A stretch of 64,000 bases of DNA from Thermoplasmatota archaeon. GTDB taxonomy: Archaea > Thermoplasmatota > JAKEGO01. Position numbers and translations under genes: made by a program. The stretch spans positions 96,001 to 160,000 of the forward strand of contig JANQNK010000004.1 in NCBI GenBank assembly GCA_028279595.1, given 5' to 3'. Positions 1-64,000 of the stretch are shown piece by piece; within the stretch, counting starts at the first letter, position 1; each line of letters starts with the position of its first letter. The notes beneath the pieces are model-generated. The model had not been told where the DNA came from. It made no database searches and saw only the letters and a list, made by a program, of their open reading frames with translations.

Positions 1-3000
1 ATACCAGCTAGATAATTGTCGTAGACAGTATTGCTCTCGATCATTGTATTGTTGGACCATAACCATACACGCATGCCCTCATAACCGTTCTTGCTCAGGT
101 TATTTCCAGCGACCGTGGAGCCGTCAGCATGTTGGGCAAGGATCCCCCTATCACCATTTTTTATGATGGTGTTGTTCCTGATCGATATATCGGACGACGA
201 GGAAATGAAGATCCCTATGTAATTGTACGATAGATTGCACCACGTGACATTGCCTCCGGTCACCCTGAAGAACCGGATCCCGGATGACTTTCCCGATGCT
301 CCGCTGCCAGATATCGTCAGGTCCTTAACGGATACCCAGTCCGCTGTGATGTTCACGACGATACCGCTGTTGCTGCCATTGATGTAGGTGGTGTTCATAT
401 CGGTGCCGGCAAGGGTGATCGACTTATAGATTATCGGATTTTCGAAATATGTCCCCGAACTGACAGTAACGGTGTCGCCGATCGTTGCGGCATCGATACC
501 GGACTGAATGGTGTCGGCATAGGCCCGGACCGGATTGTAGCTGATGACCACGTACTCCGTTGAAGAGGTGACAGTGGCAGTAGCATACCAAGGTTCGAAA
601 TCCACATTGGTCGAGACGGCGTCACCGGAACCGGAGCCCTGACCAGATGGCCCGTCGATCGCTCCCCAATAGTTCCTCTCCGCCGTGACAGCGTCTCCCT
701 GATTGTATAGACCCCAGGTATTTCCGCTGAAGAAGCTGTACTGGATCTGGTTGACGGTCATTCCGGTGGTCAGGATGTAGATGCCATAGGTGTTGTCATA
801 GTACTCGTTCGAAGGGAGCGATATGGTATCGGCGTTGCCCATGTAGACCCCGCGTGTATTATCGCGGAACGTGTCCCCGGTCAGCGTCACGATCGTTCCG
901 CTCGACGGGATTATCACTCCGTTGGTGTTGTTGTGCCAGAGGTTTCCGGAGACGTCGGACATGGCACCGTTCCTTGAGAGATATGCACCGTCGAAATAAC
1001 CTGAGACCTCGTTATCGGTTATTGTCGCGAGTCCCCGGTTGTAGATGCCGAACGTGGCCGTGTTCTGTCCATCGAGGTCGTTGTCGTGGATGTCGCCGGA
1101 CCCTGCCGAGTAGTCGATGCCAGTGTTCGATGAGGAGATAATGTTGTAGGAGATATCGAAATTGTTGCCCGAACTGACGTAGATGGCCGCACTGGATGTG
1201 TTGGTCATACTGTTATGCCAGATGTCCATGGAGGCTCCACCCCATTGACGTATGCCGTATGTGCCCTCCACGATGGTATTGTTCTCTATCGTCAGCCATT
1301 GGCTCAGGGTCTGGATATGGATGGCTGCGGTCGAGGAGGAGTAGAAGGTGTTGTTGCCGACATAGTTGTTGTGAGCCGACGATTGAATGTAGACGCCGAT
1401 GTCATTTTCCGAACAATTGGCCCACTCGAGCACGTTCGACGTGGATGATTCGATGTCGATCCCGTAATCGTTATCGAACATGTTGACATCCCATATGTGA
1501 CAGTCCTGGACGGTGTCCAAATGAATTCCGGCATCGGTACCGCTCGAGCCGCTGTTCGTCACGGTGACGGCGGTCAGGTTCACGTCGTCTGCAGTTATCG
1601 ATAGGACGTCCCCGGTACCGCTGCCATTGATGAAGGTTGTATCACGGCCGGCACCGACGATCGTCAGGGTCTTGTCGACGGTCGGATTCTCGTAGTATGT
1701 GCCTGCAGACACGGCGATCGTATCGCCGGAGGTTGCAGCGTCGATACCGCCCTGGATCGTGTCGGAGACCGCACGGACGGGGTTGTAGGTCACGTTGACG
1801 TACTCCGTTGACGGGGTGACGGTCGGCGTTGAGTACCAGGGCTCGAAGTCGACGTATTCTGTCACGCTGTCTCCGGACCCGGACCCTTCGCCAGATGGAC
1901 CGTCTGACGCGCCCCACCAGTTGTATTCCGCATCTATCGAGACCGTTCCCGAATTGTTGAACCCGTAGTGGTTCCCAGAGATGTTGTTGTAGTTGAAGCG
2001 GCACCCGCTGCTGCCGGTCGAGTCCATGGCGATCCCGTGCCGACCGTTCCCGGTTATCGTATTGTTCGTGAACTCGCTGTCGGATACGGACGGAGCGACC
2101 TCGATCCCCACGCCCTTCTTGTAGATGGTATTGATGTCTGACTGACCTAGCGTCCAGTTGTAGATCCGGACATCGTCGATGGTGCCATCGAACCAGTTGT
2201 TGTCGCCAGTGTTGTCATGTCCGCCGATGCGAAGGTCGTTCTGATTGGTCGCGAACGACCCAGAGGTCGAGTAGGAGGCCCATTCCTCCCCGTTCACGTA
2301 GATGCGTTTCGTCTGGCCGTCGTAGGTCCCTGCGAGATGGGTCCAGGTGTTCAGGTCCACCTGATCGGAGGTGAGCAGCACGTGGGTCGTACTGCTGATG
2401 AAGGTGGTCCACCTTACGGTCCGGGCGTCCGGGTTCAGCTCGAGGACGTAGGACATTGTGGTCGAGGAACCGTCATTGGTGTCGGACCACTTCGAAATGA
2501 TGACCTGGTGGTCCCCCGTCGTCCCGTCGATGTTCACCCATGCCATGGCGGTCACCGTCTGGGAGGGGACATGTGAATCGTCATGCGGGATGTTGACGTA
2601 ATCTGCAGAACCGTCGAAATCGAGTGCGTCGTCGTATTTCCCCGATACCCATGAAGCTGCGGTTATCGTACCATTCGAGGTCCAGGTCTCGTCGATGGCG
2701 GATGATCCCGATCCAGTATCCAGTTTCCAGTATCCGACCAGACCTTCGTTCAATGATCCCAACGTGTCGCCGAAAATCCGATTGTCGGAGATGTTGTTGT
2801 GACGGACCGTAACCTCGGCACCGTACCTGGCCCAAATTCCCCTTTCGTTCCCGGTCAGAGTGTTGTTGGATATCGTGGCGGTCAGCGATGAGCCTACATC
2901 GGTGGACGTACCAACACGCACTCCGCTCCCGACCCCTTGGATATCGTTCCAGGAGACCGTTACACCCGAGTAGGCCTCGCCGCCGGTGAGGTCGATCATC

Positions 3001-3731
3001 CTGACGCCGGCGATACCCTGACTGGTGTTGCTGTTGATGGTGTTACCGACGACATCGACGTTCCCCATCTCAAGGCTGACTGCTGAGAAGACGTAGCCGT
3101 AGAACTCGTTGTTGTAGATCGTATGGTTCCCGGTGGCGTTGTGCGGATTGATGTATACACCCTCGCCCATGTTGTCCCAATCGAGATAGAAGACGTTGTC
3201 ACGGACAACGAGACCGGTCACATCGGCCCATTTCCCTGTCTGGATGCATGTCCCACCGACGCCACTTCCGTCCCCGGAGTAGATGGCACAGTCCCTGATG
3301 ACGACGTCGTTCCGGGCAGGGTCATCATAGTCCGATACGACGATGCCCTGACCGCCCCTTCCGTCGGCAGGGCCGTTGAAGTCGAGGAGCATGTTCTCGA
3401 TGACCACGTTAGAGGCATCGATCTCGATGTCATAGACCCCGGCCGCGGGAGCTCCTGTCGCCGTGAAAACGGACCCGGTCCCGTTGCCGGTTATCGTGAC
3501 CTCCTCGTCTACGATGAGGCGTCCGGTGTAGGCCCCTTCGTACACTTCGATAGTGTCGCCGGTCGAGGACGCGTTGATCGCGTCCTGTATCCAGGAGTAG
3601 TCCTGCCATGTCCCCGAGTCATCGTCCACGACATGCGTGGCCCCATCGACACCTGGCATGCTAAACAACATAACGGCTAAAGCTGCGAGAGCGAGCGCTC
3701 TCGGCAGAAAAAACGTTCCACCTGATTTCAT
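1..3731 (-). CDS. Large secreted surface protein with parallel beta-helix (NosD/CASH/pectin-lyase-like) repeats and a LamG/concanavalin-A-like domain; runs off the left edge
   Basis: Not in the ORF track because there is no stop in the window. Hand translation from ATG 3731 (GGTGA RBS upstream) gives MKSGGTFFLPRALALAALAVMLFSMPGVDG|ATHVVDDDSGTWQDYSWIQDAINASSTGDTI. LamG motifs GLVGYWKLD...ALDFDGSADYV...WTHLAGTYDG...FDGTIDDVRIYN lie at ~2150-2750, with many N/I-rich beta-helix turns elsewhere. Confidence 0.85.
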   Translation of the reverse strand, partial: MKSGGTFFLPRALALAALAVMLFSMPGVDGATHVVDDDSGTWQDYSWIQDAINASSTGDTIEVYEGAYTGRLIVDEEVTITGNGTGSVFTATGAPAAGVYDIEIDASNVVIENMLLDFNGPADGRGGQGIVVSDYDDPARNDVVIRDCAIYSGDGSGVGGTCIQTGKWADVTGLVVRDNVFYLDWDNMGEGVYINPHNATGNHTIYNNEFYGYVFSAVSLEMGNVDVVGNTINSNTSQGIAGVRMIDLTGGEAYSGVTVSWNDIQGVGSGVRVGTSTDVGSSLTATISNNTLTGNERGIWARYGAEVTVRHNNISDNRIFGDTLGSLNEGLVGYWKLDTGSGSSAIDETWTSNGTITAASWVSGKYDDALDFDGSADYVNIPHDDSHVPSQTVTAMAWVNIDGTTGDHQVIISKWSDTNDGSSTTMSYVLELNPDARTVRWTTFISSTTHVLLTSDQVDLNTWTHLAGTYDGQTKRIYVNGEEWASYSTSGSFATNQNDLRIGGHDNTGDNNWFDGTIDDVRIYNWTLGQSDINTIYKKGVGIEVAPSVSDSEFTNNTITGNGRHGIAMDSTGSSGCRFNYNNISGNHYGFNNSGTVSIDAEYNWWGASDGPSGEGSGSGDSVTEYVDFEPWYSTPTVTPSTEYVNVTYNPVRAVSDTIQGGIDAATSGDTIAVSAGTYYENPTVDKTLTIVGAGRDTTFINGSGTGDVLSITADDVNLTAVTVTNSGSSGTDAGIHLDTVQDCHIWDVNMFDNDYGIDIESSTSNVLEWANCSENDIGVYIQSSAHNNYVGNNTFYSSSTAAIHIQTLSQWLTIENNTIVEGTYGIRQWGGASMDIWHNSMTNTSSAAIYVSSGNNFDISYNIISSSNTGIDYSAGSGDIHDNDLDGQNTATFGIYNRGLATITDNEVSGYFDGAYLSRNGAMSDVSGNLWHNNTNGVIIPSSGTIVTLTGDTFRDNTRGVYMGNADTISLPSNEYYDNTYGIYILTTGMTVNQIQYSFFSGNTWGLYNQGDAVTAERNYWGAIDGPSGQGSGSGDAVSTNVDFEPWYATATVTSSTEYVVISYNPVRAYADTIQSGIDAATIGDTVTVSSGTYFENPIIYKSITLAGTDMNTTYINGSNSGIVVNITADWVSVKDLTISGSGASGKSSGIRFFRVTGGNVTWCNLSYNYIGIFISSSSDISIRNNTIIKNGDRGILAQHADGSTVAGNNLSKNGYEGMRVWLWSNNTMIESNTVYDNYLAG

Positions 3732-3799
3732 CTTGTCACCCCTCAGACGGGCGCACCCGCCGAGCCCATATAAATCGGTGGTAGCGCTTATTACCCTTT

Positions 3800-4930
3800 C
3801 TATCGGGTCAGGTCCGTTCCGCAGACGACCTTCTTCATAGCGAAATCGTGGTATCCGACGATGGCCTTGGCATACCCGGAAAGGTACTCGTCGATCTCCT
3901 CGTCGCCGGTGTCGACCCAGAGGTGTTCGATGTTCCTGAACTTCGTCGGGGTCGCTATGAGTAGTATGTTGTCGAGGGGCACATCTCGGATGACGTCAGC
4001 GCTGATCTGCTGGTTGCCCCGGCCGAAGACGAAGCCCTGTGACCCGATCGGCGTCACAACGATGAAGATTTCCTCCGATGATCCCTTCTGATCGAGGATC
4101 TCGCGTTCGCCGACGTCGCGGGCGATCATCTGGCCACCCCGGTACAGGTCGACCCCGAGAAGTGTCTTGTCCACTCCGAGGGCTTTGCTTGCCGCCCTGA
4201 CCGTGCTGCCTGGACCGAGTATCACGAGCGCATCCGGGTGGTCTCCCAGCACCTCGGAGATGTAATCACCTATTGCCTCCTTGGAGACCTCCTCGGACGG
4301 AGCGGTGTAGACCTGTTTCGTGGATTGGATCAGCTCGGGGACCATCGGAACCCTTGCCGTCCCGAAGATCGAGACCGACAGTCTTCCCTCACGGAAGGCG
4401 TCCTCGTCCAGATCGACGACCTCGCGCTCCTCGAGCATCGCGTTGCCTTCCTTCCAGGCCATGAACACCTCTGCCGCGGCGGTGGGGTTCGCGGCGAAGA
4501 TGCCGGAGTGCATCTTGACCCCGGACGGGATCCCCAGAAGCGGTATCTCGATCCCTGACGCGGAAAGAACGTCGACCGCCGTCCCGTCGCCGCCGCAGAA
4601 GAGGATGATACCGACGCCGTTCTCGACCATGGCCGATACAGCGGTCCTCGTGTCCTCGGCGGTCGTACGGGCCCCCATGTCGGGGAAATGGACGACGCTG
4701 TGCTCCACTCCGAAGGAGGAAAGTATCGCGGCCCCCATGGGCTGACCGCACGAGAGCACCTCGTCCCCCTGGAAAGCTTCAGCGACCAGTTTGAGGAATA
4801 CCCTCGCCCTGTCGGGTGCGACCGGAAGGGCGCCCCGTGCCTCGGCCTCCTCGGACATCCCGTCGGTGCCTTTGAGGGCCACCTTGCCGCCCATCCCGGA
4901 GATGGGATTGATCAGGAAGCCGACACGCAT
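3800..4930 (-). CDS. ATP-NAD kinase family protein (COG3199-type)
   Basis: MRVGFLINPISGMGGKVALKGTD N-terminus, GGDGT motif, GIPSGVKMHSG, GFVFGRGNQQIS. ATG 4930 preferred over 4969. Confidence 0.85.
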   Translation of the reverse strand: MRVGFLINPISGMGGKVALKGTDGMSEEAEARGALPVAPDRARVFLKLVAEAFQGDEVLSCGQPMGAAILSSFGVEHSVVHFPDMGARTTAEDTRTAVSAMVENGVGIILFCGGDGTAVDVLSASGIEIPLLGIPSGVKMHSGIFAANPTAAAEVFMAWKEGNAMLEEREVVDLDEDAFREGRLSVSIFGTARVPMVPELIQSTKQVYTAPSEEVSKEAIGDYISEVLGDHPDALVILGPGSTVRAASKALGVDKTLLGVDLYRGGQMIARDVGEREILDQKGSSEEIFIVVTPIGSQGFVFGRGNQQISADVIRDVPLDNILLIATPTKFRNIEHLWVDTGDEEIDEYLSGYAKAIVGYHDFAMKKVVCGTDLTR

Positions 4931-4982
4931 GGAGCGGCAATCCTCGCGGAGATATATGTAACTGTCCATGTGAGCACAGTGG

Positions 4983-4995
4983 CAAACCTTTTAAT
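4983..4995 (+). promoter_or_regulatory. BRE/TATA promoter for the 5029-6735 gene group
   Basis: GCAAACCTTTTAATC about 35-45 bp upstream of ATG 5029; the same sequence recurs at ~31601 upstream of a small ORF. Confidence 0.55.
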
Positions 4996-5028
4996 CTGAA
5001 AAACGGTTAATAACGGACAGGTGTGAGG

Positions 5029-5568
5029 ATGAACTGTCCCAAGTGCGGAGTGGAGCTTCTAGAGCACGTGTCGTTCTGTCCACTGTGCGGATCGGCTCTG
5101 CCGGACGACCTCTGGCAGAAGAAGAAGTCGAGGACACAGACGCCAAGGCGGAAACCGCGAAAACCGGTCAAGAAGGCCAAGCCCAAGACGGTCACCATGC
5201 GTCCGACGGAGCCCGAACCGGAGGGGCCGAAGACCGTTACGATGAAGCCGGTCGAGGAGAGGCCGAAGACCGTTACCATGCGCCCGACGGAGCCCACACC
5301 TCCGGCACCAGCGCCGCCCGAGGCAGCGCCAGGAAGAACGCAGGTCGAGGAGCCAGCACCACCCGCCACGGAGGTAGCTGAGGAGCCTGTCCCGGCACCA
5401 CCAGCGGAGGAGCCTGCCCCGCCAGAACCGACCGGGGATAAGCCCCCGAGCGGGGAGACGGTTGACATGCTCTGCCCCATGTGCGACAGCATCGTGTCCA
5501 TTCCCGTGGAGAGACCGATCCACGTGAAGTGTCCGAAATGTTCAGAGGAGTACTATTTTGCCAAGTAG
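5029..5568 (+). CDS. Zinc-ribbon protein with Pro/Glu-rich linker and KTVTM(R/K)P repeats
   Basis: N-terminal CPKC...CPLC, C-terminal CPMC...CPKC, low-complexity middle. Confidence 0.7.
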   Translation: MNCPKCGVELLEHVSFCPLCGSALPDDLWQKKKSRTQTPRRKPRKPVKKAKPKTVTMRPTEPEPEGPKTVTMKPVEERPKTVTMRPTEPTPPAPAPPEAAPGRTQVEEPAPPATEVAEEPVPAPPAEEPAPPEPTGDKPPSGETVDMLCPMCDSIVSIPVERPIHVKCPKCSEEYYFAK

Positions 5569-5595
5569 CGACAACTGAGATCTTTTGGTGTTCAC

Positions 5596-6180
5596 ATGGA
5601 GAGTCCGAGAGCGGTGATCGCAGAGTGCCCGAACTGCGGCGAATCGCCACACACCATAATCAAGGGAAGGATGGGATCGTCGAGGAGGACCCTCGACGCC
5701 ACGGTGAGATGTTCTGAGTGCGAGCACGTCCATCATGTCTCGATAAAGGACAAGGTGGACGTAAAGGTCAGGATGATAATCAGCGATGGACGGGTATCCA
5801 GAAAGGAGATCATCGAGCTCAACCCCGACGACGTGGTCGCGGTCGGAGACGAGATGTTCGCCGGCAGGGATTATGTCCAGATAAGGTCCATAGAGGCAGG
5901 CGAACGCCGTGTTAGGAGCGCTCCGGTGAAGGACATATCTACCATTTGGGCGCGCATCTTCGACACCCTCAAGGTCCGGATATCGATACACCGGGGCAGC
6001 AGGAGCGTCAGCAGGTACGTCCTGGCCCCTCCCGACGAGGAGTTCGGGGTCGGGGACGTCATATCCCTGGACGGGGGAGCGAAGGCGGCGGTGGAGAAGA
6101 TCAAGACCGTCGACGGAAGGTCGCCGAAGAGGGCCCAGGCGAGGGAGATCGTCAGACTCTACGGGAAACCGGTGAGGTGA
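5596..6180 (+). CDS. HVO_0476-family (COG1326-type) archaeal zinc-finger protein
   Basis: ECPNC...H.IIKG...TVRCSECEHVH, followed by duplicated beta modules (VAVGDE/FGVGDV) and AREIVRLYG. Confidence 0.8.
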   Translation: MESPRAVIAECPNCGESPHTIIKGRMGSSRRTLDATVRCSECEHVHHVSIKDKVDVKVRMIISDGRVSRKEIIELNPDDVVAVGDEMFAGRDYVQIRSIEAGERRVRSAPVKDISTIWARIFDTLKVRISIHRGSRSVSRYVLAPPDEEFGVGDVISLDGGAKAAVEKIKTVDGRSPKRAQAREIVRLYGKPVR

Positions 6181-6186
6181 AGTGGA

Positions 6187-6735
6187 ATGTTCTATCTGAA
6201 GGTCCCGAAGGAGAGGATCGCGGTCATCATAGGGAAGGAGGGGCGGACCAAGAGGCGTATCGAGAAGCAGGCCGGGGTCAAGCTCGAGATCGACTCCAAG
6301 AACGGCGAGGTCAACATCAATGACGACAAGGCTGACCCCATACTCGCCCTCAAGGTCCGCGACGTCGTCAAGGCCATCGGTCGCGGTTTCTCGCCTCGGA
6401 GGGCCGAGACATTGTTCTCTGACGACGCGTACCTGGAGGTCCTTGACATCCGCGATTACGCGGGTAAGAACCCGAAGCGGATCAACCAGGTCCGGGGCCG
6501 TGTCATCGGACGTGATGGCAGGACCCGCGAGATGATCGAGGAGTACACGGAATGTGAGCTCTCCATCTACGGCAACACCGTGGCCATCATAGGATCCCTC
6601 GAATCGGTCGATGCATCGAAACATGCCGTCGATATGCTGCTACGCGGCAGCCGGCATGGAAGCGTGTATAGATACCTTGACCGAAGGAGAAGGGACCAGA
6701 AACAGAAGGAGTTCCAGGAACTCATCGCCGGATGA
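6187..6735 (+). CDS. KH-domain rRNA-processing protein (archaeal Dim2/Pno1)
   Basis: Two KH GxxG loops (IIGKEG, VIGRDG), VVKAIGRGFSP, MLLRGSRHGSVYRYL. Confidence 0.9.
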   Translation: MFYLKVPKERIAVIIGKEGRTKRRIEKQAGVKLEIDSKNGEVNINDDKADPILALKVRDVVKAIGRGFSPRRAETLFSDDAYLEVLDIRDYAGKNPKRINQVRGRVIGRDGRTREMIEEYTECELSIYGNTVAIIGSLESVDASKHAVDMLLRGSRHGSVYRYLDRRRRDQKQKEFQELIAG

Positions 6736-6852
6736 TCGGACCCGCCCCGCTGCCAATATTTGAGACGCGATGCCGCCCGAACGGATAGGCGGCGAGTGCG
6801 TTCACTTAAATATCAAAAATGTAACCCTGTGGAACGGCATTGGGAGGGGGAT

Positions 6853-7623
6853 TCATAGATCCATTTCAAGAAGCGCCCTCGGTTCCTTGAGGCTGTAACC
6901 GAACCTGTTGACCCGTTCCTCGAACCGAGCGATCGCCTTCTCGACGTCGCGGCCGGTCCTGCGCCCGGCCTTGAGTTCGGCCCACATCTTGAAGTACTTC
7001 TCGTTGACGTTCTTCACCTCGAGCTCGTTGGGATGGGGTTCGGCACCGAGGAACCTGTAAATGGCATCGAGGTGTGCCTGCGCGTCCTCCACGTAGTCCT
7101 CGTAGCGGAAGACATGGACCCGTTCCAGGTGTCCCATGTCGCTGGCGAAGGCCTCGTGGCACAGGAGCCAGTGCTCGACGAGGGACTGGACACTGGTCTT
7201 CGACCACTTCTTGGTCGCGAGCCCAGCGCCGATCGGATGCCTCATTATCGTGATGAAGTACGAGTTCGGGAACATCGCCTGGAGGAAACGGGTCTTGACG
7301 AGGTTCGGTGGGGACTTCTCCAGGAGGTAGGTCCTGTCGATGTCCCAGTACCTCTTCCACTGATAGAAGAGCTTGATCCGGTTCTCCTCGGTGACCAACG
7401 GTGACGTCTCATCGAGGTAGGTCCGCCGGTCGAACCCGAACTTGCCCGGTCCCCCGTACATGAGGGCCGGCTCGAAGACCGTCTGGAGGTGCTGTCCCTC
7501 GTCCTCCATCACGCCCGTATCGTGGAACCCGCTGAAGTCGGAATGCTCCCTGAGGCACTTGAATAGTATGGATGTCCCGCTCCTGTGGAGCCCGTTAACG
7601 AACACGAACCTGTTCCTGAGCAT
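6853..7623 (-). CDS. PAPS-dependent sulfotransferase family protein
   Basis: 5'-PSB loop VNGLHRSGTSIL, EKSP, IMRHP, FRYED. Confidence 0.85.
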   Translation of the reverse strand: MLRNRFVFVNGLHRSGTSILFKCLREHSDFSGFHDTGVMEDEGQHLQTVFEPALMYGGPGKFGFDRRTYLDETSPLVTEENRIKLFYQWKRYWDIDRTYLLEKSPPNLVKTRFLQAMFPNSYFITIMRHPIGAGLATKKWSKTSVQSLVEHWLLCHEAFASDMGHLERVHVFRYEDYVEDAQAHLDAIYRFLGAEPHPNELEVKNVNEKYFKMWAELKAGRRTGRDVEKAIARFEERVNRFGYSLKEPRALLEMDL

Positions 7624-7833
7624 CGAAGACCCTCTTTGTCGCGGATGGCCACCCGGCCGGGTCCGCGGTCAAGACTCCGACAGGAACAGCGATATTTATG
7701 CCTGTTGCTTCCGCCCGAGCGCCCTTATCGGGGGTTGTGGTCGAACGCCTATTGCCGAAGTAAAAACGCCTGAAAGTCGATAAAAATACCACAATTTATA
7801 TAATAAAATACGGATATCAGCGACGGTGATAGT

Positions 7834-9585
7834 ATGCGTTCGGTGCTCTGGTTGGTATTGGTAACAGCCATTGCCTTGGCCCTACTGGGCATAGCGGGAA
7901 CGGTCTCCGCGGACCCCGATGTCTACGAGGGCGTGATCGTCCAGGACACCTACGATGTTGACCCCAAGGACCCCGTTGGTGGCAACCTCGGCGGCATCAC
8001 ACCGTTCCTTCATCCGGTCCCCGCTTCGGGGACAGTGAACCTGACGTTCTGGATACAGTCCGGGGACGACGATACCGACATAGACGAAATCGAGATCATC
8101 GCCGGTTCCGGCGTCGACCTTACCGACGCCAGCGGGCTGTCCGGCGTCGAGACGGGGAATCCCGGGGACTGGTCGGTGTCCGGGAATGCGTCGGAGATCG
8201 TGTACACCGCGGTCACGGACTCCGGGAACGATGCAGACGACGCCCTGGACAAGGGCGAGGTACTGACCCTGGTCGTCACCATGGACCTGGACGGCGATTC
8301 CCAGCTGTTCGACGTCCAGTTCACGCTGAAGAACGCGAACACGGCCGGCGACGAGAACGTCACGACAAAGGAATATACGTATTATTTCCTCGCTCTGAAC
8401 GAGGGGGACATGTACCTTCAGACCTGGCTCTCCTACGCATCCGAGAAACAGAAGGCCTACCTTCTGGTCGAAGGGAGCGGGACCGCATTCGGTGAGAACG
8501 GCGGAGGAACGTTCCAGAGGAACTTCGCCGACGCATACGACGTGTACAGGTCCACGACGGACATGGTCTACATCTTCTTCACCAACGATGCTGACCTGGT
8601 CAACGGTCTGACGTACACTGCGGTGAACCCCAACCCCGGGAGCGAGATCGAACTCAAGATGAACGTCGCCATGTTCACGGCGGAGACCGTGGATACAGGC
8701 AGCGTCGTCCTTTCACAGATCGCCTCTCCGGGACTGAACACTCCCGCCTGGATCCCGAACGGCGGATCATTCATCTTCCTCTACGGCCCGAACCTCCTTG
8801 GGACCGGTTCGGGTAGCCATTACATCGATGACCTCGACGACGACAACGACGGTGTGACCGACGCCCAGGAGGCCGCGGACGGCACCGACCCGAGGGACGC
8901 GACCGACTTCAAGGCGGCAGACCCGAACGGGACCCCTGATTCGGACGACGGCGAGGACGATATGAACCTCATATTGATCGCATCGGTGGTCGTTATCATT
9001 CTAGGTGTGGTCCTCGGGATCATGCTCGTCAAGAGCGGTGTCATCGGTGGAGCCAAGCCGAAGAAACCGAAGAAGGTCAAGGAGAAGAAGCCCAAGAAGA
9101 AGAAGGAAGAAGAGGTCAAGTGGGAGAAGCCGAGGGAGCGCAAGAAGAGGGAGAAGGCCGAGGCGAAACCCAAGAAGAAGGCCGCCGCCGCGAAGACCAA
9201 GAAGGTCGAGGAAGAAGAGGAGGAGGAAGAGGTCGAGGCTGCGGAAGTGGTCGAAGAGGAAGAGGAGCTCGAGGAGGAAGAAGAAGAGGAGGAGGAAGAG
9301 GTCGAAGAGGAAGAGGATGACGACGACGATTTCGACTTCGACGACGATATCGACTTCGACGAGCTCGAGGCGGAACTCGCGGACCTGGAGGACGAGATCG
9401 ACGACATGGAGGACGACGACATCGGAGAGGACGACCTCGAGGTCGATCTCGACGATGATGACGAGGACCTCGAGGCGGAGCTGGAGGAGGACGACCTCAG
9501 CGACGAGGACCTTGACGACGCCCTCGACGAGGACATCGATGACCTCGACCTGGAGGACCTCGAGAGCGAGCTGGAAGACCTCTGA
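7834..9585 (+). CDS. Single-pass membrane surface protein with TSP3-like Ca-binding motif and Lys-rich then highly acidic cytoplasmic tail
   Basis: Signal peptide (…GTVSA|DPD), DDLDDDNDGVTDAQEAADGTDP, TM LILIASVVVIILGVVLGIMLV, then a K-rich block and a D/E-rich block. Confidence 0.75.
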   Translation: MRSVLWLVLVTAIALALLGIAGTVSADPDVYEGVIVQDTYDVDPKDPVGGNLGGITPFLHPVPASGTVNLTFWIQSGDDDTDIDEIEIIAGSGVDLTDASGLSGVETGNPGDWSVSGNASEIVYTAVTDSGNDADDALDKGEVLTLVVTMDLDGDSQLFDVQFTLKNANTAGDENVTTKEYTYYFLALNEGDMYLQTWLSYASEKQKAYLLVEGSGTAFGENGGGTFQRNFADAYDVYRSTTDMVYIFFTNDADLVNGLTYTAVNPNPGSEIELKMNVAMFTAETVDTGSVVLSQIASPGLNTPAWIPNGGSFIFLYGPNLLGTGSGSHYIDDLDDDNDGVTDAQEAADGTDPRDATDFKAADPNGTPDSDDGEDDMNLILIASVVVIILGVVLGIMLVKSGVIGGAKPKKPKKVKEKKPKKKKEEEVKWEKPRERKKREKAEAKPKKKAAAAKTKKVEEEEEEEEVEAAEVVEEEEELEEEEEEEEEEVEEEEDDDDDFDFDDDIDFDELEAELADLEDEIDDMEDDDIGEDDLEVDLDDDDEDLEAELEEDDLSDEDLDDALDEDIDDLDLEDLESELEDL

Positions 9586-9680
9586 CCTGACACTCCCGGA
9601 CCAGGTCGAATTGAACGATCCATAATTGGAATAACGTGATCAGTGGTAGGCCTGTCATCCCTGGCGTGCCCTATACAACA

Positions 9681-10247
9681 CTATTCTATCTTGAACCCGC
9701 ACTTGGGGCACTCCTCGTCAGTGTCCTTCACGGGGGCCCGGCAGGACTGGCAGGCAAGGAACTTCATCGGTGGACGCAGGGCGCTCCATATCTTCTCGCC
9801 GCAGAAGGGGCACTCCTTGGCGTTGACGTCGATGTGCTCCTTGCAGTTGGGGCAGACCCCGTACTCCTTCTCGACGAAGAGGAAGTTGCACTGCGGACAT
9901 TCCTCCGAGTCCATCGAGACCATAGCCTTGCACTTGGGACACTGGAACGCATCGTCGACGAACCCCTTTCCGCATGACGGGCAAGCGCTGTCGTCGATCG
10001 AGACGATGGCCCTGCACTTCGGGCAGAGGAACTGCGATCCTACAGGGGGCTCTCCAGACCTGACCGGTATCTTCCTGGCCGTTCTCGGGTCGCCGCAGGA
10101 GAGCATCGACGAGATCACCAGGACGATCCCGAGCACCGTGATCACTATACCCACCGTCGCGTCCATCATGAAGTATATAGCGAAGCCGGCCACAGTCACG
10201 AGCAGACCCACTATGAATAACATCGGTCCGGTCTTTCCCATTCCCAT
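9681..10247 (-). CDS. Membrane protein with multiple zinc ribbons (double-zinc-ribbon type)
   Basis: Two N-terminal TM helices, then eight CxxC pairs (CPKC/CPSC, CPKC/CPQC, CPNC/CPFC, CQSC/CPKC). Confidence 0.75.
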   Translation of the reverse strand: MGMGKTGPMLFIVGLLVTVAGFAIYFMMDATVGIVITVLGIVLVISSMLSCGDPRTARKIPVRSGEPPVGSQFLCPKCRAIVSIDDSACPSCGKGFVDDAFQCPKCKAMVSMDSEECPQCNFLFVEKEYGVCPNCKEHIDVNAKECPFCGEKIWSALRPPMKFLACQSCRAPVKDTDEECPKCGFKIE

Positions 10248-10397
10248 CCTAACACCGTTTGAGGAATCCAGTTCATGGTTATTAACATTTCCGGGATTCT
10301 GGTCGCCCGCCGCGGGTCCCCTCAGGACCGTGTACGATCGGCGGCCCCCTGCGATAACGTTTTAACATCGAATCGTGTATTGGCCCACGGTGTCTCG

Positions 10398-12203
10398 TTG
10401 AGAATGCTGGTCATACACAGCGACTGGATGGAGTACGATGCCGTCAAGCCGATCGGGAAGATCGCGGAGGGCGACGCTGCATCATCCGGCAGGATGGAGG
10501 AGAACCTCACGGCCTTCGTCACCGTCGAGAGGGAGGACGACGACAGCACCGTCTCCGCGGCGCTCGAAGAGCTCGAGGGCATCTCGGAGAAGGTCGGGGT
10601 CCGCAGGATAATGCTCTATCCGTACGCCCATCTGAGCACCAGGCTCGCCCAGCCCGGGAGGGCCGTCGAGCTACTGTCTGGGCTCGAGACGGTCCTCGTG
10701 GATGCCGGGTTCGAGGTACACAGATCGCCGTTCGGGTGGTACAAGAGCTTCAACCTCAAGGCCAAGGGACATCCGCTCGCCGAGTGGTCCCGCGAGGTGA
10801 CCGGTGGCAAGACGAGGGACGAGATCAAGGAGCGTATCGAGTCGCGATACATCGTCCTGTTCCCCGACGGAAGGGAGGTCGAGTTGGACCCGTCGAAGGA
10901 CGAGGCGTCGTCAGGCGATGACGAACTGGACGCTTTCATCAGGTCGGAGTACGGTACACCGCCGGCGGAGGAACCTCCATCGATAAAGGAGATGCAGAGG
11001 CTCGAACTGCTCGACTACGAGACAGCGGGAGACCCGGGACACTTCATCATGTATCCCAAAGGTTCGTTCATGTTCAAGGTCCTCACGGAATGGGCTGGCT
11101 CCATGGCCCGGGACCTCGGAGCGATGGAGATCGACTCGCCGATAATGTACGACTGGGAGTCCCCGGACATCAGGGCGCAGGTCTCCAGCTTCCACGAGAG
11201 GCACTACAGGGTCGTCACGCCCGAGGACAAGAAGCTCATACTCCGCTTCGCGGGTGACTTCGGTCTGTTCAGGATGATGAAGCGGGCGACGCTATCGTAC
11301 CGGGACCTGCCCGTGAGGATGTACGAGTTCTCGAAGAGCTTCCGCTTCGAACAGCGAGGGGAGCTTTCGGGTCTTAGAAGGCTCCGGGCCTTCCATATGC
11401 CCGATATCCACTCCTTCGCGCGGAGCGAGGACGAGGGATGGGACGAGTACGCGGCGATCTACGACAAGTACCAGGCGGAGATCGTGCGGACAGGCGTACC
11501 CTTCGCCATTGCCTTCAGGGTCGTCGAATCGTTCTACTCCGAGAACAGGGAGAGGCTGATCGAGCTGCTGAAGACCTCTGGAAGGCCGGCCTTCGTCGAG
11601 CTCTTGTCGGACATGTCGCACTACTGGGCGGTCAAGAACGAGTTCCAGGGTATAGATTCCCTGGGAGGCAACTGCCAGCTCGCGACCGTACAGCTCGATG
11701 TCGTCGACGCCGAGAGGTACGGGATCGTCTACACTGACGCCGACGGCTCCGAGAAGGGCTGCACGATCTGCCACTGCTCCATCGGTTCCATCGAGCGGTG
11801 GATATACATGGTCCTCGAGAACGCGATAGCGCAGGAGAGACCCGAGTTCCCAATGTGGATAGCACCGACCCAGGTCAGGCTCATCCCCCTGAGGGACGAG
11901 TTCCTCGGGGCATGCGAGGACCTTGCGGCAGCCATCGAAGGCCGGGTCGACATCGACGACAGGGACGAGAAGGTCGGCCGGCGCATCCGGGACGCCGAGA
12001 GGGAGTGGATAGGGATGATAATCGTCTACGGCGAGAAGGAGGCTGCGGCGGACAGGATCCCTGTCAGGATGCGGAGCGGGGACATCGTCGAGATGACCGT
12101 CGATGGGATCAACTCACGAATCGCGGAGGCCACGGAGGGATGGCCATTCGTCCACGGACCCCTGCGTCAGCACCTTTCGAGAAGGTTCCCGTTCAGAGGT
12201 TGA
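10398..12203 (+). CDS. thrS: Threonine--tRNA ligase, archaeal type
   Basis: Archaeal editing domain (IHSD, YPYAHLS, SPFGWYK..KGHPLAE), motif 2 FRFEQRGELSGLRRLRAFHMPDIH, motif 3 GSIER, anticodon domain WIAPTQV...DDRDEKVGRRIRDAE. Start at TTG 10398 or ATG 10404. Confidence 0.95.
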   Translation: MRMLVIHSDWMEYDAVKPIGKIAEGDAASSGRMEENLTAFVTVEREDDDSTVSAALEELEGISEKVGVRRIMLYPYAHLSTRLAQPGRAVELLSGLETVLVDAGFEVHRSPFGWYKSFNLKAKGHPLAEWSREVTGGKTRDEIKERIESRYIVLFPDGREVELDPSKDEASSGDDELDAFIRSEYGTPPAEEPPSIKEMQRLELLDYETAGDPGHFIMYPKGSFMFKVLTEWAGSMARDLGAMEIDSPIMYDWESPDIRAQVSSFHERHYRVVTPEDKKLILRFAGDFGLFRMMKRATLSYRDLPVRMYEFSKSFRFEQRGELSGLRRLRAFHMPDIHSFARSEDEGWDEYAAIYDKYQAEIVRTGVPFAIAFRVVESFYSENRERLIELLKTSGRPAFVELLSDMSHYWAVKNEFQGIDSLGGNCQLATVQLDVVDAERYGIVYTDADGSEKGCTICHCSIGSIERWIYMVLENAIAQERPEFPMWIAPTQVRLIPLRDEFLGACEDLAAAIEGRVDIDDRDEKVGRRIRDAEREWIGMIIVYGEKEAAADRIPVRMRSGDIVEMTVDGINSRIAEATEGWPFVHGPLRQHLSRRFPFRG

Positions 12204-12261
12204 CACTGCCGTTGTCATCCAATTCATCCCAATGACCCTGGCACGCGCGTCGATCTATGGA

Positions 12262-12579
12262 TTATTCCTTGAAGGCCGACACCACGACCATCGTCTTGGT
12301 CTCCTTGACACCCGGTATCGGACCTATCTGGCTGATTATGAGGTCGCGCATCTCGGAGTAGTCCTTGAACCTCGCCTTCGCGAGGATGTCGATGTCCCCG
12401 GTGACGAGGTAGATCTCCTCGATCGAGCCGATCTGGGCCATCTTCGAGGCTATCTCCTCTGTCTTGGAAGTGTCGATCTTCAATGACATCATGACGAGGA
12501 CGTCAGAGCCGTAGTACTTCTCGATCGTCTGTTCGTGCTCGTCCATCCCGATATCTGCCCCATCTGCGGGATCGTTCAT
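12262..12579 (-). CDS. Stand-alone Lrp/AsnC ligand-binding (RAM) domain protein
   Basis: EEIYLVTGDIDIL...IPGVKETKTMVV; no HTH domain. Confidence 0.8.
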   Translation of the reverse strand: MNDPADGADIGMDEHEQTIEKYYGSDVLVMMSLKIDTSKTEEIASKMAQIGSIEEIYLVTGDIDILAKARFKDYSEMRDLIISQIGPIPGVKETKTMVVVSAFKE

Positions 12580-12598
12580 GAGGGGTCCCTCCCGTCGC

Positions 12599-13288
12599 TC
12601 ATTCCTTGGGCTTCGCGACCTTCTTCGCCTTCTTGACCGGCTTCTTCGGTGTTTCCGCTGGAGTACCCGGCGAGACCGTCGCCTTCACGGTGGGGAAGTT
12701 GTCCCTCAGGTCTCCGAGGGCCTTCGATAGCTGGACCATCTGCTTCTCGGCCTCCTCGACCGCCTTCTTCGAGACGTCCTCACCGCTGTCCTTGAGCTCC
12801 TCCATCCTCTGGGCAAGGTCGGTGGATAGCTCGTTGACCTTCTCTATGACCCCGTCGATTATCGCGTTCCTCTTCTCGGGGTCAGCCTCGTTCTGGGCCT
12901 CCTTGAGCCCCGTGACCATCATACCCTGGATGGTCTGGAGGTCCTCGCTGATCTCCTCCAGGACTATCTCCGAGTTCTTCTTCACCGCAACCTGAAGCTC
13001 CTTCGCCCTCTGTTCGACGACGCCGGTCAGGTTCTCTATATCGCTCCTCAGCGTCTCAAGGAACTTCTCCAGCTGCTCGATGGAGGCGTCGGGGTTCTCG
13101 GCCGCGTCCTTGAGGCTGTCGATGTGGGAGTCGATGGTCTTCAGGGCCTTCTCCGATGTCTCGGCCGCCGCATCCACAAGAGTCGCTCCCTCCTTCTTGA
13201 TCTCGTCGACAAGGGTCTTCTGCCTCTCGTCGATCGTCTCGATGGCCTTCTTCATCGTTCCCGATATCTCACTAAATATGTCCGCCAT
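12599..13288 (-). CDS. All-helical apolipoprotein-like/coiled-coil protein with Lys/Pro/Ala tail
   Basis: GGTGA RBS before ATG 13288 (MADIFSEI); amphipathic helical periodicity; C-terminus ETPKKPVKKAKKVAKPKE. Confidence 0.65.
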   Translation of the reverse strand: MADIFSEISGTMKKAIETIDERQKTLVDEIKKEGATLVDAAAETSEKALKTIDSHIDSLKDAAENPDASIEQLEKFLETLRSDIENLTGVVEQRAKELQVAVKKNSEIVLEEISEDLQTIQGMMVTGLKEAQNEADPEKRNAIIDGVIEKVNELSTDLAQRMEELKDSGEDVSKKAVEEAEKQMVQLSKALGDLRDNFPTVKATVSPGTPAETPKKPVKKAKKVAKPKE

Positions 13289-13453
13289 GGCGATCACCCA
13301 CGTCTTTCTAGTGTGATTGATATCCTGAATCCGATATAAATATTTACCTTGAAAGGGGGCAAAATCGGCCGATCGGTCCAAAACTGTTACCATTGATCGA
13401 TGGGCCCGCACCAAGGGTCAAGACTTATTTACATTCCGTAAGATGGAGGGAGG

Positions 13454-14188
13454 ATGTCAGAGCTCGCGCTGGTGATTGCGGCCCTCTTCGCCTACGGGGT
13501 GTTCAGGGGAACCAGCACCTGTGCCACTATATGCACCCCTGCCCTCCTACCCTACGTCGCCTCAAGCGGTATGGGTCCGGCTAGAGCGTTGAAGATGGGT
13601 ATAATGTTCAACCTTCCAAGGCTGGTCATGCTGGTCATATTCGGTGCTATCGTGGGTGCCCTATCCAGCTCTGTGTTCTCGGAGAGTGGGCTCAAGTTGG
13701 TATTGACTGTCACTCACGATATGGCATACATGGCCATAGGGATCCTGCTAATCTTCCTGGGAGTACACATCCTCAGGAAGGGAGGAAGTGAAAGGACGCC
13801 CGGATCCAGACATCGGAAAAGGAGAGGGAGACCGAACCTTTTCCCCAGATGGATCCGTGGAGAGAGGAGGTTTGTGACGACATGGGGGTCCCTTCTCAGT
13901 GTCGCCTGCCTGATGGAGGTCGGGCTATTGGAAGGACTTGCCATGTCCACGCTCCTTGGAGCTTCCGAGTCGAATGTCGTCATCGCGGCGATGTTGGGGG
14001 CTGGTGCAATGGCAGCCTTCGGGATAGGGGCAGCGGTCCCGGTCATCACCCTTGTGGTTCTGACGTCGAAATATGCAGATATGGAGAGACCGTCCCATAC
14101 CCGCTTCTTCACCGAGATCGTACCATGGTTAATGGTCCTGGTCGGCATCTTCCTGATCGGAACCTCGGCCTTGAGATTGAGCCTCTGA
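13454..14188 (+). CDS. DsbD_2 / TauE-like multi-pass membrane protein (CcdA/DsbD-beta-like)
   Basis: About six TM helices; Cys-Pro motif in the first half (TSTCATICTP) and a Cys in the second half (SVACLME); GGAGG RBS. Confidence 0.6.
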   Translation: MSELALVIAALFAYGVFRGTSTCATICTPALLPYVASSGMGPARALKMGIMFNLPRLVMLVIFGAIVGALSSSVFSESGLKLVLTVTHDMAYMAIGILLIFLGVHILRKGGSERTPGSRHRKRRGRPNLFPRWIRGERRFVTTWGSLLSVACLMEVGLLEGLAMSTLLGASESNVVIAAMLGAGAMAAFGIGAAVPVITLVVLTSKYADMERPSHTRFFTEIVPWLMVLVGIFLIGTSALRLSL

Positions 14189-14256
14189 TCCAGTTGTCTC
14201 GACCAGTGCTGGAAGAATGCATAATCCTCATATATCCATGTGGCATTTGGATTATC

Positions 14257-16614
14257 ATGTTAAGGGCCAGACTACAGAGGGGGCAGGCTCTCGTTCTCGC
14301 TATCTCGATTTCTTTGCTCTTGAACCAATATGGAGCACTTGCAGATGGTGGGACCGACCAAAGCGATGTCAGAGGGTATCCGGACATACTGACCGTCGAG
14401 GTGAATGCTCTTGCCCCGGAGGCACCCGCTGTGGTTGGGTTCCAGCCGACGGAGGAGTCCTATCTTTCGGCAGCGTGCATGATACCGGCCTACTACAATA
14501 GAATTGACTCAATACCGCTGATATTCGACGACGGATCGGGTGAAAACGCCGTCCCTGAGGATTTCGAGGCCGTGACGATAGAGTTGGGGAGCGGTGGAAC
14601 GGACATCTGGACCATGGACTTCGCATACGACCATTGGAGCGAAGCGGGGGTCGTCGTCCTTGTCGAGGATTACGAGTGGGCGCTCCGATCCGTGCCGATC
14701 TCTGCCCAGCTGTGCGCGCCGATGGTCACAGCTGTGACCCCTGCGTTCGCAACGAACCTCTCGGTCGAACTCGTTATAATGGCCGGCGATGGACTGTCTG
14801 AACAACAGGTCCCAGCGGGTACCAAGGCGATCCGCTTGACTAGCGCCGAGGACCTCTGGACGTTCCAGCTGGACGTATACTCCATGATGGGGAGGGCGTG
14901 CGACTACGTGGTCGTAACGAATCCCACCGACATCGACCCGGCCGTGGACATCCAGCTTCATGGTCTATCCCTGTCCGCCGGACTCCTTGCCGCATACAGG
15001 GGTGCGGTCGTTCAGACGGGAGACCTCACGGGGCCCAGGGACCTGATATCCACGATCATAAAAGCGGAGGAGCCGGATGACGTGACCTACGACCAGGTCG
15101 TCCCCTACTTCCACGCAGTGAAGGAATCCTGCTGGGGAGCCCAGGAGTTCATGATCGACAGGGACCTGACGCCGGCCTTCCTCGGGCTTGTGGGAGGCCC
15201 ATTCGCCCTTCCGGATTACATCCTCGACATCCACATCCTCTACCATTACTGGGCAAAGGAGTTGCATTACGTACCAACGACTGCGCCCTATGGCAATTTC
15301 TCTTCGGAGAAGCCCGTTGACACCTACGTCAAGGAGGACGCAGCGGTCGGGCGGATACTCGGTGACAACATCCTCGATACGTCGTTACTGCTTTTCCGTA
15401 CCTTCTTCTACAGGGAGTTCCTGCCCGGTGGTGAATACGACCCTGGGACCGCGTGGAGTAGCTCCAGCATCATGATCGACGGACACCGCCTGAACCAGCC
15501 AGAGCCCGGCGGTCCTAACATTTCGGCGAACGTCGTGTGGCACCCTGGTGAGGAGGTGATGGAGGAGTTCGACGCCGCCGGCTTTGACGTAACCTACGGG
15601 TTGCCAAAGAACGAGACGGACCCAACGGATACGAACCTCTCGGTAGTGTCGCTCATGGGGATCCTCGTGAACTCCTCAGTGAGCCACATAATCGCCCACG
15701 GACATACCGAAATGATACGATTCGAGGTTGGGATCGATCCCGATACCGGCGATGGGCGCATCTTCGCGCTGACCTGCGACCAGATAAGGGACCTTGGGCC
15801 GACAGCCCCCTTCGCTATAGGCGCGATCGCTTGTGGATCCGGCACCTTCTCTAAGGACGTCCCGTTGAACAGGACAGTTCCGCTATCTTTCGTGCATGCG
15901 GGGGCTGTCGCATTCCACGCACCGGCCACCGGTCAAGCGGTGTGCTTCTGGGACCAAGCTCCCGAGGGTGTCGCTTCGGACATGTCCTACATGATGTGGA
16001 ACTACAGCCTGAACGACAATATTGCGATCGGAAGGGCAATAGCGGATGCCAAATGGGATGCATTCAGCTCGTGGCGCGATGCGGGAAACATATCCCATGA
16101 GGACCCGGCCACGTTCCACCTGTTCGGGGACCCGGCCCTCGAGCTATACAAACCCGGAGTCCCGTTCAGCGATCCAGCACCGATGGAGGTGGAGGTCGAG
16201 TTGGATATCGATCCAAGCTCTATTGCCGCAGGAGATGCGGTAGTGATGAACTTCACCTTCTCCGATCCGGCAACAGGACTACCGATCATGATCGATTGGG
16301 ACAGGATCGAGGTAGGGAACGAGGTATTCGATGGTGCATATGCGGAACCCACATCCAACGCTTCACACAGCTTCACGCTGAACGAGGAGGGATTGAACTG
16401 GATCAAGATATCCTTCGGTGCGGATGGTTATGACACCTACGAAGCGACCTACCTGTTCAACGTTGAAGGGACCGGTAGTGGTCCTGAGGATGAAGATGAT
16501 GAGGACTATCCGATAGCAGCGCTCATGGTGGTCGTTCTCGGTATCGTGCTAATCGTATTGGTATACGTGTATCTGCTCAAGGCCTCACGGGGGAGAAAAG
16601 GGAAGGGGAGATGA
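14257..16614 (+). CDS. Membrane-anchored C25 (gingipain/clan CD)-like cysteine peptidase
   Basis: Signal peptide; VGRI, IIAHGH (catalytic His), AIACGSG (catalytic Cys), IAIGRAIADAK, FHLFGDP; C-terminal TM plus basic tail. ATG 14257 preferred over 13849. Confidence 0.7.
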   Translation: MLRARLQRGQALVLAISISLLLNQYGALADGGTDQSDVRGYPDILTVEVNALAPEAPAVVGFQPTEESYLSAACMIPAYYNRIDSIPLIFDDGSGENAVPEDFEAVTIELGSGGTDIWTMDFAYDHWSEAGVVVLVEDYEWALRSVPISAQLCAPMVTAVTPAFATNLSVELVIMAGDGLSEQQVPAGTKAIRLTSAEDLWTFQLDVYSMMGRACDYVVVTNPTDIDPAVDIQLHGLSLSAGLLAAYRGAVVQTGDLTGPRDLISTIIKAEEPDDVTYDQVVPYFHAVKESCWGAQEFMIDRDLTPAFLGLVGGPFALPDYILDIHILYHYWAKELHYVPTTAPYGNFSSEKPVDTYVKEDAAVGRILGDNILDTSLLLFRTFFYREFLPGGEYDPGTAWSSSSIMIDGHRLNQPEPGGPNISANVVWHPGEEVMEEFDAAGFDVTYGLPKNETDPTDTNLSVVSLMGILVNSSVSHIIAHGHTEMIRFEVGIDPDTGDGRIFALTCDQIRDLGPTAPFAIGAIACGSGTFSKDVPLNRTVPLSFVHAGAVAFHAPATGQAVCFWDQAPEGVASDMSYMMWNYSLNDNIAIGRAIADAKWDAFSSWRDAGNISHEDPATFHLFGDPALELYKPGVPFSDPAPMEVEVELDIDPSSIAAGDAVVMNFTFSDPATGLPIMIDWDRIEVGNEVFDGAYAEPTSNASHSFTLNEEGLNWIKISFGADGYDTYEATYLFNVEGTGSGPEDEDDEDYPIAALMVVVLGIVLIVLVYVYLLKASRGRKGKGR

Positions 16615-16621
16615 ACAGGGA

Positions 16622-18799
16622 ATGCCCATCGGACCATCCGGCAACGAGGGATCCGCATCAATGGTGCCACATCGTGTCATCGTATTGGTACTCTTCCCTG
16701 TCCTGTGGCTGCTGGTGACATCGGCCCTGGCCGGGGGTGAGGACCTCAAGTTGGGTGGCGAGGAGGCCCTCACGATCGAGGACCCGCAGGTGTTCGGCAA
16801 CGTTACGCTGACCGGGCACTCCACGCTCATCATCAACGGGACCTCCATGGAGATACGAGGATTGCTCAGGATGAATGACAACTCCCGACTGTTCGTCCAA
16901 GACGGAGTGATGGTGGTGAGACCGCCCGCCCTGGACGAGCACATCATGCCTGTATTCATCCGGGACAGGTCGCTTTTAAAGGCGAGTTCGGGGTCTGACG
17001 TGGTGTTCCATCCTCAGCCGAGCGCCACGAACATCTCGTACATGCTTGCCGACGATTCGTCGAGCTTCATCCTGGTCGATTCCGACTTCTCCTTCGAGTC
17101 GCCGGAGATCATCGACCAGTCTATCGAGCTGGCATCCGTCACGTCGGGTGTCCTGCTATTCTCCAGCTCGAGCTCCTGGACCGTGATCGACTCCGAGATC
17201 GAAGCGTACCTCAACGTCACACCCTCCGGACAACTGAGGAGCAGATGGTTCTGGTGCACTCTTCACCAGAACGCGAAGGTAGAGCTCATAGACTCAGAGG
17301 CATGGATCAACACTCCCCTGAACACCATCTTCAAGCCTATATCCGGAATGTTCCAGATGACTAGGTCTGTGATCTCACAGGGTTATCTCGACGGCGAGGT
17401 CACGGCGACGTTCGCCATTGAGGACAGCGAGGTGGACGGCCTCAACCTGAGGGACCAGTCCCAGATGGTGCTCGCGTCATCGACCGTGCAGACGCTTACG
17501 ATCGGGATCATAGCCCCGTACACCGACGTTGATGAGATGCCTCGCACCAAGGCGACGATCGGGGATGTTGTCGTGAAGGGGAGGACCAGCGTGAAGGGTG
17601 CTGCGACGGTCGATATCTCGGGATCGGTGCTCGATTCCCTCTTCGTTTCAGAGGAGGCGGAGGTTGAACTGTTCGATTCCATCGTCTCTGACACCCTCAC
17701 ATGCGTTGACGTCACCAGTGTCCTGGGTGACAACTGCAGCGTTACGAACCTGACGGTGGATGACGACTGCTGGCTCCACCTCGACAAGTTCGGTTCGGCC
17801 ACGAGGATGGTGATGCGGGAGGGGGGTCCGTCGACCGCTTCACTGTCCAACGGGACCATAGATGAGATCTCGGTGTACCAGGACCATACGAAGACGATAG
17901 TCCTCCGTAGCGTAGACGTCGGGAACATCAGTTTCTGGGACAACGTCACGATGTCGATCGTCGCGGATGATTCCTCGATCCAGGCTTTCCGTCCTTGGCG
18001 TCAGGAGAACATCCACATAACCATGTCGGTGTCGGACTCCGAGGTCCCTCCCGCCGATTTCGATGAGAACATATCGGTCGACGTCTATCACCCTCTCAAG
18101 GTATTGGTCCGAGTGAACGGCATGGCGACCCCGGCTGACCTGAGGGTGTTGGAGGAGTCGGGGGTGGAGACCGTTCATGTGATCCCAGATGGCATCGGGT
18201 GCGTTTGGTTCGACGTGCTGGTCGACACGTACTCGGAGGGCGTACTGACCCATTACAGGAATGTCACGGTCGAGGCGACGTTCCTCGATTTCGAGGGACG
18301 GAAGGAGGAGGTCATGGACTCCTCGAAGACCGTCCGGTTCGATTGGTCCGACCCGTACTCCCCATCGGTCAAAGGGATCTCCCATTCACCGTCATCATGG
18401 AACTCCGACAGGGACCTGTTCGTCACTGCGGATGTGACGGATGCGGATTGCGGAGCCATACGATCGGTTACCCTTAACTACAGCGTCGATGGCTCGCCGT
18501 GGGTCGAGGTCCCGATGTACGAGACCAGTCCAGGGACCTACAAGGCGATGATACCGCGGCAGAGTGCCGGATCCACAGTACGCTACCGGGTCAGAGCCTC
18601 TGACGTGTATGGTAACTACGTAGTCTCGGACACGAGATCCCTGGTGGTGGGGGAGGAGGAGGACCTGTTGACCATGTCCCTCTTCGCCCTCATGGTTGTG
18701 ATGGCGTTGGCGCTTCTCGGCCGGCATGTTCTCAGATACCGAAGGACACGGAGATTCCTTAGGGGCGGAGGACCCAAACCCAAGGGGGTCAGGAAATGA
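16622..18799 (+). CDS. Secreted, C-terminally anchored beta-rich surface protein
   Basis: Signal-like N-terminus, beta-helix-like repeats, Ig-like domain (VTLNYSVDGSPW...YKAMIP...VRYRVRASDVYGN), C-terminal TM plus Arg-rich tail. Confidence 0.65.
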   Translation: MPIGPSGNEGSASMVPHRVIVLVLFPVLWLLVTSALAGGEDLKLGGEEALTIEDPQVFGNVTLTGHSTLIINGTSMEIRGLLRMNDNSRLFVQDGVMVVRPPALDEHIMPVFIRDRSLLKASSGSDVVFHPQPSATNISYMLADDSSSFILVDSDFSFESPEIIDQSIELASVTSGVLLFSSSSSWTVIDSEIEAYLNVTPSGQLRSRWFWCTLHQNAKVELIDSEAWINTPLNTIFKPISGMFQMTRSVISQGYLDGEVTATFAIEDSEVDGLNLRDQSQMVLASSTVQTLTIGIIAPYTDVDEMPRTKATIGDVVVKGRTSVKGAATVDISGSVLDSLFVSEEAEVELFDSIVSDTLTCVDVTSVLGDNCSVTNLTVDDDCWLHLDKFGSATRMVMREGGPSTASLSNGTIDEISVYQDHTKTIVLRSVDVGNISFWDNVTMSIVADDSSIQAFRPWRQENIHITMSVSDSEVPPADFDENISVDVYHPLKVLVRVNGMATPADLRVLEESGVETVHVIPDGIGCVWFDVLVDTYSEGVLTHYRNVTVEATFLDFEGRKEEVMDSSKTVRFDWSDPYSPSVKGISHSPSSWNSDRDLFVTADVTDADCGAIRSVTLNYSVDGSPWVEVPMYETSPGTYKAMIPRQSAGSTVRYRVRASDVYGNYVVSDTRSLVVGEEEDLLTMSLFALMVVMALALLGRHVLRYRRTRRFLRGGGPKPKGVRK

Positions 18800-19884
18800 T
18801 CGGTGAGACAGGGAACAGGTTGCGATGTCTCATCGGAATTGCGTTCATCGCCTCGATAACCTTGATCCTGATGGTGGGGATGCCGTCGGCAAGCGCAGGC
18901 GGGGAGGACGCGAACCTCCATTCGGTACAAATATCAGCGACGCCTTCGACCCAGGGTGTAGGCGGTATCGTTACGGTCAGAGCCGTGGCACAGCTGTACG
19001 GTGGGTGCTGTTACAATCTTTATGCTGACGACCTTACTGCCGAGCTTACGCTGCCCGACGGCGTCATCCTGCTTGGTGGACCGTCGCCTGAGAGGTACGC
19101 CAGCGTCACGGCCCAACCAGGAGGCGTAGCGACCGAACGGGTCTTCGAGTGGACGGTACGTAGCAAAGCGGTCGGTGTCTACGACCTTGATGTGGTCGTA
19201 AGAAGCCGAAACTGCGGAAACGTGAAGGACAATGTCACGCTGGAATACGTCGAAGGTGCAGCGATATCCGAGCCAGCCTTATTCCCAGACCCTCCCGATA
19301 TGAGGATGGACCTCTTCGTGTCGGTGAACGTTTCCATTGCAATTCGGGATGTCACCGTGGTAAGCGTGAGCGTTTACACGGTCGAGGGAGCAAGAGAGTT
19401 CGTCAAGGCGGAGAACGAAACTCTGATCCTGGAAGGCAACCGGTCCGTGGCCGGCACGTTCACGGTACTGACCGAACACGAATATCAGAAGGGCATATGG
19501 TGGACCAGGCTCGAGCCACCTGACTCTGAGAGGATCGTGCTATGGGTGGTCGTAGTGGGTTCGGATGGGAAGAACACGACGTCTCCAGTATACTCATTGA
19601 GGGCGATCGATCGCGACCGCGATTACCAGGAGTTGAGGGGTCTTTACATGGCCAGCACCTTCATACCTCTCCTGGGCGCGATCGCCGTGATCTATGTCAA
19701 CAACAGATTACTCGCCAAGCGCTTGGAGCCCATCCTCATACGCAGGGGGCGGGCCTCCGAAATAATGGCCATGAGGGCAATGGTCTTCTATGCGGTCCTG
19801 ACCATCGGGGTGATCATGGTGCTCTACGCCCTCTCGGCCGGATGGTTCCAGGAGACCGGCGGCCTCCTCCAGGAGGGGATCTGA
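18796..19884 (+). CDS. Membrane protein with Ig-like ectodomain carrying a GGCC motif
   Basis: Signal/TM at N-terminus, LYGGCCYNL and SRNCG, two C-terminal TM helices; overlaps both neighbours. Confidence 0.6.
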   Translation: MIGETGNRLRCLIGIAFIASITLILMVGMPSASAGGEDANLHSVQISATPSTQGVGGIVTVRAVAQLYGGCCYNLYADDLTAELTLPDGVILLGGPSPERYASVTAQPGGVATERVFEWTVRSKAVGVYDLDVVVRSRNCGNVKDNVTLEYVEGAAISEPALFPDPPDMRMDLFVSVNVSIAIRDVTVVSVSVYTVEGAREFVKAENETLILEGNRSVAGTFTVLTEHEYQKGIWWTRLEPPDSERIVLWVVVVGSDGKNTTSPVYSLRAIDRDRDYQELRGLYMASTFIPLLGAIAVIYVNNRLLAKRLEPILIRRGRASEIMAMRAMVFYAVLTIGVIMVLYALSAGWFQETGGLLQEGI

Positions 19885-20882
19885 TGAGACCGCGGCTCTC
19901 GACGATCATCAGGACGCCCGCACAGCTCGTTTTATTGCTGATCCTTAACTTCACCTTCTGGGGATCGATCTTCATCTCAGGGTTCCTTCCGATATTAAGG
20001 GTACCGAAGATATTCCCAGGGATGGTCGGAGAGGGGGTGCCGCTATGTACCCTCGGCTCCATCGGCCGGTCCCTCACGGCGTGGTGGCCTCTGGCGATCA
20101 TCCTTGTATTCATCGGTATACTGATCCTGATAGGTGTTCTGGTCGGCAGGGGATTGTGCGGTTGGGCGTGCCCCATCGGATTCCTCCAGGACCTCTTCAG
20201 CCATGCGAAGGCTGCAGTGGGGATCCCTCCGAAGGAACCGCCGACCGGAGTGCACAGGAACCTCATCGCACTCAAGTTCGCGATCCTCGTACTCCTCGTA
20301 CTCCTCTCGATATCCATTGGTGCTTCATACCTCGCGAGTGGTGTGGCCGGGACGACGTTCCGTGGGGAGCAGCCTGGCATGGTCCAGACATCACCTGCGT
20401 GCTCCTATTGCATCACACCGTCGATCCGTGCTGTCTACGATATCTTCGCATTCAACAGATGGTCGCCCAATGACCCGATCTTCTTACTTCAGGCCTCGGT
20501 CGTCGGGATCTTCTTCGCCTTCGCAATGGTAACGCCAAGGGCATGGTGCAGATATCTCTGCCCAGTGGGGGCGTTGAGCTCTTTGTTCAACGGGTTCTCG
20601 ATGCTTCACCTCAGCAAGGAACAGGACAAGTGCACCAGAAATTGTTACGTCTGTTATGACGTTTGTCCGACACGATGTAACAAGGTGAGGGACGAGGCCA
20701 CCGAAGAGAGGGTGAGCGACACGAGTTGCATATTCTGTATGAAATGCGTGGATGCATGTCCTGAGGACTGCCTTCACATCAAGTTCGGTTCGAGAACACT
20801 TTACAGTGGTGGGAAGAGATGGAAGGAAACATCCAGACCAAAGGGTACACGAGGACGGTCGAGGACCAGGTCCAAAAGATGA
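19884..20882 (+). CDS. NapH/MauN-family membrane 4Fe-4S polyferredoxin
   Basis: GRGLCGWACPIG and RAWCRYLCPVG membrane CxxxCP motifs; C-terminal CTRNCYVCYDVCP and CIFCMKCVDACP. ATG 19884 overlaps the previous TGA. Confidence 0.85.
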   Translation: MRPRLSTIIRTPAQLVLLLILNFTFWGSIFISGFLPILRVPKIFPGMVGEGVPLCTLGSIGRSLTAWWPLAIILVFIGILILIGVLVGRGLCGWACPIGFLQDLFSHAKAAVGIPPKEPPTGVHRNLIALKFAILVLLVLLSISIGASYLASGVAGTTFRGEQPGMVQTSPACSYCITPSIRAVYDIFAFNRWSPNDPIFLLQASVVGIFFAFAMVTPRAWCRYLCPVGALSSLFNGFSMLHLSKEQDKCTRNCYVCYDVCPTRCNKVRDEATEERVSDTSCIFCMKCVDACPEDCLHIKFGSRTLYSGGKRWKETSRPKGTRGRSRTRSKR

Positions 20883-22021
20883 GATCGCGGGAAGCACCGC
20901 GAGGCATGTCGCCATTCTATACGGCAGCGAAGCACATGTTGAGGACTCCCGATGGCCCCTCGGTGGGATACATGTGCGAGTTCGTCCCGGTCGAACTGAT
21001 CGTCGCCGTCGGTGCCACGCCCTACAGGATGTGTACAGGCCTTCAGGAGACAACCTTCAGCGCGGAGGAGTACCTCCCGCAGACCTTCTGTCCCCTGATC
21101 AAGTCCACGATGGGAGCGTACGGAGAGAAGCCGCCCTTCGACCTCGTGGTGATCCCCGCGACCTGTGATGGGAGGAAACACCTTGGAGAGCTGTACTCCG
21201 ACGACGTCAACGTCCATATGATGGACGTCCCGATCACAGGCGAGACCGTCCATGCCAGGATGCTGTGGATGAAGGAGGTGCAGCGGCTCCGGAAGGCGCT
21301 GCAGTCCACGTTCGATAAGAAGATAACTGCAAAGGGATTGAAGAGGGCTATATTGGAGGAGAACGGGCGTCGCGAACTGATGGCCCAGCTCCTCGAGCAG
21401 CGGAAGGGTGACCTCACACTCAGCGGATCGGACCTCATGCTCGTGGCTTTGATGTCCAGGTACATGGATGTGGACAGATGGTCGAAGGCGGTCAATGTGC
21501 TGATAGCCTCAGGCAGTAAAAGGAAGACTCGGAAGGAGGGCCGAACGGACCGATCCGGTCCAAGGATCTTGCTGACGGGAGCCCCGGTAATTCTACCGAA
21601 CTGGAAGATCCCGCTCCTCATCGAGGAATCGGGAGGTGCGCTTGTCCTCGACAGCCTGTGCTCCGGTACCCGCACCATGTGGCAGACGGCGGAGCCGTCA
21701 GGATGGAGCATCCAGGAGATGATGATCGCCATGGCGGACAGACAGATGATGAGCCTGTGCCCCTGCCAGATCCCCTTCGATGCCGCCTGGGCCCGTATCC
21801 GAACGGTAATAGAGGACTTCCAGATCGACGGAATCATCCACCATGTGCTTCAATCATGTCACCCCTTCGGAGTCGAGGCGACCCTAATGAGACGGAGGAT
21901 GGAGGAGCTGGACGTCCCGCTCCTTTCGCTGGAGACGGACTACAGCCAGGAGGATGTCGAACAGCTACGGACCAGGATCGAGGCGTTCATCGAGATGCTC
22001 GAGGGGCGAAGTAACAGGTAG
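20879..22021 (+). CDS. 2-hydroxyacyl-CoA dehydratase-family Fe-S protein, double-cubane cluster protein (DCCP)-like
   Basis: GYMCEFVPVEL, RMC, TFCPLIKS, ATCDGRK, RILLTG, SLCSGTR, CPC, QSCHP, LETDYS...EQLRTRIEAFIEML; ATGA overlap with the NapH-like gene. Confidence 0.8.
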   Translation: MRSREAPRGMSPFYTAAKHMLRTPDGPSVGYMCEFVPVELIVAVGATPYRMCTGLQETTFSAEEYLPQTFCPLIKSTMGAYGEKPPFDLVVIPATCDGRKHLGELYSDDVNVHMMDVPITGETVHARMLWMKEVQRLRKALQSTFDKKITAKGLKRAILEENGRRELMAQLLEQRKGDLTLSGSDLMLVALMSRYMDVDRWSKAVNVLIASGSKRKTRKEGRTDRSGPRILLTGAPVILPNWKIPLLIEESGGALVLDSLCSGTRTMWQTAEPSGWSIQEMMIAMADRQMMSLCPCQIPFDAAWARIRTVIEDFQIDGIIHHVLQSCHPFGVEATLMRRRMEELDVPLLSLETDYSQEDVEQLRTRIEAFIEMLEGRSNR

Positions 22022-22080
22022 TCGATTCAGATAGTGGAGATCGGGTGGCCTTGGGATCCAAAACCAATAATTTAACAACG

Positions 22081-22090
22081 TTTAAATAAA
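22081..22090 (+). promoter_or_regulatory. Probable TATA box for the FN3 gene
   Basis: TTTAAATAAA in an AT-rich intergenic stretch about 45-50 bp upstream of ATG 22134 (GAGGTGA RBS). Confidence 0.45.
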
Positions 22091-22133
22091 GACGGTCTGA
22101 TGTGAAGACAGAATAGACTCTAGAGGTGATCTA

Positions 22134-25100
22134 ATGAGGAGGACCGTTATTGGATTAGCGTTAATATCACTGGCAATGTTGATGATCATAATGCTGGCTG
22201 GAGAGGCAAACGCCTGCTTCAGCTGGGATGTCACCTGCAACGACAGGTCGAACAACGTCGACCGGGACGATTATACGATCTACACCATCCAGGTGGATAT
22301 GTCTCCGGGCTGCAGGAACCAGTACTGGCTGTACTTCGATTTCGATGGGATCCCGTCGGGGTGGGACGCGATGATCCTGGACCAGACGGGGCACGAGATC
22401 CCGGTCAGAACGGAGTTCCATCTCTCGGGGACCGTGACCTACTACTTCAGTGCAGCGGTGTTCGCCCCGCCGGATGGGGGGAATGGCGAGACCGCTTACG
22501 TTACCGTCCTCATCACTGCGGACGACAGGTACAATCAGAACGACACGGAGGAGGTCGAGACCTCCTCAGTCTGCAACGGGGTGGTAAGCCACTCCCCGTC
22601 TGACACCACCCTGGTGGTTACGAACACCACCACGAGCACCGTATCCCTTTCATGGGACCAGGTTGCAGATACGGATTTCAGAAGGTACGAGATTCATCAG
22701 AGCAATGCCACGGATTTCATCCCCGTCATGACCACGAATATCCATGAGATCACCTCCAGAAGCACCACCACGTACGTGGTGGAGGGCCTCTCCGCGGGAT
22801 CGTCCTATTACTTCCGGGTCCGGGTGGTGGACAATGAAGGAAGCTCGACCGGAGGTCCATATTTCACTGACTCGAACGAAGGGAACGGGACCACTACCGG
22901 CGTGAACTACCCTCCATTGCGAGTGAATATCACACAGTCATGGGACACGGAGAACAACAACACGATGCTCGAGTGGGAGGTGAGCGAGGAGGAGGACTTC
23001 AGGATGTACAGGTTCTTCTCCCACCACGAGTCGGGATACAAACCCGGGGCGTCCTTTATGGTACTTGACCTGTACGAGAAGGCGATCGACTCGGCCAGGA
23101 TCTCGGGGCTCTGGGAGAACAAGACCAATTACATAATCCTCCGGGTGGTCGACCAGGGAGGTATGTACAACGACTCCGAGGAGTTCAGTGTATTGACCGA
23201 GGACTGGCTGCCCGAACGAAGCAGGATAACCGAAATATCCGAAGTGACGGACGAGGAATGCCACCTGAACTGGACATCGGCTGGCATAAACGATTTCGAC
23301 AGATACGAACTACACCTGTCGACCGAGTCCGGCTATACGCCGGATGGCGGGACCCTGACCGTTACAGAAAAGGACCAGAGGTACAACTTCACGGACGTCG
23401 AGGACCTCGAGTACTATACGACATACTATGCGATGGTCAGGACCTACGATAAGGGCGGCAACTACGCCGATTCACCGGAGGAGTTCGAGTTCAGGACGGA
23501 GGCGGACGGTGAGGCGCCCGATCCCGTCACTATAAACGTCCCCGGGGAAGGGAACGTGACCGATGATGAGATCCGGATCGACTGGACCGAGAGCACGAGC
23601 AACGATTACCAGAACTACACGGTGTTCCGCGGGAACATCTCCGGCTTCGATCCCGATGACGACTCGGTGATCGTGCTGCACACCAGCGACCGGAAGGAAC
23701 TTGACGTGCTGGACGAGGACCTCGAGGACTACACCAACTACTATTACATCGTGAGAGTGCACGACGTGGAGGACCTGGTTTCCGACTCGGACGAAATGGA
23801 AGTCATGACGCAGCACGACGGCGAGGAGCCAGAGGCCGTGGTCCTGGAGGACCCGGAGGACGAGGACATCACCAGCGATTCGGTGGACCTCAACTGGAGC
23901 CGCTGCACTAGCAACGACTTCCTCTCCTACGAGGTGTACTACTCCACCGAGAAGAACTTTGACATAGAGACGGAAGGGACCATGGAGCGGAACATAACCT
24001 CCCGCTATGTCGGTACGGAGACGGTGAGCGATCTCCTGTCGGAGACCAAATACTACTTCAAGGTGCGTACTTGGGACAACGAGGGGATGTATGCCGACTC
24101 GAACGAGGTCAATGCGGAGACTGAGGAACCACCGCCGGACGAGCAGCCTCCCGAACCGGTGGTCCTGGAGACCCCGACCGAAGAGGACATCGACTACAAA
24201 TCCGTCAAGTTGAACTGGTCCAAGAACGACAATTCGGACTTCGATCGATACGAGGTCCATATGTCGACCGAATCTGGATTCGACCCTGACTCTGGAACCC
24301 TGGAGAAGACGATCACGGATAGGACCGACACAAACGTGAAGGTCTCGGGCCTCGACGCCGAGACGGAGTACTTCTTCGTGGTGAGGACGTGGGACAACGA
24401 GGAACCCGCCCATTACGCGGACTCCAATCAGAAGAGGGCGGTGACCGAAGAGGTGCCCGAGTCGGAGAGGGACCCGGATGGCGTTACAATCCAGAACCCC
24501 TTCACACCGGACATCGAGGGCAACAGCATCGTTGTACGATGGACGGAGAACGAGAACGGGGACTTCGATCTCTATGAGGTCCATATGAGCGAGTACCCCG
24601 GATTCACACCTGAATCGAGCACGAAGGTGGGAGAGATCGATGAACAGGAGACCACATCGTACACAGTGACCGGGCTCGTGGAGTCGACCGATTACCACTT
24701 CATCGTTCGGGTGATCGATACCCAGGAGAGGAGCGCTGACTCGCCCGAAGTGATGATCACTACTTTGAACAATCCCCCTTCCGCTGTAACGATCAACCTG
24801 GCTTCGTCGATCACCAAGGTCTCATTCGACATCAGATGGACCGAGTGCGAGGATGTGGACTTCGAGCGTTACGAGGTTCATGTCTCCACCTACTCCGGAT
24901 TCAATCCAGGAGACTCGACGCACTACGATGACATCACCCGAAGCGGGACCACTGTCCTGGTGGTCGTCGACCTGGAGCCCGATACGGAATATTATGTGGT
25001 GATCGTGGTCGTCGATTCCGAGGGTGCCGAGACAGAATCGAACGAATACTCCGTGATGACCCAGCGGGCCAGCGGGAGCGGTGGCGGCGGTGGTGACACT

Positions 25101-25175
25101 CCTGGGTTCGAGTTGGTCGTGGTCTCGACAGCGATGATCGTCGCCGGATTGATGGTGAGACGCCGAAGGCCTTAA
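22134..25175 (+). CDS. Surface protein with 8 fibronectin type III repeats and a PGF-CTERM sorting signal
   Basis: Signal peptide; eight copies of W....D.DF.RYE.H.S...G..P...L...T.YY..VR..D; C-terminal DTPGF + TM + RRRRP. Confidence 0.85.
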   Translation: MRRTVIGLALISLAMLMIIMLAGEANACFSWDVTCNDRSNNVDRDDYTIYTIQVDMSPGCRNQYWLYFDFDGIPSGWDAMILDQTGHEIPVRTEFHLSGTVTYYFSAAVFAPPDGGNGETAYVTVLITADDRYNQNDTEEVETSSVCNGVVSHSPSDTTLVVTNTTTSTVSLSWDQVADTDFRRYEIHQSNATDFIPVMTTNIHEITSRSTTTYVVEGLSAGSSYYFRVRVVDNEGSSTGGPYFTDSNEGNGTTTGVNYPPLRVNITQSWDTENNNTMLEWEVSEEEDFRMYRFFSHHESGYKPGASFMVLDLYEKAIDSARISGLWENKTNYIILRVVDQGGMYNDSEEFSVLTEDWLPERSRITEISEVTDEECHLNWTSAGINDFDRYELHLSTESGYTPDGGTLTVTEKDQRYNFTDVEDLEYYTTYYAMVRTYDKGGNYADSPEEFEFRTEADGEAPDPVTINVPGEGNVTDDEIRIDWTESTSNDYQNYTVFRGNISGFDPDDDSVIVLHTSDRKELDVLDEDLEDYTNYYYIVRVHDVEDLVSDSDEMEVMTQHDGEEPEAVVLEDPEDEDITSDSVDLNWSRCTSNDFLSYEVYYSTEKNFDIETEGTMERNITSRYVGTETVSDLLSETKYYFKVRTWDNEGMYADSNEVNAETEEPPPDEQPPEPVVLETPTEEDIDYKSVKLNWSKNDNSDFDRYEVHMSTESGFDPDSGTLEKTITDRTDTNVKVSGLDAETEYFFVVRTWDNEEPAHYADSNQKRAVTEEVPESERDPDGVTIQNPFTPDIEGNSIVVRWTENENGDFDLYEVHMSEYPGFTPESSTKVGEIDEQETTSYTVTGLVESTDYHFIVRVIDTQERSADSPEVMITTLNNPPSAVTINLASSITKVSFDIRWTECEDVDFERYEVHVSTYSGFNPGDSTHYDDITRSGTTVLVVVDLEPDTEYYVVIVVVDSEGAETESNEYSVMTQRASGSGGGGGDTPGFELVVVSTAMIVAGLMVRRRRP

Positions 25176-25235
25176 ACCTGCAGATGGACTGTCGGGTATC
25201 ACTGACACGACAACAGCAAAACGGTTGGGACGTCA

Positions 25236-26006
25236 ATGACAATGATGACAGCGGGAGTGGACGCAGGAACGACATCGATCAAGGCAACGCTTCTGGTGGA
25301 CGGAGAGATGAGACATGCCGTGGCGGATTCACCGCTGGACCCGAACCGTACAGCATCAAGGCTCCTCATGGGGTTGCTCGATGATGGGGTCAAGATGAAG
25401 GACCTGGACAGCATCATTGCCACGGGACAGTCGCGGAGGAGCATTAAATTCGCCAAGAAGACCGTCACCGAGGTCTCGGCACTGGCCAAAGGGACTGCCA
25501 TTGTCCGCCCGAGTGCTGGAACTGTCATCGACATCGGTGCTCAGGGCGTCCGGGTGGTACACATCGGACCGGGTGGTGAGGTCAAGGATTTCGCACTGAA
25601 CACTAAATGTTCGGCGGGGACCGGGTCCTTCCTCGAGGTCACCGCAGAGATAGTCGGGGTCCCGACATCTCAACTCGATGAACTTGCTGCTGATGCGAGG
25701 GATCGATCGCCAATTAACGCAATGTGTACCGTCTTTGCCGAGTCGGAGGTGGTTAGCCTTGTAGCCCGCGGGGTCGAGAGATCGGATATCGTCGCCGGAC
25801 TCCACCAGGCGATGGTTCGGAACCTGATGACCACCGTGAGACAGAAGGGTACCGTTGGAGAGGTCCTGCTTTGCGGCGGCGTCGTCATGAACACGGACGT
25901 CGTGAAGGTCATCGGAGAGGAGATGGGCAGTGGGGTATCAATGACGGTGGCAGAGGAGCCTCTATTCATCGGATCTCTCGGCGCCGCCGCCCTTGGGGGT
26001 CGATAG
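25236..26006 (+). CDS. ATP-dependent acyl-CoA dehydratase activase (HgdC/BadFG, ASKHA), paralog 1
   Basis: GVDAGTTSIK, IDIGAQG, NTKCSAGTGSFLE, MCTVFAESE, LCGGV. Confidence 0.85.
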   Translation: MTMMTAGVDAGTTSIKATLLVDGEMRHAVADSPLDPNRTASRLLMGLLDDGVKMKDLDSIIATGQSRRSIKFAKKTVTEVSALAKGTAIVRPSAGTVIDIGAQGVRVVHIGPGGEVKDFALNTKCSAGTGSFLEVTAEIVGVPTSQLDELAADARDRSPINAMCTVFAESEVVSLVARGVERSDIVAGLHQAMVRNLMTTVRQKGTVGEVLLCGGVVMNTDVVKVIGEEMGSGVSMTVAEEPLFIGSLGAAALGGR

Positions 26007-26007
26007 G

Positions 26008-26805
26008 ATGGCGCTCTATTCAGCTGGGATCGACATCGGCTCCACGTACACCAAATGTGCCATCACGGACGGGGAGAACATTCTAGGTCATTCAACTCTC
26101 CAGACAGGTGCAGGTGCACAGAAGGCAGCGGACACGGCGATGTCGGAGGCATTGGCCATGGCTGGTCTCGACCGAGAGCAGATCGGTGCGGTTCTCACCA
26201 CTGGATACGGCCGGAGGATCATCAAGGAAGCCGATAGCAACATATCGGAGATCTCGGCCAACGCGAGGGGTGCAGCCTGGTTCGGAAAGGAGCTCGGCAC
26301 GATCGGGACCATCATAGACATCGGTGGCCAGGACACGAAGGTGATCGCACTCAAAGAGGATGGTGCGGTGCGTGATTTTCTGATGAACGATAAATGTGCT
26401 GCCGGTACGGGACGGTTCCTTGAGGTTATCGCCAGATCGCTGGGCGCAACCATCGACGATCTCGGCGAGATGTCCCTGAGGGCTAAGGGGGGGATCGACA
26501 TAAGCGCCACCTGTACCGTCTTCGCAAGGTCGGAAGTGGCCTCTATGCTCTCCAAGGGGATCGAACCCGAAGAGATCGCCCACGCCTTGCACCGGGCCAT
26601 AGCCAAGCGGTCCGGGGTCATGGCTAGGAAGGTCGGTCTCCGGGAGCAGGTGTTCTTCGACGGTGGACCTGCGCGGAACATCGGCATGAGGAAAGCCCTC
26701 GAGTCTGAGCTTGGTATGAAGCTGGTCTCGCCCGACAAGCCTCAGATCGTCACGGCCATCGGGGCGTCGCTCCTGGCGAGAGAGAGGAAGGAAGGTGGGC
26801 AATAG
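26008..26805 (+). CDS. ATP-dependent acyl-CoA dehydratase activase (HgdC/BadFG, ASKHA), paralog 2
   Basis: GIDIGSTYTK, TTGYGR, IDIGGQDTK, MNDKCAAGTGRFLE, TCTVFARSE. Confidence 0.9.
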   Translation: MALYSAGIDIGSTYTKCAITDGENILGHSTLQTGAGAQKAADTAMSEALAMAGLDREQIGAVLTTGYGRRIIKEADSNISEISANARGAAWFGKELGTIGTIIDIGGQDTKVIALKEDGAVRDFLMNDKCAAGTGRFLEVIARSLGATIDDLGEMSLRAKGGIDISATCTVFARSEVASMLSKGIEPEEIAHALHRAIAKRSGVMARKVGLREQVFFDGGPARNIGMRKALESELGMKLVSPDKPQIVTAIGASLLARERKEGGQ

Positions 26806-26894
26806 CGATTCCAACCCCTAGGGATCGAGGAATTGGGACCAACGGGACAGCGTCCTCTCGTGGTCTGGACGAGATCCGATGTCCGATCGAGGGG

Positions 26895-26910
26895 ATTAAA
26901 GTTATAAATA
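26895..26910 (+). promoter_or_regulatory. BRE/TATA promoter of tRNA-Val
   Basis: ATTAAAGTTATAAATA about 30 bp upstream of the tRNA 5' end. Confidence 0.7.
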
Positions 26911-26937
26911 GGGGTTGGATATTCGGATATGTCTAGT

Positions 26938-27011
26938 GGGCCTATGGTCTAGCTGGTTATGACGTCGCCTTGACATGGCGGAGGTCTCCGGTTCGAATCC
27001 GGATAGGCCCA
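26938..27011 (+). tRNA. tRNA-Val(GAC)
   Basis: Acceptor GGGCCTA/TAGGCCC, anticodon arm TCGCC-TTGACAT-GGCGG, T-loop GGTTCGAATCC; CCA not encoded. Confidence 0.95.
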
Positions 27012-27037
27012 TCGGACAATATGGAGCGTGTATTCGG

Positions 27038-27256
27038 ATGAAAAGGGTACGAGGTCTTTCGCCCGCCGTTCCCAAGACCTTCTACGGTCTTGTGCTCATC
27101 GTAGGCATAGTGCTTTACGTCGGGTGGACGGCGCTCTACCTGGCGCCAGAAGGCAAGTACTTCGACGTCGGTCTGTTCTCGCTGTCGATCATACTGATCC
27201 TCTTCGGCCTCACGGGTTATGTCCTGTACGGGGAGATAGAGAGGAGGAGGGGATGA
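27038..27256 (+). CDS. Small two-TM membrane protein
   Basis: GGAG RBS before ATG 27038; MKRVRGLSPAV followed by two hydrophobic helices linked by YFDVGL. Confidence 0.6.
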   Translation: MKRVRGLSPAVPKTFYGLVLIVGIVLYVGWTALYLAPEGKYFDVGLFSLSIILILFGLTGYVLYGEIERRRG

Positions 27257-27260
27257 GGGC

Positions 27261-28193
27261 ATGGACCTCGTCTCCTTCGGCGACTTCGGGATCCTGAGGG
27301 ATATCAGTGTACAGAGCCTGCCGAAGGCGGGTGAATCCACGGCAGTTTCCGCAGAGGACTCTTCGCTCTACGGATCACCGGTGTTCGTATCACTGGCGCT
27401 GTCGAGATTGGGTCTCGAGACTGGGATAATCGGAGCACTCGGAAACGACACCGAGAGCGCGACGATCCAGAACGTCCTGACGGAAGGCGGTGTAGACGTG
27501 TCGGAGATCCGCAAGAAGCGCGGCAAGGTCGCACAGCGTATCTCCGTCTCCGACGGCAGCCAGACCTTCACCCTCATGCATCCCGGGACCGGGAGCGACC
27601 TGCAGATAGGTGACGTCAACCTCGACCTCATCAACTCATCGAACTACCTCTTCTTCGGCGGAGCCGCCGACGAGAAGCAGCTCTGGCTGCAGAAGCAGCT
27701 CATCTCGGGTCTGGACAGTACCGTCCTGGCCTTCAACCTCGACGAGTACTCCGACAAGGGGCTCGAGGAGCTGAGGGCGATCTTCCAGAGCGTTTACATC
27801 GCGTTCACCACCGAGGAGACTTTGACCGGCCTGACGGGACTGGACCTCGACGAGGGAGCCAAGATGCTCATCGACGAGGGGTGCAGACTCCTTGCGGTGC
27901 TTCTCACCGACGGGGGTGCCACCATCATCAACGATGGCGGGGAGCATGTGGCCCGATCGTCGGTCCAGGAGGCCTGGGCCCGGTCGCACGCCCACGACGC
28001 ATTCATCGCCGGCGTCCTCTTCGGGCTCCACAAGGGGGAGGAGCTTGACATGTGCGCGGAGATGGGGTGCAGGATGGTCGAGCTGCATGCTGCCTCCGAG
28101 GGGGACCAGTTCCCGACCAGGGAAGAGCTCCTTGAATCGATGGCGGCGCCTCCCGCCGGGATCGGCGACGTGGATTTCGTGGCCGAGAAGTGA
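27261..28193 (+). CDS. PfkB/ribokinase-fold protein with degenerate signature motifs
   Basis: MDLVSFG...D, ALSRLGL.TGIIGALGND, GGVDVS, DAFIAGVLFGL. Confidence 0.75.
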   Translation: MDLVSFGDFGILRDISVQSLPKAGESTAVSAEDSSLYGSPVFVSLALSRLGLETGIIGALGNDTESATIQNVLTEGGVDVSEIRKKRGKVAQRISVSDGSQTFTLMHPGTGSDLQIGDVNLDLINSSNYLFFGGAADEKQLWLQKQLISGLDSTVLAFNLDEYSDKGLEELRAIFQSVYIAFTTEETLTGLTGLDLDEGAKMLIDEGCRLLAVLLTDGGATIINDGGEHVARSSVQEAWARSHAHDAFIAGVLFGLHKGEELDMCAEMGCRMVELHAASEGDQFPTREELLESMAAPPAGIGDVDFVAEK

Positions 28194-28238
28194 CGTGCCG
28201 GCAAATCGATTAAATATCCGTCTGTCATAGCGGAGACG

Positions 28239-28688
28239 ATGACATCGGTGGAGGTCGGGGACGATTTCATGCACGCGGTCGTCCACTATTCGGATAGCGG
28301 GATCACCGGGGTGGACCTTCGAAGGGGAAGGGCCGGTTACACCGGATCGGACCCATTCGGGGGCGCCGAGTACATCAGGTCGTTCTTCTCCGGCCGGGGA
28401 GACCCTCCGATGCCGGAGATCGACATCGAATTCTCGGACTTCCGAAGGAGGGTCTACGATCGACTCGTAGAGGTGCCCTACGGCGAGACCATCACCTACG
28501 GAGAGCTTGCTAGGCGTGTTGGAACGGCGCCCAGAGCGATAGGTCAGGCGATGGCCCGGAATCCGGTGCCTATCCTCTACCCATGCCACAGGATAGTCGG
28601 GTGCGACGGGCCCGGTGGCTTCGGAGATGACGTTCCGATGAAGGAGTACATGATCGAACTGGAGCGCCGGAACGCTTCGGACAGGTAG
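28239..28688 (+). CDS. ogt: Methylated-DNA--protein-cysteine S-methyltransferase
   Basis: VPYGETITYGELA...PRAIGQAMARNPVPILYPCHRIV active-site motif. Confidence 0.92.
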   Translation: MTSVEVGDDFMHAVVHYSDSGITGVDLRRGRAGYTGSDPFGGAEYIRSFFSGRGDPPMPEIDIEFSDFRRRVYDRLVEVPYGETITYGELARRVGTAPRAIGQAMARNPVPILYPCHRIVGCDGPGGFGDDVPMKEYMIELERRNASDR

Positions 28689-28691
28689 GCC

Positions 28692-30035
28692 TCAGGTCCT
28701 GTGCTTGGCCGAGTCGCGGATACCCGAGCGTGGATATTTTCGGTAGATGTTGGGGCGCCTGAAGATGAACTCGTCGAGGAAGGCCTGCCATGCCGCGATG
28801 GAGTAGATGAACAGGTACGGGAGGATCAGGAATATCGCAGGGACCTCGACCCAGGGGAACCTCCGACCCTCCTTCCTGTCGTGATGAGCCACCAGGAGGA
28901 TGGCCAGCGGCGTGAAGAGCGATATGCTAGAAGCTATCAACTGGACCTCGTACGGTACGACCGCCCCGCCGAACATCCCGAAGGTCTTCAGGACGAGGAG
29001 ACAGTAGTACAGTATTACGACAGGAGCGATGAGCGTGGATGACAGGAGGAAGAGTGTGTCCATCAGATGGAAGCCGCGAAGCTCCTTCGACCTGAACGCA
29101 GGCCCGAGGTTCTTGACCGACCCCTGGAGCCATCCGCGATACCACCTGTGCCTCTGGGCATACCAGTCCCTCAGCCCATTGGGGGCCTCCTCGTGGGCCA
29201 TCATCCTCGGGTCGTGGCCGAGATGGTATCCGGCGATCTGCAGCCTTGCCGCCAGGTCCATGTCCTCGGTGAGGATGTCCTCGTCGAACCAACCGAGCCT
29301 GTTCAGGACGTTCCTCCGGATGAAGAAGTTCCCGCCAGTGAGTACCGAGAACCCGCCGATGGCGTATTTCGAGTAGTACTCGACCCTCTCCCTGATGTCG
29401 CGCTCGGCGCCAATGGTCGCGGTCATCAGGTTCGAGGACTTGTTGATGGGCGTGGACCGTCCCTTGACAGCGTCCATTCCACCGGTGAGATGGGACGCAG
29501 CCCGGGCGACGAAGTCCGGAGCCAGGGAGACGTCGGCATCGACGAACCCGATGACATCGGCGTCGACGAGGTCCCTGGCGGCGTTGAGCGCCGGGACCTT
29601 GCCCGGGTCTCCGTAGTACTCGACCATCTGTATCCGGTCGTCGATCCTCGAGAACCTGGCGATTATGCTGCGACTGTGGTCCGTCGTCCCCTGATCGACC
29701 AGGTAGAGGGCCCGGATCCGGCCCCGGTACCTCTGGTTCACGATGGAACGCAGGTGGCGTGGAAGGACCTTGGCCTCGTCGAACACGGGAACGAAGATGT
29801 CGACGGCCGGCCGTGCCCTTCCGGAGGGCTCCTTTATCGCGATGAAGGAGGACCCTATGGAGAGGTAGTAGCGGAGGGTCCCCAGCAAAATGAAGATGAC
29901 GAAGGCCGTGGCGAGGACGGTCCAGTAAAGCGGGAATAGGAACCCCGGGAGGACGAAGATGACGACCAATGCGATGGTTGCAAATACGTATCCCAAGGCC
30001 GCGATCGGGCCTGTCGAGCGGGTCCGGCGCTCCAT
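28692..30035 (-). CDS. Processive GT2 glycosyltransferase (cellulose-synthase-like)
   Basis: GKVPALN, DAD, TED, QRHRW motifs with N- and C-terminal TM helices. Confidence 0.85.
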   Translation of the reverse strand: MERRTRSTGPIAALGYVFATIALVVIFVLPGFLFPLYWTVLATAFVIFILLGTLRYYLSIGSSFIAIKEPSGRARPAVDIFVPVFDEAKVLPRHLRSIVNQRYRGRIRALYLVDQGTTDHSRSIIARFSRIDDRIQMVEYYGDPGKVPALNAARDLVDADVIGFVDADVSLAPDFVARAASHLTGGMDAVKGRSTPINKSSNLMTATIGAERDIRERVEYYSKYAIGGFSVLTGGNFFIRRNVLNRLGWFDEDILTEDMDLAARLQIAGYHLGHDPRMMAHEEAPNGLRDWYAQRHRWYRGWLQGSVKNLGPAFRSKELRGFHLMDTLFLLSSTLIAPVVILYYCLLVLKTFGMFGGAVVPYEVQLIASSISLFTPLAILLVAHHDRKEGRRFPWVEVPAIFLILPYLFIYSIAAWQAFLDEFIFRRPNIYRKYPRSGIRDSAKHRT

Positions 30036-30219
30036 GCAGGGGTTAGGCCTCCGCAATATTTAAATGAATTCGGGACAAGAGGGTGTTGGGTACTCCAAGG
30101 CAGCGTGATGCGTCGCCGTGGATATGCTGAAAAAACCGCTGGAATGCGGCCCTGTCCGGACGCACTGGAAGGGAAAATCTAAATACCGCATGGATATTAG
30201 CAGGTTGCAGAGGGCTTGC

Positions 30220-31596
30220 ATGTTGAAGAAGAAGAAGGGCGAGGAGCTTCCAGAGCTATCCCTCCAGCCAATGGAGGAGCTTTCGCTGGAACCGCAACCG
30301 CTCCAGGAGCTGAGCCTAGAACCAGAACCGCTCTCCCTGGAGCCTGAGCCAACCCTGTCCCTCGAACCGCAACCCCTTTCTTTGGAGCCGGAGCCTCAAC
30401 AACTCTCGCTGGAGCCTGAGCCCATGCTCTCGCTCGATCCACAGCCCTTGTCATTGGAGCCAGAACCAGCGCCCCTCAGCCTTGAACCGGAGCCGCTGCC
30501 GATGGCGCCGCTGGAACCTACGCCGCCACCGCTTCAGCCCGCAGCCCCCCTCGAACCCACCCCGCCACCCCTACAGCCGGCGGTCGGTCTCGAGCCCACT
30601 CCACCGTCGCTCCAACCTGCAGGCCCGAGCCTCGAGCCTGCGCCGCCTACGCTACAACCCTCTGGTCCCGATCCATTCCTGCAACCGGGTCCGATGCTGA
30701 CCCCCAGCGAGCCGACGCTTCAGCCGGCACCCATGCTGGGCGGTCCGGTGCTCCAGCCGAGCGGTCCGACGCTCGAGCCCGCTGGACCCCCGAGGCTCGA
30801 ACTCCCGCCATTGCCCGAGGAGGAGGAGGACACCTCGGGCCGGTTGAAACTCCCCGATGTCCCGAGGGGACTCGAGGACCGGGACAGGACCCTCCCGGAG
30901 GCGGACGAGATTGCGAAGCTCCAGGAGAAGCTCTACTCTCAGCTCGAGGACGCCACCGAGCGAATGCAGGAGCTCATGGAGGCACAGGGACGGCTCGATG
31001 AGCTGCAGGGAGCCATGAAGGAGATCAACAAGCTCAAGAAGACCCAGCACGAGCTGGAGAACCTCCAGGACCAGAGGCTCAAGGTACTGAAGGAGGCCTC
31101 CACCGGGACCGCGCCGGTCCCGAGACCAGGGGAGTCCAGACCGAAGAGGCCGCCTGGCCAGGCCCGGAAGGTCCCGATACAGCAGGGACCCCCCACGCCA
31201 GCAAAGGGCCCGATGTTGACACCGCCCGGAGTGCAGGCGCCGCCAATGGCACCCGCACCACCGCCGCCCCCGGATGCTGCGGCCATCGGGAAGGACAAGG
31301 TCCTGAAGTGCAACAACTGCGGTGCGATGCTCAAGATCAGCATTCCCGAGGGTAAGAACAGCGTCAACGTGAAGTGTCCGGTTTGCAGCACCGTGGGAGA
31401 GTTCAGGATCGGGTCCAAACCCGCACCTGGAGCCGCCCCCAAGGCGCCTGCGGGGGCACCCGCAGCAGGGGAGGAGCCGGAGAACCTCATCAAGGTGAAG
31501 TGTCCAGCGTGCACCAAGACGTTCAGTGTCGAAAAGACGCCTGGCCCGCAGAAGATACACTGCCCCTACTGCGACACCGAGGGCATGATGAAGTGA
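30220..31596 (+). CDS. Pro-rich repeat protein with a coiled coil and two C-terminal zinc ribbons
   Basis: 10x LSL(E/Q/D)P, (L/P)EP/LQP repeats, heptad segment, CNNC..CPVC and CPAC..CPYC. Confidence 0.7.
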   Translation: MLKKKKGEELPELSLQPMEELSLEPQPLQELSLEPEPLSLEPEPTLSLEPQPLSLEPEPQQLSLEPEPMLSLDPQPLSLEPEPAPLSLEPEPLPMAPLEPTPPPLQPAAPLEPTPPPLQPAVGLEPTPPSLQPAGPSLEPAPPTLQPSGPDPFLQPGPMLTPSEPTLQPAPMLGGPVLQPSGPTLEPAGPPRLELPPLPEEEEDTSGRLKLPDVPRGLEDRDRTLPEADEIAKLQEKLYSQLEDATERMQELMEAQGRLDELQGAMKEINKLKKTQHELENLQDQRLKVLKEASTGTAPVPRPGESRPKRPPGQARKVPIQQGPPTPAKGPMLTPPGVQAPPMAPAPPPPPDAAAIGKDKVLKCNNCGAMLKISIPEGKNSVNVKCPVCSTVGEFRIGSKPAPGAAPKAPAGAPAAGEEPENLIKVKCPACTKTFSVEKTPGPQKIHCPYCDTEGMMK

Positions 31597-31637
31597 GCCC
31601 GCAAACCTTTTAATCCCAGCGACCTTCTTATGGAGCG

Positions 31638-31733
31638 ATGAAGCCACGAACCCAGGACCTGATGAAGAAGGCGATCGCCATAGGCTTCGTGCTGTTGCTG
31701 CTGTTCTCCAGCTTCGTCGTCATGTTCAACTGA
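31638..31733 (+). CDS. 31-aa single-TM microprotein
   Basis: MKPRTQDLMKKAIAIGFVLLLLFSSFVVMFN*; GGAG RBS and an upstream GCAAACCTTTTAAT promoter; host-like codons; too short for the ORF track. Confidence 0.55.
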   Translation: MKPRTQDLMKKAIAIGFVLLLLFSSFVVMFN

Positions 31734-31939
31734 ACGACAAATGTTACCAACCCTTCAGTGGATACTTTCCTTTTCAAGGCACTATAGTTTTGTAATGTAA
31801 ATGTAGTGTTACGATTGATAATCCTTAAAAACCGCTGAAATGTGCGGAAAACCTGCGCAAAACCGCATATTTTCGCCGGAAACCCTTACCAAAATCAATA
31901 TATAGATTGCCAGATTTCGTTTCTGGACTAGGTGATGCA

Positions 31940-34900
31940 ATGACCAAACACATCGCAGTCGGAATTATAGCAGTTGTATCGCTAGCGATGCTCGTGTTCT
32001 GTACCCCAGTCTCCGCTGACTTCGGGGACGATATCCTCTTCGCGGAGATCGGAGGGGAGACCGGACCGGACATGATCGTCGCCGATGCGGAGGCAGGGAC
32101 CGGAGGAGAGGTATACATCCTCCTGGACCCTGACGAGGGTAATTTGACAGTGTCGGACGCCGACATCACATTGACTGGTGCGGCCGGCAGCATGTTCGGG
32201 TCCGGGGTCTCGTTCACCGACATGAACGACGACAACGTGACGGACCTGATAGTGGGAGCTCCGATGGCCGACAACGGGAACGGAACGGTCTATCTCTTCC
32301 TAGGACCTATAGCCAACGGCTCCTACCAGAATGCGAATATTACTCTTGACGCGCCCGAGGACACGCTGGGATTCGGTGCATCGGTCCAGGCCTCCGAGAT
32401 CAACGGGGATACGAGGCCCGACATCGCGATAGCGAGCATCTACCAGCCCGGTGGGAACGGTCTCGTGGGATCGTACTACGATGACATCGACCTGTCCGAA
32501 CTGATGTACGTCCAGGTCGACGACGATATCGATTTCAACTGGGGACTTGGCGCGCCGACGAACCTTAGCGCTGACACCTTCTCGATACGCTGGACCGGTC
32601 TCTTGTACTGCGAGGAGACCGGCGAGCACACCTTCTGGGTGGACGCCGACGATGCTATCCGCGTCTACATCGACGGCGACATGGTCATCGATGCGTGGGG
32701 TGGAGCGCCGAATGCATCGGAAGGTGTGTACCTCCTAGAGGGATATCACGACATCAAGGTCGAGTACGCCGATGATACGCTCGACGCGTACGTGAACCTC
32801 AATTGGACGACGGCATATTCTAGTGGTCCCGTCCCGACCGCGAACCTGGTCCCGTCCTTGTCCAGTCCGTTGTTCATAGTCAACGGAAAGACGAACCTCT
32901 CGAACCTGGAGGTCTCGGACATCCTCGTCGGAGAGGTGATGGGTAGCACATTCGGCAGCGAGATGATCGATTCCGACGAGGGATTGGTGGTGGGCTCCTG
33001 GTCGACCGGCCACGTCTTCATCCATGACGCGGACACGGCCGGAGACACCGAGACCTACTATGCCTATCCACAGTACAAGGGATCAGGGGATGAGACTGGT
33101 GAACCCGTCAGTGATCTGTGGGGCGATGACAATAACTATTACGAGGTCGAGAGAGGGAACAGCGAGGACGATCTGGAAATAGATACGTTCTACATCTACC
33201 AGCTACCGGCAATAGCCCGTCAATACGGGGAGATAGCTGGCGTCAACCTTTTGGTAAGGTGGTCCACCGACCAGTACTACATCTGGCAGGGCAACGGGGA
33301 TATGAACTATGTCCAGTTCGCGATAGAGGGGGATGCATATGAGGACCTCGTTCAGCCGACAAGGACCACAACTGAGGCCACGATCACTGGCAACCTCTAC
33401 AACAAGGGAGTAGATACGTACGGTGAGATCGAGGACCTCAACATACATTTCAACAATGGAGATGTCGGAAGCAGCGCGGATTCGGTCTACTTCGAGTTCA
33501 TCCTGGTGGAGATCGAGGTCTCTCTACCCGTGATGGACGAGTATGTGGACGGACCGGCCTCCTTCGGTATGTCCCTCGCCTCGTATGGCGATGACCTGTA
33601 CGTAGGGGCGCCCTATGCTGGTCCGATGACCAACGATCACGAGCTCGTGGGGATGTCCGGCGGAGGAAGCGCGTACTCCTTCGACATGACATCGTTGCCC
33701 GATGCTGCGGCGGAGGCGGGGGGCATCCTCTTCGGGACGCCCGGGTCCGAGTTCGGAAGCTCGTTGGCCACCGCCGACGGCATGTTGGCCATCGGCGCAC
33801 CTGAAGCATTCCTAGCCGACGACACCGGGGCCGTGTTCCTCGCCGAGGACATGGACCTCTCCGGATCCGGCCTTTGCCCGTACGGATCGGGCAACGCGGG
33901 GACAGTGGTCGCGATGAACGGCACATTGCTCGCCGCGGGAAATCCGGAGACCGACACCATCCATCTCATAGACATCACCGACGCCCCGACCATGGAGGTC
34001 GACAGGTCCGACTCGGTCCATGTGCCGACATCCGAGCAGTACACCATTGACATCAGCTCGACGGGCGTTCTCGCCATCACATCATATACGATCCCTGCCT
34101 GGGACTCCGATTTCAACGGAACTGACTGGATCAGGATGAGCGCCGGGGACCTCGACATGGATGTCGATATCAACACGGCGCCCGGACACGATACACCGGT
34201 AAGCATAGTCGGCAGGAGCCTTGACGGCCTGACATGCGGGCTCGACGTCATCTGGTTCAGGACGATGGAGGACAGCTTCTCCGTCGACGACCTTCACATC
34301 GTACGGGCGGACGGCAAGGCCTTCGCCTCGCCAGAGGGCGGCGTGGCCGGCGAGGTCAGCACGGTGAGGCCGTTCGTAAGGTACAGTGGGCCTGGTACGA
34401 CCGCTACAGACGTGGAGATCTCCACGGGAGGTTCCTACCTGAACCGGACAGTGCCACTGCCGTCGGACCTCATGGTCCTGGGCGACAACCTAACGGTCTC
34501 GAGCTACGGGACGGAGGCCTGGAGGGCCACCGACCAGATGGGCAGCTCGTACACGACAATCTCATTGACCGAGAGCCACTACTCCTGGAGGGTGATCGTC
34601 AACGGTTCATACCTACTCCAGAGGAGCGGATCGGTCGGCCTAAGGTTCTACACGCCGGTCGCGCTCACCTTCGATCAGGTCTCCATCGCGAGGGCGAGCG
34701 GGGATGATAGGAACATCTTCGACGAGACCCTCACGGAGGTCTCCTTCGGCGGGATGCCGTACTACCGTGCGGCAGCCGGAGAGGTCTTCGTATCGGATTG
34801 GACCGATTTCTCGATCGATCCGGACGGCATCTACGCCGTCTCCTTCCACACCCAGACTAACAGCACCAACGAGTTGACGTACTTCTACGGGTCTGGCATC

Positions 34901-37900
34901 GGAGAGACCTATTACAGGACTGGCGATTACAGGAGCGATCCAGACTGGTCCGACAACGCACCTTCGTCCTCGGCGTTCTCTGCCTATCTAATATCGGTGC
35001 AGAGCGAGACGCTCCCATCGGTATCCGGGATCGTATCGATTCCCTGGTACTCGCCCGTTGGCTGGAACTCCATCGGATGGACAGCGACCACTCCGGGCGG
35101 CAGCTCGGTGAGGGGGAGCATCAGGACCGCGGACGATGTGGGCGGTATGCCCGCGAACTGGTCTGCCTGGAGGGGTCCGTCTGGAGAGGACCCGTACCTC
35201 GCACCGTCAGCGATGACTGAAACGTCCTCCTGGATCCAGTACAGGGCCGAACTCGTCACCTCGGACGGGATGGCCCCGATCCTTCACAGTTTCTATCTTG
35301 GGACCACACAGGGCGACGCGGTCCAGGACGAATGGACCACCATCTGGGATCCCACATGGGGCACCGGGGATATTACGGGGATCGAGATGCAGTACCGGCT
35401 GGACAGCCTGTGGACGGGCTCGGTCGGATATCACAACATAACGGTCGGCCTGGGCGGTGAGACCGGTACGTTCATGGTCGAGATGGAATCGAACGCTCCC
35501 AACGGGGTGGTCACCATCTCCGGACGTACGGAGGACATCCAGGCGTACGCGCTAACGGGGGCTGCAATATCACTATCCAACCTTCGGACAGGGAGCATGT
35601 TGAACACGACCTCCGACGGATCGGGCGATTATTCGCTCGACCTCTCGAGCCTGCCTGGCGGCTACATCGACGGGGAGGCATTCATCATAAATGCGACGCA
35701 CATGGGGTCCTTCGGTACGGAGGCCTTCACTATCTACTCGGAGGACGGGGACAGGACGATCGATATCGCCCTAGAGCTCGAGGGGCTCGAGATCTTCGTC
35801 GATCTGCAGGACACACCGTATGGACAGAGGTTCATCAGGATGAACCGGGAGTCGGACGGTGCGGAGACCGATACGCCGGTTGAGGGAGAGGACACGCTCC
35901 TGTCCGCGAGGATCGGTAACAGGGGGCAGCTCGACGCCAAGAACGTCACCCTCGGATTCTTCGACAACGGGACGATCATCGGAGCGGAGCAGAAATTGAA
36001 CATAACCTCCGGAGATGTCGTCGAGATCCAGCAGTGGTGGACGCCAACGCCTGGATGGACGAACCTTTCAGTGAAGGCCTGGGGGATGTGGAACACGGAA
36101 CACTACTTCTGGGCGGACCTCTGGGACTCACCCATCGACTGGGGAGGCGCGGTGGACTTCACGACCGAGGCATACAACACCCCCGACGATCTCAACACAT
36201 GGTGGATCGACGGGGCGGACCCGAACAGCTCCATGGATGGCTGGGATTGGCTGCCCTTCGCATATGGAAGCACGGATGAGGATTACACCTGGCTCGGTGA
36301 ACCGAGTGGGGAGGCGGACTATGTTGAAGCGGGACAGATCGAGATAAGGATAGGCCGCTACAGCGGCTGGGGGAACTCGGGCATGGACGGGGAATCGTCC
36401 GGCGCCTTCGGAACGCAGTTCTACATAGAGCCGGACGCTTTCGCGGAATGGACCGGTGGAAAGGCGATACTCAGGTTCGTCTGGGACTGGGACCAGTGGT
36501 CCGGCACGGAGGAAAGATGCTCCCTGCTGGGACGGATCAGGACCAGGAACGACACCCTTTGGCTGGGGTCAGATGTGAGCACAGCCTACTATCCAAATTC
36601 CTCGGCGGCCATCTACGGAAAGAACGAGGACGAGAACACCAACCAGGACTTCTGGGACCAGAATTTCGTCCAGGACGTAACGTCGATCTTCAACCAGTCG
36701 GGTCATTACTATCTCGACCTAGGCGCATGGGTCGATGACACGTCCCGCAAGGGTGAAGGGGCGAGCGCATCCTTCGATGATATCTCCCTCGAGTTCGTCA
36801 GGGAGGTCACGGACCAGTTCCCCGACAACGACGAGGGGTGGATGAACGTCACGGTACTTCCCAATCAACCTGTGACGCCGTTCAATGCCAGCGTCCAGTT
36901 CATAGACAATTACAATCTCACGGGCCTCAGGGTCAACTTCACCTCGTACACGACCTCCGGATCATGGTCGCTGGACGACAGGGCCAATGGCACGGGACAT
37001 TACGATATCGGAATACCGGCGATCAACTATACCGAGGCTGATATGCTAAATATCGTCGTCGACGATGTCCTGGATGGAGTGCGTTTCCTGGGTTCGTACC
37101 AGACCGTACTCTATTCCTACGAGAGCCCGGCCTCGATCGTGATCCCGCTGTTCAGCTACGGGTTCAGCATGACGCCAGTGAGCACACATGCAGTTCTCTC
37201 ACCCGGTGATTCATTCAATTACTCATTGATGGTCATGAGCGACTCGAACGTCGGTGTTGACATCTATCTGAACGTTACCGGACTTCCGGCAGGATGGGAC
37301 GTGGTCCTGTCCGGATCGAACGTCAACAAGTCTGGAGGTCAGTACACCGTGTGGGTACCAGCTTATGGCTCGGTCACGGTAACCGTATTCCTTGAGCTCG
37401 ACGAGGACCCGCTGTCGTCATTGCCTGGCAACTACTCATGGTCGGTGGACGGCGGGGCGTGGTTCGGAAAGGACTCGATCACCATGCTGTCGGACGTCAT
37501 TCCCGTATACACCTTCGAGATCTCCGATATCGACGTGGAGACCATCGTTCCTGGAGGGACCGTCTTCTACAACGTCACCGTGCTCAGCACCGGCAACGTC
37601 GACAACATCATCGACTTCAACCTCACCGCTCCAGACAACTGGACGGTGCATATCCCGAACACCGCCCTGCCATTGGCAGCGAGCACGAGCGAGAACATCG
37701 TGTTCTACATCACTGCTCCCGATTGGCCCGGAAAGAACATGACCCAGGGAACGGACTACAACCTGACTCTCGACGGGGCGAGCCGGCATTCCGCCGACGC
37801 AGACATGAAGGCGGTCGATCTGGAGATCGGCAGCATTCACGATATCAGACTCGAAGGGGATGACATGGAATGCGAGCCGGGCATCCCGGTGTTCTATCCG

Positions 37901-40900
37901 ATCAACATCACGAACCACGGCAATGTCAGGGAGACGGTGACCTTGATGCTCGAGTGGAATGCCACGATCGGGAATGTCTCTACGCCGACGCCTATCGTCC
38001 TGGACCCGGGCGAGTGGTACATACTGGACATCGTTTTCACACCGTCGCCCGACTACAACGTCTCTACCGCCGACAGGGTCCTCGAGATAAACGCCAGCTA
38101 CGGCAGTGCCCTGCTCAACGCGAGGTTCACCGTGGAGCGGGTATACGACCTTCACTTCATCGTACCGGACACCATAGATACCGTCATCGGACAGGAGACC
38201 GAGTTCGAGGTCACGATCGAGAACCGTGGGAACGGTGATGCCACATACAAGATCGGGGTTTCGAACGGGATCCCGAGCACACCCTTCATGGAGCTCGTGA
38301 CATGGGACCCGAGGACATTGGGTGTCAAGATGACGCCGGACACGGAGGGGTGGTCCAACGTCACGCTGTCGCTCATCCTCGACTCAGAGACCATCGGCCA
38401 GATCGCTGTTCCGATCAAGGCCAGCAGAGGATACATCGACTTCGTCATGGGTGATAGCGAGGTTGTCATCAACGACGTGGACGCCTATGACATCTCCCCG
38501 TCCACCATGGACATGGCCTACATCTCCGCAGGGAATGCCTACTATCTCCCGGCCAACGGCACAGCGGTCGATCTCGGTGCAACGAATGCGACCGACATCG
38601 CGATCACGAACCTCGGATCAGCCTTCATCGCGCTGGCGAAGCCTGACGCGGTGATGGTACACGAGGTCTCGGGGAACGCTCCCTACAACATCGTTGAGAC
38701 CTGGAACATGTCGGTCGGCGGTACCATGGTCGAGATGGACTCCAGCACCTACACGACGGACGGGAACGCGGTCTACCTCGTTTGGATAGCGCCTGGAGGT
38801 GTGAAGTTCCGTTCACTCAGCAACTGGCAGAGCAAGGACTGGAACACGGTTGCGAACATCTACTCGGGAACTGCGACCGCCATCGACCTGGTCGCGTCCG
38901 GTTCCCGGATAAATATTGCATGGGGCGCCTCGAACGGGGTGCACTACGAGCGGGTATCATATCTCGGTTCCGAGGACATCGCCCCCGTGAGGGTCGCCAA
39001 CGTCGCTCCTCCGACCTCGGTCGCCCTATCGAACCCGATGGACCTGCACCTCGCGTGGGCGTCCAACGGCGTGGTCTCCTATGCGACCTACAACGGGTCC
39101 TGGTCGTCGGCGACCAGGCTGCGCGAGGGTTTCGAGGTCGCCGGAGCCGTGGCGGGGGACATCACGTCGTTCGCTATATCCGAGGACTTCGTCTCCGTCG
39201 TACACCCGCCGCAGGGATTCTGGCAGGCATCCGAGAGGGGGGACCCATCGTCCCCGACCATCGTCTGGGACGACGGAATGTACGTCTATTACCTGGATGG
39301 TGACCTCCACGTCAACGAGATCGGGCTTCCGTTCCTGATGGACTGGGGCGAGGAAGCGGAGATCGATGTGACCCTGTACAACCGCGGATCCCGCAACATG
39401 GATGTTTCGCCCACCGCGTCGGTCCACGAGGATTGGACTGCGGACATCGGTTCGGACCCCGTCCCCAAGGGAGGAACGGGGATGATAACGCTCGAGGTGA
39501 AGGCCCCTTACACGATATCATCGGAGGACTCCACGGATGTGGTGATCTCGCTTGACGGGATCGAGATGGTGAGGATACCGGCGCGGGCGTTGGGCGGAGA
39601 GGTCCACGAGGTGTCCGTCGAGGGAGACCTTGCGGCTACGCCGGGTGAGACCCTAGAGACCACCCTGACCTTCACCAACACCGGGAATTCGCATGAGAAC
39701 ATCACGATCGAGCTCATCGTCCCCGAAGGCTGGGAGATGGTCCTCGACTCTGATTCGCTATCGATACCGGCCGGCGGGACGGGTGCCGTGGGAGTGACCG
39801 TAACAGCACCGATCGACACGATCGCACAGGACGACCTGTCCGTCAACCTCACGTTCGCCGGGACGACCACCGTCGTGATGGCGCCAGTGGCCGTCGCCCC
39901 GATGGCCCCACATATCGGGAGCGTCAACGTCACCACCGGTCTCTCGGGAGACATGATATGGATGAATGCGACGGTGTTCAGGGCGCTCTCGGTCGAATGG
40001 TTCCTGCCCAACGGCACGGAACTGTCCGGTACCGAGGTGGTGGGAGCGTTCGACATCCCTGGAACTGCCGTCGTACAGCTCGTCGCCACCAATGAGGCGG
40101 GTGTTGAGTCGACGTTCGTCAACGTCACCATCGGGAACAGACTGCCCACAGGCGTGGACTTCGCGACGGGCAAACTGAAGGCCGGAGAGAGCATCATGCT
40201 CGAGGCCAACGGTACCGACCCCGAGGGAACGCTCCTCACTTTCACCTGGACGATCGAGGGTGAGGAATACGTTGGAACCTCCGTCGATTACCGCTTCGAG
40301 GAAAAGGGAACCTACAAGGTTCTCTTGACAGCGGTGGACGAGCACGGTGGTGCCACGGAGGTCTCGCACAACGTAGTCGTCACCGGTGGTGAGGAGGACG
40401 GCGTTGCCGGGATGGACATGATCGACCTGATGCTGATCATCTCGCTGATACTCCTCATCCTGATCCTCCTGCTCCTCCTGGTGAAGAAACGCAAGGCGCC
40501 GGTCGCCGAGAAGGCCCTCAAGGACGAGAGCATGTTCGAGATGGTCCACCGCCTGTGGCCCCAGTACGTCGACACCGTTCGAGACCTCGATCCGAAGGTG
40601 GCCGACATACTGGAGCAGGCGAAGCTGTTGAACTACGACGAGACGACGAACGTGCTAACACTGGGTCTCGCAGAGGGTGAGGACTTCAAGAAGGCTGTGA
40701 TGCCCGAGGTACTCGAGGTGATGGAGCGCGGATTCCACGACCTCCACGGGACCAGGGTATTCCTGTTCATCGAGAGCGGGATGGGCGCGGCTCCGAAGGA
40801 GGAAAGCGGTCCGACGCTGACCCTCGTCAAGGACGAGCCACCTAAGAAGGGTGGCGCGGCAGAGCCCGGGGCAGTGAAGAAGGGCCCCCGGAAGAGGAAG

Positions 40901-43900
40901 GCCAAGAGACCCCAGGCGAAGAATGGACCGCAGCAGGAAGGGGGCGCAAAGGACGCACCGAAGAAGAAGGTCGCAAGGCCGAAGAAGAAGGGGCCGAAGG
41001 GTCCGTTCTGCCTTGTCCTGATGGTACTGATGATAGGGCTGTTGGGTGTTGCCTCCGGCGAGCAGCTCACGCTCGCCGACGTGGACCTTGACGGAGCGGA
41101 CGACGTTGCCGTAGGATTCCCCGATGATGACTCCATTGGTTACGCGACTGGACCCCTGTCACGGGGAGAAGTGGCACTGACCACCGTCGAGGGCCAGGCA
41201 GGCTCGGGATACGGTTACGCCCTCGCATCGACGAACGGGACACTGGCCGTCATGGCGCATTCCAATGCATCCACGGTCGTCTACCTCTACGATGCGTTCG
41301 GCACCTGGGACAGCTTCGATTCGAACATATCGACGATCTCGCCCTCCGGAGTGAACTCGCTCGCTGTCGGGGACTACGATGGCGATGACGAGGTCGACAT
41401 CGCGGTCGCTTCATCGGCAGGCACCGTTCGGGTGTACTTCGGCCCCGAGTACTCATCGACCATGACGATCGATGTTCCCGCGTCCGGGGACATCGCCCTG
41501 GTGCTCGAGGACATCGACGGCTCCGGCGAGGACGAGCTGGTGGTCGGAGTACCGTCCATCGGCATCGTCCTGATATTCGAAGGAGGGGTCGATTACCAGA
41601 CCCAGTTGATCGCGCCCGACCTGGAGGACATGGAGTCCGGCATCAACCTGACATGGGAGGACGACGGCCTCATGCTCGCGAGACTGGGCGAGATCGAGAA
41701 CGGAGACGGCTCTGACGGCATGGTTGGTTGGTGGACCACGGACAACAGGGACGGGAACGAGAACGGTTTGATCCGTCTCCTCGACGGAGACATTGGAAGC
41801 TGGAAGGTCAGCCCAGACAGCGGAGCACCGACCGTCGGTTTCGGCTCGAACCGGGACACAATGGTCCAGGACGGGGAGAACAAGGCATATTCCGGCACAC
41901 TTTGCAGTCCATCGTTCGAGATACCCGACAACGTGGAATACCTCCACCTGTGGTACCGTTACGTCCTGGCCAGCTTCGATAGATGGGAGGGCGTCTATGT
42001 CGATATCTACAACGATGTGAACAACAACAAGCTCCTCAGTGTACATCAGAGGAGGTTCGGTGACAACGGTAACTGGAGAACCTACGAGGAGTCGAAGATC
42101 ATCGAGGTGTCGAGCTTCCAGGGATACACTGTCTACTTCGGCGGAGAACTGGACGGCGACGACGGACGTGATTCCGCCCTCATAACCATGGACGACATCT
42201 ACTTCTCCGACGAAGAGGGCAACATAGCCCGCAAGGACACGGGACACTACGTTTCCTATCCCCAGACGGTGGGATTCAACATAACGTCGGTGGTTCCGAT
42301 ATGGGACGCTGACCTGAACGGCGAGGAGATAGAGATCAGGGCGAGGGCGTCATCGAGCGTTCCCTGGACCTCGATCGAACCGCTCGAGAACTCGGTATTG
42401 AACGAGCTGTCCGTCGCCGGGACCGCCTTCGAGTACAACATCACATTGAGGTCGGATAACATCGGCATCAGCCCGGTACTTAGGAGCCTGACCTTCGAGC
42501 TCATGTCCGCTCCGGGAGCGGTCATCAAGGGCAAGGCCAACACCGGCTTCGGGTCCACGCTGAAGGTGTCGGTGGACCATGACACGCTAGTCGTTGGTTC
42601 CCCGACCTACTTCACGAAGGGATCGGCGTTCGGTTACGACCTTCCCTCCATCGGGGACAGTCTCACGCTCGCAAACACGACGTTCACCGTGGAAACGAAC
42701 GAACTCGATGCCGGTCTTGGTACGGGAGTCGCCCTGGCTGACCTGACCGGGGACGGTATGGCAGAGGTCCTGGTCTCGGCGCCAATGGCGAGGTTTAAGG
42801 CCGACGACGGTGGAGCGGTATACGGGTTCTCGCAGGCATCCGGAGACCTTACGATCAAGGAGTCGGAGGTCCAGTATGCCGGCGACGGTGGACTCGGGAC
42901 AGCGATGGCATCGTGCTGGGACAGGATCGCCGTCCTCGAGGGCGAGACCGTGAGCATCATCGAGGGATGGCACGCCCTCCGTTTCATCACGACGGACGCG
43001 AACTCCTTCCCCGACAATTCGATCTCGATACCGATCTCCATAGAGAACCTGTTCGACGCCGAACAGATCGACCTCGGATTGATACTTCCAGGCAACTGGA
43101 CCGGCCATTTCGAGGACGGTGGCACGGTCACATCGGTTTCTGTAGGCGCTGGAACGACCAAGAACCTGACCCTGGTGGTCGATATCCCCGAGACGGCGTC
43201 GGACGACGACTTCGAGGTCTCACTTATCGGGATCGGTGCGGACGGGATCGCTTACAACGTCTCCACGCTCACTGTGGACGTGTTCATCCCGGACATCTAT
43301 CCGAACTATCTCTTCATGCTCAGGGGCGACGGATGGAACGCCACCGACAATTCACGTCACCTGATAGCGGGAGAGGTCGCCAACATAACGGTGGAGTTCT
43401 ACACGATCAGCGATTCGCCGCTTCCCGAGATAACGATCACTTTCTTCGAGGAGTACAATACAGGTTCGTCGTGGGACTATTCGGTCATCGACAACTTCAC
43501 GGTACAGCCGGTCCCGGGGGAGAGCACATGGCTCAGCACCGACTGGACACCCTTCACGGACGGCGAGTTCTACATCGGCGCGATGATCGACTCGCTCGAG
43601 ACCGTGCTTGAGACTGACGAGGACAATGAGATCAAGTACAAGAGGGACATACTCGACGACATTCCTGAAAGCGTTTACACCATCAGCGGAAAGGTGTTCG
43701 ACACCGACAACACGACAGTGAACGCATCGATAACCGTCTCCGGACCTAGGGGATACATGGACTCGTTCACCTCGAGCGATTCCGGAGATTACTCCACCGT
43801 GATCGACAACAGCAGCTATTTCGAGGGCGAGGTGTTCTGGATCAACGCGACCCTTTCCGGACCTCCCGGTTCTGCATCGGAGTCGATCGCACTCTACTCA

Positions 43901-46900
43901 GAGGATGTAGGTTCCGAGATCGATCTCGACCTCCACTTCGATGGGGTCGACGTCGCGCTGGAAGAATTCGACGACGCCACAGGGACGGTCGATATCTCGA
44001 TCCTGAGGTACGGTGACGGGATGGCCGATGACACTGTGGTGGCGGGACTCCCGGTCACCCTGGAGATCGAGGTAAAGAACAGGGGAACCGACGATGTGTC
44101 AGTGGACGCGTCCTTCTGGACGAACACGTCCATCGGTTCCGTGGTGAGGACGGTGGACGCGCTGTCCGCGGACAGGATTAATATCTCGTGGACCCCGGCC
44201 TCGGCGGGAACATACGACCTATACGTCCAGCTCAATGCGAGCGGTGACATATATTCCGCCAATGACATGGGTTCCAGACTGTCGGTGGTATGCATTCCGA
44301 GGACGCCTTCGATGGACATCTGGATCAACGGAACGGTATTTGACACGGAGGGAGACCCACTCTCCGGCGTGCAGGTGCCTGTCGAGAACCTTGGTTCGTC
44401 ATGGATGAACAGTTCGATAATCACGAACGGCACTGGCTGGTTCTCGACCCTGATCAACATGTCATCATATCTCGAGGGAGACAGGATCGACATCAACGTG
44501 TCGCACAGCGGGAACTGGGGGAACACGACGATCCACCTCTTCTCGTACGACGGCGACCACGACGTGACCCTCCTGCTGAGGAGGTACGGGGTCGGACTCA
44601 CGGGCGACGCTTCCGCGAAGGTAATGCCGTGGGACATGGCGATGTATCAGCTCAACCTCTCGAGCGGTGCGAACTTCAACGACACGTTCACCGTAAGGGC
44701 ATCCGGGGTCCCGTCCGGCTGGGACCACTACTTCCTCTACGGCAATGGTTCCATGGTGAGTCCGTTCTCTTGGGGCCTTGATCCCGATGGTTCGATCGAG
44801 CTTTACCTGGTGATGTGGACAGAGACCGATCCATGGCTGGTCCTTCCGGACACGTACGCTGTTACGGTGAGGGCTTTCATGGACTCTCATCCTACCACAT
44901 CGGTCGACCTCATGGTCTCGCTGGAGGTCCTTCCGACATACAACTTCACACTGACGGGCGTGAACACCAGCTGGTCGGTGGCGCCCAATGGAACGGTCAT
45001 GTTCGAGTATGACCTGACGAACTGGGCGAACGGCAACGTCTCCGTCCTCGTGACGGCGTTCTCTGACGAGCCCGATGTCGGGCTGGTCTACCCGAGCTCG
45101 ATCTCGCTCGGTTACGGCGATACGGAGACCCTTTTCATAGAGGCCACTGCCCCACCTCTGTCGTCGGATATCGAGGCGGGATCCGAGATAGAGATCACCC
45201 TCAAGGTGGCAGCGCTCAACGATTCCAAGATGGACAGATGGGCGACGCCGGTCATGACCGTCGAGGGCATCGTCGCCCTTGAGTGGTCCGGGACCATGGC
45301 CGAGGAGGCGGTCCCGGGCGATGAGGCGGTCTACGAACTGGTCCTTACGAACGTAGGCAATGCCGACTTCTCAGGGAACGTCTCGATCGGGGGTGCCGAT
45401 TTCTATACATGGGTGTACCCGGACGGTGTGGACCTCGGACCTGGAGATTCGGAGACGTTCACGATATTCGCCGAGGCTGACTTCGAGGATATAGGCGGCG
45501 ACAGCCTGCCGGCGGGAACGATGCTCGACTTCAACGTCACGGTCGGCAACGTTACCGCGGACCTTACGCTCACGTCGCTATCGAAGCACTCGATCACGAT
45601 ATCGAGTGACGCGACCGACACCTGGGCGCACCACACGGACGCCCAGACGTTCGAGGTCGTCATCAGGAACAAGGGCAACGTTCCGGAGGACGTCATCATG
45701 TACATGGCCGGAGAGAACACCTCATGGGTGTCCCTCGCGATGGACGACTTCACGCTCGGAATCAACGAGGTGCTCAAGTTCAACCTGACGATCGACCCCG
45801 ATGGTCCGGGGGTTTGCGACATTGCGATCTACGGATCGAGCGATGACGCGGTGTCGAACTCTCTCAATGTGTTCGTGACCTTCGACGATCGGACCGATCA
45901 GGTGCTGGTATATTCACCAGCCTTCATGATAACCGACGATGCGGAGGAGTTCGACTCCTGCGGCGACGCCGTGGTATGGAGGAGCTCGGGCGGGATCCAC
46001 GTCGATGACGGCACCGGGGCGATATCCCTCGGGGATGGATCTCTGCCGACCGTCGGAACCTACGGCGACCTCGTTGGAGTATCGTGGTTCGAGGATGGAT
46101 CTGTGATGTTCGCAACGTCGGCCGGGGATTACGCGACCCAGGAGGTCTCCGACCTGACGCCCGTCCGTTTGGAGGTATCGCCAGGCCCGGTAAGGGCCGT
46201 GGCCATCGACACGGGTTCGGCTATCAAGGTGCTGACGTTCAGCGGCGGGAACTGGACCCAGGCCCACTATCCGCACGGCGACTTCGCCCTGATACCCCAT
46301 GGTGATGAGCTCTATCTACTCCACATCAATTCAACGAACGCCTCCATCAGAACACTCCCGGACGGCGATGTGGTCGAGGAGCTAGACCTCGACGAGGTCC
46401 ACCAGGTCCTGGTCGATGACGCCATCGGGATCCTGGGGGAATACGAGGGCGCGGGCGTTCTCATCTGGGGCGAGCCCGGGGACTGGACAACGACCAAGGG
46501 GCCGGTCTGGGGAGAGGCCCTGATCTCGACCGGACAGTGTCCGATCGCAGTCGGATACACTACTGGGGAGATGGTCCTCAAGAGCGACTGCGGACGCTTC
46601 ACCATGCCGATGAGGCCAACCTGGCCCCTGGCGATGATGGACGGCGGTTATCTGCCCCCGGTACCGACATCAGACCTTGGCGGCGGCGATGCGGTCTATT
46701 ACATCTCCGGTGACTCGCTCTACATGATGCCGCTCGACATGATCGTACGACCCGACGAGACCGGTGAGACCTTCGAGGTGTTCGTGTATGGCAACGCAGA
46801 GGGGTTGACCCCCATCATCGACGGCATGGCGAGCATCGTCTCCTCGGATGTCAACACTACGACTGGTATCGTCTCGGTGACGATCGTATCGGACCCGGTC

Positions 46901-48583
46901 GAGGCGGGTGAATCATATCCGCTCTCCATCTCGCTCATGGATGGCAGCGGATCCACCAATGGGCTCGGGTTCATAATGATCCCCAGGAGCTACGTCCAGA
47001 TAGACGTCCTGTCGGTCGAAGGGGACGTCATGCCTGGTGACACTTCATCCGTGGAGTTCGAGGTCGTCAACAACGGGACCGGGACGGAGAGCATGCTGAT
47101 CAAGTTCACACTACCGGACGGATGGACCGCCGACCATGACGTGTCCATCAGCCTGGATGCCGGAGAGACGGACACCTTCACGGTCGACCTCACACTACTC
47201 ACCGAGGAGGACGGTTCGAACATCGTGCTCTATCTCAACGGGTCCGAGGACAGGAGTTTCGACTTCACCCTCGGGACCCTGACACCGATGCCGTCGGCCG
47301 TCATCCTGTCACTCGACCAGGCGGTCTCGTTCAGGAACGTCAACTTCATCGCGGAGGAGGGGTACGGCGAGAACTGGACCTGGACGTTCGGCGACGGCAG
47401 CGTCGTGGAGGGCATGGAGATAAGTCACGCCTTCGGAAGACCTGGCGAGTACATGGTCACACTGACGGTCACGAACTCCGTCGGAGTGGACCGGGCCTAC
47501 AAGAACGTCACGATTACCAACCTCGTTCCCGAGGTGAGGATAGGGCCGGTCTCGGATGCCGAGTCAGGCTCGGTGGTCCAGATAACGGCGGCGGGAACCG
47601 TGGACAGAGACGGGACCATCGTCTCGTACACCTGGACGTTCAGCGACGGCGGTTCGGCCTCCGGAGCGGTGGTCAGCCACAAGTTCTCGACGACGGGGAT
47701 CAATGTGATCACCCTCAACGTCACCGACGAGCTCGGCGGCACGAACTGGACCACCTACAGTTTCAATGTGACATCCAAGGACGATGGTTCGGCGCTCGGA
47801 GACCTGGCAACGAAGATCGGTCTCGTCGTCGGGATCCTCATAATACTGATACTGATAATACTCGTTCTGATCGGGAAGATCGGACTGAAGAGGAAGGCCG
47901 CACCGGTGAAGCAGGAGCCCGTAGAGAAGAAGCCGCCTGCGAAGAAGCCCCGTGCGGGCGAGGGTCCACCGAAGAAGAAGGCGTCCCGTGGACCGCCCGT
48001 TGCCGGAGCTCCGGTCAAGCGGAAGGTCAGGAAGCCGGTTCCCGAGAAGGGGACGCCCCAGGATGAGGAGGCCTTCGCCGAGGTCCCGCCACCGGAAGAG
48101 GCCCCTCCGGCGGATGAAGTGCCCGAGACACCTCCGGAGGACGAGAAGCCATCCGCCTTCGTTCCAATGGGAAAGAAGGAGAAACCGGTCCTTCCGACAG
48201 GGCCAGCCGAGGAGGAGACCCCGGCCCCGGTGGAAGAAAGGGCGAGCGCGTTCACCACGAAGGACGCCCGGAAGAAACCCGTTCTCCCGACGGCGGTGGA
48301 TGAGCCGCCAGCACCTGAGGAGGCTCCGACACCGCCTCCCGCGGAGGAGCCCCCAGCGTGGGAGCCGCCCACGCCAGCTCCTGAGCCACCTGTGATGGAG
48401 CCGGAACCTGCTCCGGTCGCACCGGCACCGATCGTGGAGGAGCCACCAGTCGAAGAGACCACCCCGCCCATGGACGAACCTCCTGAGGAGGAGAAGGTGG
48501 ACGAGGGCGAGATCTCACAGCAGCTCGACGACCTCGAAGCCCTTATGAAGAAGCTCGACGGTTACACCGAGGAAGAGGAGTGA
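31940..48583 (+). CDS. Giant (~5,550 aa) surface protein made of two tandem FG-GAP/lectin/CARDB/NEW3/PKD ectodomains, each ending in a TM helix
   Basis: GGTGA RBS plus signal peptide; FG-GAP repeats; PA14 domain (~32450-32860); repeated N.GN Ig-like domains; PKD motifs (WTFGDG); TM at ~40427-40483; signal-like segment at ~40960-41059; TM at ~47816-47875; Pro/Glu tail. Confidence 0.85.
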   Translation: MTKHIAVGIIAVVSLAMLVFCTPVSADFGDDILFAEIGGETGPDMIVADAEAGTGGEVYILLDPDEGNLTVSDADITLTGAAGSMFGSGVSFTDMNDDNVTDLIVGAPMADNGNGTVYLFLGPIANGSYQNANITLDAPEDTLGFGASVQASEINGDTRPDIAIASIYQPGGNGLVGSYYDDIDLSELMYVQVDDDIDFNWGLGAPTNLSADTFSIRWTGLLYCEETGEHTFWVDADDAIRVYIDGDMVIDAWGGAPNASEGVYLLEGYHDIKVEYADDTLDAYVNLNWTTAYSSGPVPTANLVPSLSSPLFIVNGKTNLSNLEVSDILVGEVMGSTFGSEMIDSDEGLVVGSWSTGHVFIHDADTAGDTETYYAYPQYKGSGDETGEPVSDLWGDDNNYYEVERGNSEDDLEIDTFYIYQLPAIARQYGEIAGVNLLVRWSTDQYYIWQGNGDMNYVQFAIEGDAYEDLVQPTRTTTEATITGNLYNKGVDTYGEIEDLNIHFNNGDVGSSADSVYFEFILVEIEVSLPVMDEYVDGPASFGMSLASYGDDLYVGAPYAGPMTNDHELVGMSGGGSAYSFDMTSLPDAAAEAGGILFGTPGSEFGSSLATADGMLAIGAPEAFLADDTGAVFLAEDMDLSGSGLCPYGSGNAGTVVAMNGTLLAAGNPETDTIHLIDITDAPTMEVDRSDSVHVPTSEQYTIDISSTGVLAITSYTIPAWDSDFNGTDWIRMSAGDLDMDVDINTAPGHDTPVSIVGRSLDGLTCGLDVIWFRTMEDSFSVDDLHIVRADGKAFASPEGGVAGEVSTVRPFVRYSGPGTTATDVEISTGGSYLNRTVPLPSDLMVLGDNLTVSSYGTEAWRATDQMGSSYTTISLTESHYSWRVIVNGSYLLQRSGSVGLRFYTPVALTFDQVSIARASGDDRNIFDETLTEVSFGGMPYYRAAAGEVFVSDWTDFSIDPDGIYAVSFHTQTNSTNELTYFYGSGIGETYYRTGDYRSDPDWSDNAPSSSAFSAYLISVQSETLPSVSGIVSIPWYSPVGWNSIGWTATTPGGSSVRGSIRTADDVGGMPANWSAWRGPSGEDPYLAPSAMTETSSWIQYRAELVTSDGMAPILHSFYLGTTQGDAVQDEWTTIWDPTWGTGDITGIEMQYRLDSLWTGSVGYHNITVGLGGETGTFMVEMESNAPNGVVTISGRTEDIQAYALTGAAISLSNLRTGSMLNTTSDGSGDYSLDLSSLPGGYIDGEAFIINATHMGSFGTEAFTIYSEDGDRTIDIALELEGLEIFVDLQDTPYGQRFIRMNRESDGAETDTPVEGEDTLLSARIGNRGQLDAKNVTLGFFDNGTIIGAEQKLNITSGDVVEIQQWWTPTPGWTNLSVKAWGMWNTEHYFWADLWDSPIDWGGAVDFTTEAYNTPDDLNTWWIDGADPNSSMDGWDWLPFAYGSTDEDYTWLGEPSGEADYVEAGQIEIRIGRYSGWGNSGMDGESSGAFGTQFYIEPDAFAEWTGGKAILRFVWDWDQWSGTEERCSLLGRIRTRNDTLWLGSDVSTAYYPNSSAAIYGKNEDENTNQDFWDQNFVQDVTSIFNQSGHYYLDLGAWVDDTSRKGEGASASFDDISLEFVREVTDQFPDNDEGWMNVTVLPNQPVTPFNASVQFIDNYNLTGLRVNFTSYTTSGSWSLDDRANGTGHYDIGIPAINYTEADMLNIVVDDVLDGVRFLGSYQTVLYSYESPASIVIPLFSYGFSMTPVSTHAVLSPGDSFNYSLMVMSDSNVGVDIYLNVTGLPAGWDVVLSGSNVNKSGGQYTVWVPAYGSVTVTVFLELDEDPLSSLPGNYSWSVDGGAWFGKDSITMLSDVIPVYTFEISDIDVETIVPGGTVFYNVTVLSTGNVDNIIDFNLTAPDNWTVHIPNTALPLAASTSENIVFYITAPDWPGKNMTQGTDYNLTLDGASRHSADADMKAVDLEIGSIHDIRLEGDDMECEPGIPVFYPINITNHGNVRETVTLMLEWNATIGNVSTPTPIVLDPGEWYILDIVFTPSPDYNVSTADRVLEINASYGSALLNARFTVERVYDLHFIVPDTIDTVIGQETEFEVTIENRGNGDATYKIGVSNGIPSTPFMELVTWDPRTLGVKMTPDTEGWSNVTLSLILDSETIGQIAVPIKASRGYIDFVMGDSEVVINDVDAYDISPSTMDMAYISAGNAYYLPANGTAVDLGATNATDIAITNLGSAFIALAKPDAVMVHEVSGNAPYNIVETWNMSVGGTMVEMDSSTYTTDGNAVYLVWIAPGGVKFRSLSNWQSKDWNTVANIYSGTATAIDLVASGSRINIAWGASNGVHYERVSYLGSEDIAPVRVANVAPPTSVALSNPMDLHLAWASNGVVSYATYNGSWSSATRLREGFEVAGAVAGDITSFAISEDFVSVVHPPQGFWQASERGDPSSPTIVWDDGMYVYYLDGDLHVNEIGLPFLMDWGEEAEIDVTLYNRGSRNMDVSPTASVHEDWTADIGSDPVPKGGTGMITLEVKAPYTISSEDSTDVVISLDGIEMVRIPARALGGEVHEVSVEGDLAATPGETLETTLTFTNTGNSHENITIELIVPEGWEMVLDSDSLSIPAGGTGAVGVTVTAPIDTIAQDDLSVNLTFAGTTTVVMAPVAVAPMAPHIGSVNVTTGLSGDMIWMNATVFRALSVEWFLPNGTELSGTEVVGAFDIPGTAVVQLVATNEAGVESTFVNVTIGNRLPTGVDFATGKLKAGESIMLEANGTDPEGTLLTFTWTIEGEEYVGTSVDYRFEEKGTYKVLLTAVDEHGGATEVSHNVVVTGGEEDGVAGMDMIDLMLIISLILLILILLLLLVKKRKAPVAEKALKDESMFEMVHRLWPQYVDTVRDLDPKVADILEQAKLLNYDETTNVLTLGLAEGEDFKKAVMPEVLEVMERGFHDLHGTRVFLFIESGMGAAPKEESGPTLTLVKDEPPKKGGAAEPGAVKKGPRKRKAKRPQAKNGPQQEGGAKDAPKKKVARPKKKGPKGPFCLVLMVLMIGLLGVASGEQLTLADVDLDGADDVAVGFPDDDSIGYATGPLSRGEVALTTVEGQAGSGYGYALASTNGTLAVMAHSNASTVVYLYDAFGTWDSFDSNISTISPSGVNSLAVGDYDGDDEVDIAVASSAGTVRVYFGPEYSSTMTIDVPASGDIALVLEDIDGSGEDELVVGVPSIGIVLIFEGGVDYQTQLIAPDLEDMESGINLTWEDDGLMLARLGEIENGDGSDGMVGWWTTDNRDGNENGLIRLLDGDIGSWKVSPDSGAPTVGFGSNRDTMVQDGENKAYSGTLCSPSFEIPDNVEYLHLWYRYVLASFDRWEGVYVDIYNDVNNNKLLSVHQRRFGDNGNWRTYEESKIIEVSSFQGYTVYFGGELDGDDGRDSALITMDDIYFSDEEGNIARKDTGHYVSYPQTVGFNITSVVPIWDADLNGEEIEIRARASSSVPWTSIEPLENSVLNELSVAGTAFEYNITLRSDNIGISPVLRSLTFELMSAPGAVIKGKANTGFGSTLKVSVDHDTLVVGSPTYFTKGSAFGYDLPSIGDSLTLANTTFTVETNELDAGLGTGVALADLTGDGMAEVLVSAPMARFKADDGGAVYGFSQASGDLTIKESEVQYAGDGGLGTAMASCWDRIAVLEGETVSIIEGWHALRFITTDANSFPDNSISIPISIENLFDAEQIDLGLILPGNWTGHFEDGGTVTSVSVGAGTTKNLTLVVDIPETASDDDFEVSLIGIGADGIAYNVSTLTVDVFIPDIYPNYLFMLRGDGWNATDNSRHLIAGEVANITVEFYTISDSPLPEITITFFEEYNTGSSWDYSVIDNFTVQPVPGESTWLSTDWTPFTDGEFYIGAMIDSLETVLETDEDNEIKYKRDILDDIPESVYTISGKVFDTDNTTVNASITVSGPRGYMDSFTSSDSGDYSTVIDNSSYFEGEVFWINATLSGPPGSASESIALYSEDVGSEIDLDLHFDGVDVALEEFDDATGTVDISILRYGDGMADDTVVAGLPVTLEIEVKNRGTDDVSVDASFWTNTSIGSVVRTVDALSADRINISWTPASAGTYDLYVQLNASGDIYSANDMGSRLSVVCIPRTPSMDIWINGTVFDTEGDPLSGVQVPVENLGSSWMNSSIITNGTGWFSTLINMSSYLEGDRIDINVSHSGNWGNTTIHLFSYDGDHDVTLLLRRYGVGLTGDASAKVMPWDMAMYQLNLSSGANFNDTFTVRASGVPSGWDHYFLYGNGSMVSPFSWGLDPDGSIELYLVMWTETDPWLVLPDTYAVTVRAFMDSHPTTSVDLMVSLEVLPTYNFTLTGVNTSWSVAPNGTVMFEYDLTNWANGNVSVLVTAFSDEPDVGLVYPSSISLGYGDTETLFIEATAPPLSSDIEAGSEIEITLKVAALNDSKMDRWATPVMTVEGIVALEWSGTMAEEAVPGDEAVYELVLTNVGNADFSGNVSIGGADFYTWVYPDGVDLGPGDSETFTIFAEADFEDIGGDSLPAGTMLDFNVTVGNVTADLTLTSLSKHSITISSDATDTWAHHTDAQTFEVVIRNKGNVPEDVIMYMAGENTSWVSLAMDDFTLGINEVLKFNLTIDPDGPGVCDIAIYGSSDDAVSNSLNVFVTFDDRTDQVLVYSPAFMITDDAEEFDSCGDAVVWRSSGGIHVDDGTGAISLGDGSLPTVGTYGDLVGVSWFEDGSVMFATSAGDYATQEVSDLTPVRLEVSPGPVRAVAIDTGSAIKVLTFSGGNWTQAHYPHGDFALIPHGDELYLLHINSTNASIRTLPDGDVVEELDLDEVHQVLVDDAIGILGEYEGAGVLIWGEPGDWTTTKGPVWGEALISTGQCPIAVGYTTGEMVLKSDCGRFTMPMRPTWPLAMMDGGYLPPVPTSDLGGGDAVYYISGDSLYMMPLDMIVRPDETGETFEVFVYGNAEGLTPIIDGMASIVSSDVNTTTGIVSVTIVSDPVEAGESYPLSISLMDGSGSTNGLGFIMIPRSYVQIDVLSVEGDVMPGDTSSVEFEVVNNGTGTESMLIKFTLPDGWTADHDVSISLDAGETDTFTVDLTLLTEEDGSNIVLYLNGSEDRSFDFTLGTLTPMPSAVILSLDQAVSFRNVNFIAEEGYGENWTWTFGDGSVVEGMEISHAFGRPGEYMVTLTVTNSVGVDRAYKNVTITNLVPEVRIGPVSDAESGSVVQITAAGTVDRDGTIVSYTWTFSDGGSASGAVVSHKFSTTGINVITLNVTDELGGTNWTTYSFNVTSKDDGSALGDLATKIGLVVGILIILILIILVLIGKIGLKRKAAPVKQEPVEKKPPAKKPRAGEGPPKKKASRGPPVAGAPVKRKVRKPVPEKGTPQDEEAFAEVPPPEEAPPADEVPETPPEDEKPSAFVPMGKKEKPVLPTGPAEEETPAPVEERASAFTTKDARKKPVLPTAVDEPPAPEEAPTPPPAEEPPAWEPPTPAPEPPVMEPEPAPVAPAPIVEEPPVEETTPPMDEPPEEEKVDEGEISQQLDDLEALMKKLDGYTEEEE

Positions 48584-49920
48584 ACTTGAGGCCGGAAACC
48601 GCCTTCGCGGGCAGGCTGCTCATGGACGGAGAGTTGGTCAGCGGAGCGGTCGAGGTCACCGACGGGCGGATCACGGACATCGTGAAGACCTCCGACGCCG
48701 AGGACGTCCTCGACTTCGGGGACGCGCTCGTCCTACCGGGCGGCGTCGACATGCACGTCCATTTCAGGGACCCGGGTTACACACACAAGGAGGATTTCCT
48801 TACAGGGAGTTCGGCAGCCGTCTTTGGCGGAACTACAACTGTGGTTGACATGCCGAACACCATACCGTTCATCGCGGACAGGACGACCTTCGTCGAGAAG
48901 GCGGGAGCGATGGCCGACTCCTGGGTCGACTTCGGGCTCGCGTCCGCGTTGGCAGCGGGAAGGGACCCGGTGGCGATGGCGGACCTGGCGGTATGCTACA
49001 AGCTCTTCATGGCCTCCACGACAGGTGTCGAGGGCGGCGACTACGAGGAATCCTTGCACAGGGCGGTGGGCGTCGCGAAGCCCATTGTGGTGCACGCTGA
49101 AGACCCTGGACAGTTCAGGGCTTCCCCCGGGGTCGACCTGGAGGACCATTCGCGTGCGCGGCCTTTCATCGCCGAGGTCGAGGGGATACGGCGGATCTAC
49201 TCGCTGGCTTCCCATCAGATACCGGCTCCGAGCGTGCATCCCGCCCAGGGAGAGAACCATCCCAACTTCTGGATCCACATCGCGCATCTCACGTCCGCGG
49301 AGGGAGCCGACGTCGTGAGAGGGTTGAGACCGGCGGGTTTCACCGCCGAGGTCACGCCCCACCATCTGTTCCTCGATTCGTCCATGGAGCTCGGGACTTT
49401 GGGAAAGGTCAACCCCCCTCTGAGGACGGTCAACGACCGATCCGCCCTCTGGAGGGCTCTCGGTGATGGAACTATCGATGCGGTCGCATCCGATCACGCG
49501 CCACATCTCCCCGAGGAGAAGGACACGGATTTCGCCGATGCCCCGGCGGGTATCCCCGGGGTGGAGACATTGTATCCTCTGATGCTCCATTCCGTCAAAA
49601 GGGACATGCTCCCATTGAACCGTGTCGTCGATGCCGTCGCCACCAGACCGGCAGAGATCCTCGGGATCCCGAAGGGAAAGGTCGAGGTCGGTTACGATGC
49701 GGACCTCGCGATCTTCGATTCCAGCAACGTCACCGAGATCAAGGGGGAGGATCTCCATTCAAGGTGCGGATGGACGCCGTTCGATGGCATGGAGGCGATA
49801 TTCCCGGTCGCGACCGTGGTCTGCGGCAGGATGCACCAACGCGACGGAGCACTGTTCGGGGATCCGGAGGGCAAGATGCTGATACAGCCGCAGCATAGCC
49901 GGACCATGAACGGAGGATAG
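48580..49920 (+). CDS. pyrC: Dihydroorotase (amidohydrolase superfamily)
   Basis: DMHVHFRDPG, DMPNT, KLFM, HAED, HIAH, EVTPHHL, KVNPPLR, SDHAPH, GWTPFDG; GTG start overlaps the giant ORF's TGA. Confidence 0.85.
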   Translation: MNLRPETAFAGRLLMDGELVSGAVEVTDGRITDIVKTSDAEDVLDFGDALVLPGGVDMHVHFRDPGYTHKEDFLTGSSAAVFGGTTTVVDMPNTIPFIADRTTFVEKAGAMADSWVDFGLASALAAGRDPVAMADLAVCYKLFMASTTGVEGGDYEESLHRAVGVAKPIVVHAEDPGQFRASPGVDLEDHSRARPFIAEVEGIRRIYSLASHQIPAPSVHPAQGENHPNFWIHIAHLTSAEGADVVRGLRPAGFTAEVTPHHLFLDSSMELGTLGKVNPPLRTVNDRSALWRALGDGTIDAVASDHAPHLPEEKDTDFADAPAGIPGVETLYPLMLHSVKRDMLPLNRVVDAVATRPAEILGIPKGKVEVGYDADLAIFDSSNVTEIKGEDLHSRCGWTPFDGMEAIFPVATVVCGRMHQRDGALFGDPEGKMLIQPQHSRTMNGG

Positions 49921-49941
49921 GATATCTCCGAATCCACAACG

Positions 49942-50008
49942 CTTAAGAACAGGATTTCATTAGTGGTCCCACGCGGGCCTGTAGCTCAGCACGGCAGAGC
50001 AGATCGGC
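49942..50008 (+). repeat. Duplicate of the tRNA-Lys promoter, leader and 5' half (tRNA pseudogene fragment)
   Basis: CTTAAGAAC.GGAT....ATTAGTGGTCCCACGCGGGCCTGTAGCTCAGCACGGCAGAGC(A)GATCGGC repeats 165 bp upstream of the intact gene. Confidence 0.9.
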
Positions 50009-50139
50009 CGGCCTTTTTCAGAAAAAGGGGCGGCGAAAAAGGGACCGTTCTTCAACTCTTGATCCCGCATACCGAACGGGCCAGAACGGCAGTATGTTGC
50101 AAAACTCTTAAGAACGGGATGTTATTAGTGGTCCCACGC

Positions 50140-50213
50140 GGGCCTGTAGCTCAGCACGGCAGAGCGATCGGCTCTTAACCGATCGGTCGGGGGTTCGAAT
50201 CCCTCCAGGCCCG
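50140..50213 (+). tRNA. tRNA-Lys(CTT)
   Basis: Acceptor GGGCCTG/CAGGCCC, anticodon arm ATCGG-CTCTTAA-CCGAT, GGTTCGAATCC; CCA not encoded. Confidence 0.95.
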
Positions 50214-50240
50214 TTCATTTCTTAGTGATTTCCAATTGGA

Positions 50241-50519
50241 GAACGGGCCATAGGAAGCGAACCCCGGAACGGGCGGGGTTGTTCGGAAATATGATGGAAT
50301 TATCTTTATAGAATATTTCCGAACGAGGATGAACCGAAGGATCATCCGTTCGAATCCCTCCAGGCCCGTTTTTCATTATTCAATGTTAGGAGGGCCTGGA
50401 GAGGATGGGAACCCCTTGGTCAAACGGGGTTGTTTGTACCGATCGAATGTGGAATCCAATACAGGCACAAACCCGGATGATGCGAAGCATCATCACGGCG
50501 GATCCCTCCAGGCCCGTTC
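50241..50519. repeat. Two ~130-bp palindromic units bounded by inverted and direct copies of the tRNA-Lys 3' end
   Basis: Exact direct copies at 50348-50370 (23 nt) and 50502-50519 (18 nt); degenerate inverted copies at 50241-50265 and 50392-50415; shared internal hairpins. Confidence 0.8.
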
Positions 50520-50694
50520 CCGATGCCGATCCAATTCGTCGTATGACGATTTGTTAACACAAACTGCGTAAATATTATGATTATATGCAGAAAAATTAAC
50601 TTTTAAGTCGAAATAAAAATCATTACAGTAGTAAGTAAGGTATTAATACAACGTCCATCGCTTTCTCTGAATAGGACACGTGCAGGTGAACAGC

Positions 50695-53600
50695 ATGAGG
50701 TTTGGTAGTTTAGTTATCGTTGGGATTATGCTTGCAATGGCGCTCACGCTAGTAGTGGGTGTGGAGGGTGCCGACATATATGTGGACGATGATTGGCCCG
50801 GAGCCGATTATGAGACCATACAGGACGCCCTCGACAACTCCCTGGATGGGGACACCATCTATGTGTATGCGGGAACGTACAATGAGACATGTACCGTCAA
50901 TGCCCAGGTCGAGATCTACGGCAACGGGACCGGTGAGACGATGGTCGACGGGGACCCTGACGGGAACATGAGCGGCGATAGGGGTTTCTATATCGCCGAT
51001 GACAAGGTCCTCCTGCAGGGACTCTCGGTCACGGGACATCCCGATGGGATATATATCGACAATAGCGCAGACGTCACGATCAATGATTGTGAGGTCTATG
51101 GCGGAAATTCCGGTATTTACATTTACCAATCACCACGATGCTGGGTTCTGAACAGCACTGTCCACAGTACACTGTACGGCATGTGGGTATACGAAAGTAA
51201 CGATGTGCATCTATACGAGAATTACATTACAAACGTTAGCAATTCGGGCGTGAGACCGTACTTCTCGAACGACCTGCTGATGGCCTACAACAACATCACC
51301 GACACGTGGATGGCGGCCAACGTCTACATGGCCAGACATGCTGTGATCAGGGGCAACGACATGCATTTCAACAATGCAGGCATCATCGATTATTACGGTT
51401 ACGAGAACGTGTTCTCGAACAACAACCTAACCGGAGACGGGAAGACCTACGGCGTACAACTGTACTACACTTACAATGCGTTCATCGGAACCAACACAAT
51501 GGTTGGCAGCGGTTTGATGATCAACGGAGGGAACTACACAAACCACTATCACAAGATCACGCTTGATAACACCGTCAATGGCCTTCCGCTGGAGTACAGG
51601 ACGGAGGATACTTCCGAACTGTTGAACAGCAACTACGGACAGGTCATCTTGGTCGGATGCGAGGATTTCATTGTCGAGAACCAGACCTTCGCCAACACCT
51701 CCGCTGGTGTCCTGCTCTTTTTCACGAATACGTCGAAGGTTAGGAACTGTACGTTCGACAATATCATCTACGGTATCTATTCTTTGGGATCCGACGAGAT
51801 AACGGTGAAGAAGTGCAATTTCACGGAAATCAACTACGGAATCAAAATGAACTTCGACGATAACGACTGGACGTTCGACCTGTTGACGTTCGATCAACTT
51901 GAGTTCAGTGCGATCAAGGCCTACATGTCGGATATCATCGATATTAAGGACCTTATACTCAATGGCTCGGACAATTATGCCATCGATCTGTACAATTGCG
52001 ATTTCGTAACGATGAGCGACCTCGTGATGTCGAACATTACCAGCCATGCTGTGTACGCCCAGTTTGTCCGTATCTTCTCCATCATGGACGTTTCCATCGA
52101 CGGAGTACACGATGGCATTCATCTCGAACACGTCAGGGGTAGCATCATCGAGCGGGTGAGCGTGAACGGGGCCGTCAATGGTATATCCATCGCCCAGGAT
52201 GGGAACACAACAGTCCGCGACTGTGACCTAGCGGTGAACACCACCGGAATATATCTTGATTCGGTATTCGATGGGACATTCTGGAACAACACGATGGTAG
52301 GCGGTGGGTTGATCCTCAACGGCGGCAACATGGACGAGGTCAACACGCACGACATTCCGACGAACAACACGTACGATTCAAAACCCATCATGTACGTAGC
52401 GAATGGAACGGACCTCCTGCTTGACGGGGATTACGCTCAGGTGATACTCGTGAACAGCACGAATGTCACATTAAGCGGACAGATCGTTGACGGGTTCATA
52501 CCTCTGATGGCGTACTATTCCTCGCATTGCAGGATAACCGATGTCCAGTACACCGGTGCGCTCGAGCTCGCGGCCATCGTGTACTATTCCGACAACTTCA
52601 CCTTCGATAATGGATCGTGGACCGATAACTACGGCGGCATCGCGGTAATTGGCTGCGACAACACTACAGTGGAGTACAATCTGTTCGAGAACAATACGGT
52701 GGAGGCATTCGCTTCCTTCAAGTCGAAGTCCAACCTCGTCTACATGAACGAGTTCATCGACAATGGGGCCTCGCAGGTCAGCGACGCCAGCACCTATGGC
52801 GGTAATATGTGGGACAACGGCACGATCGGCAACTACTGGACGGACTACATGGGCTACGATTACGATGGCGATGGGATCGGCAATAATTCGCATCCGATCC
52901 GGGTGATAAGCGGTCCAGCGCAGTACGATAACTATCCGTGGGGCGAGTTCGCGCCGAAGCTGACCAACTGCTCTGTCTCACCCAAGAATGGGACTGCGAC
53001 CACCACGTACACATACTACGTCAAGTACAGCGATTACGAGGGACGCGCTGCAGAGGTCGTCAGGGTCTACATCGATGGTAAGCATTACAATATGACCGCG
53101 AACGGCACCGGCGACTGGACCACGGGATGGTGGTTCACGTTCACGACCGATGAGAACATCACCCTCTCCAAGGGAGCCCACCTCATGGACTTCACCGCCT
53201 ACGATGGGATCCGTTGGGAGGGCCACAACTGCAGTGCAGGGCCCTATGTCAACGTACCGGCTCTTATCTTGAACATCAGTGCCGATCCGATGAGCGGGGC
53301 GAGCACCGAGACCTACACGTTCTATGCGGATTTCTACGACTTCGAGAACGCGACGGCCGAGGAGATGACGATCTCCATCAATGGAGGGGGGTCTCAGGAT
53401 ATGTGGAAGTACAATTCCAGTGACGACATCTCGTTCGATGGGATCACGTACATGTACATCACGACTCTGGATCCCGGCAATCACACCTTCAACCTCTCGG
53501 CACACGACACATGGGAGTGGACATACTCCGTCAACAACACGGGCCCTGTCGTGAACCATCCGCCAGAACTCCCGATGTGGATGGTGGACCCCTCATGGGG

Positions 53601-56448
53601 GGACAACAGCACGAACTTCACCTTCATGGTATCATACAATGACAACGAGACCGAGGAAGCGACCTTGATCTACATCGACTTCGACTGGGGCTCGTACATG
53701 ATGGACCTGAACGGATCGTGTCCATGCACGGGTGGGGCCCAATACCTCTACAATACGACGCTGCCATTCGGGTACCACAACTTCAGCTTCAGAGCATACG
53801 ATGGCGTCGAATGGACGTCCACGGTCATCGACCATGTCAAGGTGAACCAGATACCCGAGATCATGGATGGTTCGTTGTATCCGCTGGAGGGGAATTCCTC
53901 CATGCTATTCACGTTCAATGTGACCTATCTAGACCTGGACGGCGACGAGCCAGAATGGGTGCATGTCAACCTCAACAACGATTCGTACCTGATGAGTCAG
54001 GTCGATGCGATGGACACGAACTACACGAACGCCACGCTCTACGAATACGAGACGTACCTGCTTGCGGGCAATTACACCTACAACTTCTCCGCGAGCGATG
54101 GATATGTCACCATATGGCTTGCCGGCGGCGACATCAGGGTGAACCAGTCAGACGTTCCAGTCAAACCGATCGCTTACATCGACGAGTTATCACCGAACCC
54201 GGCGAGGTCGTTCGACCTGGTCCATTTCCTGGGCCACGGGAGCGGTGGGAACATCACGGAATGGAACTGGACCTCGGATATCGATGGAATGCTACACAAC
54301 GGCCCCGAGTACAATTCAAGTGACCTCAGTTACGGGGACCACAATATCTCGTTCACCGTCATGAACGAGGATGAGCTGTGGAGCGACCCGGTCGTTGTCA
54401 TGCTGTACGTGAACAACCCGCCCGAGCTGTCCGACATGTCGGTCGACCCCGAGTGGGGCACCGACGAGACCGTGTTCAACTTCACCGTCATCTACTCCGA
54501 CGTCGAGGACGTCAACGCGACCGAAGTCGACCTGAACATCGGAGGAACGATCCACATCATGGATATCGCCGATTGGTGTCCGTGTGGTCCGAATACTACC
54601 TACACCCTGATTACAACGCTCGATTTCGGTGAGTATACATTCAACTTCAGTGCGTTCGACGGCATGGAGTGGGTCTGGAGCCCGGACGAGACATTGAAGG
54701 TCGACCAGGCACCGGAACTCTCCGGGTTCAGTATCGAGCCGCTCGGTGGGAACACCTCGACGGTCATCTACTTCAACATTACCTACACGGATGCGGACGA
54801 CGATGCGCCCGAGTACATCGATGTGATGATCGACGGTGACGACTATCCGATGACCAAGGTCGAATCCGGTGACATGGACTACACTGACGGTGTGGAATAC
54901 ACATACTTCGCGCTGATCAGCGAGGGTAACCACACATACTACGTCGAAGCGAGTGACGGATGGATCTCCGTCAGGAGCGACCAGAGGACTGGCTATCTCG
55001 AGGAGGGCAACGAGGAGACGTTCATCCTCGAGGACACGTCGTACGTCGGGAACGCCACGTTCACCATCACATGGGAGGATGAGGAGGACCACACCGGAGC
55101 GGAGAACGAGGGCGACACCTTCAAGCTGACCATCACCGACCCGAACGGGACGGAGATGAACGCGACCGCGACTAACGAGCATGGCGAGCCGGGTGAGATC
55201 ACCATCGTCTTCGAGTACGGTGAGAACGAGACGGTCACCGGCGATTGGACGATCGTCGTCGAGCTTGTCGACGCCGGCGAACAGGAGGCGGTCGGATTCC
55301 CGGTGAACACATCCGATTTCGCGAACAACTTCACGCTGCTTACACCCGCCACACCGCTGGCGGTCGAGGAGGCCGAAGGCCCGGTCAAACCGATCGCATA
55401 CATCGATTCCATAACCCCGAACCCCGCAGAGCCAGGTCAGAAGGTCACGTTCGTCGGGCATGGGACCGGCGGGACCATCGTGGACTATGAGTGGATGTCG
55501 AACATCGACGACGCAATGGAGCTCAGCGACCAGGACATGTTCAACAAGAGCACCCTGTCAGTGGGCACCCACAACATCACCCTGCGTGTGCGCAACGACG
55601 ACGGCCTTTGGAGCGACACGGTGATGGAGCAGCTCATCGTCAGGGGAACGGCTCCACTTCCCGATCTCAAGATCGATACGATAACCATGGTTCCCTCAGA
55701 GCCGAAGGCGGACGAGGAGGTCTCCATCGTCATCAACCTCGAGAACATCGGAAATGCAAGCGCCGAATTCACCATTGGAGTGTACTATCACGATGCGAAC
55801 ACGTCATACATGACCATCGGTGACCTCACCCTGATCGAGACATTCAATATAACGATCGGAGCCGACGGCTCGGATTCGTACACGGCATACTGGGACGCCG
55901 TCGAGGGCGAGTGGGAGATAGTGATCTGGGGCGATCCGGAGGACGAAGTAGTCGAGCTCCGGAAGAACAACAACGTCAAGGACAAGGACATCACGGTATC
56001 CAAGTCGACCGAGAAGGATGAGGACAAGGCGGAGGGCATCGACGCCACCGTCGGGTTCATCATGCTCCTTATCATCCTCGGCGTCGTAGCTGCGATCTTC
56101 TTCCTGATGAGGAAGGCTCCCGAAGGGAAACCACCTGCAGAGGGACCTGAGGACCGGGGCTGGGATAGAGATGAGGACCTCGGTGAGGAGAGGACCGGTG
56201 AGAGCCCCATGCATGAAGAGGGAGGCACCGAGGGCGAGAACCCGATGTACGAGGAGGAGGGCGCCGCTGACGCACCTGACGATCCGGATGCCGGAGACTC
56301 CAAGGCCCCGGAGGATGGCATCGATGACGACCGCAGTCGACGGAAGTCCATCGGGTCCCCTGCAAGCTACGAGGAGAACTTCAACCCGGAAGGCCCGGAC
56401 GATGCGGCCCCTGCCCAGGACTACAACTCATCGAGATCGAACTCGTAA
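50695..56448 (+). CDS. Large single-pass surface protein with NosD/CASH beta-helix, repeated Ig-like, PKD-like and CARDB domains, and an acidic tail
   Basis: AGGTGA RBS; signal peptide; VDDD...DY.TIQDA; WDNGTIGNYWTDY; duplicated PVKPIAYID modules; CARDB (PDLKI...ENIG...DPEDEVVEL..NNN); TM near the C-terminus. Confidence 0.85.
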   Translation: MRFGSLVIVGIMLAMALTLVVGVEGADIYVDDDWPGADYETIQDALDNSLDGDTIYVYAGTYNETCTVNAQVEIYGNGTGETMVDGDPDGNMSGDRGFYIADDKVLLQGLSVTGHPDGIYIDNSADVTINDCEVYGGNSGIYIYQSPRCWVLNSTVHSTLYGMWVYESNDVHLYENYITNVSNSGVRPYFSNDLLMAYNNITDTWMAANVYMARHAVIRGNDMHFNNAGIIDYYGYENVFSNNNLTGDGKTYGVQLYYTYNAFIGTNTMVGSGLMINGGNYTNHYHKITLDNTVNGLPLEYRTEDTSELLNSNYGQVILVGCEDFIVENQTFANTSAGVLLFFTNTSKVRNCTFDNIIYGIYSLGSDEITVKKCNFTEINYGIKMNFDDNDWTFDLLTFDQLEFSAIKAYMSDIIDIKDLILNGSDNYAIDLYNCDFVTMSDLVMSNITSHAVYAQFVRIFSIMDVSIDGVHDGIHLEHVRGSIIERVSVNGAVNGISIAQDGNTTVRDCDLAVNTTGIYLDSVFDGTFWNNTMVGGGLILNGGNMDEVNTHDIPTNNTYDSKPIMYVANGTDLLLDGDYAQVILVNSTNVTLSGQIVDGFIPLMAYYSSHCRITDVQYTGALELAAIVYYSDNFTFDNGSWTDNYGGIAVIGCDNTTVEYNLFENNTVEAFASFKSKSNLVYMNEFIDNGASQVSDASTYGGNMWDNGTIGNYWTDYMGYDYDGDGIGNNSHPIRVISGPAQYDNYPWGEFAPKLTNCSVSPKNGTATTTYTYYVKYSDYEGRAAEVVRVYIDGKHYNMTANGTGDWTTGWWFTFTTDENITLSKGAHLMDFTAYDGIRWEGHNCSAGPYVNVPALILNISADPMSGASTETYTFYADFYDFENATAEEMTISINGGGSQDMWKYNSSDDISFDGITYMYITTLDPGNHTFNLSAHDTWEWTYSVNNTGPVVNHPPELPMWMVDPSWGDNSTNFTFMVSYNDNETEEATLIYIDFDWGSYMMDLNGSCPCTGGAQYLYNTTLPFGYHNFSFRAYDGVEWTSTVIDHVKVNQIPEIMDGSLYPLEGNSSMLFTFNVTYLDLDGDEPEWVHVNLNNDSYLMSQVDAMDTNYTNATLYEYETYLLAGNYTYNFSASDGYVTIWLAGGDIRVNQSDVPVKPIAYIDELSPNPARSFDLVHFLGHGSGGNITEWNWTSDIDGMLHNGPEYNSSDLSYGDHNISFTVMNEDELWSDPVVVMLYVNNPPELSDMSVDPEWGTDETVFNFTVIYSDVEDVNATEVDLNIGGTIHIMDIADWCPCGPNTTYTLITTLDFGEYTFNFSAFDGMEWVWSPDETLKVDQAPELSGFSIEPLGGNTSTVIYFNITYTDADDDAPEYIDVMIDGDDYPMTKVESGDMDYTDGVEYTYFALISEGNHTYYVEASDGWISVRSDQRTGYLEEGNEETFILEDTSYVGNATFTITWEDEEDHTGAENEGDTFKLTITDPNGTEMNATATNEHGEPGEITIVFEYGENETVTGDWTIVVELVDAGEQEAVGFPVNTSDFANNFTLLTPATPLAVEEAEGPVKPIAYIDSITPNPAEPGQKVTFVGHGTGGTIVDYEWMSNIDDAMELSDQDMFNKSTLSVGTHNITLRVRNDDGLWSDTVMEQLIVRGTAPLPDLKIDTITMVPSEPKADEEVSIVINLENIGNASAEFTIGVYYHDANTSYMTIGDLTLIETFNITIGADGSDSYTAYWDAVEGEWEIVIWGDPEDEVVELRKNNNVKDKDITVSKSTEKDEDKAEGIDATVGFIMLLIILGVVAAIFFLMRKAPEGKPPAEGPEDRGWDRDEDLGEERTGESPMHEEGGTEGENPMYEEEGAADAPDDPDAGDSKAPEDGIDDDRSRRKSIGSPASYEENFNPEGPDDAAPAQDYNSSRSNS

Positions 56449-56562
56449 GATGCCGTTCCAGGCTCGGTCATCGAAACCTGAATGGGTCACGCAGCCCAAC
56501 GTGGGCCAGCATCCTTAAATGTAGCGAGTACGTAACGTGGTAGCGATAGGGGGACTGGTAGA

Positions 56563-59190
56563 CTGAGACCGCTGATTCCGCTCGTGATCGCCGTGACGTT
56601 CCTAGCCATGACCGTGTTCGCAGCAGGTGAGACGATAACCGTGGCACCGGACGAGGGGCCCGGTGTGGATTACACCGTGATACAGGAAGCGATCAATGCA
56701 TCGTCCGCAGGTGATACGATATACATCATGAATGGCGGATATTACGAAATGATCACCATAGACAAGGACATCACTTTGAGGGGGGAGATCGCCGGGCAGG
56801 CCATCATCAATGGCAGCAATCTCTGGGATGTGGTCACCATCCTCGCAGATAATGTCACCATCATCGATCTCACCATTGAAGCGAGCAATCACGCGGTCTC
56901 CGGGATCGCAGGGATCCATATCGAGGGATCGAACTGTACGATATCAGGCTGCATCGTGCGATGGAACCGCAACGGTATAATCATTAAGGACGCCCTTGAA
57001 CCATATGGACATATTTCCAACATATCCATAGTTGACAGCCACTTCGAGGACAATCAGTGGGGCGTCAATGCCTATCTGAACTCGTCAGGTGTGTCAGTGA
57101 GGAACTGCACTTTCATCAACAATTCAGACGGGGTCCAGTTCTGGAGTTCCGACGACGGTTCCGTCCTGGACTGTTCCTTCGACAACAACGTCTACGCCAT
57201 CGATATGCAGGTCTCGAATCGGACCGCGATCGAGGGTGTCGACATCGTTGGACGATACTATGGCATTCAGATGGTGGGTTGCAACGATGTCACGGTCCGG
57301 AGTACCAATATCACCGATGCTCCGTTCGGTGGGTTCACGATCTCGAACTGCCTCGGCATCGGGATGTACGAGGTCGTGATGGTCAACAGCCTCTTCACCC
57401 TGGCAGGCGATGACAGCGGCCACTACGCCACACACACCATCGAGAACTGCACGTCAGATGGTGAGGGCATTCAATATCTGGTCGGGCTGAGCGACAGTGA
57501 ACTGTCCATCGGCGGTGGACCCGTCTACCTCATCGACGGCGCCAACGTAACGATGAGGGATGCGAACAGGACATCGCTGAGATACGGGTTCGTGATCGTC
57601 AATTGCACCGGTGTGACGATCGAAAACGTCTCCTTTTCACAGAATGTCTACGACCTGAGGGCGATAGACTGTACCGATCTGACCGTAAGCGGATGTGTCT
57701 TCGAGGACCCCACTTACAGATCGGTCTGGATAACCCGGGGTTCGGGAACAGCCTTGATCGACAATGACATCCTGAACGGCACAGGGATCTATCTGGATTC
57801 CAGTACGGACCACGAGCTGATGGGGAACAGGATCGCAAGCGGCGATATCATCATCGTCGGAGACGAGCTCGACCATTTCCTGGGCACGTGGACGAACAAC
57901 ACCGTGGACGAAGAGCCTGTGATATACGTTAGAGACGTCCACTCAGGGACATTTACCATCGAAGGCAGCCTTGTCTATCTCGTCAACTGTACCGGTATCG
58001 GAGTGGAGAACGAGACGATATCCCACGATATCCTCGATCTGAACGTCTACTTCTGTGATGACCTCCACTTCACTGACGTCACCTTCAACGGGAGCGAGAT
58101 CGATGGAATGGTAAGGAATTCAACGGTATCCTTCCTCAACAACTCCATCACTTCCGACCTCGAACTGGTCGCCTACGATTCGAGGATCGTGTTCCGGGAC
58201 AACGTACTCGAAAACGAGGACCTTTCCATCAGGTACTACGATCCCGTCTCGGCATCCTTCGAGAGGAACGATATCACCTCGGGTTCGGGCAGGATCAGTG
58301 TTACCCGGGGGAGCTGCAACGTATCCTGGAACGATCTGGATGGATGCAGTCTCTGGTACGGCAGCGTGCAGGACTCCATGGTCCTGTTCAATGATCTGAA
58401 TGGATCCGAGATAAGTCTCTTCACCTGCGAATACATGACCATCTCGAACAATATCGTCATGAACGCTTCGACCGGATTACTTGTCGAAAGGGGATCGCAT
58501 CTATCGATCGCCTCGAACGAATTCACATCTGTGGGTTCAGGGATCGTCATGAACACAGCGGATAACTGCACCATCAGTTCCAACGAGGTCCTTTCGGACC
58601 AAAGATGGGGCTCGGGGATCAGTGTTTCGATATCGGATTCCGAGATCAGCGATAACATCTGCGAAGGGCTGTCATACGGGATCGGTGTGGATTCCTCGGA
58701 CAACCTTACCATATCCGGAAATCACTGTGACGACAATGCATACTCGGGCATCAAGGTAGGCAGGTTCACAACGAACTCGACGGTAACCGCCAATGATTGC
58801 GAGGAGAACACCTACGGGATCGAGATCGACCCCGACGCCAGCAGGAACGTCATCAGCTGGAACGTCCTGATCAACAACACGCTGGGCATCAACGGGAACG
58901 GCACGAACAACACCTTCCTGAACAATACGGTCGAGGACAGGAAGGGATCGCCCCCTGGGCCATCGCCCACGACCGATGGCGACGATGACGACATGGGGAT
59001 CAGGGTCGAGGACCTCATCTGCGTCATCTCACTCTTCGTCTTCGTGATCGTGTTCCTGATATCGGCGTTCGCTCCGAAACATGTGAAGAGGAAGAAAAAG
59101 GAGTTAAAGACCCGTCACAAGACCAGCCAGGACAAGTACCTTAGGACGAAGACGAACCTACCAGAGCATAGGAAGAGAAGATTAAAGTAG
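56563..59190 (+). CDS. NosD/CASH beta-helix surface protein with C-terminal TM and basic tail
   Basis: DYTVIQEAINASSAGDTIYI, beta-helix repeats, TM LICVISLFVFVIVFLISAF. Start is GTG 56584 or CTG 56563. Confidence 0.8.
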   Translation: MRPLIPLVIAVTFLAMTVFAAGETITVAPDEGPGVDYTVIQEAINASSAGDTIYIMNGGYYEMITIDKDITLRGEIAGQAIINGSNLWDVVTILADNVTIIDLTIEASNHAVSGIAGIHIEGSNCTISGCIVRWNRNGIIIKDALEPYGHISNISIVDSHFEDNQWGVNAYLNSSGVSVRNCTFINNSDGVQFWSSDDGSVLDCSFDNNVYAIDMQVSNRTAIEGVDIVGRYYGIQMVGCNDVTVRSTNITDAPFGGFTISNCLGIGMYEVVMVNSLFTLAGDDSGHYATHTIENCTSDGEGIQYLVGLSDSELSIGGGPVYLIDGANVTMRDANRTSLRYGFVIVNCTGVTIENVSFSQNVYDLRAIDCTDLTVSGCVFEDPTYRSVWITRGSGTALIDNDILNGTGIYLDSSTDHELMGNRIASGDIIIVGDELDHFLGTWTNNTVDEEPVIYVRDVHSGTFTIEGSLVYLVNCTGIGVENETISHDILDLNVYFCDDLHFTDVTFNGSEIDGMVRNSTVSFLNNSITSDLELVAYDSRIVFRDNVLENEDLSIRYYDPVSASFERNDITSGSGRISVTRGSCNVSWNDLDGCSLWYGSVQDSMVLFNDLNGSEISLFTCEYMTISNNIVMNASTGLLVERGSHLSIASNEFTSVGSGIVMNTADNCTISSNEVLSDQRWGSGISVSISDSEISDNICEGLSYGIGVDSSDNLTISGNHCDDNAYSGIKVGRFTTNSTVTANDCEENTYGIEIDPDASRNVISWNVLINNTLGINGNGTNNTFLNNTVEDRKGSPPGPSPTTDGDDDDMGIRVEDLICVISLFVFVIVFLISAFAPKHVKRKKKELKTRHKTSQDKYLRTKTNLPEHRKRRLK

Positions 59191-61626
59191 GAACTTCGTG
59201 AGGAACTTGTCCTCGTTCCCGGATAGTCCGTCGAAGTAGACGACACGGCTTCCCTTCGTCGAAACGTAAGTTACCCTGTAGTATGGATAGAGGACGTCCT
59301 CGAGGCGGATGACGTCGCCCTTGTACAGGAGGCCGACCATCCTCTCGATCTCCTTGTGGCTCGTCGTGGGCTTGAAGAGCTCCTCGAACACCGGAGCCTG
59401 TTCTATTGATGGCATCTCCTTTGAGTAGAGCTTGAATTTTACCGTCATCGATTGGAGGTAGACGTCCTCCTCGAAACGTACGAGTCCATCCTCCTTCAAT
59501 CGGTGGAGCATCCGTTCGACGACGGATTCATCCATCTGGAGGGTCTCGACGAGGTTTCCCAGGGTGTGAGGGTCCTTCAGTGCCATGAAGAGCCTTACCT
59601 CGTCGTCCGACAGGCCCATGAGCAGGGGGATGCCCTCAGACCTCCTGAGTCCCGATCCTCCTATCCTTCCGACCTCGCCGGTCATCCTGTCCCATAGCAG
59701 GGTCCGGATGGCCTGCTTCTTCATGATCAGGCCTGACTTGACATGCCGGAAGGTGACCTTGGTCAGCGGGAGGCCCACATCCTCGACGGATTCGACCATC
59801 TCCTTGGTCATGAACCCCTTTGCCTTGGATGTGGCGATCTCCGTGATATCCTCCTTATCGTGGAGCGGAGCGAATATCGCCATGGTCGGGCCGTCGGTCT
59901 CCCCGGGTCCCTCCTCTGGCTCGATGTCCGGTTCGTCATCCTCTCCCGACTGCAACTCGTCGAGAGAGAAGCTCGGGAGGCCTTCTGGGTCCGTTGGTCC
60001 GTCATCCTCATCGGGGAAGCCCACGCGGTCGATGTCGACCTCGTCCTCGGGATCTCCCGAGTGTTCGTCTTCAGCATCGGGTTCCTCGATCGCTGTATCG
60101 GGGACATCGGCGTCTATCGTTTCTTGCTCGTCATCGATATCAGGTTCCTCGTCCTCGTCGGGATCGAGTTCCTGTTCGCGCTCTCGCGGGCGATAGGTCG
60201 CCCCCGCGAACGGCGCTGGGTCGCCCCGCTTCCTCGCCGAGGGTGCGATGTCGCTCTTCCTGTCCGTTGGAACGGCCTGCCTTCCAGCGTGGTGGCTTGC
60301 CCTTGGTCGGACAGTGAACACGAACGATCTGTTCTGTGTCTGCTGGTCCGCGAGCACGCCGACGCCGATGGGGAGACCCCTGATGAAATCCGAGTCCGCC
60401 ATCATGGACGGCATCTTGGCGGGCATCCGCCTCCTCAGGGCGGTGATGTCGTCCTCGAGCGCGAGATTGTGACCGATCATGACATCGACCTGGGAAAGCA
60501 CGTCGTCGTTCGTCGCAGCCGGCCTCTGGGTGGCGAGAACGAGCGCGCAACCTGGCTTTCTGCCCAACTTGGCGTATTCCACCAATGAGGAGGTGGCCGG
60601 TGTCTCCCCCTTGTGGGGAAGCATGAGATGTGCCTCATCGATGAGCAGCCATGTGACGGGGATCGTCTCGGCGGTCATTGCCGAGTCCGCTATTATCTCT
60701 GCGTCCTCGGCCCTGGTCGCCTGGATCCTTGCCTCAAGCACCTTCCTGGCCAGTATCCCGACCACGAGCGCCCTGGAGTTCTCGCCGAGCCGTTGATGGC
60801 TGACGTCGATGACGGTTACCTGGTTCGGTACGGAGATCTGGTCCATCGAGGAGCCCTCCTCCTCGAATATGCCCCAGAGCTTGGCGGATTCGAAACGCGC
60901 GATGACGGACCGCCGGGTCGCCGGGGCGAAGCCGCGGTCCCTTGAGAGTATGTCGACGTCCTTCTCGATGACGGTGATGACGTCGTCGATGCTGTACTTC
61001 TCGCGTCCCTCGACCTTCATCTTCCGGCCCTTCGGGCTGAGGTACCTGTATCCCTCGAGCGCCTTCTGGAGGGCCGTGCCGATGAGAAGTCCCTGGACCT
61101 TGAACCGGTCTATGTCGAAGACCGAACACCAGTCCTCGGCGGTCATGTCGGACACGGTGATGCTGAAGGGTTCGTCCACTGTCTCGCGTAGCTCGTTGAA
61201 GTAGCCGGCGGGGGCCATGACCTTCATGTTGTTGAGGCCCTGGACCTTCATCCCCCACTTCTTGAGCGCGTCACGTTCCGACTTCGACCTGTTGGGGAAC
61301 TTCATGGACCAGAATACGCCCACAGGATCGACGATTACCACGCCTATGCCTGTCTTCGTCCCCGCGAGCTCCTCCGCGACGACCCCGAGGGTGTAACTCT
61401 TGCCGGACCCCCTCTTCCCGCAGATGAACACGATGTGGGGGAACCTGGCATCGACCATCACCTTCCGCTCGTGGAACTTGCCGGCCTCGGTCACGGCCCC
61501 GACGTACATGAGGCCTTTCTTCCCTGCGCGCTTGTGTCCAGTGGACGAGCGTCCGATGACGACCATGTCCCTGTCCTCGAGCGGGCTGAACGGGGAATCG
61601 ACCGGTATAGGAACAAGCTTTGGCAT
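59182..61626 (-). CDS. HerA/FtsK-superfamily (DUF87-type) ATPase with acidic linker and C-terminal winged-helix region
   Basis: Walker A GKRGSGKS, IVDPVG, Walker B LLIDEAH, GRKPG, ATQRP; GGAGG RBS. Confidence 0.8.
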   Translation of the reverse strand: MPKLVPIPVDSPFSPLEDRDMVVIGRSSTGHKRAGKKGLMYVGAVTEAGKFHERKVMVDARFPHIVFICGKRGSGKSYTLGVVAEELAGTKTGIGVVIVDPVGVFWSMKFPNRSKSERDALKKWGMKVQGLNNMKVMAPAGYFNELRETVDEPFSITVSDMTAEDWCSVFDIDRFKVQGLLIGTALQKALEGYRYLSPKGRKMKVEGREKYSIDDVITVIEKDVDILSRDRGFAPATRRSVIARFESAKLWGIFEEEGSSMDQISVPNQVTVIDVSHQRLGENSRALVVGILARKVLEARIQATRAEDAEIIADSAMTAETIPVTWLLIDEAHLMLPHKGETPATSSLVEYAKLGRKPGCALVLATQRPAATNDDVLSQVDVMIGHNLALEDDITALRRRMPAKMPSMMADSDFIRGLPIGVGVLADQQTQNRSFVFTVRPRASHHAGRQAVPTDRKSDIAPSARKRGDPAPFAGATYRPREREQELDPDEDEEPDIDDEQETIDADVPDTAIEEPDAEDEHSGDPEDEVDIDRVGFPDEDDGPTDPEGLPSFSLDELQSGEDDEPDIEPEEGPGETDGPTMAIFAPLHDKEDITEIATSKAKGFMTKEMVESVEDVGLPLTKVTFRHVKSGLIMKKQAIRTLLWDRMTGEVGRIGGSGLRRSEGIPLLMGLSDDEVRLFMALKDPHTLGNLVETLQMDESVVERMLHRLKEDGLVRFEEDVYLQSMTVKFKLYSKEMPSIEQAPVFEELFKPTTSHKEIERMVGLLYKGDVIRLEDVLYPYYRVTYVSTKGSRVVYFDGLSGNEDKFLTKFLL

Positions 61627-61886
61627 CCTCCCGCCATCGTGTGGAAATTATTTAAACTGTCGCAAAGTGGGTGGTGGTCACTTCTGCTCGGAACGGCTAT
61701 AGACTGTGGTCACGGATGGGTAGGGAGAAGGGAATTCGATGTCTGTCATCATAGGAAACGGACCTGTACGCGGTACCATGGGAGCATTTACCAGTTGGCA
61801 TCAGGTTTATATATTCACTATCGATGGCATGACATCATCGCTCACGTTGGACCGATATCCTTAGAACAATGTCATGAGGTGTTGTT

Positions 61887-64000
61887 ATGAACGAGAAATT
61901 GGGGAGATTCGTCGTTGACAGACCCGCGCTGACGGTGCTCGTTATCCTGATGATAACGTTCACCCTTGGATTCGTCAATTCCAGTCCGGAGACCTTCGGG
62001 CTTGAGAAGAACACGACCGAGCGCGAGGACCAGTGGCTTCCGGACAACGATATCGTCAATGCCGACCAGGAGATCAGCGACAATTACGGGATCCAGGTCA
62101 GGTACATGCAGGTCATCGTCAAGGCGGACAACATCCTGGACAGGGACACGCTCATCGAGATCATGGAGATGGAGATGGCAATAGCGAACAGGTCATCGGT
62201 CAAGGACATCCTGTTCCCGCAGGAGGGAAATGTCACGTCCATATCCAGCATCATCGCCTATGGCTACTGGAACCAGCTCGAGGAGATGAACGCTACGGGG
62301 GGTATGGAGTTCGACCCGATGGGGCTCCTTCTGTCGATGAACCAGACGACGATCAACCAGACTATCATGGGAATAGAGAATGCAGAGTTCGCCCAGTTCA
62401 GGCCCTCCATGGTCCTCACTAAGGACTTCCCGAAGAACATCGAGCGGAACATGACCAAGGCGAAGGGATCGATGATCCTGATAATGCTCAATTCGTCGAT
62501 GTATGACAGGATCGACGGGGACTACAACCCGATCCTCGACGCGGACAAGGATGTTATCAGGACGATCGAACGCATGGACCTGGAGCATGTCAAGGACACG
62601 GGCCTCATCGAGGATGAGTACATCAGCTACAGGATAGAGGAGGACTCCGGTGACGTGATGGGATTCCTCTTCATGATGGTCTTCGTCCTAATCATAACCA
62701 TTCTCTTCCTGACATACAGGTCTGTCTTCGACACCGTCATCAGCATCATAGCCCTCATGTTCGCCATAACATGGATGGACGGGATAGGCGTCCTTCTGGG
62801 CCTGACCTTCCATTCTATGTACCAGGCGGTACCGATCCTGTTGATGGGTCTGGGCGTCGATTACGCCATCCACCTCGTCATGAGATATCGTGAGGAGCGT
62901 GTCCATTTCAACAAGACAATAAGGGATTCGTTGATACTCACATCCGTCTCTGTCGGCGCTGCCCTGTTCCTCGCCACGCTTACCACGTCGATAAGCTTCG
63001 GCTCGAACACGGTCTCCGAGATCAAGCCGATGCAGGAGTTCGCGATATTCGCACTGGTGGGTATCATCGCCGCCTTCATCACGATGGTAACGTTCGTGCC
63101 CGCGATGAAGATGCTCTACCACACGTTCCAGCAGAAGAGGGGCATCAAGGAGTTCAAGAAGATAAGGGGGAAGAGGACGAAGAGCGGGAAGAAGAAGACC
63201 GGGTCCTCCTCGCTGCTCTCGCGCGGCCTGGCAAAGGGTGCGGTTGCCGCGGAGCACCACGCATACACCGTGATATTCGCCGTGGTCGTTGTCTCGCTCA
63301 TGAGCACCTACCTGGCCTTCCAGCTGGAGACCGAGTTCGATTTCACCGAGTTCCTCCCCGAGGGCTCGGAGATGACGGACGACATCCTGTATCTCGTCGA
63401 CAACTACGACTTCGGCACCGAGCAATCGAACGTCCTCATCAAGGGCGACATCACCGACCCGGATGTGTTACGGGCGATGAACGAAACTGAGAACAGGATA
63501 CTCAACGACCCCTACGTGAACGAGGAGCAACCGATCGAATCGATCCTGACGTTGATGAGAGGCGTCGCGGGCGGACAGTACATCATCAACGGGTCCCCGG
63601 CGGAGGACCCCGTGTTCGCAGGCATGTACAATGCAGCTGACACAGATGGTGACGATGTCCCCGATACCAACGTCGAGGGCCTCTTCGACTACCTCATGAA
63701 CGACGAGCGGTACGAGTTCTCCACCGTGCGCGTCCTTCATTACAATGAGGATAAGGACGAGTACGATGGCACGGTGATCAGGGTCAGTGTCAACTCGCAG
63801 AACGCGGCCAAGGCGAAGGACATCTCGGACGACCTCGAGGATGACATCAAACCTCTGGAGAGGGAGAGCGGGGTCAAAGAGGTCACGGCAACGAGCGGTC
63901 CGGTGTTGATCCACTACATCATCAACTCCATCGAGGTCAGCGGTATGCAGTCGTTGCTGATCAGCATTGTCGTGGCTGGAATTATACTGACCATCGTATT
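61887..64000 (+). CDS. RND/MMPL-family transporter (COG1033-type); runs off the right edge
   Basis: Not in the ORF track because there is no stop. GAGGTG RBS, MNEKLGRFVVDRPALTV...; LLMGLGVDYAIHL..RYREE, ATLTTSISFGS, TFVPA; second repeat begins near FLPEG. Confidence 0.9.
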   Translation, partial: MNEKLGRFVVDRPALTVLVILMITFTLGFVNSSPETFGLEKNTTEREDQWLPDNDIVNADQEISDNYGIQVRYMQVIVKADNILDRDTLIEIMEMEMAIANRSSVKDILFPQEGNVTSISSIIAYGYWNQLEEMNATGGMEFDPMGLLLSMNQTTINQTIMGIENAEFAQFRPSMVLTKDFPKNIERNMTKAKGSMILIMLNSSMYDRIDGDYNPILDADKDVIRTIERMDLEHVKDTGLIEDEYISYRIEEDSGDVMGFLFMMVFVLIITILFLTYRSVFDTVISIIALMFAITWMDGIGVLLGLTFHSMYQAVPILLMGLGVDYAIHLVMRYREERVHFNKTIRDSLILTSVSVGAALFLATLTTSISFGSNTVSEIKPMQEFAIFALVGIIAAFITMVTFVPAMKMLYHTFQQKRGIKEFKKIRGKRTKSGKKKTGSSSLLSRGLAKGAVAAEHHAYTVIFAVVVVSLMSTYLAFQLETEFDFTEFLPEGSEMTDDILYLVDNYDFGTEQSNVLIKGDITDPDVLRAMNETENRILNDPYVNEEQPIESILTLMRGVAGGQYIINGSPAEDPVFAGMYNAADTDGDDVPDTNVEGLFDYLMNDERYEFSTVRVLHYNEDKDEYDGTVIRVSVNSQNAAKAKDISDDLEDDIKPLERESGVKEVTATSGPVLIHYIINSIEVSGMQSLLISIVVAGIILTIV

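Follow-up and report, generated by a model that had tools for sequence, protein, structure and literature searches.

A conserved gene cluster for a double-cubane protein, a NapH-like protein and cysteine-bearing surface proteins in Thermoplasmatota: a candidate ATP-driven reductive system

Why should the gene of a DCCP (double-cubane cluster protein) lie among genes for exported proteins? This question is raised by a locus of an uncultured marine archaeon of the Thermoplasmatota, which was analyzed within a stretch of 64,000 nucleotides, here called the window. The nine co-oriented genes of the original prediction are all present as open reading frames on the plus strand (g1 to g9), and so are the predicted overlaps of stop and start codons, namely ATGA at 18796-18799 (g3/g4), TGATG at 19882-19886 (g4/g5), and ATGA at 20879-20882 (g5/g6). 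Translational coupling joins g4 to both g3 and g5, and a single base separates the TAG of g8, which ends at 26006, from the ATG of g9, which starts at 26008. The 112-nt spacer between g6 and g7 contains an AT-rich TATA-like element (TTTAAATA, 22081-22088, plus strand, read from the sequence). It lies 46 nt upstream of the ATG of g7 and may be an internal promoter that serves this gene separately.

The core gene g6 (20879-22021) encodes a short form of DCCP. In family model searches it reached 301 bits against HGD-D. Its 317.5 bits for the NCBIfam model double_cubane stay below the cut-off of 350, and its scores on the bzdN and benz_CoA_red models were far under their cut-offs. The closest relatives in the PDB are 7YYL (E 3e-63) and 6ENO (E 5e-63), while BzdN follows at 6e-27. 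The seven-cysteine double-cubane motif, as defined in PMC7317905, is complete (C33, C52, C71, C96, C261, C294, C327), and the protein groups with DCCP and not with dehydratase subunits, in line with the predicted DCCP-like nature. The system of C. hydrogenoformans (DCCP/DCCP-R, CHY_0487/0488; 6ENO, 7YYL; PMC7317905, PMC9351452) likewise has one seven-cysteine subunit of the HGD-D family beside ASKHA-type activase genes. However, an N-terminal extension closes the substrate channel of that DCCP, whereas this extension of about 43 residues is missing from g6; its reductase is a single homodimer, whereas the window cluster has two different activases; and g6-type genes are always tied to a NapH-like membrane protein and exported proteins.

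The two activases are encoded by the core genes g8 (25236-26006, type A) and g9 (26008-26805, type B, canonical HgdC-like), which score 176 and 250 bits, respectively, on the activase domain (cut-off 125). The motif of g9 is D-I-G-G-Q-D-T-K, and its cluster cysteines are residues 130 and 169. g8 also retains both cluster cysteines (125, 164), and its phosphate-2 motif reads D-I-G-A-Q-G-V-R instead of G-G-Q-D-[TS]-K, most type-A orthologues having G-G-Q-G-[IV]-R. g8 and g9 belong to different activase types that are conserved together, each with the cysteines of the bridging cluster, and they likely form a heterodimer. They are dedicated to g6, because the other HGD-D paralogues possess their own activases. 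Class I benzoyl-CoA reductases (BcrABCD/BzdNOPQ; 8S02; PMC11971306) also have an ATPase module in which two different subunits surround a single bridging cluster, and PMC11971306 reports an [8Fe-9S] cluster for this class of enzymes. These enzymes have two subunits in the catalytic module and a CoA-ester substrate, in contrast to the single HGD-D gene of the window.

It could nevertheless be argued that g6, g8, and g9 form an ordinary CoA-ester dehydratase or reductase and that the surface genes are neighbors by chance. g6 resembles YjiM, for which a CoA ester has been considered possible, in being devoid of the channel-closing extension, and the crowding of the genome with giant surface-protein genes would also agree with this view. 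However, the window contains no second HGD-D subunit, and neither a CoA-transferase nor an acyl-CoA dehydrogenase was found among the flanking genes scanned with Pfam (ThrRS, a coiled-coil protein, tRNA-Val, a PfkB kinase, a glycosyltransferase), in agreement with the original prediction. The conserved gene order, stop codons that overlap the next start, fusions of two kinds, the congruence of the trees, and two negative controls, which are described below, also speak against this explanation, which is already disfavored and to which we give a very small chance.

The core gene g5 (19884-20882) encodes a NapH-like four-helix polyferredoxin. It matches Fer4_5 twice as well as a 2x[4Fe-4S] domain (Pfam), is the only Fer4_5 protein of the genome, and scores 80.6 bits on the NapH/MauN family TIGR02163, compared to a cut-off of 213. 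Like NapH, the quinol dehydrogenase of periplasmic nitrate reductase, it has four helices and two CX3CP motifs and carries a ferredoxin domain with two clusters at the C-terminus. No solved structure that covers the membrane part was found, and the topology was predicted from hydropathy and the positive-inside rule and by analogy to NapH of E. coli. The CX3CP motifs and the ferredoxin domain are predicted to be cytoplasmic, while the invariant Cys55 and Cys173-x-x-Cys176 are placed on outer loops. They are the outer-loop members of the 15 invariant cysteines of type-1 NapH proteins. These three additional cysteines and the partner DCCP distinguish g5 from NapH, and neither a napG nor a napA gene is present among the cluster and the flanking genes scanned. 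However, outer-loop cysteines also occur in 21 of 78 NapH-like proteins unlinked to DCCP, and one DCCP-linked type-2 NapH (L033, G016) has none; both points count against the model that is favored below.

The exported core proteins g3 (16622-18799) and g4 (18796-19884) have no match in Pfam, and fold searches returned only generic beta-helix and Ig matches. The AlphaFold (AF2) model of g3 (pLDDT 84) comprises a right-handed beta-helix with two Ig-like domains; at the C-terminus, an anchor helix precedes a Lys/Arg tail. g3 has no conserved cysteine, a further point against the favored model. In the model of g4 (pLDDT 82), a signal/anchor and two Ig-like sandwiches are followed by a hairpin of two helices at the C-terminus; the vicinal Cys71-Cys72 (G-G-C-C-Y) is located in the B-C hairpin and Cys139 (N-C-G) in the F-G hairpin. 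This CC protein belongs to a small family marked by the vicinal motif, and G-[GA]-C-C is retained in 34 of its 40 members. In family f20, g4-like proteins without cysteines are paired with Cys-less NapH, and no DCCP was detected at E 1e-20 in the two f20 genomes that were searched (G073, G079). The accessory gene g7 (22134-25175), which is recurrent and lies between g6 and the activases, had been described as encoding a PGF-CTERM protein with eight FN3 domains. The FN3 repeats and a PGF-CTERM-like tail were recovered, the latter below threshold (20.2 versus 24.5 bits), but six fn3 stretches are significant and a number of about eight rests on length. The N-terminal domain of this surface protein has two invariant cysteines, the first in a lipobox-like position, and is also encoded next to the system in G002, G173, and L181. 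The genome as a whole is rich in giant surface-protein genes.

Homologs of g4 are present in 18 of 401 genomes of the phylum. NapH directly follows g4 in all 13 genomes with the CC form, a g3-like gene is directly upstream in 10 of them, and the same locus contains DCCP in 10 and both activases in seven. The synteny of g3, g4, and g5 spans families, and the sister genome G002 has g1-g2-g3 and g3-g4-g5-g6-g7 on two short contigs, both of which break within g3. As the original prediction requires, g2, g3, g4, and the N-terminal domain of g7 recur beside NapH/DCCP in other genomes. NapH is fused to a g3-like ectodomain in G005 and G016, where the ectodomain is homologous to the C-terminal part of g3, and on at least 10 metagenome contigs. 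DCCP is fused to activase A on L195 and L196; the fetched stretches of these two contain no NapH, which again counts against the favored model. The DCCP and the NapH trees both divide into type 1 and type 2, and the fusions and the agreement of the trees point toward a single machine. As controls, DCCP or an activase was found at none of 80 other NapH-family loci, and a NapH gene at only three of 63 more distant DCCP loci. The sampled classic DCCP genes form a separate clade (support 100), with a single activase and almost never a NapH gene. Propeller-linked type 2 clusters of the same phylum (G029, G038, G019, G012) share the four-gene core of NapH, DCCP, and two activases, and their exported partners include a NosD-like beta-helix protein. 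However, they form separate clades in both trees, have four beta-propellers and an FtsX-like permease where the window has g3, g4, and the C25-like peptidase, lack a CC protein, and contain a NapH with 2+2 outer cysteines.

The recurrent accessory gene g2 (14257-16614) encodes a membrane-anchored, C25 (gingipain)-like cysteine peptidase of clan CD. Its score on Peptidase_C25 is borderline (23.1, cut-off 23), while all five g2 orthologs match the family, the best with 1.7e-14. C25-like genes adjoin the system in five genomes (among them G002, G173, G093, and G165) and on the metagenome contigs L194 and L196, and a C11 clostripain-like gene is situated beside a type-1 DCCP on L195. It is conceivable that the whole system exists solely to reduce or activate the catalytic cysteine of the peptidase. 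Adjacency in four or more sub-branches within the type-1 clade of DCCP, the C11 gene at yet another locus, the H-G and A-C catalytic dyad motifs in four of five orthologs, and the extracellular gingipain and clostripain genes for which sediment Thermoplasmatota are known (PMC9585477) would agree with this. However, the G165 copy lacks the histidine, and at least five genomes that keep g3-g4-NapH (G098, G133, G197, G052, G189) have no C25 gene in the fetched stretch; in four of these, DCCP is present together with both activases. Protease activation, originally offered as an example, gains support from the recurrent adjacency, while as the sole function it has a small chance. Thiol reduction needs no ATP-boosted low potential, and thioredoxin and DsbD suffice elsewhere, which counts against this explanation and the favored model alike.

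The gene g1 (13454-14188) encodes a DsbD_2/CcdA-like membrane protein of 244 aa that is lined with cysteines; the first helix contains Cys23 and Cys27, and Cys161 comes later. It has no Pfam match itself; homologs match DsbD_2 (PF13386) and DsbD_TM (PF02683), and some relatives also NicO. A g1-like gene adjoins the cluster only in the window, in G002, and on L194, where it is directly upstream of DCCP, whereas ten other genomes with the cluster have it on another contig. g1 is a lineage-specific neighbor outside the conserved core.

We propose tentatively, with somewhat less than even confidence, that g3, g4, g5, g6, g8, and g9 form one membrane-docked, ATP-driven reductase. The g8/g9 heterodimer would spend ATP on driving electrons of low potential into the [8Fe-9S] cluster of g6, which, without the channel-closing N-terminal helices, could dock on the ferredoxin domain of g5. 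Reducing equivalents would pass, most likely outward, between the double cubane and an outward-facing site composed of the three g5 cysteines and the vicinal pair of g4. There, a thiol, disulfide, or metal-thiolate centre would be kept reduced for surface enzymes held by g3. The C25-like peptidase would be the most recurrent candidate client and the DsbD-like protein, where present, a parallel or alternative thiol conduit. Outward reducing flow is the principle of DsbD/CcdA conduits, which are Cys-lined DsbD_2-type membrane proteins like g1 and its relatives. However, DsbD is fed by thioredoxin, whereas an ATP-driven Fe-S reductase would feed the system of the window, and g1 adjacency is confined to two genomes and one metagenome contig. 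The predicted module linking cytoplasmic low-potential chemistry to extracellular thiol proteins is supported in part by the conserved set of DCCP, NapH, and surface genes, while its function, the passage of electrons across the membrane, and their direction are inferred. A cofactor able to span the membrane, about 30 angstroms, was not identified, which counts against the proposal.

Alternatively, the system might take electrons in. The NapH-like protein would then feed the activases with electrons of the membrane pool or, via the outer cysteines, with those of an external donor, and the cytoplasmic double cubane would reduce a small molecule or metal complex captured by the surface proteins for uptake. 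NapH proper is indeed a quinol dehydrogenase whose Fe-S centres lie at the cytoplasmic face. In addition, C. hydrogenoformans DCCP reduces small molecules at its cluster (PMC7317905), and an FtsX-like permease starts the type-2 archaeal loci. However, unless extra energy is supplied, quinol is far too positive to reduce the activase cluster. In addition, no transporter is encoded in the window cluster or the type-1 loci examined, and the conserved CC of g4 and the peptidases would be left without a role. We consider import unlikely, albeit worth keeping in mind.

Soft-metal or metalloid handling seems more doubtful still. The vicinal CC of g4, the outer-loop C and CxxC of g5, and the Cys-lined g1 would bind thiophilic species of Cu, Ni/Co, Hg, As, or Se, which the system would reduce or insert as a low-potential analog of CcoG or NosR/NosD. 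In NosR/NosD(FY), which serves nitrous oxide reductase as an accessory system, the membrane Fe-S protein is of the NapH type and cooperates with NosD, a beta-helix protein outside the cytoplasm; the cupric reductase CcoG (FixG) is another NapH-type protein and carries an extracytoplasmic Ig-like domain. The beta-helix protein at the g3 position matches the NosD model in G005 and G016 (1e-11 to 4e-14), a NosD match of 5e-41 lies downstream of the type-2 cluster in G029, Ig-like clusters of FixG_C are found, as a weak match, among the Atlas leads for g4 (score 0.76), and the NicO matches of g1 relatives point in the same direction. In bacteria, DCCP is reported to co-occur tightly with SelD (Haft, bioRxiv 10.1101/2022.07.06.499078). 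However, the NosD model catches many generic beta-helix proteins and does not match g3 itself, no SelD above cut-off is present in the genome (86% complete), and the cluster encodes no metal chaperone, P-type ATPase, or metalloenzyme. A context of NosZ, NosF, NosY, NosL, or a cbb3 oxidase is also absent. The resemblance is architectural only.

No paper was found in the literature that describes a link of a double-cubane reductase to such surface genes. New are the variant of the NapH/DCCP cluster with CC protein, beta-helix protein, and peptidase, and the covariation of its cysteines. Its recurrence in related archaea provides a testable clue that the double-cubane reductase may serve cell-surface chemistry.

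Comparison of loci across the phylum shows one conserved gene set, in which a double-cubane protein and a two-subunit activase are combined with exported proteins and a NapH-like membrane protein. In the window it is represented by nine genes, all on the + strand, which fill positions 13454-26805 and encode a DsbD_2/CcdA-like protein (g1), a C25-like peptidase (g2), a beta-helix and Ig-like protein (g3), the CC protein with its vicinal Cys71-Cys72 (g4), a NapH-like polyferredoxin (g5), the double-cubane protein (DCCP, g6), an FN3 surface protein (g7) and activases A and B (g8, g9). The cluster is bordered on the 5' side by a divergent coiled-coil gene (12599-13414, - strand), with ThrRS further upstream, and on the 3' side by tRNA-Val at 26937. 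The co-orientation and the stop/start overlaps described in the original prediction were borne out, with ATGA at g3/g4, TGATG at g4/g5 and ATGA at g5/g6. The other genes are separated by spacers of 68 nt (g1/g2), 7 nt (g2/g3), 112 nt (g6/g7, containing TTTAAATA 46 nt 5' of the ATG, a putative internal promoter) and 60 nt (g7/g8), and the g8/g9 junction is one base. From hydropathy and charge, g2, g3, g4 and g7 are predicted to be mostly extracellular. A search against Rfam revealed no riboswitch, two tRNAs being the sole matches. Among sequencing runs, this DNA was listed for a single coral-metagenome DNA run, from which it may derive, and for no RNA run. The window is also crowded with very large ORFs (31907-48583, 50680-56448, 56584-59190 and 3-3731 on the - strand; 5558, 1922, 868 and more than 1243 aa), which probably encode giant surface proteins.

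The g6 protein contains a complete cysteine motif, C33-X18-C52-X18-C71-X24-C96-X164-C261-X32-C294-X32-C327, which corresponds to the published DCCP motif C-X19-C-X18-19-C-X29-C-X166-170-C-X32-34-C-X32-C (PMC7317905). All seven cysteines align with cysteines of 6ENO, a structure of the C. hydrogenoformans DCCP, and the g6 spacers are slightly shorter. The closest solved structures are 7YYL, from the same enzyme (E 3e-63), and 6ENO (E 5e-63), followed by BzdN (6e-27) and HadC (2e-19). By far the top family is NCBIfam double_cubane (NF040772) with 317.5 bits, and the runner-up is bzdN with 98 bits. The DCCP-like character proposed originally thus held in the HMM search and in the alignment of the cysteine ligands, although the score is under the curated cut-off of 350. 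The ASKHA reductase genes near g6 are g8 and g9, 3.2 kb downstream and beyond g7; they are directly adjacent in relatives. In contrast to C. hydrogenoformans, the window has two different activases instead of one. The alignment starts at residue 30 of g6 and residue 73 of 6ENO, so that g6 (open frame of at most 418 aa) begins about 43 residues later and therefore lacks the four-helix segment by which 6ENO closes its CoA-type funnel. This N-terminal extension occludes the CoA-type channel in 6ENO, whereas it is absent from g6, which resembles the short YjiM-like form, likewise without channel-closing helices. Judged from its sequence, g6 is a candidate [8Fe-9S] double-cubane protein with a putative ATP-dependent small-molecule reductase activity.

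The sequence features do not support reading the cluster genes as a benzoyl-CoA reductase or dehydratase. The window contains one HGD-D gene, g6, and no second dehydratase or reductase subunit, and the cluster is flanked by ThrRS, tRNA-Val, PfkB and GT2 genes and not by a CoA-transferase or a CoA-ester pathway, as the original prediction had stated. The HadC, bzdN and BcrC models all score far under their cut-offs. Three further HGD-D genes, each with its own activase(s), are located on another contig of the same genome. Contig C4 of this genome (G000) carries a BzdNOPQ-like four-gene set of two HGD-D subunits and two activases (G000:C4:195166-199183; L002, L004, L173, L175) and a further HGD-D/activase pair near C4:215290-217484.

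Both activases score above the cut-off of 125 bits of the activase domain model TIGR00241 (g8 176 bits, g9 250 bits) and contain the cluster-bridging cysteine pair (Cys125/164 in g8, Cys130/169 in g9), which confirms the predicted twin activases. They represent two orthologous types among 26 archaeal relatives. Type B has the canonical D-I-G-G-Q-D-[TS]-K, whereas in type A Gly replaces Asp and Arg replaces Lys, giving G-G-Q-G-[IV]-R in most members and D-I-G-A-Q-G-V-R in g8; the phosphate-2 motif is altered in all type-A orthologues. The existence of two types points to an asymmetric g8/g9 heterodimer, which can be likened to the ATPase module of class I benzoyl-CoA reductases.

The gene-neighbourhood comparison suggested with the original prediction showed that the surface genes recur together with the NapH and DCCP genes. 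Homologues of g4 were detected in 18 of the 401 phylum genomes that were sampled, 13 of which have the CC motif. The CC form is directly followed by a NapH-like gene in 13/13 cases and preceded by a g3-like gene in 10/13, the same locus contains a double-cubane gene in 10/13 and both activases in 7/13, and two genomes (G093, G189) have, on another contig, a double-cubane gene with 44% identity. The sister genome G002 has these genes on two contigs, g1-g2-g3 on a 5-kb one and g3-g4-g5-g6-g7 on the other. In G005 and G016 the g3 position is occupied by a Beta_helix/NosD-type anchored protein; g3 shows no detectable sequence similarity to these proteins.

Gene fusions connect the same partners. 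In G005, G016 and no fewer than ten metagenome contigs, a fifth helix joins NapH to a separately anchored beta-helix ectodomain that resembles g3; in the metagenome loci L195 and L196 the double-cubane protein and activase A form a fusion. A vicinal CC was considered as a feature of the NapH fusions, but is not conserved in them. The DCCP-activase fusions (L195:854-3442, L196:3389-5920) have a Gly/Pro/Ala-rich, collagen-like linker, and the N-terminus of their open frames is also Pro/Gln-rich.

In maximum likelihood trees, double-cubane proteins and NapH divide in the same way into type 1, the window-style clade with g3/g4, and type 2, which is linked to propellers. The type-1 clade has an SH-aLRT of 91, and the sampled classic double-cubane proteins form a separate clade with a support of 100. 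Type-2 loci encode an FtsX-like permease, four beta-propeller proteins, NapH, DCCP and two activases; in L029 (G029:C11) and L032 (G012:C8) the propellers are PQQ/BamB-like, WD40 and FG-GAP. In G029 the type-2 cluster is followed by a 1280-aa NosD-like beta-helix protein (NosD match 5e-41). In five type-1 loci (L058, L060, L061, L062, L054) the opposite strand just past the NapH 3' end encodes a Kelch beta-propeller protein of about 390 aa, and in several loci a 760-950-aa Ig-repeat protein is encoded directly upstream of activase A. A genome scan with the NapH alignment yielded distant NapH-family genes alone, without DCCP, which were therefore used as a negative control: a double-cubane or activase gene was found in 0/80 of these other NapH-family loci of named genomes. 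Conversely, a NapH-like gene is present in 3/63 more distant metagenome double-cubane loci, most of which have one adjacent activase.

The g5 protein has the features of NapH/MauN proteins (TIGR02163; PF12801 Fer4_5), i.e., four helices, two CX3CP motifs and a C-terminal 2x[4Fe-4S] domain, and scores 80.6 bits on TIGR02163, under the curated cut-off of 213. It is the sole Fer4_5 protein of the genome, and the 19 cluster and flanking ORFs scanned include no Nap gene, neither for NapG nor for NapA. The nearest named relative is from an uncultured Thermoplasmata MAG. Hydropathy and charge predict an N-in topology with outer loops at residues 34-69 and 146-198, the basic ferredoxin domain being cytoplasmic. 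Type-1 NapH has 15 invariant cysteines: four belong to the two CX3CP motifs and eight to the ferredoxin domain, and the remaining three, Cys55 and the pair of Cys173-x-x-Cys176 (with Pro after it), are predicted to lie in the outer loops. Type-2 NapH has two cysteines in loop 1 and CxxC in loop 2. The outer cysteines are absent from the type-2 NapH of L033, though it adjoins a double-cubane gene, and loop cysteines also occur in 21/78 unlinked NapH-like proteins; these exceptions count against a strict rule coupling outer cysteines to the double cubane. A NapH-like subfamily without a nearby DCCP is widespread in bacteria and archaea (many of L070-L140, e.g., L075, L072, L086) and has C-[YQH]-[AS]-C-P...C-P-[IV]-G in loop 1 and C-x-x-C-P in loop 2. 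Part of the NapH-like family may generally have cysteine motifs on both faces, a feature not described so far.

The g4 family is small: an exhaustive profile search of 1.84 billion proteins yielded 45 representatives at E below 1e-30, while a word-indexed search returned 3 proteins. No full-length relative was found with the profile in 251 genomes of the phylum containing a Bathyarchaeota MAG. The motif G-[GA]-C-C is kept in 34/40 aligned members, and a third cysteine (N-C-G) alternates with Ser. In the AF2 model of g4 domain 1 the CC is in the B-C hairpin and the third cysteine in the F-G hairpin, which in Ig and FN3 folds would lie at the same tip. Foldseek returned generic Ig/FN3 matches alone for g4 and beta-helix and Ig matches alone for g3, and the ESM Atlas gave only weak leads for g4, of CARDB and FixG_C type. 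In the genome family f20 D-P-H replaces G-C-C, all three outer cysteines have been lost from the NapH partner, and a search of two genomes (G073, G079; 85-88% complete) at E 1e-20 detected no double-cubane gene. The f20 pair seems to be a derived membrane module that has taken on a different use. At L063, L065 and L066 these pairs adjoin surface proteins of 2300-2900 aa. The cysteines of g4 and of the g5 outer loops could also serve in soft-metal handling, and an association of double-cubane proteins with SelD has been described in bacteria (Haft, bioRxiv 10.1101/2022.07.06.499078). However, no SelD above the cut-off is encoded in the genome of the window, and we regard this explanation as distinctly unlikely.

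The membership of the remaining genes is more variable. The g1 protein has no Pfam match, and homologues with 28-31% identity score 34-43 bits on PF13386 (DsbD_2; cut-off 24.9). Cys23 and Cys27 are located in its first helix and Cys161 in a later helix. Homologues matching DsbD_2 were found in 44/401 genomes. The inclusion of a DsbD-like gene in the system stood in part: it is adjacent in G002 and in metagenome contig L194 of the type-1 clade, where it lies directly upstream of the double-cubane gene with a C25-like gene downstream, but in ten genomes with a type-1 cluster it is on a different contig, among housekeeping genes where the neighbours were scanned. The type-2 NapH of G012 is preceded by another Cys-lined membrane protein, whose DsbD_2 match is weak (E 0.008) and which has no significant similarity to g1.

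The g2 protein scores 23.1 bits on Peptidase C25 (cut-off 23), and all five orthologues match this family (best 1.7e-14), four of them with the clan CD dyad motifs I-A-H-G and I-A-C. Neither the single sequence nor the profile matched a solved structure by sequence, gingipains included. C25-like genes are directly upstream of g3 in G002, G173, G093 and G165. In L195 and L196 the order is C25-like gene, short one-domain CC protein, DCCP-activase A fusion, activase B and Ig protein, ending with a convergent C11 clostripain-like gene, and NapH was not found in the fetched stretch. Taken together, these C25, C11 and DsbD_2-like placements indicate that thiol-type membrane proteins and clan CD peptidases recur with the clade in changing combinations. 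That the system serves solely to activate a protease would fit these placements, but is a very unlikely explanation.

The PGF-CTERM assignment of g7 did not reach the cut-off of TIGR04126 (20.2 bits against 24.5), but a terminal helix and a basic tail are present. Its N-terminal domain is also encoded next to the system in G002, G173 and the metagenome contig L181; residues 1-150 (22134-22600) form this conserved domain with two invariant cysteines. The first of these is situated behind the signal helix within A-x-[AG]-C, which is lipobox-like, and g7 may therefore be lipid-anchored at the N-terminus in addition to its PGF-CTERM-like tail. L181 also encodes, convergent to a NapH-fusion/DCCP pair, a 966-aa protein (L181:4666-7563, - strand) with a g7-like N-domain, cadherin/Big_9 domains and a C-terminal HTH (HVO_0163-type, MarR), which may be a membrane-spanning one-component regulator.

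With regard to the mechanism, we favour, with reservations, a model in which the double cubane would exchange electrons with the NapH ferredoxin domain and the cysteines of NapH and g4 would form an outer working site. Electron flow would most likely be outward. The main weaknesses of this model are that thiols need no ATP-boosted electrons, and the path across the membrane. The opposite, electron input with reduction of an imported compound in the cytoplasm, is an unlikely alternative. In a further version of outward flow, an ATP-driven "reverse" conduit, the double cubane would not be the catalytic site but a low-potential relay, from which electrons pass via the NapH-like protein to the NapH/CC-protein cysteine site outside; this proposal is tentative and must be considered unlikely as it stands.

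The physiological substrate of DCCP is described as unknown in reviews, and a full-text literature search retrieved no paper joining double-cubane proteins and NapH. Gene order, coupled translation, fusions and matching trees now tie one double-cubane clade to a membrane Fe-S protein and exported cysteine proteins, so that the natural function of the double-cubane enzyme, open since 2018, becomes a matter of defined experiments on six genes. The exported partners include gingipain-like peptidases, a type regarded as a driver of protein degradation in sediment archaea; gingipain and clostripain genes are known from sediment Thermoplasmatota (PMC9585477). If the reverse conduit were true, sediment- and host-associated archaea would possess a powered reductive surface, which would keep gingipain- or clostripain-type peptidases working or reductively unfold disulfide-locked detrital proteins. 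A double-cubane enzyme would then have its first physiological role, and ATP-energised electron export its first example.

Follow-up and report, generated by a model that had tools for sequence, protein, structure and literature searches.

Does the 5,547-residue open frame on the forward strand at 31940-48583 of the window (the whole 64,000-nucleotide stretch analysed) encode one very large surface protein, or a precursor from which two are cut? A preliminary description of the sequence had read it as a polyprotein of two membrane-anchored adhesins joined through an internal signal peptide and forming an integrin-like pair or, if kept uncut, as one double-headed protein. Our analysis indicates that the frame probably arose when an operon was fused, and that signal peptidase I probably divides the product again into two anchored surface proteins of FG-GAP/Ig/PKD type in a 1:1 ratio, with the cleavage predicted from the internal segment and its counterparts in relatives.

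One open frame with two ectodomains

The frame runs to a single stop at its end, and a GGTGA motif resembling a ribosome-binding site lies 4 nt 5' of its start. Its two halves are referred to as A and B. The features are listed below, with a slash marking each predicted cut.

31940..48583, + strand: whole fused ORF (Logan contig identical; 39% full-length identity to fused orthologue)
31940..32017, + strand: N-terminal signal peptide of A, aa 1-26, predicted cut VSA/D (hydropathy; matrix score 20.7 bits, rank 2)
32018..40426, + strand: ectodomain A, aa 27-2829 (Pfam; 59 sequons)
40427..40495, + strand: TM1, aa 2830-2848, with basic stop-transfer sequence KKRK, C-terminal side predicted inside (hydropathy, charge and sequons)
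40520..40780, + strand: predicted cytoplasmic folded domain of DANL type, aa 2861-2947 (structure model, conservation)
40781..40981, + strand: Lys/Pro/Gly-rich, putatively cytoplasmic linker, remnant of A's own C-terminal tail (comparison with relatives)
40982..41059, + strand: putative internal signal with basic n-region, h-region of about 15 aa and A-S-G c-region (hydropathy, matrix, alignment)
41059/41060, + strand: predicted signal peptidase I cut, aa 3040/3041 (matrix and register)
41060..47815, + strand: ectodomain B, aa 3041-5292 (Pfam; structure model)
47816..47872, + strand: TM2, aa 5293-5311, then basic residues (hydropathy, charge)
47873..48580, + strand: Pro/Glu/Lys-rich, putatively cytoplasmic tail of B (comparison of B C-termini)

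The strongest Kyte-Doolittle peaks lie at residues 5-23, 2830-2848 (nt 40427; 3.66), 3021-3039 (nt 41000; 2.28), and 5293-5311 (nt 47816; 3.72); the only further peak of at least 1.5 is a weak one (1.78) within a stretch of beta-strands. A loop of 172 aa separates TM1 from the internal segment; it has 21% Lys plus Arg and no N-x-S/T sequons, and ectodomains A and B have about 3.5% Lys plus Arg each and 59 and 50 sequons, respectively. TM1 is flanked by acidic residues before and basic residues after it, the internal segment by net charges of +8 before and -5 after, and TM2 by basic residues after it. Under the positive-inside rule, this charge distribution and the sequon pattern suggest that the chain runs out-in-out-in. 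The topology put forward in the preliminary description thus agrees with the four hydrophobic segments, their flanking charges, and the distribution of sequons.

Assembly support and genomic setting

The host genome is a MAG of 2.3 Mb, 86% complete, known from one sample (a coral metagenome), and its class is represented by three genomes in the collection. As far as can be told, the host is a rare coral-associated archaeon of an uncultured class. Positions 31000-49000 are covered without a single difference by a Logan contig from the probable source run, at a depth of about 23; it is a separate assembly of the same sample, so that it tests the assembly only, at contig level. The frame is unbroken across the junction in this contig as well, and the view of one uninterrupted giant frame with two ectodomains is upheld by the single stop, this exact match, and a fused orthologue in a second genus. 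The sequence words of the locus were next to absent from two other runs of the same study, and no RNA dataset containing the locus sequence was listed. An assembly chimera, or a recently lost stop codon without meaning, might be entertained for a MAG with one known sample whose locus has separate-gene relatives. We nevertheless regard this as barely credible, given that the separate assembly of the source run yields the identical stretch in one contig and that the locus of the other genus, 60% diverged, has its fusion at this very position.

Among the ORFs of the host genome, an internal junction of an anchor followed by a signal was found only here. Pattern scans of genome and metagenome contigs gave zero further junctions, and protein searches returned the same few relatives and no others. 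No terminator was found in the junction region; a single sigma-70-like match there is irrelevant, as the host is an archaeon.

Downstream, an amidohydrolase gene (48580-49920) begins with a GTG that overlaps the stop of the giant ORF (GTGA) and may be translationally coupled to it. Just upstream (28692-31596) lie a GT2 glycosyltransferase gene on the minus strand and a gene for a 492-aa zinc-ribbon protein. The window also contains two tRNA genes (26938-27011 and 50140-50213), the second of which is followed at 50680-61626 by lower-GC DNA with two beta-helix surface-protein genes and a gene for a HerA-like ATPase. The surface repertoire of the host genome is very large, with at least 72 signal-plus-anchor proteins of over 700 aa, several large surface proteins ending in PEF/PGF-like sorting motifs, and giant ORFs of 13,752 codons (e.g., C18:210352-251610) and 8,224 codons (e.g., C1:16641-41315).

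The two halves are paralogous

Half A matches the Pfam families FG-GAP, PA14, CarboxypepD_reg, CARDB, NPCBM-associated, and PKD. It is laid out as an FG-GAP head with a PA14 insert (aa 173-290), a CarboxypepD_reg/CARDB/NPCBM-type Ig stack, and a PKD domain (aa 2744-2813). Half B matches FG-GAP, CARDB, CarboxypepD_reg, and two PKDs, arranged as an FG-GAP propeller that starts from the predicted cut, an inserted domain, an Ig stack, and the two PKD domains. Smith-Waterman alignment of A with B scored 463, compared to 77 ± 7 for shuffled sequences. The best match of A in the genome is B (E 5e-38; next best 4e-9), with identities of 22-28% in blocks. All of the landmark motifs that had been quoted for both halves are present. 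The halves had been described as colinear paralogs; the paralogy is borne out, and the colinearity is partial only, with a PA14 insert in A and a repeated Ig/CarboxypepD module in B. Based on their FG-GAP, PA14, and PKD domains, A and B would most likely act in adhesion or glycan binding.

When the first 647 residues of B were modelled, the first propeller strand began at residue 3 after the cut site. The model has a mean pLDDT of 51 and is confident only in two propeller parts; it matches beta-propellers including integrin alpha, the latter to E 1e-9. At the other end of B, an amphipathic-helix-like motif from aa 5524 (48509-48580) is shared by all three B proteins whose C-terminus is known, while the remainder of the tail is about 26% conserved. 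The motif likely binds some partner in the cytoplasm. When the loop domain and the conserved C-terminal helix of B were modelled as a complex, the score was 0.00 with the helix poorly folded, a result that speaks neither for nor against an interaction.

A folded domain is predicted in the cytoplasmic loop

The loop had been described as a cytoplasmic segment of about 170 aa. Its length holds and its inside location is supported, and it appears to be more than low-complexity sequence, since residues 2861-2947 are predicted to form a folded domain (model pLDDT 92). Among the segments compared, this domain is conserved best, at 59% from one genus to the other; the ectodomains are about 40% and the linker before the cut site about 30% conserved.

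Structure comparison matched the model to DnaA domain I (4tps_D) with Z 11.3 and an rmsd of 2.4 A over 82 aa at 12% identity; the next match had Z 7.9. Models of DnaX C-termini gave TM scores of 0.81-0.87, and DciA and the tau C-terminal domain were matched too. There was a weak sequence match to the C-terminus of PRK14965 (E 0.012), and Foldseek returned zero matches for the domain at E 0.001 or better. DnaA domain I, the DnaX/tau C-terminal domain, and DciA make up the DANL group (PMC9825169), and the modelled loop domain has the KH-II-like alpha/beta fold of this group. On the strength of the fold, we infer that the domain may bind protein. It was found in all three genomes of the host class and in no other of the 401 phylum genomes searched, nor was it found in plasmids. 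As the domain occurs in fused, split, and stand-alone forms of A alike, it was part of the ancestral tail of A rather than a product of the fusion.

Fused, split, and stand-alone relatives

Relatives of the locus occur as both fused and separate genes. A genome from another genus of the same family (G001) has a fused orthologue, a single frame of 5,551 codons that aligns over its whole length at 39% identity and shares the four segments and the junction. Its neighbours match those of the host locus, with the glycosyltransferase and zinc-ribbon genes upstream and the amidohydrolase gene downstream. A genome of the same order (G002) has split A-type and B-type genes, in which the TGA of A overlaps the ATG of B (ATGA) and a GGAGGTGA site lies upstream. 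Its split A shares the loop domain and also has a TM and a basic tail, and its split B has an ordinary N-terminal signal peptide in register with the internal signal of the fused protein. To the question raised earlier of whether orthologues are fused or split at this junction, the answer is therefore both; the possibility that all relatives are separate genes does not hold.

Stand-alone A genes with no B behind them were found as a second copy in G002 and as JGI protein P0002. In both proteins the C-terminal Lys-rich stretch is the aligned counterpart of the internal signal's n-region, which identifies that n-region as the old tail end of A and the h- and c-regions as the old signal of B. The fused, split, and stand-alone forms of the family all break at this seam, and the split state in the outgroups suggests that fusion is derived. 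Judging from these comparisons, the giant ORF is best understood as an ancestral operon of two genes that became fused long ago and has been conserved in that state.

The stand-alone G002 copy is 51% identical to host A, compared to 41% for the A half of G001. In trees of four to seven rows with a long outgroup branch and inferred contig joins, grouping the two fused As as a clade is rejected over the N-terminal half (AU p 0.0014) and is acceptable over the next 900 aa (p 0.18). Such a pattern may reflect a subsequent fission at this seam, a transfer that truncated the gene there, or two separate fusions.

Within the host phylum, large surface genes often occur as coupled tandem pairs. Another class has distantly related tandem pairs of overlapping, separate genes, with products of about 2,950 and 2,380 aa and beta-helix-like N-terminal extensions; these are not strict orthologues and are without the loop domain. 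In genome G012, an overlapping pair of distantly related giant surface genes is present in three copies, on contigs C23, C33, and C21 (L056, L057, and L058), and the first gene of two of the three pairs ends in a cytoplasmic double zinc-ribbon, not a DANL domain.

A further close relative of B, HID73435.1, carries a Met of its own and lies 118 nt from the end of its contig, with the frame open to that end; we therefore count it neither as split nor as fused. At L025:1-120 (GCA_012962145.1, DTYA01000008.1), upstream of a B gene, another frame resembles a membrane anchor plus basic residues and stays open for 101 codons. This frame crosses C and G homopolymer runs, and at this contig end it could equally reflect a frameshift error, an overlap, or a short-loop fusion.

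The internal segment scores as a cleavable signal

We scored potential cut sites with a matrix built from 25 N-terminal signals of the host genome, the cut sites of which were deduced from a shared mature start. In this training set, the usual -1 residue is Gly and the usual +1 residue Glu or Ala. The internal ASG/E site scored 23.8 bits and ranked first of all positions in the protein, ahead of the protein's own N-terminal signal (20.7). None of 52 held-out N-terminal signals reached 23.8 (median 11.4), and all of 72 C-terminal anchors scored below it (median 6.4; maximum 18.6). In the fused protein of G001, the top three positions correspond to the homologous site at 11.5-13.6 bits, of which the best (12.9-13.6) are within the upper range of uncleaved anchors.

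When four B proteins were aligned on their first FG-GAP strand, small residues at -3 and -1 fell in register (host ASG/E; G001 ATS/E; split G002 TSA/G; HID73435.1 TGA/H), a pattern that occurs by chance at about 12% of positions and that for fused proteins is drawn from two genomes. The reading of the segment as a Lys-rich n-region and an h-region followed by A-S-G/E is thus strengthened by the rank-1 score and by the register with the N-terminal signal of split B. The alternative that the segment would resemble neither a signal nor a TM does not hold, as its score is that of a signal. The internal h-core is short (13-15 aa) and ends in Pro in G001.

Class III signals, which are processed by prepilin peptidase, have a basic residue and Gly before a hydrophobic +1 residue ahead of the helix, and lipoprotein signals have a lipobox Cys after it. 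Both readings of the internal segment were rejected, as the required pattern is absent in both genera: the Gly next to the basic residues has Pro behind it, the host has no Cys beyond the c-region, and in G001 the Cys is preceded by Pro.

A motif search for the enzyme found one candidate signal peptidase I, at G000:C9:31862-32875 (-) (L045), with a Ser-Met motif. It matches TIGR02228 with E 1.5e-7 and 31.5 bits against a cut-off of 51.85 and is thus divergent. Archaeal signal peptidase I is nearer to the eukaryotic than to the bacterial enzyme (PMC6098224), and the eukaryotic peptidase cuts an internal helix in astrotactin (10.1101/493858). A literature search, in which coverage of subscription journals was limited, found no archaeal internal-signal polyprotein, nor any case of the archaeal signal peptidase I cutting an internal signal.

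Proposed processing and alternatives

We propose that two tandem paralogous genes for type-I surface proteins, ancestrally a translationally coupled operon, were fused in frame, such that the basic tail end of A came to serve as the n-region for the old h- and c-regions of B. The chain would be inserted co-translationally by Sec, with signal 1 exporting ectodomain A. TM1 would then halt transfer, leaving the DANL-fold domain and the linker in the cytoplasm, after which export would resume at the internal signal and TM2 would hold B in the membrane. A Sec11-type signal peptidase I would cut at 26/27 and 3040/3041. The predicted products are separately anchored and made 1:1, namely A of about 3,010 aa, which would keep the used signal helix as its C-terminal end, and B of about 2,500 aa; in both, the FG-GAP head would be free and sit atop an Ig/PKD stalk.

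The old signal might instead persist as an uncleaved N-in/C-out anchor, which would give a three-pass, double-headed protein with the B head tied to the membrane and a B loop of 2,250 aa. The KD19 values of 2.28 and 2.07 are within the range of the genome's weaker anchors, the uncharged run is 20-24 aa, and in other systems a long n-region can impede the cleavage of a signal. Yet the c-region matches the cleaved signals of the genome better than any anchor does, and the h-region is lengthened in neither genus. An uncut helix would also pin the B head to the membrane, given that the first strand begins at residue 3 after the site, whereas the homologous head follows an ordinary N-terminal signal in A and in split B and is thus normally a free tip. 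We consider this arrangement a serious contender, though rather unlikely. It is very unlikely, in turn, that most B is translated from a separate start inside the frame, with the fusion a tolerated read-through of a locus that still works as two genes. Potential starts do exist, i.e., an in-frame ATG at aa 2948 and a GTG at aa 2979 in the loop, as well as a GTG in G001, 26 codons ahead of the site and closely preceded by AGGAGG, and the close relative HID73435.1 has a Met of its own. However, the host has no start codon 14-61 codons before the cut, the normal length of a signal, and none of its candidates has a clear ribosome-binding site; the candidate positions differ between the two genera, the spacing in G001 is only 3 nt, and A would still run on into B.

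Compatible with cleavage by signal peptidase is the further proposal that A and B, once cut, stay bound to each other in an integrin-like heterodimer that is obligate and 1:1, and that the fusion was kept for this reason. The two are translationally coupled when split and otherwise fused, which suggests selection for equal amounts, and both heads have FG-GAP repeats related to integrin alpha (E 1e-9). On the other hand, neither half has a beta-integrin or vWA Pfam match at E 0.01, A stands alone without a downstream B in G002 and in the JGI contig, where it ends at the position of the internal n-region, and coupled pairs of large surface genes are a common arrangement in the phylum. Such a heterodimer seems unlikely to us. 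Of the preliminary description's integrin-like polyprotein, the polyprotein draws support from the signal, the topology, and the fused orthologue; the pairing does not, in view of two alpha-like FG-GAP heads, zero vWA matches, and stand-alone A.

Significance and comparison with known systems

If the fused protein is cut as predicted, archaeal signal peptidase I would process internal signals, like its eukaryotic relative, and fusion of an operon into a polyprotein would be an available route for archaeal surface proteins. Annotation tools that consider only the N-terminus would call the giant ORF a single protein of 5.5 kaa. The family forms a small natural series for fusion and fission at one seam, with a reach limited to three genomes of one rare class. 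A bolder proposal is that archaea use a virus-style polyprotein to make an obligate 1:1 pair of giant FG-GAP adhesins, in which the DnaA-domain-I-like module contacts an intracellular partner as an analogue of integrin signalling; we hold this to be quite improbable.

Each half resembles integrin alpha in its FG-GAP repeats, propeller-type head with an inserted domain, Ig-like stalk, single TM, and cytoplasmic tail. It differs in having no beta chain and a far longer stalk with PKD/CARDB domains, and FG-GAP repeats are widespread in prokaryotic surface proteins. The likeness to DANL domains is one of fold, and the domain is here found on the cytoplasmic tail of an archaeal surface protein.

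Tetrabrachion of Staphylothermus is an archaeal surface precursor that is reportedly cut into two chains, not at an internal signal. The bunyavirus Gn-Gc precursor has the same layout as the archaeal giant ORF, i.e., signal, ectodomain, TM, cytoplasmic tail, internal signal, ectodomain, and TM, and signal peptidase releases from it two type-I proteins in a 1:1 ratio. The archaeal case differs from it in being cellular and about five times larger, with paralogous halves and with split and stand-alone relatives, and its cleavage and pairing are only predicted. Vertebrate astrotactin-1 and astrotactin-2 consist of an N-terminal ectodomain, TM1, a cytoplasmic loop, and a second helix that is cut by the ER signal peptidase (10.1101/493858). 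They are cellular and adhesion-related and share the order of segments, a likeness for which we do not claim homology. The C-terminal part of astrotactin is without an anchor of its own and is disulfide-linked, in contrast to archaeal B with its TM2. In Bradyrhizobium japonicum, FbcH, the cytochrome b-c1 precursor, is reportedly a fusion of operon genes with an internal second signal and is cut into two membrane proteins. FbcH differs in that it belongs to a bacterial respiratory complex of small proteins, with an obligate partnership and a bacterial-type peptidase; as a prokaryotic in-frame operon fusion that keeps an internal signal, it is nevertheless the nearest mechanistic precedent for the giant ORF.
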